From Octopus vulgaris (taxonomy: Eukaryota): DNA of 64,000 bases. The notes under the pieces are model-generated. The model searched no databases, had not been told where the DNA came from, and was given only the letters and a program-made list of their open reading frames with translations. Positions 1-64,000 of this stretch are shown here, piece after piece. Made by a program: the position numbers and the translations under genes. The stretch covers positions 68,324,001-68,388,000 of the forward strand of contig OX597828.1 of assembly GCA_951406725.2 (NCBI GenBank). The letters run 5' to 3'. The number at the start of each line of letters is the position of its first letter. The stretch's first letter is position 1.

Positions 1-157
1 CACTTGCCCACAGTGCCACACAGAGGGACTGAACACAATGGCAGAGAAGCAACCTCTTAACCACACAGCAACCTAAAATTAATTAGGTATCAGTTCATTG
101 GTATTCATATACACATCTGAATATACAAGTTACAACCAATGAGTGGCATCACAACTA

Positions 158-430
158 TCATCATCATCGTTTAACGTCCGCTTTCCATGCTAGCATGGGT
201 TGGATGATTTTGACTGAGGGCTGGCGAACCAGATGGCTGCACCAGGCTCCAATCTTGATCTGGCAGAGTTTCTACAGCTGGATGCCCTTCCTAACGTCAA
301 CCACTCCGAGAGTGTAGTGGGTGCTTTTTACGTGCCACTGGCACAGGGCCAGTCAGGTGGTACTGGCAACAACCTTGCTCGAATCTTTATACACATGCTA
401 CCGGCACAGGTGCCAGTAAGGCAACGCTGA
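158..430 (-). mobile_element. Non-autonomous RTE-associated retroelement with (GAT)n tail (family C)
   Basis: (CAT)n tail followed by ...ggatgcccttcctaacg...; near-identical copies at 4965, 14414, 33342, 36947, 55044 and 60087. Confidence 0.8.
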
Positions 431-925
431 ACAGAAACCAGAAAGAGTATCAAATTACAACACTTATTGATTTGGTAGACAGAAACTAAAAGCATGAATG
501 TGTTTGTCTCCCAGTCTTGACATCAGATGATAGTTGTAAGTGAGCATCACTGTAAGAGGAGCAGTATCATTCACTTCTGACCTTCAGTGAAAATGTGTCT
601 AGCCATGGAAGAAATATTAATTGCTTGGAAACATTTAAGTGTTGGCAGCAGGAAGCCAGAGAAAAATCTGCCTCAACAAAACCTGCCTGATCCATGCAAG
701 CACGGAAAAGTAGAAATTAGAATGATGCTGATAAATCAATCATCAATATATTTACAATAATAAACAATTTTTTATATACACTGAGATGTAACAACAGTAA
801 TAGCTCGGTATTTAAAAAATATAGCTGCTACAAATATATATATAAAAGAGAAAACCAGATTATGTAAGCAGTTAATTCAATAAGACTGAGAAAATAAAGA
901 GAGCAAAAAAGTGAGAGAGACTTAC

Positions 926-1027
926 CTGGGCATCTCTGATTAGAACACTCCATGCCTCAGTATCATAGGGGTATGCAGAAATTCTTTTCTCAGCTTTCTT
1001 TACTTTATCGGGTATGTAACCTATTTC
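926..1027 (-). CDS. CSTF3: Cleavage stimulation factor 77 kDa subunit (CstF-77 / suppressor of forked), internal coding exon; gene continues left of the window
   Basis: Minus-strand exon bounded by ttttccactttAG and GTAAGT, 102 nt, phase 0/0. It translates as [34 protein letters not shown], matching the recalled human CSTF3 N-terminus [32 protein letters not shown]. Confidence 0.93.
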
Positions 1028-1964
1028 CTAAAGTGGAAAACATAACATTTGAATAAGTCAATTCCCAAATAATAAAATACATCAAATAGTATATATAAAA
1101 AAAGAAAGAAAAAACCTTAACAACTACTTTGCAACAAGTATATGCAATATTTTCCAAAGGTGTACATACAGATATGTGAAAATAAATCCTAATGATGCTC
1201 ATTTTGGCTAATAACTTTTTTAACAATAAAAATATAATTAATCTTTCATACATATTTTGAAACAAAAGAAAATCATTTTACAATGTATGACAATTTTTAT
1301 GTATGTGCATGAGTGTGTGTATATACATAAATAGATACATATTTATACATGCAGACATGTACACATACACACACAAACGTACAAATACATGTACACGTGT
1401 TTGTGTGTGCAAACATCATCATCATCATTTAACATCCGTGTTCTATGCTGGAATGGGCTTGATGATTTGACAGGATCTGATAACCCAAAAACTGCATCAT
1501 ACTTCAGTGTCAGCAGCTTTGGTATGGCTTTAACACCAAATGCCCTTCTTAACATAAATATATATGTGCATGTACACAGATATATACACACAGTCGTATA
1601 TACATTACAGCTATAGGATGTCACACTGGCACTTAACTCTGGATGCACAGTTCTTTATATCCAAAACAGCTGTAAGCTAATGAAGGTGGTTGACTATGCA
1701 ACTCCTAGTTGGTCATACATTTAAGGAACTTGCTTCCCAATCACTTGGTTACAGGTTCAGTCCCACTACATATTATGAGTCTTCCACTATAGCCCTGAGC
1801 TGACCAAAGCCTTGTGAAGGGATTTAGCAGATGGAAACTGAAAAAAAAAAAAACTTTGTGTGTGTGTGTGTGTGTCTCTCTCTCTCCTTGTATCAACCTT
1901 GCATCAAAGTTGTAAACAAATATTATTGTCATGCAAGCAGTATCATTCATTTCTAATAGACTGC

Positions 1965-2190
1965 AAACGAGAACAGACAAAGGGATTAAGTCAATTATAT
2001 AGACCCCAGTGGGAAACTGGTACTTTATTTATTCTGAAAGGAAGGTAAAGTCGACCTCAATGAATTCAAATTCCGCCGAGGTCGACTTTGCCTTACATCC
2101 TTTCGGGGTCGATGTAATCGACTTAATCCCTTTGTCTGTTCTTGTTTGTCCCCTCTATGTTTAGCCCCTTGTGGGCAGTAAAGAAATACA
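1965..2190. mobile_element. Two tRNA-SINE (family A) fragments joined in inverted orientation
   Basis: gaacagacaaagggattaagtc...aaagtcgacctc is the reverse complement of gaggtcgacttt...gacttaatccctttgtctgttc. Confidence 0.75.
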
Positions 2191-2639
2191 TTTCTAAGAG
2201 GCTGCAAAAAACACACCTGTCCATGGAGAAATATTACCCTGCTAGGAAACAGGTGGAGGCTGGTGACAGGAATGGTATCCAGCCATAGAAAATCTACCTC
2301 AATGAACTAACTCATGCAAGCATGGAAAAGTATAAGGTATGTATATTAGAGTTGAGATTTCAGTTATTTTTATTTTTATCCTTCACAATCCAATAAATCA
2401 ATATCACAGTCTGTGTTCAAAGTAATTTCTTTTTATGTTGTCTCTGTAAAGACCATTGTTTTTATTATTATTAATTAATCAGTGGAAGGAGGAGTGACAG
2501 ATTGTCCTACACTAGTGAGATTGGTGTGGTTGATTGATGATCAATTTAATAATCTGAACGTCAATGTCTACAGATAAAAACCAGATTAAATGTAGGCTAT
2601 TAAGAACCAATAAAATAGTCCTTTCTTTAAGTATGGTCT

Positions 2640-3420
2640 GTTTGCATGGAGCAACTCTACCGCATGTATGTAATACTACAATGAAGAGTTAGTAACTGAT
2701 CAGAGCTGGGATATTTTTTGGCCAAAAACAAGAAACCTCAGCTCTGTGATGCAGTTTTGGCAAAATTTTGTGATGCCTAACTGATACAGAAACACTTTGA
2801 AGGTCTGCCAAACTCATGTCCAAATCAATCTTTAAAGCACCTCCCACAAAATCTGGGGCAATAGAATGGGAGCTACAAAGAGCCATTAGCCTAATGAACT
2901 ATATTGCAAAAATCTTGTTAGAAATAGATCCCGAAATAGAATCAAGCCGGAGATATCAGAAGCACAATGTGAATTTGTTGAGGGTAAAAGAACAGCTACT
3001 GTCATGTACTTTGAAGTACATCATTGAAAAAGTAATTGAAATACAAGACCTGTACCTAAGTTTCATGAATTGCACAAAAGTATTTGAACAAGTATGCCAT
3101 GAAGAAGTCACTACACTGTTAGACAATATAAATCTAGAGGGAAAAGACTTAGGAATAATCGGAAATATCTGTTTGGCAACAAACAGCAGCAATCAGAATT
3201 GGAAATGAAATTGAGAGGAAATCAAAAGAGTATAACAAGGAACTTAGATATTACTAGGCAATTTTCCACTATACGGTTAAGTAATTATGTGATCTAATGA
3301 ACCTCAACCAGATTTAGAGAGGACAAAATTTCAATATTGGTATACAGCTGATGACAGTCTTCGTAGAAAAAGCAAAGGAAGATCTACAAATGTTAGCACT
3401 ATTAATGATAAAAAGATGTT
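2640..3420 (+). mobile_element. Decayed RTE-clade LINE reverse transcriptase fragment
   Basis: ORF 2816-3208 contains IIEKVIEIQDLYLSFMNCTKVFEQV (degenerate FIDYxKAFDxV); a YTADD-like motif lies near 3340. Confidence 0.65.
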
Positions 3421-4964
3421 TCTAGATTTACCACTTATTCTCAAAGTACAAATTCAAATTAATTATAATTGTATAGCATGAAAATGTTTAAAAGCAAAAA
3501 GTTTGACACTTTCATAAATCTTTGATTATATCAATATATCAAGCCATGAAAACTCAGAGTAACCTCTTCTCTCTCTCAATTTTTGTTTTTAATTTTATTT
3601 GCAAGAGTTCATCCTTAGCCTCATCTTTTACAAACACCAATGAAGGAACCTCTCAGTAATCACCCAGTCTGCTGGAAACAGCAATCAAATTCACACTCTA
3701 ACCACTGAGACAAGGTTAAACAACAACGTAATCAGGTTTGGCAGCTATAACTACTATCAAGTGTAAGGCATGTGCTTGTCAGTAATTAACCCTTCTGTTA
3801 CCATATTTCTATTGAAATAACACTGATTTTGTTTCAGTTGATTTTTGAAAATAACGAATTTAGTAAAATAATTTTATTATTAAGATGGTTTGAAACATTA
3901 AATTTTGATGGAAGGCTGAAGGTTTTAATTTAGATCACTTTCAAAAAGGAAGTTGACATCATACAACCAAAGACGAACTCAAGCAGTTTGACATCAAAAA
4001 AGTTAAATTGCAACAACTCATATCTCGACATTCTTTAGTTCATAAAAATTAAATAAAAACTAAAAGTTTAAATATTTAGAAAAACAAATTTTAGAATTAA
4101 GTATGGGGAAAAAGGGAATTAGCCTCAGGATAAATTGTAAGACTCAATTCCATTTCCTTTGGCTTTCTTTATGGTTTAGAGAGAGAATATTTATAATAAA
4201 AAGGATAAAGTACATAATGGTTTTGTATAATTTTTGAAGAGTAAATTGCTTGTCTAAATATTTGGTAAGGTTATTTAGACCTTGGTTAACCCCTGATCTC
4301 CAAAGGCGTTCTAGATGTGACTATTCTTTTTCATTCTGTTTTTGCAAGTATAGTGTATCTTAGGACTATATTATTCAATGCATTTTTATATTATAAATAG
4401 AAGAATACAATACAAGAGATGCAGCACGAAGTTTTGTCAGTGAACAGGTCGCGGTCTCAAAGCGACAAAAATATTTTGACAAATTAAATTTAAATGTTGA
4501 AGTGAATCTAACAGTTTTTGTGTGTTTCTTAAATGGCTTATAAACACCTTCCATGCTGCAATTGTTTTCTTTCGAGCACATGATCTCAGATCAAGTCACT
4601 CGCTATGCAAATACATCTCCGTAAATACAATTCAACTGTTCTTTAAATAAGTATAGCAGCTCATTTTGATGATTTCAGACAGTGAATGAGTATTACAGAA
4701 ATAATCAGGATAGCTAATAAAAATCAATAGAGGCTGAGAACTAAGGAAAGTTGATTTTACTTTTTACTTCTTTAACAGAAAATATGAGGAAAAAGTAAAC
4801 AGTTTTGAAACTAAAATATCTTAAGATATAATTTGTTATTCCTAAGACAATCTGCTTGTAATCTGTTGAAAATGCATCATCTGTCGTTGTTCATTAAATA
4901 ATAACAAGACCCAAGTAGTTACATGGTAAAAAATATTTTACAAAACAGTCATGCTCCATTACTA

Positions 4965-5305
4965 TTGCCAGAGCGGCTATCTGACCTCCGTGCTGGTGGC
5001 ACGTAAAAGACACCGTTCAAGCGTGATCGTTACCAGCATCACCTTACTGGCACCTGTGCCGGTGGCATGTGTAAAAGATTCGAGCGAGGTCGTTGCCAGT
5101 GCCGCCTGACTGGCCCCGTGCAGGTGGCATGTAAAAAGCACCCACTACACTCTCGGAGTGTTTGGCTTTAGGAAGGGCATCCAGCTATAGAAACTCTGCC
5201 AAATCAAGATTGGAGCCTGGTGCGGCCATCTGGTTCGTCAGCCCTCAGTCATACGCCCAACCCATGCTAGCATGGAAAGCGGATGTTAAGCGATGATGAT
5301 GATGA
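4965..5305 (+). mobile_element. Family C retroelement copy
   Basis: Internal ccggtggca..taaaa sub-repeats, aggaagggcatccagct, (GAT)n tail. Confidence 0.8.
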
Positions 5306-6208
5306 TTGGCATAAATGATTATATCTAATCTGGTACTGAAAAACTGATTTAACTCAGGAAAAAGCAATAAGGAAATATAGCTATCAGGTGAACAAATTAA
5401 AAAATCAAAAAGAATTTGATTTTAAGTCTGAAAAGTTTATCAAAAGCAAATAAAGTCAAAAAACATCTTTTTGAAAGAAAATAGGAACAAGCTACAAAAC
5501 CATTATCACCCATAATAATGTTTATATTGGGGGGGGGGGGGGGTTAGACAGCATTTGTTTTTACAATATTTTTTTTTTCAAGTAAAATTCAAAATTAAAT
5601 ACATAATTGCAATTATTTGTGTTTCATATTCTAGATAAAAATGAAAATCCAAACGAAGTATTTTATCTTTATTTTTTTAATTCCAGCAATTTACTGTTTT
5701 TAACTACTACTACCACTATTACTACCAGACATAACTATTGCAGTAATAGGTTGGTTACTCTGAACAACAACACATTAAATTATCAACATGTGTTAACACT
5801 AGAATTACCGTTTACATTCCAGCTTTCAGACACCAGCTATTCGCCCATTAGTTCTCTCTAATCTATTCAAATCAAATCTAACTACATCTAAAAATAGAGT
5901 AACTTTTGTTGCCAGAATTATGCTTTTAGTATTTAATAAAATGTCACGAATAAAATTTTCATTACAGTGCAACAACCAAAGCATGTAGCACTACATATAT
6001 TAAAAAGGAACTATGGAAAAGATTTAAAACATATGTGAGTCATGATTGTTCACCAAATTTCACTGACAAAACTTTGGCCAACCAGAGGCTGTAATGGAAA
6101 ATGGTCAACAAAGGTGCCATGCAGTGTACTGAATTCAAAACGATGTCAACATGAAGTCTCTAACCATTTGATTTGAAGTACCACACAAATTTAGGAAATC
6201 ATCATTTA

Positions 6209-6561
6209 TCTCTCTATATATAAACGGCAAAATGTCTGTCTGTCTGTGTGTGTGTCCTTTATACAAATCCACAATTTTTCAGTTAGAGGGCTCACACTTT
6301 CTATGGTCATTCAAAACCGTCCAAGGGTGGTCGTGCACATCCTTACATTTCCCCAGTCACCCCGCAAAGCCATTAAAAAATCAATAGAAGTGACTTTTTT
6401 GTGAATTTTCTATCCAAAACCCAATCAAAATGCTTGAAACTTGATACGCCAATTGAATGCCAGCTAGCTGTATGCGATTGGTCGGAGATTTGGACAGTAC
6501 TCGCATGTATGTGCGCACGCACACAACTGTATATGCATGCGTTGCCGGGTTATAGTGCTAG
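6209..6561 (+). mobile_element. Non-autonomous Helitron-like element
   Basis: A|TC(tc)tatatataaa start, internal gtct/gt microsatellite, gccggg..gCTAG|T end; reverse-complement copy at 49781-50150. Confidence 0.75.
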
Positions 6562-7490
6562 TCACATCTAATAACTTGAAATATTTTTATCTTCAATTAA
6601 AGACAGTGTTTAAATTACTATTTATAAGAATTTTTGTCACAAACTTATGGAAATGAATCTTCAAATAGAAATACAAAGCACAACATGATCAGGTTTTGAA
6701 TTTGGTCCCAAATTCTAACAGCATCATCATTACTTAACATCCTTGTTCCATGCTGGCATGGGTTGTTTGAAGAGATCTGATGGAGCCAAGGATTTCATCA
6801 GGCTCTCATATGGCTTCTACTGCTGGATGCACTTCCAAAAGCCAACCACTTTACAGCATGTACTGGATGCTTTTTTTTTTTTTTGTGCCACCAACACTAC
6901 TGAGGTTACCATGCAGCTTGCAAAACCGGACCTCAAAGAGGGGAGGGGGCAGTTTGATATTAGAGGATGATGAGAGGTTACAGTATGAGAGAATGCGCAG
7001 GGGTGGAGGGGGAAAGAACAGATTCTTGAAGAAGAGCTGCATGATCACTAATAATTTTAATAAAATCCTACAAAAAAAAAGGATAATTTGAGGCTAATTG
7101 AGAAAAGTTAGGCTTCATAGAGATCACTGGAGATAGACTGATATGTAGGTAAGCCCATCGAATGGAAGGAGAGGGAAACTAAAAAACAAAAGTTCATCGT
7201 CATCTCCAATCACTTGCAAAAGATGACAATTCTTGTTACCCAACAAAAAAAGTGACATACTACTGAGAGGTGAATATAACAGTGAATGGATCCATCAGAT
7301 ATCAACAAATACATTGTATAACCTTTCAATTAAACATATTCATCAACACAACCATCTCACCAAATACTAACAAGAAAACTAGTATTCTCATAGAGAGTAA
7401 GCTACATGAAGCTAGTGATGAGAGATGGTAAGCAGCCTTTGTAGGTTTCTCCCATCTCAAGTAAAATGTTGTACCAATAGGTCTCATTAA

Positions 7491-7700
7491 CCCTTTTGAT
7501 ACCAGCCCGGCTCTGGCTCTGTGGTAAAATGTCTTGTTTTCATAAGTTTTGAATTAAAATCTTCCACCAAACCTTAGTCACAATTTATGTTCCTAACACT
7601 AGCTGAAAGATAGCCAAGTTATTTTTCTAAATTCATTTTTATATTTAAAATAGTTGAAAGAAACACACAGCATCTCAAAATAAATACAGTAACGAATGGG
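7491..7700. mobile_element. piggyBac-like MITE
   Basis: TTAA|CCCTTT...GGG|TTAA; related copies near 3790-4003, 17603-17722, 49220-49433 and 56760-57160. Confidence 0.75.
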
Positions 7701-8263
7701 TTAAATACTTATTGAGTCAATGTATCTGTAAGAATGTTCTCATACTTTACTTTTATTAAGTCTACTGATGTGTCTATGGATAATTTGAAGGATACCACTG
7801 GTTTCACAGTGACACGCATTTACAACTATTATGCCATGTCAAGACTAGGAGAAGAAAACATGCCCACAAACACACATTTATATAAAAATATGATGCATGG
7901 CTGTGTTGTTAAGTAGCTTGCTTCCTAACCAGGTGCAGGCAAGGCTGTGTGGTTAACTAGTTCACTTCTCAACCTCATGGTTCCAGGTTCAATAGGAATG
8001 CATGGCAGCTTGGGCAAGTGTCTTCTAGTATAGCTCCAAGCAAACCAAAGCCTGGTGAGTAGACTTGACAGATGGAAACAGAAAGAAGCCCAACACACAC
8101 ACACTACATTTATTAGCAACAGCAGCAGTATTAATACCAAGAGGTTATAGATATCCCCACTTAAATGTGGATGTTCTGTTAGAACAAACTATACTGCGGT
8201 AGTTATCATGAGAGAAACTATTGGTTTTTGGTGCAAAATGCACTCATTTATATCACTAGTGGG

Positions 8264-8294
<31 letters not shown>

Positions 8295-11200
8295 TATACA
8301 CACACACACCGTAAAAACCCATGTAATTTATGCACTTTTTTTCGCAAAAACAAAACTAAACTTAAGGGGGTGCATAAATTACATGAGTAGATTGTTTCCA
8401 GGATTTCGGGGGAATTTTTTTTTGTTGAAAAATGACGTACAAATGTAAACATTTGTACGGAAAGTTAATTCATTTAATGTCAGAAAGGGTTTTTACAGAA
8501 AGAATATAATGAAGTTGACTTATATTTATGCTAGACGGTATAATGCTTGCTTTTTCTATATAAATTTATTAAAATCATTAAATGGTTAACTACTTTTTGA
8601 AGTCTGACATTCATACTGGTAATCACGGTCTGGGCCATATTTTACATTGCTTGGAGTTTCTAACCATTGCACTGGAGCCCAGCTATTTCCTTAAAGAGAT
8701 CAGTTTTTCTCCACTTACGAAGTCTAGCTTGCGTTTGCCTCCAGGAAGCTATTGTTCGATTTCTCCACATTAGGACAATGAAATTCATCACCACCGACAT
8801 CGCCACTACCAGCTCTTACTGCATCTAACACTGACAACATAATTCATCCTTGCGCATGTAAACTCACTAAGTGAATATGACTTAGCATTCCTACAGAAAC
8901 CTTCATTTACCTTATACAATGATTAATGTCGTTTCACATTCATGTTAAATTATGTAGCAATCTTATGTTCTCTTCACAGAACACTTGTATGAACTGGTAT
9001 GTATTACCAGTTCTTTTGGTAGAGTAGATTTTTGCTATTCTTGTTTATGTCTCTTCAAAGACATGTATATTCTAACAAGTCACTTCTTAAATTTCGCACT
9101 TCTCTTATTCAATAAGCAACAAGTTCAACTTGTAAAGCTGTTTATTTTAGCAGGTTACCAAACTATCAGTTTGATCTCCCGGCTAAAATGGTAACAACTT
9201 TCTAAGTTCGCTTGACATTTTATAAGTGTGAAAGGGATTAAAATTTCAATACCCTGTATCAAAGGTTCTGACAAGAATAGGCAGAAAATCAGAGCTTGAG
9301 ACGAGAAGACACTTTCGACCAATCAGAATTCTGTTTACGTAATTAGTTTGATCGGTCACCTTCTTTTGTTGGTTGAGTAAAGTGTCATCCAAGCTGATCT
9401 TTATTGGTAATTAAACTTAATTTGCAACACTTATGCATATTTATCAGCTTTGTTTCTGTCGATAAGAATTATCAACAACTTTTCCTGTGATCTTGATTTG
9501 AGAAGACATACAGAAGTATACTAAAGATCGGACATAATCTTTTGTGGGCAAGAAACGTAAAATAAAGTTTATTATAAACAACACAGACACTTTGTAATTC
9601 TATAGCTTTTTATGTAATACCTGTTAAACAGAAATTATTTAATGAAAATTTAATAAAATCTTATAAGTGAAATTATGTTAAATTCAACTAAATTGAAAAC
9701 CATTTCAATTTGGAACAAGAAGGGCATCCAGCCATAGAAAAATCATCCTTAACAAATTCTGTCTTATCCAAGCAAGTATGGAAAGGTGAATGTTATGATG
9801 ACAGGCTTCTTTTAGTTTCCATGTACCAAATCCACTCATAAACCTTTAATTGGTTCAGGGCTATAGCAGAAAACACTTCCCCGAGGTGCCACATGATGGG
9901 ACTGAACCAGGAAACACATAGTTGGGAAGTGAACTTCTTAACTATACACCTATATCTGAATGGTGCAAACAGCTGATCTTTTAATTAAGTCAATTACAAC
10001 AAATGCTTTGTTTTTTCTATAAGATTAACAGATTTTTTTTTAAATAAATAAATATTAAAAAAATCACTTTCTGCACTGAATCCATCTTTGTTGACAAGGT
10101 ATTTAATTGAAATGCAGATCAATAAAGATCAATACTTCTATATTGACGTTTCTACTGATTCCATCAGAATGGAAATCAAAGTGAAGCCTATTAACCTGTA
10201 ACATCAAGTTAAATATGTTTCAATTATTGAGATATTAACTCTTTAATATTGACATTCTACACACATTTCAGATGTTGTCAGTAAAAAAGAGACACTTGTA
10301 TACACGACAAATCTGCCTCTATAAAGAAAACAATAACAACCAACAGGACTTCATTTCATCGAGTTTCAGCTCACGAGCTGTGGCCATGCTGGGGCACTGC
10401 CATTCGGTGTTGCTACATGATTTTACTTCATGATGCTTTTTAGCAATTGACATTTGGTGCATGGGAGACTTCTGGATTTATATCACATAAATACGCACAC
10501 ATACACGAGATAGCGTGAGTATCCCAGTTTTTAAGACAGGTACACTGTATCCATGTAGTATGAAGTAACTAAGAGGGTTGGTATCAAGTTGTTAACTACT
10601 ATCTCATAAAAGTTCTGTTCAACCACTATAGAAAAGGCATAGAAAATTAAAAACAATTTTATGATAATCAAATTATCTTTCAAAAGCAGGATCAGCTAAC
10701 AATTGAGGAAAGCAAAAAAAAAAGCCAGAGAGACAACTGATAGGCCATTCTCAGCCAACTTCAGGAATACAGAAGTGAGAAACAATCTGAAAAAGTGTCA
10801 AAGGCCAATACACATCACTTTGTGCAACAAGACCTGCCATATGCAACGTTGTTTTGAAAGCTCTGTGGCATGTGACATTCTGTAGCTAACACAGTTATTG
10901 AACTGAGTAGTAATAAATAGATGTGGATAAATGACTCATAATAAAGTAATCAAGCTAAGTATAAATCCAAGGTCGGGATTAGCATTATATTAATGTGGAT
11001 GCCAAGATCCAGAGAAGCAGGCACTAATGCTGCTCTCCTCTCGGCTCTCTGTTATCCTATTTCATCGAAAAGTTATTTGAATGAATTTAATTAGAAAATA
11101 TATGCTTCATTATACATTCTCTCTGTTAATCTGTCAGTATTTATAATATTAAAAGTAACAGATTTACTGATGGATTCAGATAAAAATAACACGACCATAA

Positions 11201-11924
11201 AACAAGTATGATTAAATGGTTTGATGTGGGTTGCACTGACTGCTTATCACTTTCATTAATATGCACCTAGTTGTATAAATAACAGCATTATCTCAACAAA
11301 TGAGTTATGTGATCACTCAAACTGCTATTAATAGCAGCAAAATTTCTTGTATATTACACCTTGCTGTTTAAATAAAAACAAGAAGAAAGGACACAAACAA
11401 TGCAGTTCCTGATATACAAAAGACAGGCTGGTCACAGACTTTTATCACAGGTCTATTCACTCAGAACTGACCTAGAGCTAAACAACAGCACCAGCTGTTT
11501 GTGCAAGTGAATTTGACTCAAATACTAACCCAAATAAGGAGTATAATTAATCTAGAAATGATACAGCTAAACCAGTTAGAAAATATAGAGAAAGCAGTTT
11601 TTTATGCAATTTTCTGAGAAAAAATGTTGAATTGTTTGTTTAGAGCGGCAGAATGTTGAAGAAACGGAAATGACATATGGTTAAATTTACAAATAAACTT
11701 TCTAAGACATCACTTATCTGTTTATATAAACTTTGAAAATATTCAATTTTTTTTTAACAAAGAGGCATTCTAAGAATAACAGAAATAAGACATTGGGTTT
11801 TGGGACAGAGTTTATGGACTCCATAATTGTCTGAGGTTTGTGTGTACCCTGTAAGTTTATGCAATACCAATGGAATGATAGATTCTAAAACCACTAGCTC
11901 ATAAGTCAACACATAAAATATTTA

Positions 11925-12153
11925 TTTCTTTACTACCCACAAGGGGCTAAACACAGAGGGGACAAACAAGGACAGAGAAACGGATTAAGTCGATTACATC
12001 GACCCCAGTGCGTAACTGGTACTTAATTTATCGACCCCGAAAGGATGAAAGGCAAAGTCGGCCTCGGCGGAATTTGAACTCAGAACATAGCGGCAGACAA
12101 AATACCGCTTAGCATTTCGCCCGGTGTGCTAACATTTCTGCCAGCTCGCCGCC
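11925..12153 (-). mobile_element. Full-length tRNA-derived SINE (family A)
   Basis: Minus-strand head ggcggcgagctggcagaa with B-box gagttcaaattcc; copies at 28840-29200, 45825-46135, 50892-51104 and 57290-57500. Confidence 0.85.
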
Positions 12154-12829
12154 ATAAAATATCATTGGAAACTTAATTCTCTCCAGAGAATACAGACCAA
12201 CAACTGGGGCTTTACGCAGCAGTATGAATCAGGAAGCTAATGAGTAAAACAGCTGCTGATTCCTAAAACTCTGTACATGATTATACATATAGTATTATTA
12301 GCAGCAGCAGCATCAAACAGTAATATCATTTTGGAACAAAAGCAGGCTGAACAGTGAACTGGAAACTTAGTTTCAATATTGACTTCTCAACCTAAAGTGT
12401 ACATCAGACTATACAGGAAGGAAAAGGAAGCTTGGAAGATGAATACAGCCAAAAACATAATGAACAAAGCAGACCAAATGCTGAACAACTTATTTGCTTA
12501 TTCACAAAATAAATAAAAAAATCAGTGAAAATACAAAACAAAAATATAGAACTGAAAGAGTTAATAGATGTATGTTTAATAGGATTTTGGTGCTTTCTAC
12601 AACTTCTACTGGGACAAAACTGTTTATACTCCATCATTATCATTTAAAGTCAGCTTTTCTGTGCTGGCATGGGTTGGACAGTTTGACTGAAAACTGATAA
12701 GCTGGGGCATTGAGAGGACGTTGGTGTTGTGTCGGCGGAAGTTTGCGCTCTGAGTGCTCATTTTTTAATGTCCGTTTTCTCGTTTTTTTGTATGTATTGG
12801 AGAGATTTTCTCCAACACTCACTACTTGT

Positions 12830-14010
12830 TCCAACTCTTTGAGTTCATTTCCTTCCTAAAGCTTAGTCTCCTCTGTCAAGGTTTCCCCACTTCTTCCCAT
12901 ATCTTTGAGTCTTCCTCTTCTGCAGCCTCACTAAAATCACCTGACCCTCCTTCATCCTTCACCTATCATCTTCCATACACATGTCAACACCAACATAGTT
13001 TTCTCTCTCTAGCATACTACAACCGATTCTTCTCATATCCAGTTTTTCTCTCAGCTCATTTATTTTTTAGCATCTATGTATATTAACATTATACATCCAG
13101 TCAAGGCTGATCTGGAACCCAACCTAGGCCCCCATGTCTACGGCGTTCGCCGCTGGAATAAGGAGTGGTTGGAGATCACGCGGTCGTTAGCCTCAAATCG
13201 CCAGGCCTGGTCGGCATTTGTGAGATATGCAGCATTGAGGATGAATGAAGCCAGCTCAACCCACCCTGGGTGAATGCTGTAAGAAGAAGAATTCCGTGTA
13301 CCTTCTATATCAGAAGTCTTCCTTCCCTGTCAGCCTGCCTGTGATCTTATTGCACATCTATAAGTTATATTTGGTACACTGTAGACATTCGCCCTTTTCT
13401 GCATACCCAGTGAAGTGCTGTCATCTGTCTTTTCTAAATCTTCTTAATTCAAGGTTTGCTCCCATATTTAGAAATTCTCCTTTTCAACACGTTCATCTCA
13501 GTCAATGACATACTGAAGTTCCCACAAACAGCTCATCTTAAACTCCTCAGTTGAAGGTTAAAGAATTATGAACAGGAGCCTGTGAACCAAGCCCTGGTAG
13601 GATCCGAACTGCACTCTACATTCCTCACTGAATTCAAGATCTCACCAACAGATTTTGTATACGTTACGTGGCTTGTATTCATCCACGCCTAGTTTTATGA
13701 AAGCACAGTGGCCTGTCAAAGCCCTTCTCCAGGTCAATGAATGAAAGATAGAGAGGCTTATTCTTAGCTAAAACCTTTTCTTGCAGTTGTATCATTAAGA
13801 AAGTGTTGTCAAGTTGGTTAGTTTAAGCTTATCTATCCATTAATCTGCCACTAGTATGCCTTAGTTTAAGCTTATCTATCCATTAATCTGCCACTAGTAT
13901 GCCTTCTCCATTCACCCATTTAGAATGATCTATACCTACCCTTACCCTGAGGAGACAGGCTAACTCACCACAACACCACATCTACTCATCACCAATCTAA
14001 CATCACAACA
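12830..14010 (-). mobile_element. Decayed RTE-clade LINE fragments
   Basis: Minus strand near 13710-13790 reads QLQEKVLAKNKPLYLSFIDLEKGFDR (RT motif). Confidence 0.7.
13818..13903. repeat. Perfect 43-bp tandem duplication
   Basis: ttagtttaagcttatctatccattaatctgccactagtatgcc occurs twice in tandem. Confidence 0.95.
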
Positions 14011-14319
14011 ATTTCTCAAGACCAATCTGTTGTGCCAATGCTAATGGTGGTAGGGCCTAAAGCTTTGCACCTAGCAAGAAGGAAGTTTTCAGTGGTAGGT
14101 GGTTATTTGGTGTGTTTTCTGTACTTGACAGGAGGACAATTGATGTAATTGTTTGATGACAGTCAACAGGTTCTCATACATGGACATGGGTTCCCATCTA
14201 ACCATCTCAATACCTAGTACAGTACTAACATGGATAATATCGGTCCAATATACATAGTTTTTCATTGAATTTGTTGTGGCTGTCATGGTTTGGACAGTTT
14301 ATTCTGTTCCTATCTTTAC

Positions 14320-14950
14320 CTTTTGTCTTTTATTCATTTCGGTCATGAGACTGCAGCCATGCTGGGGCACTGCCTTGAAACATTTTTAGTCAAATGAATT
14401 GGCCCCAGCACACATCATCATCGTCGTTTAACATCCGCTTTCCATGCTAGCATGGGTTGGACGGTTTGACTGTGGGCTGGCGAAACCAGATGGCTGCACC
14501 AGGCTCCTGTCTTGATCTGGCAGAGTTTCTACAGCTGGATGCCCTTCCTAACGCCAACCACTCTGAGAGTGTAGTGGATGCTTTTACGTGCCACCAGCAC
14601 GGGGGCCAGTCAGGCAGTACTGACAACAACATCGCTTGAATTTTTTTTTTACACATGCCAACAGCACAGGTGCCAGTAAGGCGAAACCTGGTACTTATTC
14701 TTTTAGTCTCTTTTGCCAAATTGCTAAGTTACAGGGATGTAAACATACCAACACCAATTGTCAAGCAGTAGTGGGAGACAAACACACACACACACATAGC
14801 AAGCTTTCAGTTTGTCTTCCAAATCCACTAACAAGGATTTGGTTGGCCAAAGGCTATAGTCGAAAACACTTGCCCAAGGTTCCTCACAATGGGACTGAAC
14901 CTGGAACCATGTAGTTACGAAGCAAGCTTCTTACCAGAGCCATGCCTGCA
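14320..14950 (-). mobile_element. Family B SINE interrupted by a family C element (14414-14690)
   Basis: Family B 3' part (gccatgctggggcactgcc) and 5' part (cacttgcccaagg..gggactgaacc) flank a (CAT)n-tailed element. Confidence 0.75.
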
Positions 14951-15846
14951 CCTATCAACCATTTTGTATTTTATTGTACCACTACACTGAAGAGACTGTC
15001 TGCCATCACCAAAGTGTCTTCTCTATTCTGTCTAATTGGTGGTATTCAGAGCTTTTACTCTTCTAGGTTGCCTTCACTAATGCCGACAAGACACGTCTTG
15101 AAGCACTCTCATCGCAAATGATCACATCTTGTCCCCGTGTGTGTACATTGAACTCACAACGAACAGTAAAAAGTACTCACTACAAATAGGAGTCTTTGTT
15201 AATTAATCTGCAGCTACACCTGTATATATAAACAAAAACATATACCAGTGTCTTCTAAATTTGCTTTAGTTTCACTTAACAGGAAGAAACAATGTAAAAG
15301 TCTGCAATATGTATGTGTGACTTCGGATATGATACAGGTGGTAAACCGATTCATTGAACAAAAATACCTGGTGGAAATTACTGTGAACTAGTGAATGACC
15401 TGAGAAATTTACAGCCAATTAGATTATTGGTTCATAAAATGAGTGACATATACAAATAGCTGAGAAAACCAAAAAGCAATATTAAAAATGGTCCTCATTA
15501 CATTAGGATGGATCCAGACATTGATGACAAGAGAAACTAGGATTTGTGGACGAGGTAAAGAACTGTATAATAGAGACAGCATTAAGGGAGTGGAGTTTGG
15601 AGAGGGGAGAAAAAGATGTTGGTTATTAGTACACAAAAGGTAGAGACGAGAGGGACGGACTTGACTACTTAGAAAAATGAGATGAGACAAGAGGATAAAA
15701 CAGGTCAAAAGACATCTCTTCATATGGCAGCATGATATAGAGAATGAAAAAGAATGGTTAGAGGGAGAATGATAAAGAGATGACGAGTTATACACAACCA
15801 GAACAACATATTGGGCAAGAGACACAAATACACGACTCATTATTAA

Positions 15847-15876
15847 TGTGTATGTGCGCGTATGTATGTATGTATG

Positions 15877-15926
<50 letters not shown>

Positions 15927-15936
15927 CACACACACA
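15847..15936. repeat. Compound microsatellite (TATG)n(TA)n(CA)n
   Basis: Directly visible; similar arrays at 18290-18350, 40138-40185, 54318-54515 and 54730-54805. Confidence 0.95.
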
Positions 15937-16427
15937 CTTTATTTAAAATGTGAAACTCCAAGTAACAGCTTTTGTTATATTTCTGCTGCTTTTATATAAA
16001 GCATATTACTCTACCTCTGGTATTTGAGTACTCTTTTTTCCACCTTGTTTCACATTTATGTGCTTACTCCGGTATATATATATATACATATATATATAGT
16101 ATGCTTAAATATTTGTTGTGCAAGATTTATAACAATATATATATATATAAACTGTAGTTAACACAATGGTATTTAGTAAATACCATCAATTAGAAGTCAA
16201 TCACTTCAGATTTCAAGGCAGAAAACTGAAAAATATACATTGCTAATTTGAAATGCTTCAAGTGCAAGTGTGTATGTGAGCACCTCACTAAATATGACAA
16301 TATTTACACAACTTTTGCATTGAAGACTTTTCCCTCTTGCTTGTGAACTCAAATACACACATATAAAAGACAAATTTAATTTATTAAAAAAAACTGTATA
16401 AACAATTTAACACAAATATAATGGTTA

Positions 16428-16939
16428 TCTATATATATAAAACTGTAGTTGTGTGAGTGTCTGTCCCCTTCGATTTAAATTCCTTACTCCCACATTTTGC
16501 GGTGCAGTTTAACCAAATTCGGGTATCTTATAGTCGTGATTCATATCGAGCCCGTCTGAATATTAGCGCGCGTCTACGATGAGTCTACGATTTTAAAAAT
16601 AATTTAACATCATTTTTTTATTCCATTTTAATGCATAATTTTTCGTGTGTCGATGGCGGCAGAGTTGGCGTCCATGGTCACACCTGCACCTGTGTTGCTT
16701 CTCCCCCTTCTTCCCTCCCTCGTGAAGCTGTGGAGAAGGGAGTGTAAGGAAATCAACGTCGTAAAGCGTTGTCAAGGAGACCAGCGTTCTTTTAGAACAA
16801 CGACTTCATGGCTTGAAGACACCAAAACAGAAATGGCTAAGAAAGCCCGAATTGGCATCTATAAGGGAAGTAACTCTCTAAAAATGCTTATATAGTTATT
16901 TCCCTTACAAACCCGAGCAACGCCGGGCGATATTGCTAG
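16428..16939 (+). mobile_element. Non-autonomous Helitron-like element
   Basis: A|TCTATATATATAAAA start; 3' hairpin cccgagcaacgccggg followed by CTAG|T; related end at 24832-24861. Confidence 0.75.
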
Positions 16940-18081
16940 TATATAATATAGAATTACATGAAAAAAGGTTACATGTTTATCTTTCATAGTTAAGAGGTAA
17001 GAATTCTCTTTTTACATAGAAAATCCTGACTTTTCCCCCCTCAGCATTGGCTAACTGCAAGACTAATTAATATTTGACCCCAGATCAACTGCTATCAAGT
17101 AGACATGATCAAAAGTATTCCAACTGTGTGGGGTTTTTTTTACAGTTGTTGAGAACTACATGTAGATAACACTAAAAGGATTAAGTGATTCTAGTGAAAG
17201 AGTTACTATTTCTCACAAGTGAAGGGCCCAAAGCTTGGAACATAAGTATAACATGTTTATGCGTGTGGGCATGTGCAACAGCCATCTGTATGTACTGCAT
17301 AATGTGTAAATATGAATGCAACAAGACATATATAAACAATTGTAAAAATATAAGTTTGTATAGTCACTCAGTCTGACACACATAATAGTTAAATATCCCT
17401 CAAACTTGGCCCAAGCCTTCAAAAATAACGACACATTGAGCACTTATAGTCCTAGATAATTTTAACATGAAAAGAGAATGGCCCTGGCTTTGATCAATGT
17501 TTAGGACTGACCTATGACTAATACAACTAAAAAAAAGCATATCTGAGTTAATGAGACAAAACTTTGAGATCATTCAGGCTGTTAAAGAAAAGTCATACTT
17601 AACCCTTTCGTTACCAACCCGGCTCTGAAACTGTAGTACAAATGTCTTGTTTTCATAAGTTTTGAATTCAAATCTTCCACCAGACCTTTGTCACAATTTA
17701 TGTTCCCAACACTAGCTTAATGATTTATTTTTTGGAACTATTATTGTGCGATTTAAGGGCTGTTGTTTTTTATGTATTATGTTTTTCATGTATTAAATGG
17801 TGGTTGTGAGATGTGCTAAAAATAATAGGTATATAGGCCTTAATCACACACCAAATTTGTTTTCTTTGCAGAATCATATTAATTTCTGTGTGTAGAATAC
17901 AAATTCACAAAAATTTTCTGAAATTTTCAAAAGATAAAATGTTATGAGGGGTTATATGGTGTGCATAAAGCAGAATTCTGCCAATATTTCATTCGTTTAC
18001 AGTCGACTATACATGATGTCACACAGAAAACGACAGCTTCCAAATCCTGTTTTCTGACTGGGTAAAAATGATTAAACCCCT

Positions 18082-18301
18082 TTACTCTTTTACTTGTTTC
18101 AGTCATTTGACTGCGGCCATGCTGGAGCACCGCCTTTAGTCGAGCAAATCGACCCTGGGACTTATTCTTTGTAAGCCTAGTACTTATTCTATTGGTCTCT
18201 TTTGCCGAACCACTAAGTTACAGGGACGTAAACACACCAGCATTGGTTGTCAAGCGATGTTGGGGGGACAAACACAGACACACAAACATATACACACACA
18301 C

Positions 18302-18350
<49 letters not shown>

Positions 18351-18410
18351 ACGGGCTTCTTTTCAGTTTCTGTCTACCAAATCCACTCACAAGGCTTTGG
18401 TCGGCCCGAC
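18082..18410 (-). mobile_element. Family B SINE (5'-truncated) with internal (TA)n
   Basis: Reverse complement of the copies at 43214-43995. Confidence 0.85.
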
Positions 18411-19171
18411 TGAAACAAGTAAAACAAAACAAAAATATACCTCATTGAAATGTATAAAGAAAGTGAATGCATGTGAATTACCCGATCTCATCCCAAATGT
18501 TTGTGATATCAAATTCCAACACAACCACAAGCTGCAGCACCAGGACCATATTTGTAGAAACAAAAATTATTACCCTATTTTCAGAAAGTTATGAAGAAAC
18601 AAATCGAGGTGTGAATTATCCAAAACTCCACTTCAAAAAATATTTCACAACAAATTTGGAAAATATTCTGGTCTAAGCACCCCATACAACCCCTCATAAC
18701 TTTTTTTATTTTTTGGAACTATTATTGTGCGATTTAAGGGCTGTTGTTTTTAACGCATCCCACGACCACCTCATATCTTCCTTGTTTCTTTGTCACTTTG
18801 ACATATGTTTTTCAATATTTTTCACCCCAAAAACACATTTCATGGAATGATGATGCACCTAAGGGTGACTTATTGCTGGGATTTAAGCAAAAAACTTCGG
18901 TTAATGTTAAATCTAACCCCAGGCCACCAAAACAAAAAAAAAAAGGCGGTATTAAACGAAATGAAAACCAAAATGTGCGCCAACTAATCGATTACTCAGC
19001 AGAGGAAAAGATCATTCTGGACCCGGATAGTGTTGCAGCCTCCGATAGAACTGCGGGCGGGGTTAATAATTTCTGGGTTATTCGTGCCACTGGACGGCTG
19101 TGTCTCTGCTAACATTGCTAATGGACTTTGTTATTGGATAACCGAATTAATTCCATTGTGAAAAATCCAAG

Positions 19172-19400
19172 GGGGCTAATGCAGTTTCGTACCTCTCCTT
19201 GAAAAATGTTTTGTTTTTTTTTTTATATTTTTTCGGATTCCTTTTCGAAAAAAGTTCTAGATTTAAACGGGGGGGGGGGGGAGCATTAAAAATTTTTTTT
19301 CGCATATTCGTATTCTCCGACACCTAAAACGTAGGAATCCGAAAAAAATATTTTCAAAAAAATGCATTTTAAAGGAGAGATGTGAAACTGCATTAGCCCC
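19172..19400. mobile_element. MITE with GG termini and 8-bp TSD (Merlin-like)
   Basis: TIR GGGGCTAATGCAGTTTC...GAAACTGCATTAGCCCC; TSD aatccaag/aaaccaag (7/8). Confidence 0.75.
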
Positions 19401-19906
19401 AAACCAAGAATTAAAACAAACTAAAAATTCGAAAAACAGTGCAAAGTTTTAGAATTAGGGGAGTGTGGGTAGGTAAAATATTTCTTTAAAAAATTTTTTA
19501 TGGATAATATCCATTATGCAAAAGACATTCCATACAACCCTAATCTAAACCATCTATAAAATATCTCTCTGGAAAATTTTGTTAGAATTAAGCATTTTCC
19601 AGAAAGTTATAAAGAAAAAAGGACGGGGAGAGGTGCACACATCTTTAATTATGCCCTAAGTATTAACAAATTCTTGTTTTTCTCTTTATTCAATTTTTAT
19701 GTCGTATGCAAAAAATTTTTTACAAAATTGCAAAAGTGTGGAAAAAATGTAATTTTGGGGAGAGAGAGAAGAAATGAATAAACACGTGGTAAATATGGTT
19801 TCTTTACTTTTTATATCGATTTTACAGAAATAGGATCGATTTTACAGAACGGCAAATATATAGGGGAAAAATACATGAAAAGTAACGAAAGACACCCCCA
19901 GAGGAG

Positions 19907-20254
19907 GGTACTACTAGCGAACAGTGGTCCCGGTCCGCGCCAGCTAGTCGTAAGTAGTCGATCCTACAACGACTTTGCGCCTATGTTTGTATTTCAAGGC
20001 TGAATACATATCAAAGAAAATTAAATAATATTTTTCGAATAAAGTAAATAAAACGCAAAATAAATCATTTTTTAAACTATGTAAATAAATTATTTTTTAA
20101 AACAATGTATATAACTTTTTTTACACAAATTAAATAAAACACAAAGTAGGGTTAGGTTTAGGGTTAAAAAGTCGTTGTAGGATCGATTACTTTACGACCA
20201 GCTAGAGCGGATGTGCGAGTGCGCGCACCGGGACCACTGTTCGCTAGTAGTACC
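19907..20254. mobile_element. Merlin-like MITE (GGTACTACTAGCG family)
   Basis: TIR GGTACTACTAGCGAACAGTGGTCCCGG; TSD cagaggag/cagaggaa; internal TTAGGG-like units. Confidence 0.8.
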
Positions 20255-20673
20255 CAGAGGAATTTAAAACTGTTTTGTTTTTTTTTATGTAAATTCAGTA
20301 TTTCAAACAGTGGAATATATTTTATTATTATGGCCGGGTTCAATGACGAAAATTAACGAAAACAGTAAAAAAAATTTAATCTTGAAAGTTATTGCAAAGT
20401 TTAGGGTTGGTGAAGAAGAAGGGGGGAGGGAGGGGTTGAAAAACATGGCTTTTGAAGAAGAAAAATGTATAATAAGCGATTTACGAGTGTTTTTTGCAAT
20501 GTGACATGTATATAAAATGTGGAAAACAATCCCAAGAAATTCCATTTTATTCGTGACGGACATTCTGAAAGTTCGGACAGATACATGCATGCATGGTCAC
20601 GACTGGAACGCTTTTGATAAGAAAACAACACAAAACTACAAGAACTTTTTTTTTTAATATGTTTTGCACTTAC

Positions 20674-20853
20674 CTCCGGGGGTAATGCCGCTGTGGCTGT
20701 TAAATTGGTTGTTGTTGCAGCAGCCAAAGCGGCTGTTGATGATGATGATGATGGTGATGTCGATGTTATTGATGAGGTTAGTGGAAGTGTTGGTGAGACA
20801 ACAGGAGTACTGGACAAGGCAGAAACCAGGGTGCAGGGGTTGGTAGCCATCAT
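20674..20853 (-). CDS. CSTF3: Candidate first coding exon of CSTF3 (60 aa, S/T/A/P-rich)
   Basis: aacaagATGATGGCT start; open for 60 codons (MMATNPCTLV...AALPPE); ends at a consensus GAG|GTAAGT donor in phase 0, compatible with the 926-1027 exon; lies just downstream of a promoter-like region. No homology support. Confidence 0.62.
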
Positions 20854-21416
20854 CTTGTTTGTGGTTGAATATGGATATATATATATATATATTGGTTTTC
20901 TAGTTCGATAATCGATCACTTACGACTGTGTTTCAACGTGTATGAAGAAAGGAGTGGGTGTTTAGGTAGAAAAACACTGTTTTAGATACAAATATATAAA
21001 TTTTAGTGTTGTGTGTTATACGTAGGTGTATGTTAAACGTTGTGTATTTGAATGTAGAGATTGAAATTAGATTCTATATGAGATCGGCAAAATACTTAAG
21101 GACCACTGTTCGCTAGTAGTACCCACAATTTGTCTAGGAGAGAAAAAAGGGAGACATTACCTTGGAAAAGGACAAAAAAAAAAGGAAAAACGGGGAACGA
21201 GAAAACAAAAGAAATTAAAATTTGAATTCTGTGGGATTTCACATATGTTGGTAGATATCAGGTGGAAGAAAAGAGAGATTCGTGAGATGTGGTTAAAAGT
21301 GGGGAGATAGAGAAACATAAAACAGCCCCCCAAAAAAAAGAGAGAGAGAGAGAGAAGAATTAATAAAGTCTTTGTTTTCGCTCCATGGAAGAAGTAATTA
21401 GGTTTTGGTTACTTAC

Positions 21417-21620
21417 AGATCATCTTGATGGCCGGGAGGGGGGAGAAAGGAGGAGAAATTGGGAGGATAAAGGAGGAAAAAAATGTGGTGTATGTGTGCG
21501 TTTGGTTCGTGTTTCTTGGGTTAAGCCTTACTACGGATTCTAGAAGTAATCTTTGCCGTTGTTTGTGAGTGGGGAAGAATATTATTTGATGAATAAAAAG
21601 CCAAAGTCACTGCAACAAAA
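21417..21620 (-). other. CSTF3: Candidate 5' UTR exon of CSTF3 (5' boundary uncertain)
   Basis: Minus-strand donor GATCT|GTAAGT at 21417/21416, just downstream of the NRF1-like promoter motif. Confidence 0.4.
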
Positions 21621-21680
21621 TGGTCACCGGATAGTCAGGCTTCTGCGCATGCGTGCCGCTGTCATTAACCGGATGTCGGT
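21610..21680. promoter_or_regulatory. Probable CSTF3 housekeeping promoter
   Basis: TGCGCATGCG (NRF1/EWG-like) at 21644-21653, AAAATGGT (YY1-like) and CCGGAT motifs, with local CpG enrichment upstream of the candidate first exons. Confidence 0.5.
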
Positions 21681-21917
21681 AATTTTAGAACAGTTTTATA
21701 GTCAGGGAATGCTTGTGTTAGAAATAATAAATCGACTTTACTCTTGCTTTAATTTATATGACCACGAAAGGCAAAGTTTGTCCCCACCCAACGTTATTTG
21801 GAATGAGAATGTCAAAATCCGTTGCTAAATATCACAAAGCATTTGACAGATGCTCCCCGCCATTAGTATTCCCTCCACCATGTCACGTCAGCTTTGTGCT
21901 TAAAAAATGTTCCAACT

Positions 21918-22291
21918 TAAACTAACTTGTCTTTTTCAAAGTATTACCGTATTTTTAACAACATTATCTATAAAATCCCTTTTTTTTTTTTGAGAATTGC
22001 AGAGTATGGTTTGAGGATTATTTAGTTTCTTTTTCTAGCATATGGGTGGTGCCAATCCAGTTTCGCTTTTCACCAAAGCAATTCCACTTTTTACACTTTT
22101 GCTGTAAACTAACTTGTCTTTTTCAAAGTATTACCGTATTTTTAACAACATTATCTATAAAATACCTTTTTTTTTTTGAGAATTGCAGAGTATGGTTTGA
22201 GGATTATTTAGTTTCTATTTCTAGCATATGGGTGGTGCCAATCCAGTTTCGCTTTTCACCAAAGCAATTCCACTTTTTACACTTTTGCTGT
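21918..22291. repeat. 187-bp tandem duplication upstream of the CSTF3 promoter
   Basis: Units begin taaactaacttgtc at 21918 and 22105 and are nearly identical. Confidence 0.92.
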
Positions 22292-23176
22292 AGTTTTCAT
22301 TCCACATACACAAGCTTCACGTCACTTGAACTTTCCAGAGAAATCTAGTTGTCATTTTGATCTGATCGAGCGACCGCTCACTCCCACCAGACCTTCCCTC
22401 CCTTTCTTTATTTTCCAACAATTTCGTCAGATTCCTATGTTTTCGATATCGGAGATTACGATTTTGCCAAAATAAACATGTTTTCAAGATGTTAATTTCC
22501 TCCCTCCCACCCACTTTTTTTCACATTTTTTTTCGAATTTTTTCTATTAATTAACGAGAGAAGTGCAGATATTACAAATTTGGAAAAAATACAAGCAATT
22601 TCAAATTTTCTTAGAAAACATCCTGTGTTGCCCCTCCACACCCCTTCCTGTTTTCTAAACGCACAAAACTCGGGTATGTTTTACCTATTGGATATATTCT
22701 TTTGTGCCATGCACAGATTTCTCCTGAAACAACAGACGATAAAATATCAACACCTCACCAGAAAACTAGATATGCTAGAAACAACAGCTGGAAAATATTT
22801 TTCGTCACCTAACGATACTCCCCTCCCCCGATTTTTTTTTGTTACAATCTACTCAGCTTACGGAATAAGGTGAACTTGTGACAATTGAAAAAAGTATGGG
22901 CAAATCATTGTTACACACAAAAAAAAATCATCTTCGTTTTACAAATCTCATATGATAGATAAAAGATGTAATCTACAGCTAAAAGCTTCAAATTCTGAGG
23001 GGTTTTATTTATTTTATGCAATTTCTGAGAAATTTAGTAAAATCCTGTAATTTGGGGATATTTTAGTTATCTATTTTATTTTATGTAAGATAAGATTTTT
23101 AAATAAGCTTGTCACAAATTGCAAAATGAAAAAGTAAATCATAATTTCAATTGGAGTTGAGCCATAATTTTGCAGT

Positions 23177-23475
23177 GGAGGCACATGGCCTAGTGGTTAG
23201 AGCAGCAGACTCACTGTCTAAGGATTGTGGGTTCGAATCTCAGACCGGGCGAGGTGTGTGTTTATGAGCGAAACACCTAAGCTTTGGCAGTAGGTAATGG
23301 CAAAACTTCTGCTGATTCTTTCACCACAACTTTCTCTCACTCATTCCTCCTGCATCTTGCAGCTCACCTGTGACGGACCAGCATCCCGTTCAGATGGGGA
23401 ACTTATACGCCAAGAAACCGGGAAACCGGCCCTTATGAGCCAGGCATGGCTCGAGAAGGAACAAACGACAACAGC
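23177..23475 (+). mobile_element. tRNA-derived SINE (third family) with (CAA)-like tail
   Basis: A-box TGGCCTAGTGG, B-box GGTTCGAATC, about 220 bp body, acaaacgacaacagc tail. Confidence 0.8.
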
Positions 23476-23522
23476 ATAATTTTGCACATGCGCGCAACAA
23501 AGATTTCTGATGAATATACATA

Positions 23523-23717
23523 CAGTAAATCCCTTGCAATATTTTGGTTTACTATTTAAGCTTACATCGATTCCTTCGTGGTATTGTTTTGCATTTGATA
23601 AAATAGATATATACAAGTTATAAAAATATACAATACAGTACTGTTTCTACTTTGCGGATTTTCACCTATCGCGTGGGGTTTTGGAATGTAATACCCGTGT
23701 TAGTTGAGGGATTGCTT
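23523..23717. mobile_element. pogo/Tigger-like MITE remnant
   Basis: TA|CAGTAAATCCCT start and AGGGATT..C end. Confidence 0.5.
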
Positions 23718-24459
23718 GGCTCTGCCTGAGATTTGAAACCAAATTCATCCACTTATTGCTTGTCAAAGCAAGCAGGAAATCCTTTATTTACATCTCCACA
23801 CCAGATGATTAATGGGAAACACTTGACCTGTGCCAGTCAAGGAAAGGTCAGTCCTTTGTTTAGGATTTGACCAACATTCCTGGCCAGAGTCTATATAACA
23901 GACACCATTTCCTTTCTCACCCTCTTTTGTGTCAACCATGACAAGAGCAACACCTCCTTTTCATCCTTCACTTGACATACAAAGGGAAGATTTCAACCAA
24001 AATGGAGAAAGACGATGCCACCATTGCCCTTTTTTCCTGTCTTGTCTGCACCGTGCATTCCTTACTCTTCTTCTCTCTACTAGCAGACAGTAACTTCCAC
24101 ACTATCAACTACCAACCAGCGGGCGAACTTGTCACTACTATTATTACTATCTTACTAACCACTTGTCAAGCAAATAAAAAAATTTAAACAATATTCCTTC
24201 CTCTTTCTGGTGTTGTTTTTCAATGTTCTCCCCTTGTTACTCTGTCGCAAGAACCTCAAGTGTTAAAGCTACACACTGCTAATGCACTGGCTATTGATGT
24301 TATTCTTTGCCACATCTACACTTTACAATGTTGTCTATCACTTCAACAGTCGTCGTAATGTTACCTATTCTAGTCACAATTGGAGTCGTTACCTCTGCAC
24401 ATCAATAAGCATTACATAATCTTGCCACACTGATAACCCCTACGTGCAGATTCATCAGC

Positions 24460-24464
<5 letters not shown>

Positions 24465-24497
<33 letters not shown>

Positions 24498-24861
24498 CTG
24501 AAGTTGTCTGTGTATGGCAGGTTTGGTAGCCTTCAACTAACACTATCTCCTCTGAGACCCTGCAGCGCAAGTTGACCAAAATTGAGACTATGATAGAAGG
24601 CTTGCTCTTCCTTCCGTAGAAGAAAAAAATTCAAATCGGACCATGTTAACACCAAAAATTATTTACATCAAAAAGGTGCTTTTTTTCTATGAAAATTCCT
24701 ATTTTTTGACTGCTGTGTCGCCATTTTTCGTTGTATTTCAACCAGAAAAATGTTCACTTAAAGAGAATAACAAGCTACATAATGCAAAAATTTTACTTTT
24801 CAAAAATTCCAATTCTAAAGGGTTAAAACAAACCTGAGCAACACCAGGCGATACTGCTTGT
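24465..24861 (+). mobile_element. Non-autonomous Helitron-like element
   Basis: (TA)n-aaagctgaagttgtctg start; cctgagcaacaccagg hairpin and gcttgt (degenerate CTAGT) end. Confidence 0.6.
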
Positions 24862-25099
24862 ATATATATAAACCTCAACTTCCCATATAATTGCTGACAG
24901 AAATCTTGTATCCAAATAAGTTATCTTTTACACACCTTGTTTTTAATTCATTGGAATAATCCCAGTGATGTACTCCAAGTGTGGTCACTGACCATTGCAG
25001 ATTTCACACATACATCCACATGCACGTAATTAACGTGCAGTTTACCGTCGTAAAATAGTGAAAGTAAGTTTTTCTTTTTGTGATAAAAACTGAAACTAA

Positions 25100-27350
25100 T
25101 GACATCTTGTAATTTCATATAAACACTGCAATGTCATTGGCAGCAGCTGACCATTGTAGGTTGACTGTTTGTAGGTTGACTCTCTGGCAGGATCGCATGT
25201 GGGTGACAAGGCCTGCTCTTGAACTGCAGCAGTTATGACATCTGCCACAAACAAAGTTACTTGATGCAATGGAGAAGCAATGCCTTTCGTGTGCTCTTTT
25301 GCATTCGCTCTGTTGTTCTTCTCAATGACTGGAATAGCGAGCTTCAGTGAACAGTGCCATTCATCACACTGCTGGTGTCTGGAGAAAGTCAGAGTTTTTC
25401 TTATGTCTCTTCAGCATATCCCTGTATTGCAACTTCTGCCCACTATGGCTCCACCTGCTCTGACGCAATTCAGCATAGAAAACTGTCTTTCGGAGCCAGC
25501 TGCCTTCCATCCTGCAAACACCTAGTGCAGCTGTGATGAGTTAATGACAGTCTCCACACTAAATGCACCAGCACAGTGCAGGACCTCTTCATCAGAAATG
25601 CAATCCCAGCATCTGATATGCAAAATGGAGCACAGATGATGAAGATGGATTTGCGTCAAGGCCTTTATGAGCCTGCAGTAGATGACCAGGCATTTTGTGG
25701 TGTAAAGGAGGCAAGGGAGCACTGTAGTACTGCACACCTTTACCATTGTGTTATGAGCAACATCATGGCAGCTCTATTGAGAGCCAAAAGCTTGCGGTAG
25801 ACTGTATTCACCCCTCAACTCTGAGATCAGAAGAGCTAGTACAAATAACTGCACAATTGAGAAAGGTAAAGGCATCAGAGTACTTTAGGGGCTCTTCATA
25901 TACTGTCATTGACTCAAACTCTCTAGATCTATGAGGACTTCTTGGTGGAGTAGTTTAGTCTTCAAAGTATTGAACTTGAGACCACAAGCACTAAGTTGTC
26001 TATGTAGAGCAGCTCCCTGTCACACATTTTACCAACTTTGATGGAGGCACAAAGATGGAACAAGGTGAAGAGCTTTCCATCTGGTCTGATGTGGATAAAA
26101 ACCTCCTTGTGCAGATTGACCCTCATGGTGTCAAGCATAGCTGCAAGGTAAAGAGAGAAGTGTATGGGGCAAGCACACACTGCGATTAACTGCAAACGCT
26201 TCACTAAATTCTCCACCAACTGAGACTAGTCTTTTTTATTCTTGTGTGAAACTCCATAGGTCTCTAGCACTTTCCAAGAGTTTCTTGGTCTACCATGTCA
26301 AATGCTTTGAGGAAGTCCACAAATACTATGAAGAGGGGTTGGTGTTGCTTCACTGCTTGCTCCTGTAGTTGTTGCAGTGTGAAGATTAATGTCCATGATT
26401 GATCTCCCTGGCCTGAAACCATATTGACTCTCGGTTTAGATTCCTCAAAGATATTTTTTCAGCCATATGAGAATGATTTTCACTAGCACCTGGTCAGCAA
26501 TGGTCAACAAAGAAATACTCCAGTGGTTCCCACATTCTATTTAATTCCCCTTCTTTTTGTAAATGGTGACTATCAAGGCATCCTTGAAGTCCTGGGTACA
26601 CACTCATTAGAAAAACAAGTGCTGTACAGCCTCAATAGCTCATTGCAGAATTTTTACTCACCTTTTTGAGCACAACTGAGGGAATACCATCAAGGACTTA
26701 TACGTTGCAACTTGCTGTGGCCTTCAAGGCTTTCTCCAGCTCCTGTACAGGGATCTCATGGAAGAGGTCATCTCAGCTCTGGCATTATTCTAGCCTTCTG
26801 AAGATGTCTAGTTGGATGGATCCTTGCTGATTGAACAGGTTACAGAAATGGTTCTTCCACCTAGCTCTGACATCTTGGAGGTTGGAGTGCAGTTTGGTCC
26901 CTTCTGCTGACTTGATTGGTGCCATTGCGTTGTTCCTGGGTTCATAGTTGGCTTTCAGTCTCATAAACTGTGGTAGTCATGCTTGTCAGCTATGCTCTGC
27001 AAAGCTTCTGCCTGTTTGTACCAAGACCTGCATATGAAGTATATCAAAGATATCTTTCGTATGCAGGTCTTGGATATCATCAGATATCAAAGATGTTTCA
27101 TGAAATTTTGGTATATTACTATTGTAGTGGATGCTTAGTGAAAACTTCTCTCTCTGACATATATAACATAAATATGGACGTAGCAGATAACAGCTAACTT
27201 TCGACTGCTTGGGCCCCGTTGTGTCCACTACTCTGATTGGTTGGTATTGGTGCAGTTTGTCTCTTGCTTTATTTCATGCCAGTGTGCGACCCAACTAATC
27301 ACAGCCTTCTGATAAGGTCCTGTGACACAGTCTTCTAAATTCTCTGCTGG
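25100..27350 (-). mobile_element. Decayed RTE/BovB-like LINE
   Basis: IRPDGKLFTLFHLCASIKV..RELLYIDN (LLYADD region), HLHHLCSILHIRCWDCISDEEVL and an FVDFxKAFD-like motif, with many frameshifts. Confidence 0.85.
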
Positions 27351-28127
27351 AGCATCCTAGTTTGTTATAAAAGCTAGATCAACAAACCATATTGCATCTT
27401 TGGTTTTCACCACTGACCACAGAGCACTCAGCCATGTTCCAGCGACAGACAACAGCTCTAGCAGTATTTCCGGACCTCCATCTATTTCGTTTGTTCGTAC
27501 GGTGCTTGGTCACTTCAAACGAACTTTCACAGGCATGATGGGGGAGAATGTTAGTAGCTATTTAGCTGGCGGATTTGGCTGATGAGAGATCACGTGCCTG
27601 GGTGGCACTAAATTTCGAAACCGGTACCGAGTTGACCAGCATTTACTTGTTCTGACCCATTTGAGGTAAAACATTATTATTGTTCACTGATATTTTTTTC
27701 CTATCTTGTCTGTAATAGATTTGTGACTATTTGGTGGTACAGAAGTATTTCTCGACTTCTATCATTGGCGATATAAGTACTCATGTAGTACCCTTATGTA
27801 TATATGTACATATCTAATATTGTATGTATATATTTTATTAATTTGCTTTACGGAAGATAATTCACTTACCACTGGTGATGGTATTTTAATAATACCATCC
27901 CTATATACATATATATATATATATATAGATATATACTAGCTGATGTACCCAGTAATTCCCAGGGGTTTGGATGTTCTATTGAAACATCTTATTACTCTAA
28001 TATAAGAAAGCAATTTCCTTATAACTGCCACAAAAGGTGTATACAAAAAACTGTCAGCTGGAAGAGGGAGAGATTGTTGGAGGTTGGTGAGAGGCAAAGA
28101 CATTATTCTGCTTAGCAAAGGCATCTG

Positions 28128-28169
28128 GTGTGTTAGCATATTCACCTTTAGGTGAATATGCTAACACAC
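28128..28169. repeat. Perfect inverted repeat, 20-bp arms, 2-nt spacer
   Basis: gtgtgttagcatattcacct-tt-aggtgaatatgctaacacac. Confidence 0.95.
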
Positions 28170-28839
28170 ACATATGTATTTATGTATGTATATATTATAT
28201 GTATGTATGTATGTATGTATGAAGGAACCCAAACAAATAAATGAAGATACCAATGTTTAAGATGATACACACTATAACAACAGAAACAGTGAAAAAGTCA
28301 GCATAAGAGGGGGGGGCATTAATCAATTCATTGAACAAACCCCACTGTATAGCAGCTACCCACCTGTTGGGTTATCATCCATAAAATCTGCTGAATGAAT
28401 AGCAAATAAATCCACCACCACCACCACACACACCCACATCCCCATATTTCTATCATTCCTTCCCCCACTCCCATCACCCCCCCTACCAAGTACACACAGA
28501 AATACCCACATAGCTAGATTGGCCTCTGTGATTCATCCCCTAATGCAGTATCACCTGATGAAAGGAATCAATGATGATGACCAGCCAGATGCTCATGGAT
28601 AATACTATGGACTATACTGTACTCATCCCAAGGATACAGGCTCTGGTGTTAAAGTCACGTGATTTGTGGAAACATGCATAGCAATGCATTAAATATTTAT
28701 AAATTCCATCCTAGAATTATTGCTATTATTATATTTATCCTACATTATAACCATGATGTAACCCCAAAAAACTGACTTACTAATCAGCATCATTAGATGG
28801 TAGCCATCATAATGGAACAGAAGCTTTATTTGCATACCT

Positions 28840-29200
28840 ATTTCTTTACTACCCACAAGGGGCTAAACACAGAGGGGACAGACAAACGGATTAAGTCGAT
28901 TATATCGACCCCAGTGCGTAACTGGTACTTAATTTATCGACCCCAAAAGGATGAAAGGCAAAGTCGACCTCGGCGGAATTTGAACTCGTAACGGACAACG
29001 AAATACCTATTTCTTTACTACCCACAAGGGACTAAACACAGAGAGAACAAACAAGGATAGACCCCAGTGCATAACTGGTACTTAATTTATCAACTCCAAA
29101 AGGATGAAAGGCAAAGTCGACTCAACTCAGAATGTAGTGGCAGACGAAATGCCGCTAAGCATTTCACATGGTGTGCTAACGATTCTGCCAGCTCGCCACC
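28840..29200 (-). mobile_element. Two tandem family A SINEs
   Basis: Repeated ctatttctttactacccacaaggg tails at about 28838 and 29007. Confidence 0.85.
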
Positions 29201-29716
29201 TTCCTTTATTTGCATACCCTTAACATTACCATATAAAAATTTAAAAGTTATGTATGTATGTAAAGCAGCCCCACATATTAAAGATATATACATACGGGTA
29301 TCTTATGTGTGCATGGGTGAACTATAACCTATCATTCTTGAACTAAGTAGCTACCTTTATTTGTTGCATGATTATCAAACAGACATATTTTGAGGCCCTC
29401 TTCTACTTTGTAGTAAACACAACATATATTTGTTAAATGGTGAATAACACCAGAGAAATGTAAACTAGTGTTAATTTATGTCAATGGGTATAATCTAGCT
29501 GCCTAGACAGACTGGTGAGCCTTCCTGCACTTACAGATGGCTGTCTGTACTATGAAACGAGATGAGCTATAGACACAAATTCCAAAGCTGTGATCTGCTC
29601 AGCTGGGAAAATCAATAAACAAGTCTACATGTATTGAAAACACACATATACACATGTACTACTTTAACATGTAGTTTACTGCAGTAGCCATAGTCTACAC
29701 TGAAAAGGCTTGATCT

Positions 29717-30174
29717 GGGTTAGGATTAGGGTTAAGGTTTACGGTCAGAGTTTAAGGGTTAGGTTAGGGTTGGGATTAGGGTTTAGAGCAGTGGTTCCCA
29801 AACTTTTTGGGACTGCTGCCCCCTTGGCACTCAGGCCCCATTCTTAGCATCTCCCCCACCCCGACCAAAACAAATTTTCTACAACAAATTCAAAACCACA
29901 GTTTTTCACAAATAAAATTGAACCTAATTAACCTATTATTTTGTTGTTTTTACATACACCCCCCCCCTTTTCGCTACCCCATTATCACCTTTCTTTTCTT
30001 CAATGCTGGATCTTTCCACTGGCCCCAGAGGGCAGTACTGCCCACTTTGGAAACCACTGGTTTAGAGTTTAGCGTTAAGGTTAAGGTTAGAGTTTAGATT
30101 TGGGTTAGGTTAGAGTTTAGGGTTAAGGTTAATGTTTAGGTTTGGGTTAGGTTTAGGGTTAGGGTTAGGGTTAA
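29717..30174 (+). repeat. Degenerate interstitial (TTAGGG)n tract split by a MITE
   Basis: TTAGGG/TTAAGG/TTTAGG variants at 29717-29788 and 30060-30174. Confidence 0.85.
29789..30059. mobile_element. hAT (Charlie-like) MITE
   Basis: TIR CAGTGGTTCCCAAA/TTTGGAAACCACTG; perfect 8-bp TSD gtttagag at 29781-29788 and 30060-30067. Confidence 0.88.
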
Positions 30175-30952
30175 ACTGTGCACACTAAAGCATAAATGAC
30201 CAGGTAGACCTAAAGTGGCACCGACAACATCTGGTCACTTACTATTATAAATTCTAGAGCTACTAACATTAAAACAAACACACGTAATAGAAAAGACAAC
30301 CACAGAGGAATGACTGCAAAGGCTAGTAGTGTGGTAGCAAATCAATTATTTAATAAAAGTAAAATATAATCGATATGCTTTTATTGGTGAAATGATGTAA
30401 AAACTACTTTGCATGCATGCATGTATGTAAGTATTGAAGAGAGCTTTAAACCATCCTTTATATCTATTATACACTGATGTAAGAACAGGTCGTTTATAAA
30501 GCTTGAAACACGTGTACCGTGATATCCTTTGTGTTCTGTTTTTGCTTTTATTAGATATATGTATGTATGGCTGGATGGGTGGCGGACGGGTCAATTCATG
30601 CATGTATGCATGCGTGCGTGTCTGTACGCATGTATGTCTTTGAATGAAGATTTTGATCACCATTCGAAACTATTGAGTGTTAATTCAATACTGGGGGGGG
30701 GGGGGGTCATTTGAAAGATTCTAGAGTGTAAAACTCAGCTTGGTGGCCAACATTCTCAGTTTAGATAATTATGTGAATGAACTAAACTTCATATAATGCG
30801 TGGCAGCCATCATCATTCAAACCTTAGCGTTCGAAGATATCTAGATAAAAGGGAAAGATTGGGGGGGGGGGGGATAACAACACACACACACAAATGTAGT
30901 TGTTAAAAGTACAATTAATATCCGACAAAATCTTCAAATTTATTGATTTACA

Positions 30953-31341
30953 GGATCTTTTCGGTTTGAACGGCAGTTTTTCCTAGCGGTGTCATATGAA
31001 ATTGTCACCCAGAATCGATCTATTGCATTTCAATCTGTTTTAGGGTTAGGGGTGGGGGGAAGGGTATCTTTTTTTCTTCACAAATGTAAATAAACCCAAA
31101 CTGTTTCTTAAACGAGGGACAAATTCATACGGCACAGAATGCTTTTTACCTCAATAGATGTCATTGAATGGTTGAAATTGCAGAAATTGAAGAAGAAAAA
31201 ACAACAAATATCTTACAAACTATAGAATTTTCTCAATAAAGCCAAGAGAAAAAGATGTTTTATAAACACATTCTACCAGGATACGAAGTTTAAAAGTGTT
31301 TAGTTATGTGGAAATTATTTTAAAAAACTGCCGTTCAAACC
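30953..31341. mobile_element. MITE with GGATCTTTTCGGTTTGAACGGCAG TIR and 8-bp TSD (Merlin-like)
   Basis: TSD gatttaca at 30945-30952 and 31342-31349; right TIR lacks its last bases; second copy in opposite orientation at about 52900-53316. Confidence 0.82.
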
Positions 31342-31344
31342 GAT

Positions 31345-32045
31345 TTACATAACTTAAGAAGAAATAAAATTTGACTTCGTTCCAGAACAAAGGAAAATAC
31401 AATAAGAAATAAACTTTGCGTTTAAAATTAATTGGAAACAATAACAGCGGCAAAGCATTATCAAACACGTGAGCAATTAGGAAAAAACATTATGAAATTA
31501 AGGTTGGTTGGCCAGACTTTGAATTGAGCTGACAAAAAAACATTGACCTTGATGTAGTCACGTTTCGCGCACGTGTTTCATAAATTGCGCCTGTGAGAAG
31601 CGACCAAGAAACACTATTACTGAACTCATTAATCTGTTTTACACCTTTTAATTATTTTTTTCTTCTTTGCTAAAAATAATATTTTATGCAGTCCATCGAG
31701 TACAGACATATGTTTTTTGTGCAGTTTTTACTTTTGTGTAATCATATTTACGAAGAAGATAACATGAAACTTATTTCTAATGTAAGTGACGTCATTACGG
31801 AACGGTTAATATAAAAGAAGGAATGTTTCTTATTTCGATCTTCTAGGGTAGCTTGGAATTTGTTTTTTATTTTTCCGCAGCTGTTAAGATAAAGTATTAA
31901 TAATACAAAACAACTATAAGTTTCCGCAAACCCTGAGTTTCGTTAATAACAGTTGTTGCTCTCGCTGAAGTCAGTTTATTTCCACTGAAAATAAAGAATC
32001 ACACAGAAAGATGTATAAAAACTACAAATTTTTATAAATGTACAC
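31345..32045. promoter_or_regulatory. Duplicated candidate clock enhancer, copy A (distal)
   Basis: TTACATAA D-box 31345, CACGTG 31466, TGACCTTGA 31544, CACGTT 31559 plus CACGTG 31570, TGACGTCA 31787; near-identical to 39375-40070. Confidence 0.6.
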
Positions 32046-32629
32046 GCATTTTCCCTGTCTTTTTTCCTCTTCCGTGTGAGTCTATGAATGTGTATTTATA
32101 TATTTAAAAATCTATTTATATATTGAAGACATCCTTTGTGCTTCTTTAGATTCCTTAAATTGCAGCAGGCACGTGTTTGATTTAGCAGTAACTGATTACA
32201 AGCTTTTGTTATTTTACATAATCTTAGGCAACAGTCGGTTACGTGTGTCGGTGAAGGTGGCGTAGTTGTTATTAATAGATGAAATTGTTTTATTAACAGA
32301 ACTGGTTTGAAATAAGCGCCCACACACATACGCACAGAGCGAAGTTTGGTGGGTAACTGGATATCGTTTAGGCTGTGTGTTGTTTCCCTATATACCGAAG
32401 TTAATAGAAAAATTTGTGTAGTAATTCCAGAATTAAGCATTTGAACATAATTTATTGTGTTGCCCTTGTATGAAAAGATGTTCATGCATTACCATGAATG
32501 GAAACACTAAGCTATGACCTGCAAAGAAAATGCATGTTCGAAGTTTAACACCAGGACTGGTTGGTTTTGACATATTAAGCAAATATACAGGTGCCGTACC
32601 ATGTCGTCTTCGATATCCTCGATAGAATA

Positions 32630-33698
32630 TGCAGCCGTTAAAGCAGAGAGAGAGAGTGTGTGTGTGTGTGTGTAATTCGAAGCTCGACCCAAGACACTCT
32701 AAAACTGGTGAGAGTGGAGAGTGTCACACCAGCTCGAACGTCTCGACACTCTGCCAAATTGGCGCCTTTATTGACGATATTTATAGGCTTTATTCACAGA
32801 AAGTTCCAGGCGGATTATAGAACTATCACCGGAGCATTTATTGGACAAGATATCGGTTGCGCACATGATAAAACAGTGATTAAATTGTGAGTTGAAATTC
32901 CTATATAGCAAAAAGCAGATTCGAATCCGATGCTACACACATTACTTGCTGAATCTGGAAGAAGCTGTTGCACATGAGCTTGCAGGTCGATAAGTCTGCC
33001 CTGAACTGTTACAGGTCGACACGCGGGAAAGATATGAGCAGGAAAAAAAATTTCTAGGAAGCAAAGCAAGGACTGAACATAATTGTTAGTGCAGGGCCTG
33101 GTGATGGAGATGGATATGCGAACGGATAGAGTTGTGCCTGAGAGTTGGAGACATAACACTAAACAGTTCTATTGAAGAGAGGCTATTATAATAGCAGTAG
33201 AAAAGAGAGAGAGAGAGGAAACTCGACGGAGAGAGGCTAGTGTCAGTCCATTAGTGATGGAATATCAATCAGTCAAGATAGTTCTCTAGATGCAATCGAG
33301 GATGTCTGCATATATTGTAACTAGCACTATGACCCGGCAAGGGGTCATTGCCAGTGCTGCCTGACTGGCCCCAGCGCTGGTGGCTCGTAAAAAGCACCGA
33401 CTACACTCTCGGGGTGGTTGGCGTTAGGAAGGGCATCTAGCTGTAGAAACACTGCCAGATCAGACTGGAGTCTGGTTCACCAGACCTCAGCCAATTCGTC
33501 CAACCCATGCTAGCATGGAAAGCGGATGTTAAACGATGATGATGACAGCCTATAAATAGTGTGAATTATTTTCTGCGCTTCGCAGTGTCGTAGACGTCCG
33601 AGCCGGTATGATGTCCTCTACTGTCGCCAATTTCAGAGTGTCTTGGGCTAAACTTCAAATTGCACACTCTCTCTCTATAGCTGTTTTAATGACTGCCT
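32630..33698. mobile_element. Old element with about 130-bp diverged terminal inverted repeats, interrupted by a family C copy
   Basis: ...cccaagacactctaaaactgg...cgacact is the reverse complement of agtgtcg...ccaatttcagagtgtcttggg... Confidence 0.6.
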
Positions 33699-34635
33699 AT
33701 TCTGTAGTGTGATGGAGGAAAAGGACAACCGAAAAAGAAGCAACGGGAGAAAGAAATACACAAGGCCTTACCTCTGCAAAATCAGTGGTCACTTTCATGA
33801 ATTCAACACGTCTTGTTGCTCTGCGCTCTTTGCTGGAACTGACCACACATGCTTCCTGCCCACGCATGCCCCTTTCACTCTTCCGCCGGCCCCTGCAAGC
33901 CTTACTTCCGCCCACCTCATCTGACATCCTCTCCACCAACACCACATAGCTCATCACAGCCCATAACACCGCTAACACCACATATTCAATCGAAGATATC
34001 AAAGAAACTGACATGACAAGGCAACTGTATATTTGCTTAATATGTTTAAACTTCAAATAGACATTTTCCTTGCATATCATATAATGCTATTTCTACCACA
34101 CTGTTTCTATATAGGAACTGCAAAACATGAACATCTTTTCATACTAATACAGCACAATAAATCATGCTCAAATGTTTGCTCAAAAGGAGCCAAAATTAAT
34201 TTCCCTGTTACTGGTATACCAGGGTGGAATAAATTGTGAAGTTCTGAAAAGTAACTGTTAGCCTATGTTTTTCTCTGGTACAAATGGCCTAGAAGACCCG
34301 ATAGAAACATCGCACCAAATTTGTGAATCACTAGAATGTAGTGGTAATAATCGATGGTCTAAAGAAAATAGCTCTGAATTCCTGAGCTGCAATAATCCTT
34401 CATTGTCGTTCTAATCCGCAGAAATTAATCGCATCACCTAAGTGTAGAGATATAAACACGAGATCATCCATGTGATGCAGAATTTTTAGAACCACTGACA
34501 TGACATATATACACAGTAAATTGTGAAATACAATCAAAGTGTCTAATGTGCAGTGGGGAATATTTGTCCGTTTTGGATCATTAATAGCTTATGATCAAAA
34601 TAAATAATAAAGCTTCTTCCTTCCAGGAAATTTAT

Positions 34636-35145
34636 GTTAGTTAGTTAGTTAATTTTTGGCTCAAAAAGTAAAAAGCAAGGCCATGTAGGGGGACATGGAG
34701 TTATGTACAGGGTGGTATTCATGTAAAGAGTTTAGGCCACTTGTGGTCAAGGGAGACTGAACCGAGCGGTCGTCGGCATCTTCACCATCTCGTCCGGCAG
34801 CTTATTCCATGGATCCGCAACCCAGACGGAGAAAGCCCCTCTCCTTCGATTGAGATGAAATCGTCGCAGATAGAGCTTTTTGGAGTGACCCCGCAGCTGA
34901 CGCTCTGGAGCAGGAGTAAAGAACAGCTCTTTCGAGAGGTTACACTTTCCGCTTATGATGTTGTGAGCAAGAATGAGATCACCACGGCGTCGTCGTTTTT
35001 CTAGAGAATAAAGGTCGAGCGTCTTCAGCTTTTCTTCATAAGACAAATTCTTGAGACCAAGAACCATGCGGGTAGCCAGCTTCTGGACTCTTTTGAGATG
35101 CTGTATGTCTTTGGGGAGATAAGGAGAAGAGGTTTGAATCCCGAT
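34636..35145 (-). mobile_element. CR1-type LINE 3' end
   Basis: ORF 34747-35067 LSYEEKLKTLDLYSLEKRRRRGDLI...LRGHSKKL...WNKLP is a typical CR1 ORF2 C-terminus; (TAAC)n tail at about 34637-34652. Confidence 0.9.
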
Positions 35146-35800
35146 GAAAGTGTTTTACTGACAAAAAAGCAGCCAGCAATTCTCACCTGAAGATACTTTA
35201 TCTTGTTTCGGACGACTTCAAACACTTCAAGAAGAAAGGAAGAGGTTGCCAAGAATTCTGGACAAACTGTTGCAACACTCCACCGATTCCTACGTTAGAT
35301 GCATCTATCACAAGGGACAAAAGTGCATCTGGTATCGAATGGGCTAATAGGGTGACTTTCGTTAATTTCTCTTTTATGTCGTTAAAATGTAATTCTGTTG
35401 GAAAGATGTTCTCTATTTTCCGTTTACGATTATGCAGTAATTCCGTTAATGGATAAATGGTCTCCGTGCAGTGCAAAATGAACCACCTATAAAGCCAAGG
35501 ACTTTCGCAACTTCCTTTGACAATGTAGGAACAGGGATTTTCATAATCGCATCTACTTTTGCCTTCAATGGCCGGATTCCATCTTTCCGATAATATGTCC
35601 TAAAAATGTTACTGATGAAATACCAAAAATGGTATTTACTGGAGTCAGTCATTACACTATAGTGTGATAATCTAATAAAACTTCTTCCAAATGCAGTTCT
35701 TTCGTAACACCCGTAATAAATAAGACATCGAAATAAGCAAACACAAAGTCTAAACTGTGACTGACATTTTAAGACACTCAGAGAGCCCCCAAAAGGTATG
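35146..35800 (-). mobile_element. Decayed Ty3/Gypsy pol (RT-RNase H) fragment
   Basis: LVIDASNVGIGGVLQQ..WQPLPFF..LKSSETR RNase H motif; DGIRPLKAKVDAI RT C-terminus. Confidence 0.88.
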
Positions 35801-36629
35801 TAACAAATAGCTTCTTAGATTCTTAGCCAAGATTCGAAATCTAACCTAGATTTTTCTCGGATTCGTTTCCTATTGCTCTTGGCTTTTGCACTTGGAAATT
35901 TATGAGGGTCAACTATCAACTTGGATAGTTCTATTCTTTAACTGTAACATTTCGAGAATAACTTCGGTCAAGGCAGATAAGACATGAAAAATCCTTTGTT
36001 TAGCATGACCTAACTTAGAGAAAATATAAATATGGAACCCAAATTCAGTTCTTCCTTTCATTTTGGCCCCGACAGAAGAAGCACCTCATACGAGGGACTA
36101 CACAACTTTCACTCTCTCTACTAGTCAACACACCGCCAGAAGTTGTTGTTGACAGACAACAGCAGTAATTTTATTCAGCTGAATACACGCCATTGATTAG
36201 TTGAACTTACCGAAATACGACAACTTTAACACAAAATTACTTTGAAAATACAAACTTTTCTCAACAACACTAAGAGTAAAAGATATTTTATATGACACAT
36301 TCAACCAGTGTCTGAAGTTTGAAAGTGTTTAGTTACAAAAAATTAATTTCTTGATCTGCCGTTCAAAAGGTAAAGATCCAAAACTTGCTCTATGCCGAAC
36401 ACCTGAACTCCATCGTGACAACCCACCTCATTGAAGAAAATAGCAGGAAAAGGCATCCTTAAATAGCTATGGGTTGGTTCAAACAGACCACACTTTTCTG
36501 GTTGGGCAAGTGGTCTACTTCTGAACTGATCACTCAACCACCTAAGTACTTTGGTTGAGATCAAATAATATAAATTTTGTCCTATTGTAAAAAAAATGTC
36601 TTCAGCAACATTCAATTTGGAACCATTCA

Positions 36630-37900
36630 AAACAGTTCAGCATCTCTTGATTGGTTGAAAGACATATATTCAGTTTTCTTGACATTTGCAGTTCTATTTT
36701 AGCAGCTGATGCTTCTATTCTGCTGAGTAGCTGTTGTGGTCAATCTATTTCATTAGATATGAGTGCAGTATCATCTGTGAAGTCCAGGTCTGTGATGGTT
36801 ATTGCTGGTACTCTCCATGATCTTTGCTGGTCTATGGTGAAACCAAGGTCTTTGTCACTGTTGTCTAAAGCCTGCTGCATTGCACAATCCAATACAACTG
36901 CAGACAGGTAAGGTGCAAGCGTATCTCCTAGTAGCATCCAAGATAATCATCATCATCATCATTTAACATCTGCTTTCTATGCTAGCATGGGTTGGACGAT
37001 TTTGACTGAGGGCTGACGAACCAGATGGCTGCACCAGGCTCCAATCTTGATCTGGCAGAGTTTCTACAGCTGGATGCCCTTCCTAACGCCAACCACTCCG
37101 AGAGTGTAATGGGTGCTTTTTAAGTGCCACCAGCACAAGAAAAAGCGGATAAAGAATTCCATTTCTCCGTCAGATGACAACACATGAGCTCTGGTCTTTC
37201 CATAGGTTTTTGCAATGACAAGAACAAGTTCTTTAGGAATGCCATATTCTCGAAGGATGTTCAATATTTTGTAATGATGGATGCTGTGAAATGCTTTGCT
37301 GAAGTCCATGAAGGTTATAATGGCAAGTAGCTGTCTTGATTCAATTCCTTCTACAACATGTCTCAGAGCTAAGATCTGAGATGTTGTTGATCTTTCTAGT
37401 CTAAATCCATTTTGATTTGCTCTCAGATGACCATCAAGCAACAGTTGAATCCTGCTGAGGACCATTCGGTTGATAACTTTGAGTGTGGGATATTGGACAG
37501 TGCAATTTCTTTGTAGTTACTTTCATTGCTGAGGTTTCCTGATTTTGGGATCAAGTCAATCTTGGACCACTACTCTGGAATTCTTTGGTTCTGCAAAATC
37601 CAGTATTATTTCATTCAGATTGCACCTCTTCTCTTCTCTCTTTTTATATTCTCTTATATACCATTGTATTTTTTTCTTTATTTTCTGCTTATATACACAG
37701 GAGTGTGAAAGACTAAGGGAGTAAATCCCTACAGAAAATTCAGAAAGAAGGCCCCTAAGACAGTTGGTTGGGAGGACTGAGTCAAACCATCTTCTGGCAG
37801 CCCCCAGTGTAGAGAAAACTTCCATCCACCAGGTCCCCAGATGGCAGATAGGGGAAAGGCCTTCAGATATGAAGGTTAGCTGTGATATAAAAATGAACAG
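36630..37900 (-). mobile_element. Decayed RTE-clade LINE, interrupted by a family C element (36947-37137)
   Basis: LRANQNGFR..RSTTSQILALR..FMDFSKAFHSIH; GDTLAPYL..TDLDFTDD. Confidence 0.88.
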
Positions 37901-38354
37901 ACCTGACCAAACATACCAAGATTAAACCTCAATGACAAAAAATCCCAGTCTTGAATGGTGGGAGGTTGTTATGTGGGAGATGCAAGCTCAACAAACTAAT
38001 TCAATGGATCCACACAATTTCTGCCTCAGCCAGGGAGATCTTGTTTCTAATGAGGAAATGCAATCTACAGGAGGTGTGTGATTGCTGTCAGTATTAAGTT
38101 ATTGAAAAACCAAAAAGATGGAGACATGCATGATACAAACACGACACATTTCAAGCACATGCATTCTTAACTGAACAAATGCACACTAACACAAGGCTTC
38201 AATTCACACACATACATATAAACATTAGACTTAAACACACCTGCAACAAATGTACAGTAATATGTAGAACTTTGTGAATAAACACATATCCATAGCTTTT
38301 GTATGCGAAATGGAAAATTTGAAGACAGATGATACCCACACAGGTACACGGTTT

Positions 38355-38945
38355 ATCTTGTTTCAGTCATGAGACTGTGACCATGCTGGGGCACTGCCTT
38401 GAAGAATTTTTAGTCGAATGAATTGACCTCAGTTCCTTTTTTAAAAACTGGTACTTATTCTATCGGTCACTTTGCCGAACCGCTAAGTTACGGGGACGTA
38501 AACACACCAACAGCAGTTGTCAAGCGGTGATGTGGGGACAAACGCAGACACAAATATATATATATATGTAAAATGTGACCGCGTGTGTACCGTTGGCGAT
38601 TTTTCCTCCCTCTTCCCTTCCTTGGATCTTTCCTTTTCCTATGTTTCTGACGAAGAGCTCTGCTCGAAACGTTAAATCCTCCTTCTTTCTTTCCTTTCCT
38701 GAGCGTCTAATAACACTATACTTGTTCCACGTCCTCGCGTTGTTGTGTTTTCATGTTTGGATTAACTGTATATATATATATATATATATAACGGGCTTCT
38801 TTCAGTTTCCATCTATCAAATCCACTCACAAGGGTTTGATCGGCCCGAGGTTCTAGTAGACGACACTTGCCCAAGCTGTCACGCAGTGGGACTGAACGAG
38901 GAACGATGTAGTTGGGAAGCGTCTTGCCACACGCCTGCACCTACA
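38355..38945 (-). mobile_element. Family B SINE with a Penelope-like insert (about 38570-38765) in its (TA)n tract
   Basis: SINE halves flank a segment bordered by (TA)n on both sides that holds the hammerhead motif. Confidence 0.7.
38643..38677 (+). ncRNA. Minimal type I hammerhead ribozyme motif (Penelope/retrozyme-like)
   Basis: GTTT-CTGACGA-A-GAGC(TCT)GCTC-GAAA-CGT-T-AAAT: intact core, 4-bp helix II, palindromic ACGT helix III, short helix I. Confidence 0.65.
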
Positions 38946-39374
38946 TGCAAGTAAAATTTTCGTTAGTGAAAAATCAAGCCCTTGTTACCTCTGTAATAAA
39001 TAATATGGACATTGTATTTAGAAATAATACATTCATGTCGGATTATCATGATTCTTATTCAACCTGTTGGCCACGAACCCAGGGCGCTATTTCCCGGCCA
39101 ATGCCCAGTATCGTAATACAATACACGTATGTGCGTTAATGTATTATTGTATGCCTGTGTGTGTGTTTGAATTAAAATTTGATTACTAAATGATAAATAT
39201 TAGTTTTAAATATATGAATAGATTTCATACTATGAGTACAATCGTCTTCATTCATCAGTAGAGAGGAGGGAAAGATTCAGAAAAAAAAAAGACAAGTAAA
39301 TAATACGCATAAAAATATGCAGATGTGTTTAAAGTACAGTAAGCATCCAACTACCAGTCTTCAAATGTATTCAT

Positions 39375-40070
39375 TTACATAACTTAAGAGATCAAATTTG
39401 ACTTCGTTCCAGAGCAAAGGTAAATACAATAAATAAAAACTGGAAACAAGTGAATCGGTAACAGCGGCAAAGCATTAACAAACACGTGAGCAATTAGGAA
39501 AAAACATTATGAAATTAAGGTTGGTTGGCCAGACTTTGAATTGAGCTGACAAAAAAACATTGACCTTGATGTAGTCACGTTTCGCGCACGTGTTTCATAA
39601 ATTGCGCCTGTAGAAAGCGACCAAGAAACACTATTACTGAACTCATTAATCTGTTTTACACCTTTTAAATATTTTTTTCTTCTTTGCTACAAATAATATT
39701 TTATGCAGTCCATTGAGTACAGACATATGTTTTTTGTGCAGTGTCGTTTTTACTTTTGTGTAATAATATTTACGAAGAAGATAACATGAAACTTATTTCT
39801 AATGTAAGTGACGTCATTACGGAACGGTTAATCTAAAAGAAGGAATGTTTCTTATTTCGATCTTCTAGGGTAGCTTGGAATTTGTTTTTATTTTTCCGCA
39901 GCTGTTAAGAAAAAGTATTAATAATACAAAACAACTATAAGTTTCCGCGAAACCTGTGTTTCGTTAATAACAGTTGTTGCTCTCGCTGAAGTCGGTATAT
40001 TTCCAATGACGATAAAAAAAAATTACGCAAAACGATATATAAGAACTACAAATTTTTATAAATTCACGTG
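39375..40070. promoter_or_regulatory. Duplicated candidate clock enhancer, copy B (proximal)
   Basis: TTACATAA 39375, CACGTG 39483, TGACCTTGA 39561, CACGTT 39576 plus CACGTG 39587, TGACGTCA 39809, extra CACGTG 40065. Confidence 0.6.
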
Positions 40071-40136
40071 TTTGTGATGACAGCACCAGTTACATGCTTT
40101 CGTATTGCGTTGTCAGATAAATTCGTTCGTTTCTTA

Positions 40137-40187
<51 letters not shown>

Positions 40188-40189
40188 TT

Positions 40190-40440
40190 TGGTTTTACAT
40201 CCCCTCAACAACTTTTGTGTAGCATTTATAAAATTCTAATAAATTTTTACTTTCAGGCATATGACGATGACGGACCAGGTAGTAAATAATGAGCAGTTTT
40301 GGCACCTGCTTCTCTTCATTTTCGATCAAGTTTCTCAGACTGACAAAGCCACTCGAGGCATTTATGTTGTGTACGGAGAATATGCTATTACTGGAAGAAC
40401 TGCACAGATATGGCTTCAACCGTATCGTTTCTGTCAAAAG
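40190..40440 (+). mobile_element. mariner transposase N-terminal remnant
   Basis: EQFWHLLLFIFDQ...KATRGIYVVYGEYAITGRTAQIW resembles the mariner helix-turn-helix N-terminus. Confidence 0.72.
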
Positions 40441-41929
40441 ACCGACCACTTACAATCCCTGTTTTGTTTTGTAGTACTTTCGTTACCATCCTCGAACACA
40501 CTTATTTTTCCTATACTTCTTCGATATTCGCATGCACCTGTCTACCCTCTGGCAGCTGAAACATGTTGTTTGAAATCGCTGGATACAACAATATCGTTAT
40601 TGGTATCGAAATTGTTGTATTGACTGCCAGTCTGACAGACCTTTACATAAGCTTGTGCTGTGTTTTGGTTTTCTCTTTCAAGTTATTCTGGTGTCCTTCT
40701 GTTCCACCTTTTCACGCACACATATACACAAACATACATGTATATGAGATTGTGTATGTGTGTAGAAGAAAAAAAAGATACCTACTGATAGGGATACTCA
40801 CTACTACCAGTAAAATTTAGAAAATTCGTTTGATCAGGTGAAAGTTGAAAACCTTCACTTGAACACTTTCACCTGAATAAACTGCCAAGCGAAACTCAAA
40901 GTCCATGTCTGAACAAATTTCCTAAGTATGTGTGGGTTTCTGTGTGCATGTGTGTGGGCGCGCGCAATGTTTGCTTCTGTGAGTATGTATATGCATATTG
41001 CATGTATGTGTGTGTATGTACGTGTATGGAATCTTTTCGCTTCATTTTGAAAATCTGCCGGTCAAAGCGATAAGATCCCGTGTATGTATATTATAGATAT
41101 GTTACATGACCGTAGGCAGTAGAAATCTAGTTCATCTAAATAATATATCGAATCACCGGGAGTGCACATTTCAACTCGAATTCGGTGCTATGAGTATAAT
41201 CTATATCAATTAAACAAACGAAACGAATGAACCTTGAACTGGCAGAGTTGATAAAGCGCCAGAGAAAATAAATATGTCATTTTTCTTAGATGTTTGAGGT
41301 CAATTTCGTTATGCACCTTTAGCAATACAGTACCAATCCAGGGTTATGGTTTTGCATTATTGTCAAAATGTGGGTCGAAATTCCTTACTGCCGTTTACCT
41401 TCTGAAGACAACACCAATGATGACATTAGTACCAACCTTTATCTTAGTGAGAAATTTGAAGGATGTAAAATTTCTCTGCAAGCGTAGGTCTAAAGATACA
41501 TAGACTTTAGGTCAATAAGATAGATAGCTGAAACCTGATTTTCTTTCAAGCTTGTTAAAAAGTTCTAGAATACTCCATGGGACCTTTAGGCGCAAAATTA
41601 AACTTTTCTTATTTGTTAACACCTTCAGAAAACTGGCGCCAAAGACGATCGGCTGGAAAAAATGTCAATAGGTGTTATAAGGGAGTTCAAAGATATAATC
41701 AAAATTAGCTCTGGTCAATATTATCAAATATCATTAATCGTTTGTGGATATTATCTCTATTCAACATTTTACCGAATATAGTAATATTATTTGCCAGCGG
41801 TTTTGACTTTCGAACTCAAACATTCCAAACATGCATACAAATACATACACACACACATACGTTCAGACTAATTCGATGAAGTAATTTAATTGCCATAGTC
41901 ATCATCAAAACATTGGGAAGATGCAGATC

Positions 41930-42870
41930 TTGTATCAACACTTTCTATCTCCGGGCCCCACTCCCCTCTTCGATCGGTAGCCCCCTATCTGATCGCGCTA
42001 TCCAATACTGTAGTATGTGTTGACAGGACTATTCCTGCACCACTCTCAGTCAACTCTGATGTTACCCAGGTTCGGTTCTGACCCTCACTCTTTTCTTTCA
42101 AAACCGCAATAACCCACTTAGCGCCACATTCAGCAACGCCCATACTTTGGCTGATGATATAGCTCTTCAATCCTTCCTAACTTTCACCGGTTATGCATCA
42201 TCCACACGCAACCTAAACGCCACACACTAAATCTGCCTGGATTCCATAAACGGAAACCTCGAGAGAATTTCCAGTGCAGTGAAACCAATCTTATCCAACT
42301 TAAAACCAAATCTCAAGCACTACTCATATGAACAAAACAGACCTACACCATACCTCCCCGAAAACATAGGCGGCACTCAGCCAGAGCCTTCGCATATGCT
42401 CCAAATGTTAGTCCCAACTGAGGATCTCTCTTGGCGAAAGCACCTTACCATAGCTAGGGCTGCATCCCAAAGACTGGCTCGTCTTTTCAAAGCTAGGAAA
42501 TATTTCAGTCCCAAACTGCTGCTGATGCTCTTCGAACCTTAAAAGAGGTCCACAATAGAATACTTGCTCCCATATTTGGCACGGTGTCGCTGCTATGTTA
42601 CATATATGTGCTAGTTTGCATCAGAAAAGGGTCACTCGATTGAGATACAATCACTAATTGACAGGTTCCAAAATAAAAACACATTGGTGTGTTTTTATTT
42701 TCTATATCGCCACCGTAATTCTATGTTCCACGGTGCTGGCTCGTCTTGTGCCTCCGAGACTGCTGACTCACTCGTTGCGACCATTTACCTGGCTCTGCAT
42801 TTTCTTCTCGCTCAAATGTTTCCTGCAGGTGTTGACCTGTAACAGTTTAAGTAGAACATTAACGACTTGC
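41930..42870 (+). mobile_element. Decayed CR1/Jockey-group LINE RT fragment
   Basis: VNSDVTQGSVL (GVPQGSVL-like) at about 42050 and LADD at about 42150; RLARLFKARKYFSP. Confidence 0.7.
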
Positions 42871-43087
42871 ACGGTCAGGAGCGCTATCTCTTCTTTCACC
42901 CACATTCCCCCACAAAATACATACAATCTCTAAGGAAAGCAGCCACATTAAAACACTATCAACTTTTAAAAAAATGGTTCCATGTATTGGATAATGTAGT
43001 TTTAAATGAAATAAAACTGCTGGTTGTGGTTAGGTCTTTGATCCTAAGTTTGTTCGAAGCTGACCAGCGGCTAAACAAGGTAAATGT

Positions 43088-44065
43088 GGTACTACTAGCG
43101 CACAGTGGTCCCGGTGCGCGCACTCGCGCATCCGCGCTAGCTAGTCGCGACTAGTTGATCCTACAACGACTACCTAGCAAAGTAAATAAGACACAAAATA
43201 AATAATTTTGGGTGTGTGGTAAGTAGCTTGTTTACCAACCACATGGTTCCGGGTTCAGTCCCACTGCGTGGCACCTTGGGCAAGTGTCTTCTACTATAGC
43301 CTCGGGCCGACCAAAGCCTTGTGAGTGGATTTGGTAGACGGAAACTGAAAGAAGACCGTAGTATATATGTATATATATATGTATGTTTGTATGTGTGTGT
43401 TTGTCCCCCTAGCATTGTTTGACAACCGATGCTGGTGTGTTTATGTCCCCGTCACTTAGCGGTTCGGCAAAAGAGACCGATAGAATAAGTACTGGGCTTA
43501 CACAGAATAAGTTCCGGAGTCGAATTGCTCGATTAAAGGCGGTGCACCAGCATGGCCGCAGTCAAAATGACCGAAACAAGTAAAAAGAGAAAAAGTTGGT
43601 CGTGTGGTAAGTAGCTTGCTAACCAACCACATGGTTCCGGGTTCAGTCCCACTGCGTGGCATCTTGGGCAAGTGTCTTCTGCTATAGCCCCGGGCCGACC
43701 AATGCCTTGTGAGTGGATTTGGTAGACGGAAACTGAAAGAAGCCTGTCGTATATATGTATATGTATATAAGTGTGTGTGTATGCGTTTGTGTGTCTGTGT
43801 TTGTCCCCCTAGCATTGCTTGACAACCGATGCTGGTGTGTTTACGTCCCCGTCACTTAGCGGTTCGGCAAAAGAGACCGATAGAATAAGTACTGGGCTTA
43901 CAAGGAATAAGTCCTGGGGTCGATTTGCTCGACTAAAGGCGATGCTCCAGCATGGCCGCAGTCAAATGGCTGAAACAAGTAAAAGAGTAAAAGAGTATTA
44001 CTAGCTAGCGCGGATGCGCGAGTACGCGAGTGCGCGCACCGGGACCACTGTTCGCTAGTAGTACC
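43088..44065. mobile_element. Merlin-like MITE (GGTACTACTAGCG family) containing two family B SINEs (43214-43590, 43600-43995)
   Basis: TIRs GGTACTACTAGCG...CGCTAGTAGTACC; perfect 8-bp TSD gtaaatgt at 43080-43087 and 44066-44073. Confidence 0.9.
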
Positions 44066-44073
44066 GTAAATGT

Positions 44074-44400
44074 AACAGTCACACGCAATCATAGTGCGAC
44101 GACTTTTGATAAACTTTCTCGCAGTGTGTCTAGATGAAAAGAAGAAGGAGAAGAAGAAGAAGAAGGAAAGCCAGAAAGGCGAAGTCAATTAAATGAATAG
44201 GTTGCACTTCCCAGCAGCAGCAGCAACGTATGTCATCCAGTTTGTAAAACAGAGAAATTCACAACCACTTTCTCTCAACACGGACGATGCAACGTGACTT
44301 TCACTAAGTCACGTGCTGCCAACCGACGAATCGCGTCGCTCCCTTTCCCTCACTTCGCCAACAGAGTCGCGCTTTTGCTTTCTCTTTTTTACAAAGAACA
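44074..44400 (+). promoter_or_regulatory. Probable Cry proximal promoter with an E'-box/E-box pair
   Basis: CpG-enriched unique sequence 0.6-0.9 kb upstream of the ATG; AACGTG at 44291-44296 and CACGTG at 44310-44315. Confidence 0.6.
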
Positions 44401-44971
44401 TTACCGCATACTTCATGTCGTTTAGGGTGCTTCATCACTATCATCGCTTCCTACACTAACTCAATGGTTTCATATTAGACTCAATTATTCATTCCTGACC
44501 ATTGCAGACATTATACAAACAACATACAACGTGCGTGAATGTATGAATGAAGGCTGCAAGTCTAAGCGATAGCAAGAAGGCAACCGAAAAGCAAGTGCGA
44601 CGTTGGATATATTGCATTATATTCGGTTTTAGGATTAATTTTTTCCCCTTTCAAATAAGCAGCCAAATCACATCAACAATGAGGCGTTTACTACATAATA
44701 CAATCGGTGACCAGTCTGGGACATAAAGAATATTCGCTTTGGATTATACTTTTATTCACAATCCTAATTCTTTATATCCATTGGAATACTTGATCGTTGT
44801 TGTTTTCGTGTTCATCTCTCTTTCTATCTAAATTCCCTGCACAATCAATATACACCGCATTATTATCTATTTATTTTATATAAATCTCATATACCGTCTA
44901 CAGCAAGTGTTCAATTACACACATATATATATACATCTATATCTTACATAAAAAAATCCATCATCTCAATT

Positions 44972-45141
44972 ATGTCTAATGAATCGGGTAAACATGTCAT
45001 TCATTGGTTTCGCAAAGGGTTGCGCCTTCACGACAACCCGGCGCTAATGGAAGCTTTGAAGGGTGCCACAACTCTTCGATGTATTTACACATTGGACCCA
45101 TGGTTTGCTGGATCCTCGCAAGTTGGAATTAACAAATGGGG
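44972..45141 (+). CDS. CRY: Mammalian-type (repressor) cryptochrome, coding exon 1
   Basis: ATG at 44972: [56 protein letters not shown], then GG|GTAAGT (phase 2). [15 protein letters not shown] and LDPWFAGSS are signatures of vertebrate CRY1/2 and insect CRY2. Confidence 0.97.
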
Positions 45142-46920
45142 GTAAGTTGTTTTTTCAGTGTTGTTAATTTGTCTACCGAAATGGACGAACCTTAAAAAAA
45201 AACGTAAGTTTTGTTGTTGTTGTTTTCGATCGAATACCCCTTTCTTCTGACATTGATTACAATGTATCACCGTTTGTTAAGGTTGTCATAATATTTCGTT
45301 AACTTTTTCCCTCGATATTGACAAACTAGTTCATTTTTTTTAAAAGTTAAACTATCAAATTTCGACAGACTTTTGAAATCGCGGTTCCTTAAAGTCCCAT
45401 ATTGCTTGCAGAAGGAAAAAGGAGCAAAAATGCGAAAGATTAAAATTTTGGGGAAAAACTATTATTTTTTTTTTCAGAATCGCCATTTTCATTGTGTGAA
45501 ACACTGGAATATTAAAATCATTGTGTAAGGTATAAATAATGATGACTCCAAAACTCTCTCCGCCTGGATTTCATGACGCCATTAACATAATACGTTCATC
45601 AGGCTTAAAAGTGGTTCCACTTTGATAAATGTACGGGGCATCGGTTTAATTTTGAACAGCATTAGAGAGAGGTCTTACAGGTTTTTCGAAATCATATCAC
45701 TGACATTTTAGCCTGTGTCGGTTGATCTCTGAACGAAATAGAAATGAGATCCCCAATATGTAATAAAGTGGCTTTCCTGAATTAACGAAACGAATAAATA
45801 CGTGGTTACAGGTAAGTTTAAAAGGCAACTGGCAGAATCGTTAGCCTCAGAGAAAAAGATTTACATTATTTACTCTGGTCCTTGATGTTCTGAGTTCGAA
45901 TTTTGTTGGAGTCAACTTTGTCTTTCATCCTTTCGGAGGAATAAATTAAAATGCCAGTGAAGCACTCTGGTCGGTGGTAAGTTCTGAGTTCAAATTCCGC
46001 CGAGGTCGACTTTGCCTTTTATCCTTTCGGGGTCGATAAATTAAGTACCAGTTACTCACTGGGGTCGATATAATCGGCTTAATCCGTTTGTCCCCTCTGT
46101 GTTTAGCCCCTTGTAGGTAGTAAAGAAATAGGTATCGACTTACCCAAGCCGGTGGAGCTGGACAACAGTCGTCCTCATCCCCACAGACTGAGCTTTCGGA
46201 ATTTGTTTTGGTGGTGGGGTTTGACTGTCGTCCCGCTCCACCCCCAAGCCTCTGAGAATTTACCTAAATCGGTAACAATTGTTACAGGTAATGTTGTTAT
46301 TATAGGTTTTTATTTTCGTTACTTTACACCATCATTAAGTAAGACTAGTTAACTTATGCTATCTTTGTTAAACACAAAACAAAGCAAAAAGTATTAAAAC
46401 TGTTTACGAGAAGTCAGCGAGCACGGGTCACTATTTGAACATTTTCGGAAATGAAAGAAAAAAAAAAGTAAAAATAAAAAACTGGATTGTGTCCTTAAAG
46501 TATTTCGTAATTCAGAGAAGTCAAGTTATTATGCTCGTATCCCGAGGTCCCCTTCCAAAATGACGCCCCGAAGTTTTATGATACATCTTTCTTCATTTCT
46601 GTTCAGTCTAACAAATTAACAATGATCTCTCTTATATAGCATCCTATTATTATCCTTTTGCACCTGGGATGCCTTAAAGGGAATATGTTGACCATTTAAC
46701 ACTCTGGCTGTCAGGCGTGGTTAGGTAGTGTCTTAAAGCTTAGGACCTTAGCTACTTATTTATTTTATGCATCTTTGTGAGATGTGTATTCAGGGAGAAG
46801 CCTTACTATACTTTCTTTTTCCTTTTCTGCTTTCTGGAAACAAACAAAAAAACAAAACATTGTCTTATATCTGGTATTGACACAAATTATTGAAATAACT
46901 TAAGTAGGAGAAATATTTAA

Positions 46921-47497
46921 CACCCGGCAACCAAAAAGAAAAACAACCCCTAAAAACAAGTGTAATAGGTGTAAAAAAAATGTATTAAACAAATTTGAAA
47001 AAAGTTGCGCCAACGAATCGTGGGGTGGAGAAAGGACTTTCGGAAAATTCACAAGATCCGATTTTTTCAATCATAGGAAAATGGATATCTTTCAATGAAA
47101 TTTTATATAAATACCTTTCAAACGGCATAGATTATGATTATAAAGAAATTTGCGGGGAAAATGTTTTTCTGAGAGGATGGGGAGAGGACTTTCGAAGAGA
47201 AAGATAAATTATTATTTTTTTTGCTTGAGTGTAATGGAAAAAAGTTAAAAAAAATTTGGTTAATGTTTCCCCATAAATTTCTTTATAATCGTAATATATG
47301 TTGTTTGAAAGGTGTTTATATAAAATTTCATTGAAGATATCCATTTTCCTAAAAAATCAGGGAAAAAATCGGACCTTGTGAATTTTCCGAAATCCTCTCC
47401 CCACCCCCTGATTAGTTGGCGCAAATTTTTGTTTTCATATTAGTTTAATACACATTTTCTTTTACCCCCATTACACTCTTCTTTTGGTTGCTGGGTG
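46921..47497. mobile_element. Foldback MITE with about 250-280 bp inverted arms (piggyBac-like ends)
   Basis: TTAA|CACCCGGCAACCAAAAAGAA ... TTCTTTTTGGTTGCTGGGTG|TCAA; arms are complementary over most of their length. Confidence 0.8.
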
Positions 47498-47929
47498 TCA
47501 AAGTAAGCATTAACCCTTATTTTCCTAAATTTTCGTTGCTTCTTGCAACCTCTTCAGTAGTCGTTGACTCTTTTCGTAATTCCTTAAATACAAATAATTT
47601 AGAAGACACAATTTGTCAGTTAAAGCAAGAACAGTCGAAAGAAAACGGTAAAGTCCGACAATCTGAATGCACAAAGTACAAGTCTTCAATTTCCAATTGG
47701 TGCCAATTTTAATTTTCATATCATTTGAGACTAAGACGATGTTATATATTTCGGTTAAGATACCAAAATAAGTAAATTCTGGAAATCGAACCGGTGAGTG
47801 TGTTAATAAGACATTAAAACAGGACGACTCACCCCAGACACAAAATATTTATTGCAAGTTATCTTAGAAATAAAATTCTTTGAGGCCGCTTCCTCAAAGT
47901 TATCTCTCTTGACAATTCCTCCCGACGAG

Positions 47930-48440
47930 ACACTGTCATGTTCACATACATGGCACACATACACACACCTATAACATACAACAATCTCACACTATTCATA
48001 TACTCAGATACACTGTCAAACATACTGGTATGTACTTTTGTACTAATCGTCATGGACAGACTCCTAGCATTATACACACGGTCAATGTTGATACACTGAT
48101 ACAGACATAAACACACATGAAGTGTATATTGTCAGCGTGGTAAACATTTGGAGTAGATGCTGTCAACATGATATAGTGTAACAGATTGTATATGCAATAT
48201 GATATTGTGACACAGACAAAGTATAAATAGTCAGATCTACCGTAGCACATTTTACATGCAGACATGTATGCACTTGTGCAAGTTTTTGTATAACATTTTT
48301 ATTGATACATTTTCTCTCACATGTAGACATGTACGAGTTGATATTTTTGCATGTATCCACATACTAGAGCACATTTTACAAATACATGTGCACCATGACA
48401 TGGCATAATACATGTTTACACACGTGCACACATTCGGCCA
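47930..48440. repeat. Cryptic ACATGT/ACAT-rich low-complexity tract
   Basis: Recurrent acat/acatgt/gcacatttaca words; produces several spurious C/Y/M-rich ORFs. Confidence 0.55.
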
Positions 48441-49454
48441 AGAAATGGCAACTGCAGTTAAGAAATAACTCTTATGGCTGCTAATTTTATTAATACATTT
48501 TGATGGTAATGGCAGAAAAAGGCTAAAGATTTGGTACATTGGGTTTGCTAACTCCTGAAGGGTTGCAGGATTTATGATGAACTCTTGACATGATTTAAAT
48601 TACCCTCAAACTTAGAGACAGTTGAGGTTTCTTCACTTAATTTCTTGCATAGTCAAGGAAGACCGTTGTGTAATGTTGCTGATGTTAGTTTAGTCTTGCT
48701 GGTCACAAGGCAGCCTCAATAGTACTGATGACATTAAAACAGTGCCCGGTACACTTTGTAAAGTGATTGGTTTTAGGAAAGGCATCCAGTTATATAAACC
48801 ATTCCAAAAACTGAGACATTTTAGCAAGACCTGTCTTCTGACCTATTTGATCCTGTTGAAGTAAATATGAAAAGATGATAAATTTCTTCCTTGGTCCACC
48901 ATCATATCTATCTACCCAAGGGAAGAATCATCAGACATCCACTTAATGGGGTACCAGACACATAGACAGAACCTTATGACATATAAATAAATGTAGCAAA
49001 GGCTAAGTTTTTAATAAGAAGGAATAAAGACAAAGCTTTGGTATCTTCAGAGAAATGGCCTTGTTTGATATGTAGGACAAGTGCAGGTATAAACTCCATA
49101 TGCTGTGCCTAATGTAAGCTGTGGGCACATGTGGTACAGTGGACTCCCAGAATGTAAGCTTTATGTATGGGAGATGCACTGGGGCAGTACACCCTGGAAA
49201 TAATTTCACATAACCCATTAGCTCCAGATTATTTTGTCAAAATGTAATGTTTATTTATTTACATTTTTCTCAGTTAATCATGTATTATCTTGTAGCTTTG
49301 AGATATTCATGATGTGACTGTTTATTTTTAGAATGATGTAATAGTGTAGGTGTGAGAGGCTAGATCTCTCCAGGATTAACATTGAACAAGTAGAAAATTT
49401 GGTCTGGATAGGGTCGGTTTAGATGCTAAAGGGTTAAATGCCTGGATGGTTCAC

Positions 49455-50560
49455 TTGAAGTAGTTGATAGATTTTATTAATCTAGGACATGTAATTAGCA
49501 AGAGAGGTGGTTGCTCTGAAAGCCAGAGTAAGAATAGGTTGGAAAAAGTTCAGGAAGCTGCTACCACTGCAAGCAACAAAGGTCTTTTCCTTTAGAGCAG
49601 TGGTTTTCAAACATTGTTTTGCCTTTGGATCTTTTTGGGTCCTAGTTTACTCTTACTGGACCCTCATAGTCATTCATTGTTTAAAAACATCCTATTTTTA
49701 TTGTGGAATATTAAGAATTGTATAAAAAAAATTGTTAAAATATTTTGTGTACTGTAGAATTATAACCAATTTATTGCAGACTAGCACTATGACCCGGCAA
49801 CGCTGTGTCATAGTGCTAGTGCATGCATATACAGCTGTGTGTGTGTGTACGTACACGTGAGTACTGTCCAAATCTCCAACCAATCACATACAGCTAGCTG
49901 GCATTCAGTTGGTGTATCAAGTTTCAGGCATTTTGATTGGGTTTTGGATAGAAAATTCACAAAAAAGTCACTTTTATTGATTTTTTAATGGTTTTGCAGG
50001 GTGACTGGGGAAATGTAAGGATGTGCACGACCACCCTTGGATGGTTTTGAATGACCATAGAAAGTGCGAGCCTTCTAACTGAAAAAATGTGGATTTCTAT
50101 AAAGGACACACACACACAGACAGACATTTTGTCGTTTATATGTAGAGAGATAAAATTTTAATAAAATCTTATAGGGACCCTGGTTGAAAAGTACTGTTTT
50201 AGAGTGAAGGACAGATTGTATAACACTTCTGTTAAAACTGCAATACTGTATTGTAGTGAGACATGGGCCTTTTGAATGCAGAGGATTTGAGAAGGCTGGA
50301 AAGAAATGAAACCAACATGTTCCATTGGATTTGCAATATAGGTATGCATGAAAGACAAAGTAGAAATGTGCTGAAAGAAGAACAAGGCAGAATAGGATTT
50401 GGATTTAAGTGTGCAATAAAGAAGACTGTGTTAGTATGGACAGGAAATGCATATGGATGAGGACAGCTGTGTAAAGTCAATGAGTTTGTGGAAGAAGGAG
50501 ACCCTAGAAGACATGGAACAACATTGTCAAGGCTGATCTGTCAGGACCCTGAACTTCACA
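49455..50560 (+). mobile_element. RTE LINE fragment interrupted by a hAT MITE (49598-50196), itself interrupted by a Helitron-like element (49781-50150)
   Basis: ARVRIGWKKFRKLLPL..FSFR resumes as VKDRLYNTSVKTAILYCSETW after the MITE; TSD ctttagag/ttttagag; TIR CAGTGGTTTTCAA/TTGAAAAGTACTG. Confidence 0.85.
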
Positions 50561-50891
50561 GAAAACTCAGTTGTTTAGCCTTATGCGTTTCTTGAAAAGA
50601 CTAGTCTTCTTAGTGAAAGCTTGAGTTCCAGTAGCAACTTGTGTGTACATGGGTACATCATCTAACTGCAGCTCTTCCTTGATGTTACTTGGTTCTCCCC
50701 ATCAAAATATGCCTCTCACCTTCATCATGCTTATCTCTCTCTCTCTCTTCCTCACCCATTGCTACTACATCCACATCATGCTATCTTTCTCATTCTTCTC
50801 ATGTCATTTTCTATTCTCGACATATACTTCCTCACTAACTTATTGCATCATTTGTAGTCACTTACTTTCTTCGCCTATTCCGCCCCCATAC

Positions 50892-51104
50892 CTATTTCTT
50901 TACTACCCACAAGGGGCTAAACACAGAGGGGACAAACGGATTAAGTCGATTACATCGACCCCAGTGCGTAACTTGTAATTCATCGACCCCGAAAGGATGA
51001 AAGGCAAAGTCGACCTCGGCGGAATTTGAACTCAGAACGTAGCGGCAGACGAAATACGGCTACGCATTTCGCCCCGGCGTGCTAACGTTTCTGCCAGCTC
51101 GCAG
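50892..51104 (-). mobile_element. Family A SINE
   Basis: Near-identical to 11925-12153. Confidence 0.85.
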
Positions 51105-52899
51105 CCTTAAATTATTATACTCTATATAAACAGCTGGGAGCGTAAAAGTGCATGTGATATTTGTCTTTATATCCAATATGAAAACACACAAAACAAAAGC
51201 AAAAAACCCCTGAATACTCGAGAAATACTAAATAGGTGAACTTGTAGTAGGATTTTCTTTTCGCTTAAGAGCAAATTTATAGTTAGGTTAATTAAATACG
51301 ATGGACCGTGAATAAAAAAAATTGTCAAATTGATTAAAAGGTACAGATTAGATAATTATTCCCTGAAATTTGAATATTTCGCTTATATTCGAATAAATTT
51401 TCTTGTGAAATTCAATATTTGAAGTTTCTGTTTGCCTAAGTTTTTCTCCAACTTGGCCCATCTGATGCACAGTTTGAATTATTTAGGCATAAAATATTCT
51501 CTATTTTAGAACACGGTAAGAGGGGGTAAAATTGGTAACTTTTGATTTCTCGTTATTTTCCCCCTGCTTATTTGCAATCATTACATTGCAAGTATGGCAT
51601 TATCATTTTGTATTGCTACATTGTACTTAGGAGTAAAAATTGGTCAGCATATTGAGGGAATCCGAAACGTAATCAGGTGGCAGGTGCTATTTCTTCAAGA
51701 ATTTTTTTACTCCGTCCGAATGTAATTGAAGTTGCTAATAAAATATCTGGATAATTTTTGGTGTTTAACAATCAATATTCTTTTCTCCGTTGGATTCCAA
51801 GTCGATTTTTTCTAATTTGATAATTTTCAAGTTTCAAAATTTGACGTCTAAAATGGGGTAAAATGAATAATGGCTAAATACATCAAGAAGAGAACACTCC
51901 AGCAGATCGTGAAGAAGCTATAGAGAATATTTAATGTTGAATTTTATTTTTTTTATTTAGTCGAGTTTCATTAATTTCCTATCATGTGCCATTTTACCTT
52001 CATCTTTCACCCCCCCCTCTTTTTGCATTTCCGATGGATATGGATTTTATATATTTCTTTTCTGGAGAATTGAAACGGCAAATTTATCCTGGCTTACTCA
52101 TTTTGCCCCGCTCAAAAAGAACGGCGATAATTTTCTTAAATATTGATCAAATTATTTTATAATTGCAGTTAATACATTTAGGGCAGGCCGTTCGCTTAGC
52201 TGATATAGTTTTTGCAAAGTAATGAACATTTGTAAAAAATATATTGTCCCAGTCCAAAACGCAGTAAAAACACCTGATTTTGCCCCACCCCCATTTATAT
52301 CTTATCAGTTTATTCCGTTTTAAGCGATTTCAAAATACTTTCCCATCTGCAACTTAAAATTTACAGCCATTTTTATTCCTTCTTCTCTAACTTTACCTAA
52401 CATTGAACTTTTAAAACTGTTCTGTGTTATAACGAAATTCCTTCCTTTTATCATCGTTCAAAAAAAAAAAAACTCATTGCCATTAGTTTTTCCTATTAAG
52501 GGCAAGTGCGCTGGCAGGACCGTTACTGCGCCGGACAAAACGATTTGCGGCTTTTCAAATTCTGCCGAGTTAACTTTGCCTTTTAATTTTTTCGAGGTCA
52601 ATAAGTACCACTTAGGGTCAATGTTACCGACTTACCGCTCCTTTAAAAAAATTGCTGGCCTTTCGCCATAATTTGAAACCTTTATTTTTTTCCTTATTTC
52701 TTTGAAGTTTTTCTCCGTCGTTTATTTCCTTCTACTTCAATGGTGGGAAAATTCGTTGATTAATGTCAGCGATAAGTCGACGTGTGCTGACCTCCTTTTT
52801 TATCTCTCACTATAATACTTGAAAGCTCTATTAATGTCATATTTGCCATACTTTATTTTATAGATTTTTATGGCATTTAGCTGTCTTTGTTCTTAATGA

Positions 52900-53316
52900 T
52901 TTTTTTTTTCGGTTTGAACGGCAGTTTTTAAAAGTAATTTCCACGTAACTAAACACTTTTAAACTTCGTATACTGGTGGAATGTGTTACATAAAACATCT
53001 TTTTCTCTTGGCTTTATTGAGAAAATTCTATAGTTTGTAAAATATTTCTTGTTTTTTCTTCTTCAATTTCTGCAATTTCAACCAGTCAATGATGTCTATT
53101 GAGGTAAAAAAAAACATTCTGTGCCGTATGAATATGTCCCTCGTTTAAGCAACAGATTTGGTTTATTTACATTTGTGAAGAAAAAAAGATACCCTTCCCC
53201 CCTCCCCTAACCCTAAAACAGATTGAAATGCAATAGATCGATACTAAGGTCATAATTATGGGTGACAATTTCATATGACACCACTAGAAAAGCTGCCGTT
53301 CAAACCGAAAAGATCC
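52900..53316. mobile_element. Second copy of the GGATCTTTTCGGTTTGAACGGCAG MITE
   Basis: Reverse complement of 30953-31341; ends ...CAAACCGAAAAGATCC. Confidence 0.82.
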
Positions 53317-54327
53317 TTTTTTTCTTCTGAACACTCTTAATTTCTCTCCGTTGTCTCCCTCTCATATTAGGATTTATTTTCTATAAGCACTAGAAAGTTA
53401 GGAAGTTATGGCCTTCATACATTTTACTTTAGGGGTCTTGAATTAAGGGCCGAGTTTTGGAATGGCTATTGCTATTTCATGGGAAAGGAAAAGGGCACGA
53501 AATTGAGATGATGATGGGGTGGGGAAAAATATAAAAATTGAAATGTTTGGAAAAAATATTCAGAATTGTCAGCACTGTTGCATGAAACAGGGAAACAAGG
53601 GCTTCAGTAAACACTGAAGATGGTGCAGGGAACCCCACCCGATTCTATGCTTTTTTCCCTTGGTCATGACGTTCAGTGGCTACGCATATACCTGATGATC
53701 ATATTACTTTACGTCCTTAATTACAGGTATTTTAGATTAAAGGTAAATAGAAATAATAATGAGAAATAGCTTCGAGGCAACGACTAGGAATTGTTAGGGA
53801 GAGAAAAATGTCAGCTGGTGGTAGTGTGAGAGAGGAAGGGGAGGTGCCATGTCTTTGGGGGAGGGAGGGGACATCAGCAGCTCTGAGACGCATTGAACAC
53901 ACACACACACACACACACACATTTATTGCCTTGTATTAACGGCCATAGCCAGAGGGCACCACATGTACATAGGTACAACTTAGCGGTTTGGCAAAAAGAG
54001 ACCAGTAGAATAAGTGCCAGGCTTGAAGCTGTGTCCCCAGCACAGCTGCAGTCCAATGACTAAGGCAGGCCAAAGGAAATAAAAGCACATGCATCAGCAC
54101 ACGACAACCGTTTGTCAAAAGTTCTTCCAAAATAGATTTGAGATTGGAAAAGCAAAACAGGTTTTCTCACATCAGCTGAAACCTGAATAAGTTTGTGACT
54201 GTTGCTGTGTTAGTATTTCACACACATTACAATGACGGCATTAGTACACTCACTCATCAATGCTGTATTTGCCTATGCAGGCTTGATAGACTGAAGTGTA
54301 GGGAGTCTCTGATCATGGTATATATAC

Positions 54328-54371
<44 letters not shown>

Positions 54372-54375
54372 TGTA

Positions 54376-54425
<50 letters not shown>

Positions 54426-54473
54426 GTGTGTGTGTGTATATATATATATATATACACACACATATTTATATAC

Positions 54474-54517
<44 letters not shown>

Positions 54518-54725
54518 TTATAAAAATTAGAAAAAAAAACACCTTTTATCAATTCAAAATGAACAATTAAGTTACACCATCTAGAAAATTACATATGATA
54601 GAAAAATTAAAATAATATAAAAGGTAATTTTTATATATATATATTATATTTTGTGAAATTTGATTTAGTATTTCTAAATTGAATTTTTCCCTGTAAGTCA
54701 GGAATAATATTCCCTCAAATAATAA

Positions 54726-54809
<84 letters not shown>

Positions 54810-55043
54810 ATTCTATAATTATACACATAATTATAATCAGGGGTCAGCTATAAGCCTTGCCTCGTACTGAATTAGAAATAGATGCTTATGTCTTTTCAAC
54901 TACCATAAAATCTCTGAGACAATAACACACTTTTTTTATGTAGGTAAAAAGAAAAATGATGAATCCGCACAACTTCGGTTAATTACAGATGTGTTTCAAA
55001 TTTAGAGTAAATTATATTTACCTATTATTCTGCTCAATGTGGT

Positions 55044-55365
55044 CATCATCATCGTTTAACATCCACTTTCCATGCTAGCATGGGTTGGACGATTTGACTG
55101 AGGGCTGGCAAACCAGATGGCTGCACCAGGCTCCAGTCTTGATCCGGCAGAGTTTCTACACCTGGATGCCCTTCCTAATGCCAACCACTCCGAGAGTGTA
55201 GTGGGTGCTTTTTATGTGCCACCGGCATGGGGGCCAGTCAAGCGGTACTGGCAACGACCTCGCTCAAATCTTTTTACACATGCCACCGGCACAGATGCCA
55301 GTAAAGCAATGCTGGTAAGGATCACGCTCGAATGGTGCCCTTTTACACGTCACTGGCACAGAAAC
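55044..55365 (-). mobile_element. Family C retroelement in Cry intron 1
   Basis: Same sequence as 158-430. Confidence 0.82.
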
Positions 55366-55718
55366 CAGTTTCTCTGAGTTATAAATTTGCGAGTGTTAGG
55401 ATCAAATATGTACACAATCAAGTGTGATCACATAACTAATATTCAACTGTGTTCCCCAAAATATACAGCTGAATGTGATACATATTTATCCTTTACACCC
55501 ATGTGTGTGTTAAGACTTATCTCACAGAAAATCTGCCTTTTCGATCTTGGAGTAAATTATATATATATATACACACAACTTATAAACAAGGGCAAAAGAA
55601 AAATTCTAATGCCAAATATGCCGAAAATAGACTTAAATCGTCGATAACACTATAATTTATCACTATAAGCACGTGTCTCAAAGCAAGACGATAGAAATTT
55701 CTAAAAAAGCTTCCATTA

Positions 55719-55779
55719 TTATCATGTCGGGCCCGATTTCAGAGTTAATTCATAAGAATTTTCTCCTCATCAGTGATAA
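55719..55779 (-). ncRNA. Degenerate type I hammerhead ribozyme motif in Cry intron 1 (antisense)
   Basis: Minus strand: TTATCA-CTGATGA-GGAG...CTCT-GAAA-TCGGGCCCGA-CA-TGATAA; 6-bp helix I, palindromic helix III, but C at the conserved U16.1 position. Confidence 0.55.
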
Positions 55780-56845
55780 ATATGGTAAGAAATAAATGAA
55801 ATACTTATACCCATGGAAGAAGCAAACACTAAGTCATGACGATTTGTCTATTTTCGGCTGATTTGGCATTAGAATTTTTTTTCTTTTGCCTTTGTTTATA
55901 AATTTAACCTTTAAAGGTATTTTTTAATATGCTGGCCATTGATAGAATTTTTTCGAAAAATTTTATCCTATATTAGATATATATATTGGATTTGTCATTG
56001 TGGGAAATTGGTAGGGACTTTTCTTCATCCAAATCCAGCTTGGTCACTGAATAATGAATTTTCTTTTAATAGTTGCTTCTTTCTACCTCACAACTTCAAA
56101 ATAGTATGAAATTTTTATGTTTTTCTTTTGCTTTAGAAGAAAAAAGAAATGTGATAATATGGTAGCAATATTTAAGAGTGATGTTCACCCTTTAAGCATT
56201 GGGTCCCTTTTGAAAATTATGGCTCAAAAGAAAAGTGTGTCCAGGTCCAACACTGATGGAACTTACCGTCAAAGGTGTTCCAGTCATGACCATCCCGTCT
56301 ATTTTCTCCCAGACACACTATTTGAACTATATTGTCCAATGTAACCTTTCATGTTTTAAGAAAGACAGGTGTGATTTGAAAGACATTTGGCTGCTATCAC
56401 TTAGGGATTAATTAAATTTATCAACTAAAGTAAGGGAGAAACTATTGGTGGTCCTTAAGTGTTGTGAAGTAAAACTCAGGAACTGAAATCGGGTTTCGAA
56501 TTCTACATTGCCTGTCCATAACAAAGAAGATAAAGTAAATGTATTTCTGAACTAATCAAGTGATTTTCTAATTGTGTTAATTAGAGTTTTAATTGCAGTG
56601 GTGGTGTTATTATTTGCAAGTCTAATTATGTTACCTGCATAATGAATATGCAGCTTAATTACTAGTCAACAGGGCAGTGAAATCTTTCCAAAATCACAAC
56701 CGTAACAATTAATGGTACCTTTCCCAGTGTGAAAAATTGGCCTTTTAATTAACCTTTAATTAACCCATATGTTCCCAGGTTTACTGTTGGAATCTACTGC
56801 CTTTTTATTTTGTTTTTAGAAGCATTGAATATGCATCATATTATA

Positions 56846-56995
56846 TAGACAAGAAGGTAATATTTTAAATGCAATATAACCATGAAAACTGCAGAAAGAT
56901 TGGGTATTGTTACCCTTCTGACAGGGAAAAATTATATCCAATCTTTCTGCTGTTGTCACAGTTGTATTGCGTTTGAGATATTACCTTCTTGTCTG
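56846..56995. mobile_element. Palindromic Tc1/mariner-type MITE nested in a piggyBac-like MITE
   Basis: TA|TAGACAAGAAGGTAATAT...ATATTACCTTCTTGTCTG|TA; nearly fully self-complementary. Confidence 0.7.
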
Positions 56996-59692
56996 TAAAC
57001 TGCCTTTATTTTAAGTTTGAAAGCAAAGAAGAATTTAGTAAAATTATTTTGTAGTGTAAGTTTGATGGTGTGTTTTAATTTAGCTCAACTTTTTAAATCA
57101 TGAAATTCATGTTTTACAACAACAACAGCCCCAGGCAAGTTTGTATCGAAAGAGTTATTAAAAAAAAGGGATAAGTTTATTTTGAGAAATCAAGTTTAAA
57201 AAATGCAAGCCAACAGGGAAGTTATGATTGTAAGTTTTTTTTTTTTTTGTATGAGAGTAGATAATTCAACCAGTTTTAATATTTTTCTGGAGGTGAGCTG
57301 GCAGAGTCAGAACACGAGGCAAAATGCTTAGTGACATTTCATTCATCCTTACATTCTGAGTTCAAATTCTGCCAAGGTCAGCTTTGCCTTTCATCCTTTT
57401 GGGGTTGATAAAATAAGTACCAGTTGAACACTGGGGTTGATGTAATCAACTTATTCCCTCCCGTAAAATTGCTGGCCTTGTACCAAAATTTAAAACCAAT
57501 ATTTTATTGGAGAGAAGACCAGGTTAGTGGTAACATTTTTCGAGGCAGTCAGCCAAACACTGAGAAGGCTTAAGTCACTTAATCTGCTGCTTTAAAACCA
57601 TTTCTATCAACTCCTCCCCATCGTAACACCATAATTTACAAATACTTGCTGCATTTTTGACATAGAATCACTACACTAGTGATTCTATACCCATGGGTGG
57701 TGCTACAATTTTGTCTAAAATTATATTTTGTTATATCATCATTATTTATAGCTGCTGACCTAAATAAAATATTTTTGAGAAAATATTTCACAATACTTTA
57801 TACCACTTGGTTTGTTGGGAGTTGTCAAGTGGTGGTGCTGGGACAAGTCTTTCTAGTTTTTTAAGACTCCTGGACTAGATTATGATTAGGTATAAAAAAA
57901 ATTGTGTAACTAAAACCATAGTGGTGGTCACCTGTGGACTGTTGATGACAGAGATGTCTTGCAATAATAAAATACATTTGATTAATATTTTTTTTAACTG
58001 AAACAGAATATCTTGAACATTCATCATCATCACCACCAACTTTTAGCACCTGTTTTCCATGCTGGCATGGGTTGGATGGCTTGACAGGAACTGGCAAGGC
58101 CAGGTGCTGCACCAGGTTCCACAGTTTGTTTTGGCTTGGATTCTTGGATGCCCTTCTTAATGCCAGCTGTAGAAACTGTGCCCGAACAGACAGTGGGGCC
58201 TGGTACAGCCCTTGGCCATACCAACTCCAGTTAAGCCACCTAACCCATGATATGGAAAGGAGATGTTGAATGATGATAATGATGATTACAGTAATGATGT
58301 TGCCTATCAACCAAAAACTACAAAATTGGCATTTTCTGCAGACCATGTCTCAAACTTGAAATATTTCTACTTAAAATAGTTTCAAACATGACATTCCTCA
58401 ACAAAATATAGAGTTTTATATAAACCTGCCTTCCACAGTTAAGGGTTATGAAATTTTGAGTGGATATATCTGATTTCTGCAGTAAAAGGTTAATGTTATT
58501 CTGTACTACAGGCTATAGATTTTAGCTAACATTATACAGCTGTCTCATTTACTTGTCTGGTTGACTCTGTTTTTCTGTTCTTGAATTATCAAATGTACAG
58601 ACAAGGTATTTATAGTCATCTGTACATACAGTTTGTGGTACTCGGTCGGTTACGACGAGGGGTGCAGTTGATCTGATCAGCGGAACAGCCTGCTCATGAA
58701 ATTAATGTGCAAGTGGCTGAGCACTCCACAGATTCATGTATCCTTAATGTAGTTATCGGAGAGATTCAGCGTGACATAGAGTGTGAGAAGGCTAGCCCTT
58801 TGAAATACAGATACAACAGAAACAGGAAGGAAGAGTGAGAGAAAGTTGTGGTGAAAGAGTACAGCAGGGTGCTTTTTACGTGCCACCGGCACAGGTGCCA
58901 GGCAAGGCTGGCAATGGCCACGATCGGTTGGTGCTTTTTACATGCCATGATGCATGAAAATCATAGTGACTAAAATATTCAAAAAATGTTCACTGAATAC
59001 ACAACAAATAGAAACCTGGATAATGCTGATAAGAAATTTGTTTTAAAAACGAGGTTAAAGTAGGTGCTTGATTTGTGTTTTTGAGCCTCAAAGAATGATA
59101 CCTTTTGAACTGTACTTACCTGTGGTTCAAGACTTGGCTACTGTTGACACTACTGGAAGTACAGAACTTCAAGAGATAATGGTTGTGTGAGACAGGATTG
59201 ATGTTGGCACTGGAAAGTCAAAAATGGATCTCATTACTTGATCATCCAATTCTCTCTGATTTGTAGGAATGGATCACTTTGAATGCCTTATATTAGACCA
59301 GTCATTCTATAATATCATTAATAACATATGAACTTACATTGAAATACTGAGAAGCAAGTTCCTTACATAATGAATATTTTTTTTATAATTAAGCTCCAGG
59401 TTAATTAGAAGGTGAAAAAATAGTTTATTGGACTAACTTTAGTTTCATGGGAATCATTTTTTTATTTATAGAAATAAGTACCAGTTGAGCACTGGGGTCA
59501 GTGTAATCAACTCATTCCCTTCCCTGAACTTGCTGGTCTTGTGCTGATATTTGGACCATATCAAGCACTAACTAGATTGGTGGAAAATAACTCCCTGTTC
59601 TATCTTCTTCTGCACATTATTCCAATGAGTATTTTTGTTCAAATATTATCAATACTGATTGTTCATTGATTATAATAATTTTTTTTTTTCAG

Positions 59693-59801
59693 ATTTCTAT
59701 TGAATTGCCTGGAAGATTTGGATGATTCATTACGGAAATTAAATTCCCGTTTGTTTGTAATCCGTGGACAACCTGCTAATATGTTTCCTCAGCTATTTAA
59801 A
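59693..59801 (+). CDS. CRY: Cryptochrome coding exon 2
   Basis: Poly-T tract plus cAG acceptor, 109 nt, [42 protein letters not shown] donor; frame continuous with exon 1. Confidence 0.97.
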
Positions 59802-60086
59802 GTAAGTTTATTTTGAAATCTAAATGGCCCATGTTGCTCATTTCAGGTAAAATTCCTAAGTGATCTACACAAAATTTTAACAAACTGAAAGCCATGTAAA
59901 TTATTGCACCAATGTTTTACCTGAAAATAAAATCTCGTAGACACTAAATGTTTGATATTTTTAAAGGAATAAAGAATACCTTTGCCTGTTAGTGATGTTA
60001 GAAAAAATAAAGATCAAACTTCTAAATGGGAAAGTAACATTACAAGTCACATGCTGTGATGATTTTGTAATTTTTCCTACTGTTGG

Positions 60087-60500
60087 GTGCAGCGTCGCCT
60101 TACTGGCACTTGTGTCCGTGCTAGCAGGGTGTCAAGAGCACCATCTGAGCATGATCGTTGCCAGAGCAGCCAACTGGCTTCTGTGCCGGTGGCGCGTAAA
60201 AGGGCACCATTCGAACGTGATTGTTACCAACGTTGCCTTACTGGCACCTGTGCTGGTGGCATGTGTAAAACAATTCAAGCGAGGTCATTGCCAGTACCGC
60301 CTGACTGGCTCCCGTGCCGGTGGCACATAAAAAGCAGCCACTACACTCTTGGAGTGGTTGGCGTTAGGAAGGGCATTCAGTTGTAGAAACTCTGCCAAAT
60401 CAAGATTGGAGCCTGGTGCAGCCATCTGGTTTGCCATCCCTCAGTCAAAATCGTCCAACCCATGCTAGCATGGAAAGCGGACATTAAATGATGATAATGA
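60087..60500 (+). mobile_element. Family C retroelement in Cry intron 2
   Basis: Same family as 4965-5305, with internal sub-repeats and a (GAT)n tail. Confidence 0.82.
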
Positions 60501-63112
60501 AAAGTAAACCACTTCTCCCTATCTTAAATTGCACCAAATCATCTGCAGCAGAACTAACTTCTGAGCAGTTAGTTTCAACATTTTATCGTTTTGATGGCCA
60601 TTAGTAAAGAAGTTGAAGTGAAATGGCTACAACTGGATTCAAAGCTTAAGCTCTATGATCATATTTGATTAAAGCATAACTTTTACACTGTGATATTTAC
60701 TCTTGACTAGCAAATATTTTAGAATAAAGTAAATACTGAAATTATGAATTGTTCTGTTTTTAAAAATAAGTGCAACATCTTTGTTTTAGAGAAAATAGGA
60801 AGTATTGCAAGCTGTGTTCTTATTGAATTTTTGAAGAGCATTAACAGCCCGAGGGAAGTTAAATTAGGTTAGAGTCACAGCTTAGTTCTTGCTGTTCACC
60901 AATAAATTGTAATATAAATTATTAATCGATAAAAAAATACAAAACAGGAAAAAAATATAAGCAATAAGATAATAATCATATTTTTGCTATTTTTCCATTT
61001 TTATTCTGGTCAAAGTTTACTTATTGTCATTTTTATCTTGTTTCAAAGTTTATTGTTTCACAGCAGACTTAAATCTCTTTTTGTTTCTTGGTTTAATGGC
61101 ATTGTTTTATTCTGAAGCTTTTGTGACAAGGAATTAACACAACATAAGGGACCTTGGCAATAAGGATGTTGAGTAACATTTGGCTTTTAGATTTAAAGTC
61201 TTGTGACTCTCCATTCTGCATCTGTGCCAGTGGCAAATTGTAGTTGTGATACCTGTGCCGGTGGCATGTAAAAAACACCATCCGAATGTGGCCGATGCCA
61301 GTGCCGCCTTGACTGGCTTCTGTGCCAGTGGCACGTAAAAAGCACCAACCAATCGTGGCTGCTGCCAGCCTCCCCTGGCACCTGGTGAGGCCAGATATTA
61401 CAGACGAGTGGGAGTTTGCTGTATTGCAAACCCATCAAACTCATCGTGGCATCGAATGACAGACATTGAAACAGTGTTGCTGTTGGTGGCAGGTGTGGTA
61501 ATTAAGCAGCCGCCACCACCCTCATCATCTTGAGGGTGTTGATTAGGCTATTGGAAAACTGTCTGATTGATTAGAGATTTAAATCCTGTTACCAACACTG
61601 AATTTTCCTGGAGCAAAGGCTTTAAAATTTTCAACAAGCTCAGTCCACCTGTCTCAATAGGTATTACAGGTAGGACAATCTCATTTGCTATAAGCAGTAA
61701 TGCAATTAATACTGAATTCAACAGCTTATGAACTGTATATTACTTTGAGAAGATATGACAAGTTGACTTGCCTAAGACATACATGAACATGTCATCAATG
61801 AAAGGCTTTCTAAGAATAATCTACTCTATCCATGATGTTAAATATTTTCTTTCTGGTGTCTCCCTATAATTCTAGGAGTCATGGAAAAGGAGGGACGGCA
61901 AAATTGAGGGAATGAATTACACCGTGAGGATTTAGAGATTAGCAGTGTTTTGTTTTGTAAAGCAATCAGCTGGAGTGATATTTCAGAAATAGGATTAGCT
62001 GCAGGCAGTGATTATTTGTTTCTATTTTCTCTGGTGGGATTAGCTTATCTCTGTTGTAGATAAAAATAGAAACAACTCGAACGACTGCATTGGTGATAGG
62101 AGACTGACATGTCGGCTTAATTAGTGGAGACTGACATTGAATCTTGACTGGAAGATGATGTTGGTGGATGCCAAACTTGTAAAGCTGCTGACATGTATAA
62201 AAATTGAGAAATATAAAGAGTAGGACAGCCTTATGTGAGATTGAAACTTAGATACAAAAGCACTCTCGAAATGTCCTTTGTTATTAGACTGCCAGAATTA
62301 GTATTTTATTTGAAAACAAATTATTGGATCTTGCATTTATTGATTTAATATAATTTACATCATAAAATCCATGATGTGGTATGGAAAGGCAGTGAAAGAA
62401 AAGTTCCCCTGCTCAAAAAGTTCAAATACCATTTGTATGGAGTTTAAAGCTTATTTTTAATAATTACAATTGTGATCCGTTCACTCAAGATGGTGATGGG
62501 AATTGACATCAACCAAAATTTGTGTGTGTACTTTATACACGCTGGAAGAGTGTATATAGATACTCTTGTTGAACTGAGTTTGTGACCTTGTTTTGATTCT
62601 GAGTTGTTAAAAATGCTAGATTAAGGTATTAGTTTAGGGGCTGTAGCCCAGGGATTATGTTAAAAGTTATTTTGAAAATATCACTGTGGGTCATAGCTGT
62701 ACATGTAACCCAAAGTCCTCCTAGTACACAATACAAAACCCAATAAAGTGCATAGTGCCAAAACACCCTGCAGATTACAATAATCAATAAAATGTAAACA
62801 AAATCTAAAAACTTATTCTTTCTGTGTTGCCCAGTACCCAAATCATTTACAATCTGGCATTGGTCTGCAACCTGATGTTTAGAAACCCCTGCCCTGCTAG
62901 CCCCTTGGTATGTATAGCAATGGTCCTTGCAGTACTTGTAGACTTGCATCACCATAGCATGTGTAGCCCAGGGATTATCAAAATCTTGGCTCTGGTTGGT
63001 GCAGTTGTATTGTATGTCATTTACCATCTTTGAGAAAAAGCCATTAAATCTTTCACATTTTTCAGGATTTGGAGTAATACCCGTTAACATTTTCTTCTCT
63101 TTTCTTTTTAAG

Positions 63113-63255
63113 GAATGGAATATCAACACACTATCGTTTGAAGATGATCCTGAGCCATTTGGAAAAGACCGTGATAATGCCATCTGTACGTTAGCGAGAG
63201 AGGCTGGTGTTGAGGTGATCATTAGAACCTGCCACACATTATATGAATCTCAAAA
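63113..63255 (+). CDS. CRY: Cryptochrome coding exon 3
   Basis: ttttaAG acceptor, 143 nt, EWNINTLSFEDDPEPFGKDRDNAICTLAREAGVEVIIRTCHTLYESQ(K), GTTAGT donor. Confidence 0.97.
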
Positions 63256-63539
63256 GTTAGTACCATTCACATTTATTCATGTTTTTTTTTCAGTCTTCCT
63301 TAGAATACGAACCCCAGTGTAATATGCTTCTTTGTGTATATATAAATATAAACATATACGTACTTATATACAGTTGTTCTTTTTACATTTATTTTTCCAT
63401 GCCAACATGGTTTAGACTTATACATACTGCTGAAGCATTGTTCAAAGATCTGGCCCTGATTAATCAGACCTATGTTGAAAGCCATTTTATTTAATTTGAT
63501 TTTAAATTAATTTAACTTTGTTCTTTTTTTCTCTCTCAG

Positions 63540-63724
63540 GATCCTCGATTTAAATGGAGGTCGACCACCTTTAACATACAACAAATTTCAGAAAATTCTA
63601 GAAAATATGAAAATGCCACCAAAACCATTAGATATTATTACTGCCAATGATTGGGGAAATTGTCAAACACCTCTTTCAAGTGATCATGATGACAAATATG
63701 GAGTTCCAACATTAGAAGATCTTG
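63540..63724 (+). CDS. CRY: Cryptochrome coding exon 4; gene continues beyond the window
   Basis: ctctctcAG acceptor, 185 nt, ILDLNGGRPPLTYNKFQKILENMKMPPKPLDIITANDWGNCQTPLSSDHDDKYGVPTLEDL(G), GTTAGT donor. Confidence 0.97.
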
Positions 63725-64000
63725 GTTAGTTTTTTTCAAGTTTTTGATTATTTTATTTATAATTAACTTTCTTTCCCAATTTCATAGTATGTTTTAAATA
63801 CATAGATTCATGTTAAAATGATTTAAAAAAACCAACTTTAAAGCTTGTTAGATTGCTTTAATTTGATTTGAAGGATATCTACAATGAAGTCGATGTTGCT
63901 ATTGATTAGATGAATTATTCTTGGTTGCATTTAAAAAAAAAATGCTATTCAACTTTCCCAGATATGTGGGCATAGAGGTTTAACACTTACTGAGCACATT

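Follow-up and report, generated by a model that had tools for sequence, protein, structure and literature searches.

Upstream of the cryptochrome gene (Cry) of Octopus vulgaris lie two near-identical, motif-rich direct copies of a non-coding piece of DNA, which raises the question of what these copies are and what their likeness means. We analysed a stretch of 64,000 nt containing both copies (the window). The reading that we favour, with a probability of roughly 0.55, is an old tandem duplication of a unit of about 1 kb, in which the 540-base cores have been kept alike by gene conversion and each unit is a predicted CLOCK:BMAL1-driven promoter-enhancer.

Two direct copies upstream of a repressor-type cryptochrome

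The two cores aligned over 533 columns with 15 mismatches, two of them at the ends, and three indels of 5, 1 and 1 nt; only one mismatch falls in 31442–31594. They start 13,531 nt (copy 1) and 5,514 nt (copy 2) before the Cry ATG at 44972, in line with the original prediction of near-identical direct copies at this place. The homology reaches beyond the core as first delimited, on the left to ~30750/39195 and on the right to 32213/40106 (Table 1). The left flanks were identical in 141 of 187 aligned columns, with 14 gaps, and reached a local score of 68 against a background maximum of 46 in 2930 windows, while the outer right block scored 34, a value reached by 0 of 7822 background windows. 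Position 39115 marks a weak left limit of copy 2, with an equal score in 71 of 7833 background windows. Overall, the flanks are 75–93% alike and the cores 97%. Copy 1 is interrupted by a MITE that abuts its D-box and has a 90% copy at 52909–53317; this element evidently entered copy 1 after the duplication.

The gene downstream had been taken for a repressor-type cryptochrome, and sequence scores bore this out. The protein P0007 gave E values of 1e-267 to the best CRY1 chains, 1e-168 to 6-4 photolyase and ~1e-113 to the lowest-scoring cryptochrome group, which we take to be Drosophila CRY; P0007 is thus nearer to vertebrate CRY1/2 than to 6-4 photolyase. It shares a 90% cluster with Sepia cryptochrome 123, and by these comparisons Cry is a mammalian-type (repressor) CRY of the Octopus vulgaris/sinensis group. 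RNA-like contigs start at 44495 and 44538, just 3' of an E'/E pair. Since Cry has this proximal pair of its own, the distal units may not be needed.

Table 1 Positions of the features discussed, numbered from the first letter of the window
Feature	Position	Strand	Details
CSTF3 first coding exon, divergent neighbour	20674..20853	-	100% to O. vulgaris CSTF3-like P0003
CSTF3 upstream parts	donor near 21418; promoter-like ~21600-21700	-	Putative, from sequence reading
Copy 1 diverged left flank	30750..30952	+	Homologous to 39195-39379
MITE, 390 nt, inside copy 1	30953..31342	.	ATTTACA on both sides; site empty in copy 2 with single ATTTACA
D-box-like TTACATAA, copy 1	31345..31352	+	Motif scan
Copy 1 core	31441..31975	+	E-box 31466; candidate donor 31502/31503; donor 31781/31782; CRE 31787
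Copy 1 core, further sites	31544; 31559-31575		TCAAGGTCA on minus strand; CACGTT-N5-CACGTG (E'-N5-E)
Copy-1-only segment, ~125 nt	32046..32169	+	Holds pyrimidine tract 32049-32073
Copy 1 outer homologous block	32170..32213	+	Extra E-box; matches 40065-40106; D-box-like site 32214
Broken Gypsy-type pol relic between copies	34200..36100	-	Split by LINE-like piece ~34660-35150
LOC118766559 isoform X1 exon, coding part	36834..36907	+	Antisense to LINE-like relic; donor CAG/GTAAGG
tRNA-Gly(GCC) 3'-end match	39091..39107	+	17 of last 18 letters with CCA
Copy 2 left flank	39195..39457	+	D-box-like TTACATAA at 39375
Copy 2 core	39458..39995	+	E-box 39483; candidate donor 39519/39520; donor 39803/39804; CRE 39809
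Copy 2 core, further sites	39561; 39576-39592		TCAAGGTCA on minus strand; CACGTT-N5-CACGTG (E'-N5-E)
Copy 2 outer block	40065..40106	+	Extra E-box; then TA microsatellite
LOC118766559 common downstream exon	40257..40900	+	Acceptor TTTCAG/G; ORF 40261-40623; AATAAA 40876; putative 3' end
E' + E box, likely Cry proximal promoter	44291..44315	.	Motif scan
Cry exon 1	44495..45141	+	5' UTR from at least 44495; ATG 44972; donor 45141/45142
Later Cry exons	59693, 63113, 63541		Window's exons identical to P0007

Presence of both copies in independent animals

Contigs were compared for 4 of 24 runs, two of DNA (X2, X6) and two RNA-like (X11, X14); organisms with a share <0.2, including organism E, were left out. 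An X6 DNA contig (38869–39508) bridges the left flank of copy 2 into the core. Its end at 39508 and the start of X2 and X6 contigs at 31943 correspond to overlaps of exactly 30 nt with the copy-shared runs 39479–39611 and 31937–31972. Two independent DNA runs, from independent animals, each contain both copies. Depth, which is not equivalent to copy number, was 66–160 in the core bins, 52–79 in the Cry 5' UTR bin and 10^4–10^7 in SINE/MITE bins (more than 2 million for the MITE of copy 1 in both DNA runs), placing the core 100- to 100,000-fold under common repeats; many dispersed copies at ≥80% identity were not indicated at this core depth. Their presence in two runs, together with the low core depth, means that the copies are not an artefact of assembly and do not belong to a common transposon. 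It is true that octopus DNA is rich in repeats and that the summed depth is compatible with a third or fourth copy, but a common dispersed transposon is contradicted by the near single-copy depth, and two haplotypes assembled in tandem by the contig ends of two runs, which match both copies, and by flanks of 75% likeness, too low for alleles because these differ by ~1%. Either explanation is therefore scarcely credible. The 5-nt indel was absent from all X2 depth, from 76.6 of 117.9 of X6 depth and from the X11 contig; it is not fixed in copy 2.

Clock-type motifs and promoter-like composition

Five kinds of motif (D-box, E-box, TCAAGGTCA, CACGTT-N5-CACGTG and CRE) sit at the predicted places in both copies. 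Within the core itself, the E-box, TCAAGGTCA, the E'-N5-E pair and the CRE are found as foreseen, whereas the D-box lies outside. The total of six sites in copy 2 was reached by 0 of 5000 dinucleotide shuffles, a figure that is inflated because the motif list was picked after the sequence had been seen; its three E/E' boxes were reached by 78 of 5000. Three CACGTG in 734 nt correspond to a Poisson P of ~2e-4, with limits set post hoc, and 6 of the 15 CACGTG in the 64-kb window fall within 2.5% of its length. E/E' boxes are accordingly clustered above chance in the unit, again with limits chosen post hoc. The full CRE and TCAAGGTCA occur nowhere in the 64 kb but in these two copies. D-box-like consensus matches are common (21 in the window), and the octopus D-box is nothing more than such a match. 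A motif-grammar scan of metagenome contigs yielded 23 loci, none matching the core by BLAST. The CpG observed/expected ratio amounted to 1.36 in the copy 2 core and 1.23 in the copy 1 core against a window median of 0.46; both cores were among the top 5 of 118 windows, and the value was 1.10 with motif CpGs masked. The unit is CpG-rich and, in its composition, promoter-like.

A probable spliced RNA from the unit

At the Cry exon-1 donor, contigs of runs X11 and X14 halt while 1384 and 1861 of their letters continue past it, and both runs hence behave as RNA. One RNA-like X14 contig (39467–39804, depth 5.7) stops at 39803/39804; this donor is the core's sole 8-of-9 match, and 14 unaligned letters of unseen sequence follow it. 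Other X14 contigs of equal depth are unspliced at 32683–34658, and at the same donor an X11 contig of depth 2.1 continues without a break. Among the joints listed, none leads from core RNA to Cry.

The spliced neighbour gene is RefSeq LOC118766559, the "protein" of which is a dead mariner fragment. The N-terminus of P0002 maps to 36834–36907, and the splice 36907–40257 is backed by RefSeq isoform X1, so that copy 2 sits inside an X1 intron. P0001 and P0002 match the common downstream exon at 94–95%, and an RNA-like contig (40281–40707, depth 67) lies in it. Isoform X2 starts with MKLK and the window encodes MKLR; in 21700–40256, only two sites with an ATG, 31492 and 39509, would supply the required codons plus donor after no more than one change. 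The ORF of the downstream exon holds a decayed mariner (Mos1) HTH (Pfam HTH_48, E 2e-5, slightly over the cut-off). It carries 6 changes in 120 residues, where 4–8 are expected under neutrality, and no full-length relatives were found among 1.84 billion representatives. Given the neutral-level change and the mariner relic, LOC118766559 RNA is without conserved coding capacity, and we rejected a functional protein. A duplicated second exon was discarded as well, as homology of the right side of copy 1 to 40188–40720 was not significant (4442/7826 and 2501/7826).

The unit is thus likely a promoter with a first exon; its likely role is that of a promoter-enhancer from which a spliced and probably non-coding RNA is made. 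For this motif-rich, low-copy and CpG-rich unit the label "enhancer" is incomplete, because the unit seems to carry donors of an upstream spliced RNA.

Gene conversion versus constraint

The duplication is likely old, because the flanks are 75–93% alike and one of them carries a later MITE. A homogenised centre with divergent edges is described for gene conversion in a passage of PMC2588116, and the edge decay expected of interlocus conversion is present here (15/533 differing columns in the core, 46/187 in the left flank). Core likeness is likely maintained by gene conversion, which the 97% identity fits; this identity is therefore no proof of constraint. Nor is the near-identity evidence of conserved function, since a uniform middle with eroding margins is what conversion would be expected to leave (PMC2588116) and since the core, in the contigs listed, varies between animals no less than unique flanks. 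The organisms compared differ from the window by ~1.25% in unique DNA (83/6561 and 105/8391 differences), and core contigs differ from copy 2 in 7 of 593 letters, as unique flanks do, so that the contigs listed give no indication of constraint.

That two redundant (shadow) enhancers are each preserved at 97% through purifying selection alone is an improbable explanation. The E-box part has indeed changed least, with one of the 14 events across its 153 nt at a binomial P of 0.06, and the core is present in five coded organisms; however, with the compared organisms only 1.25% from the window, holding the core says nothing on conservation. Moreover, 5 of 8 A/T runs in the core are unchanged, one indel is not copy-fixed and the unit is apparently spliced.

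Somewhat less unlikely is that the unit does no more than provide a by-product RNA with its promoter and first exon, homogenised by conversion without selection, with Cry run by its proximal boxes. Such a role would agree with a core that varies like unique flanks among the contigs listed, with an RNA that ends in a mariner relic whose ORF drifts neutrally, and with a Cry gene that possesses an E'/E pair of its own as well as 5' ends near 44500. It sits less well with the densest clock-motif cluster of the 64 kb adjoining a core clock gene. The D-box and the outer E-box also persist in both copies beyond the homogenised core, a weak sign against a mere by-product, given that the alignment is itself anchored by words of this kind.

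A Gypsy relic between the copies

The original prediction saw nothing transposon-like in the copies. This held for a common transposon, as judged by depth, but LTR-like clues had been overlooked, namely a Gypsy relic, a tRNA match and a pyrimidine tract. The relic contains a Pfam RT_RNaseH_2 piece at 35150–35400 (E 1.3e-15), presumably flanked by RT-like and integrase zinc-finger-like motifs (the latter near 34230) that gave no Pfam hit. Searches of viral contigs, PDB and phages revealed no relatives of the relic, and ESM Atlas gave no match for the integrase-like piece. We also take the relic to resemble the CsRn1 clade. The tRNA-Gly match at 39091–39107, compared by eye with tRNA in PMC4928997 and PMC12025293, may be what is left of a decayed tRNA, or else the site at which a minus-strand element bound its primer. 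No tRNA gene was detected by ARAGORN, and Rfam returned nothing at 38950–39250 and two chance-level hits on 29000–46000 (both E 0.78, outside the copies); a tRNA-like 14-mer occurred at 120 viral loci, none a tRNA by ARAGORN.

These clues suggest that the copies could be the LTR pair of an ancient Gypsy element on the minus strand, made uniform by conversion within that element, with promoter motifs co-opted or left over. A minus-strand RT/RNase H relic does lie between direct repeats in a consistent orientation, and relic, tRNA match and pyrimidine tract agree in direction. The tRNA match falls just within the weak left limit of copy 2 (39115), the pyrimidine tract, one of five on the plus strand, begins 4 nt inside the main right end of copy 1, and CA stands at this end in both copies. 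We nevertheless regard an LTR pair as doubtful. Homology runs on past the CA ends into the outer right block (0/7822) and resumes beyond the PPT-like tract, which belongs to a copy-1-only insert; the primer-binding side is weak but compatible. No 4–6 nt target duplication was found beside TG..CA ends (CA in 40060–40125, TG in 30500–30960), and TG is absent beside the tRNA match, whose likeness, judged by eye, reaches as far as the anticodon arm, which is how a tRNA relic would look. Gag, protease and integrase gave no Pfam hit in 127 ORF pieces and 21 read-through frames, although old relics lose such domains, and the CsRn1 clade uses tRNA-Trp and short LTRs (381 bp in PwRn1). The duplication reading does not account for every LTR-like clue. 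A combined version, in which the twins are domesticated Gypsy LTRs locked by conversion and serve as two clock-driven promoter-enhancers for Cry that splice into a mariner relic, is very improbable; if true, a core clock feedback input would have been assembled from three transposon pieces.

Proposed mechanism and known systems

The observed basis of the duplication reading consists of the two copies with their motifs and diverged margins, and of a spliced RNA that lies on the same strand between copy 2 and Cry. Transcription would start near the left edge of the core, exit via donor 39803 or 39519 (copy 1: 31781 or 31502) and be spliced to acceptor 40257 within the mariner relic, giving a likely non-coding RNA that would end ~3.5 kb short of Cry's own start. 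CLOCK:BMAL1 on the E/E' boxes is predicted to make this RNA rhythmic, with PAR-bZIP/VRI, CREB and an ERR/FTZ-F1-type receptor as putative modulators. The distal units may add to the E'/E pair at the Cry proximal promoter, and CRY would in turn repress this RNA.

The closest precedent in the literature consulted lies upstream of mussel per, where an E/E'-box block is functional. As excerpts of bioRxiv 10.1101/2025.10.08.681125 describe it, this block of 638 nt with E/E'-boxes lies 6–7.6 kb upstream, is Clock:Bmal-responsive and Cry2-repressed, and one of the two E-box blocks of per is inactive. Like Bathymodiolus BazBlock118, the octopus unit is a mollusc block of ~600 nt with three E/E' boxes bunched 5', 6–8 kb upstream of a negative-limb gene, and a second E-box block lies ~13–19 kb out. 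According to the same excerpts, BazBlock118 serves per, is active in S2 cells and is conservation-defined, and the blocks are not described as duplicates, whereas the octopus unit is duplicated, seemingly spliced and known from sequence only.

The zebrafish cry1a light-responsive region and per2 E-box/D-box module (PMC3516543) likewise combine a D-box with an E-box upstream of a repressor-type cryptochrome; unlike the octopus unit with its consensus-match D-box, the zebrafish region is proximal, single-copy and mutation-tested, and its response to light is driven by the D-box alone. Enhancer-associated circadian lncRNAs from mouse liver such as lnc-Crot (PMC5449593, in part) also resemble our case, with a likely non-coding RNA from a clock-box element beside a clock-related gene, and in both the DNA may have an action that does not depend on the RNA. 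In the mouse, long-range contact, rhythm and BMAL1 binding have been demonstrated, whereas the octopus unit is read from its letters; its RNA differs in having a mariner relic as last exon and a doubled start element. The Drosophila Amy and Bob conversion blocks, in the section of PMC2588116 concerned, share the near-identical centre, rising edge divergence and growing spacer, but are ortholog-tested genes, while the octopus pair is non-coding and was compared among animals ~1.25% apart.

Octopus Cry belongs to the same class as cephalopod CRY123/Cry2, judging by extracts on Sepia (PMC7553075) and Euprymna (PMC3622930). The Sepia CRY123 passages deal with phylogeny and expression; in Euprymna, escry2 RNA changes across the day within the head, and "E-box" and "promoter" are absent from the available portion of the escry2 text.

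Cephalopod clock genes themselves have been catalogued, and we found no paper on octopus clock regulatory DNA in the open-access literature. The surprise is limited because E/D-box control of cryptochromes is already well known. The locus exposes the RefSeq LOC118766559 protein as a transposon relic, and its non-coding duplicate offers a clean case for telling gene conversion from selection. The 540-base piece represents a native candidate reporter for asking whether the octopus runs a CLOCK:BMAL1/CRY loop, parallel to the role of the mussel per block for bivalves, which makes the unit readily usable for tests on the cephalopod clock, a subject that has received little study.

Two copies of the unit upstream of Cry

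Alignment of the two cores gave 533 columns with 15 mismatches and three indels, confirming the predicted pair of near-identical direct copies. All motifs named in the original prediction (D-box, CACGTG E-box, minus-strand receptor-type site, CACGTT-N5-CACGTG and CRE) were found at their positions and in identical order in both; within the 64 kb, the full CRE and TCAAGGTCA occur only there. The motif total was matched in 0/5000 shuffles and the three E/E′ boxes in 78/5000, for a motif set picked post hoc. Six of the 15 CACGTG words of the window lie inside the two units, which occupy 2.5% of it, and the cores are rich in CpG (observed/expected 1.36 and 1.23, where the median of 118 windows is 0.46; masking the motif CpGs leaves 1.10, attained by 9 of 118 windows).

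The copies are real and low-copy. Part of the core was found in 20 of the 24 runs listed, under five organism codes, and four of the 24 were compared with the window at contig level. In the DNA run X6 a contig leads from unique sequence at 38869 into copy 2 and ends at 39508, while contigs of X6 and a second DNA run, X2, span 31943–32591. Contig ends were exactly 30-nt overlaps with stretches common to both copies (39479–39611, 31937–31972), where an assembly graph branches given two copies; both are thus present, rather than one copy doubled by misassembly. Depth was 66–160 in core bins, 52–79 in the Cry 5′ UTR bin and 10^4–10^7 in SINE/MITE bins, ruling out a common transposon; a third copy may exist, since depth does not equal copy number.

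Features of the locus and their positions in the window
Feature	Position	Remark
CpG-rich arms	~19910–20235; 21105	by eye; near CSTF3 first coding exon
CSTF3	20674–21700	5′ region; minus strand; gene start 20853
GTTAGG array	~29715–30175	telomere-like
271-nt element	29789–30059	within the array; presumably hAT-like; CAGTGG..CCACTG ends, 8-nt target duplication (GTTTAGAG)
Copy 1 core	31441–31975	
Inverted duplication	32435–32800; 33540–34177	old, 68–69% alike; truncates Gypsy relic on left; possibly DNA transposon arms
Unspliced contigs	32683–34658	
Divergent piece	37775–38410	26/628 letters differ from both DNA runs, ~3x average of other unique pieces listed
tRNA-like stretch	39091–39107	
Copy 2 core	39458–39995	
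LOC118766559 ORF	40257 (acceptor)–40623	
Upstream contig	40281–40707	depth 67
D-box-like words	40643; 44876, 44944	mariner-derived exon; Cry 5′ UTR; may be chance (21 such words in window)
AATAAA	40876	downstream of LOC118766559 ORF
CpG-rich inverted arms	43085–43175; 43998–44110	by eye; flank SINE cluster just upstream of Cry promoter
E′/E pair	44291–44315	
Cry 5′ ends	44538 (X11); 44495 (X14)	Cry region 44495–44972
Cry exon-1 donor	45141	

Genes of the locus

The window comes from an octopus of the vulgaris/sinensis group, and its Cry exons match P0007, a database cryptochrome recorded under both O. vulgaris and O. sinensis. P0007 resembles CRY1 structures (E 1e-267) more than 6-4 photolyase (1e-168) or the lowest-scoring cryptochrome group (~1e-113), which we take to be Drosophila CRY, and clusters at 90% with Sepia cryptochrome 123. 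By similarity it is a mammalian-type cryptochrome, in line with the repressor type predicted downstream of the copies. Cry contigs of X11 and X14, two runs behaving as RNA, place the main Cry start just downstream of an E′/E pair. The divergent gene is a 100% match to O. vulgaris CSTF3-like and stands head-to-head with Cry, ~23 kb apart. About 10 kb separate copy 1 from the first exon of CSTF3, against 13 kb from Cry, and CSTF3 is therefore a possible additional target of copy 1.

Age of the duplication and origin of the identity

Homology extends to the left beyond a later-inserted 390-nt MITE in copy 1, with 141 of 187 flank columns identical (score 68 vs. a background maximum of 46). On the right, a 125-nt insert in copy 1 is followed by a homologous 44-nt block with a further E-box (0/7822 background windows as high). 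Judged from sequence, the duplication is likely old, so that the 97% core identity would need a cause other than recent duplication. The accessible text of Osada and Innan (PMC2588116) ascribes near-identical centres with decaying edges to gene conversion, which has likely kept the cores alike. Consistent with this, a 5-nt indel of copy 2 varies between animals: it is absent in X2 (52/52 depth), X6 (76.6/117.9) and the X11 contig and present in X14. The X14 core contig gained one letter and lost one relative to copy 2, which we infer to be copy 1's version of 31595–31597. The two contigs over the core depart from copy 2 at 7/593 letters, about as often as unique flanks (83/6561 and 105/8391); RNA editing, errors or a mix of paralogs may distort these counts. 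Near-identity had been read as a sign of function; this did not hold, as the decaying edges fit gene conversion and the core contigs vary like unique flanks. Sequence constraint may also act on the core (1 of 14 difference events in the E-box part, P 0.06), the organisms compared being too close to discriminate.

Between the copies lies a minus-strand Gypsy-type RT/RNase H relic, presumably of the CsRn1 clade. The copies could accordingly be the LTRs of one minus-strand Gypsy-type element, with which a pyrimidine tract just inside the main right end of copy 1 (one of five on the plus strand) and a stretch resembling the tRNA-Gly(GCC) 3′ end (by-eye comparison with accessible parts of PMC4928997 and PMC12025293) are also compatible. 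However, homology runs beyond that right end, no target duplication was found, neither the 127 ORF pieces nor the 21 read-through frames examined had a gag, protease or integrase hit, and the tRNA likeness appears to extend to the anticodon arm. A tRNA-Trp primer and short LTRs are described for this clade (PMC2582038). We regard an LTR origin as improbable and retain conversion between duplicated units.

Spliced RNA upstream of Cry

The record does not mark X11 and X14 as RNA, but in each the match of the Cry contig ends at the exon-1 donor, beyond which a further 1384 and 1861 letters follow. Spliced RNA also occurs upstream of Cry. One X14 contig (depth 5.7) covers 39467–39804, followed by 14 unaligned letters; position 39804 falls on the G of AAT/GTAAGT, the one donor scoring 8 of 9 out of the core's 37 GT. 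An X11 contig continues through this donor unspliced, and unspliced contigs of similar depth lie between the copies. Beyond copy 2, the upstream contig has 49 unaligned letters ahead of its start, and the ORF of this region is RefSeq O. sinensis LOC118766559. Its isoform X1 is spliced from 36907 to 40257, spanning copy 2. Isoform X2 starts MKLK, where window equivalents would read MKLR; three sites in 21700–40256 come within one change of the required codons and donor, and only 31492 and 39509, both inside cores, keep ATG. It is likely that the unit produces spliced RNA, for which we infer an exon inside the core; no splice into Cry was seen among the joints listed.

The ORF encodes a decayed Mos1-type HTH (Atlas lead 0.87; Pfam HTH_48, E 2e-5), lacks full-length relatives among 1.84 billion representatives and changes at 6/120 residues (4–8 expected without selection); the RNA is therefore likely non-coding. 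The O. sinensis protein models (XP_036365874/5) consist of the decayed beginning of a mariner transposase followed by random sequence, and the mariner relic probably supplied the splice acceptor.

Proposed mechanism and comparison

We assign a probability of roughly 0.55 to the following mechanism, in which each copy would be a CLOCK:BMAL1-driven promoter-enhancer. CLOCK:BMAL1 would bind its E/E′ boxes, with PAR-bZIP/VRI, CREB and an ERR/FTZ-F1-type receptor as predicted modulators; the links of these factors to their motifs are established. Each copy would start an RNA that is spliced into the mariner relic and, from 5 and 13 kb away, would supplement the proximal boxes of Cry; CRY would close the feedback loop, and through conversion the two copies would stay equivalent in function.

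The closest tested element found is mussel per block 118 (bioRxiv 10.1101/2025.10.08.681125). Block 118 spans 638 nt, lies 6–7.6 kb upstream and carries one E box and two E′ boxes; Clock:Bmal activates it and Cry2 represses it. A second mussel per E-box block was inactive. Zebrafish cry1a and per2 are established targets of D- and E-box regulation (PMC3516543), and circadian lncRNAs linked to enhancers are established as well (PMC5449593). Searches of the listings of an open library returned no study of the DNA that regulates octopus clock genes and none of duplicated enhancers under gene conversion. The feature itself is real: a doubled, putative clock promoter-enhancer, probably locked by conversion, whose RNA would end in a transposon.
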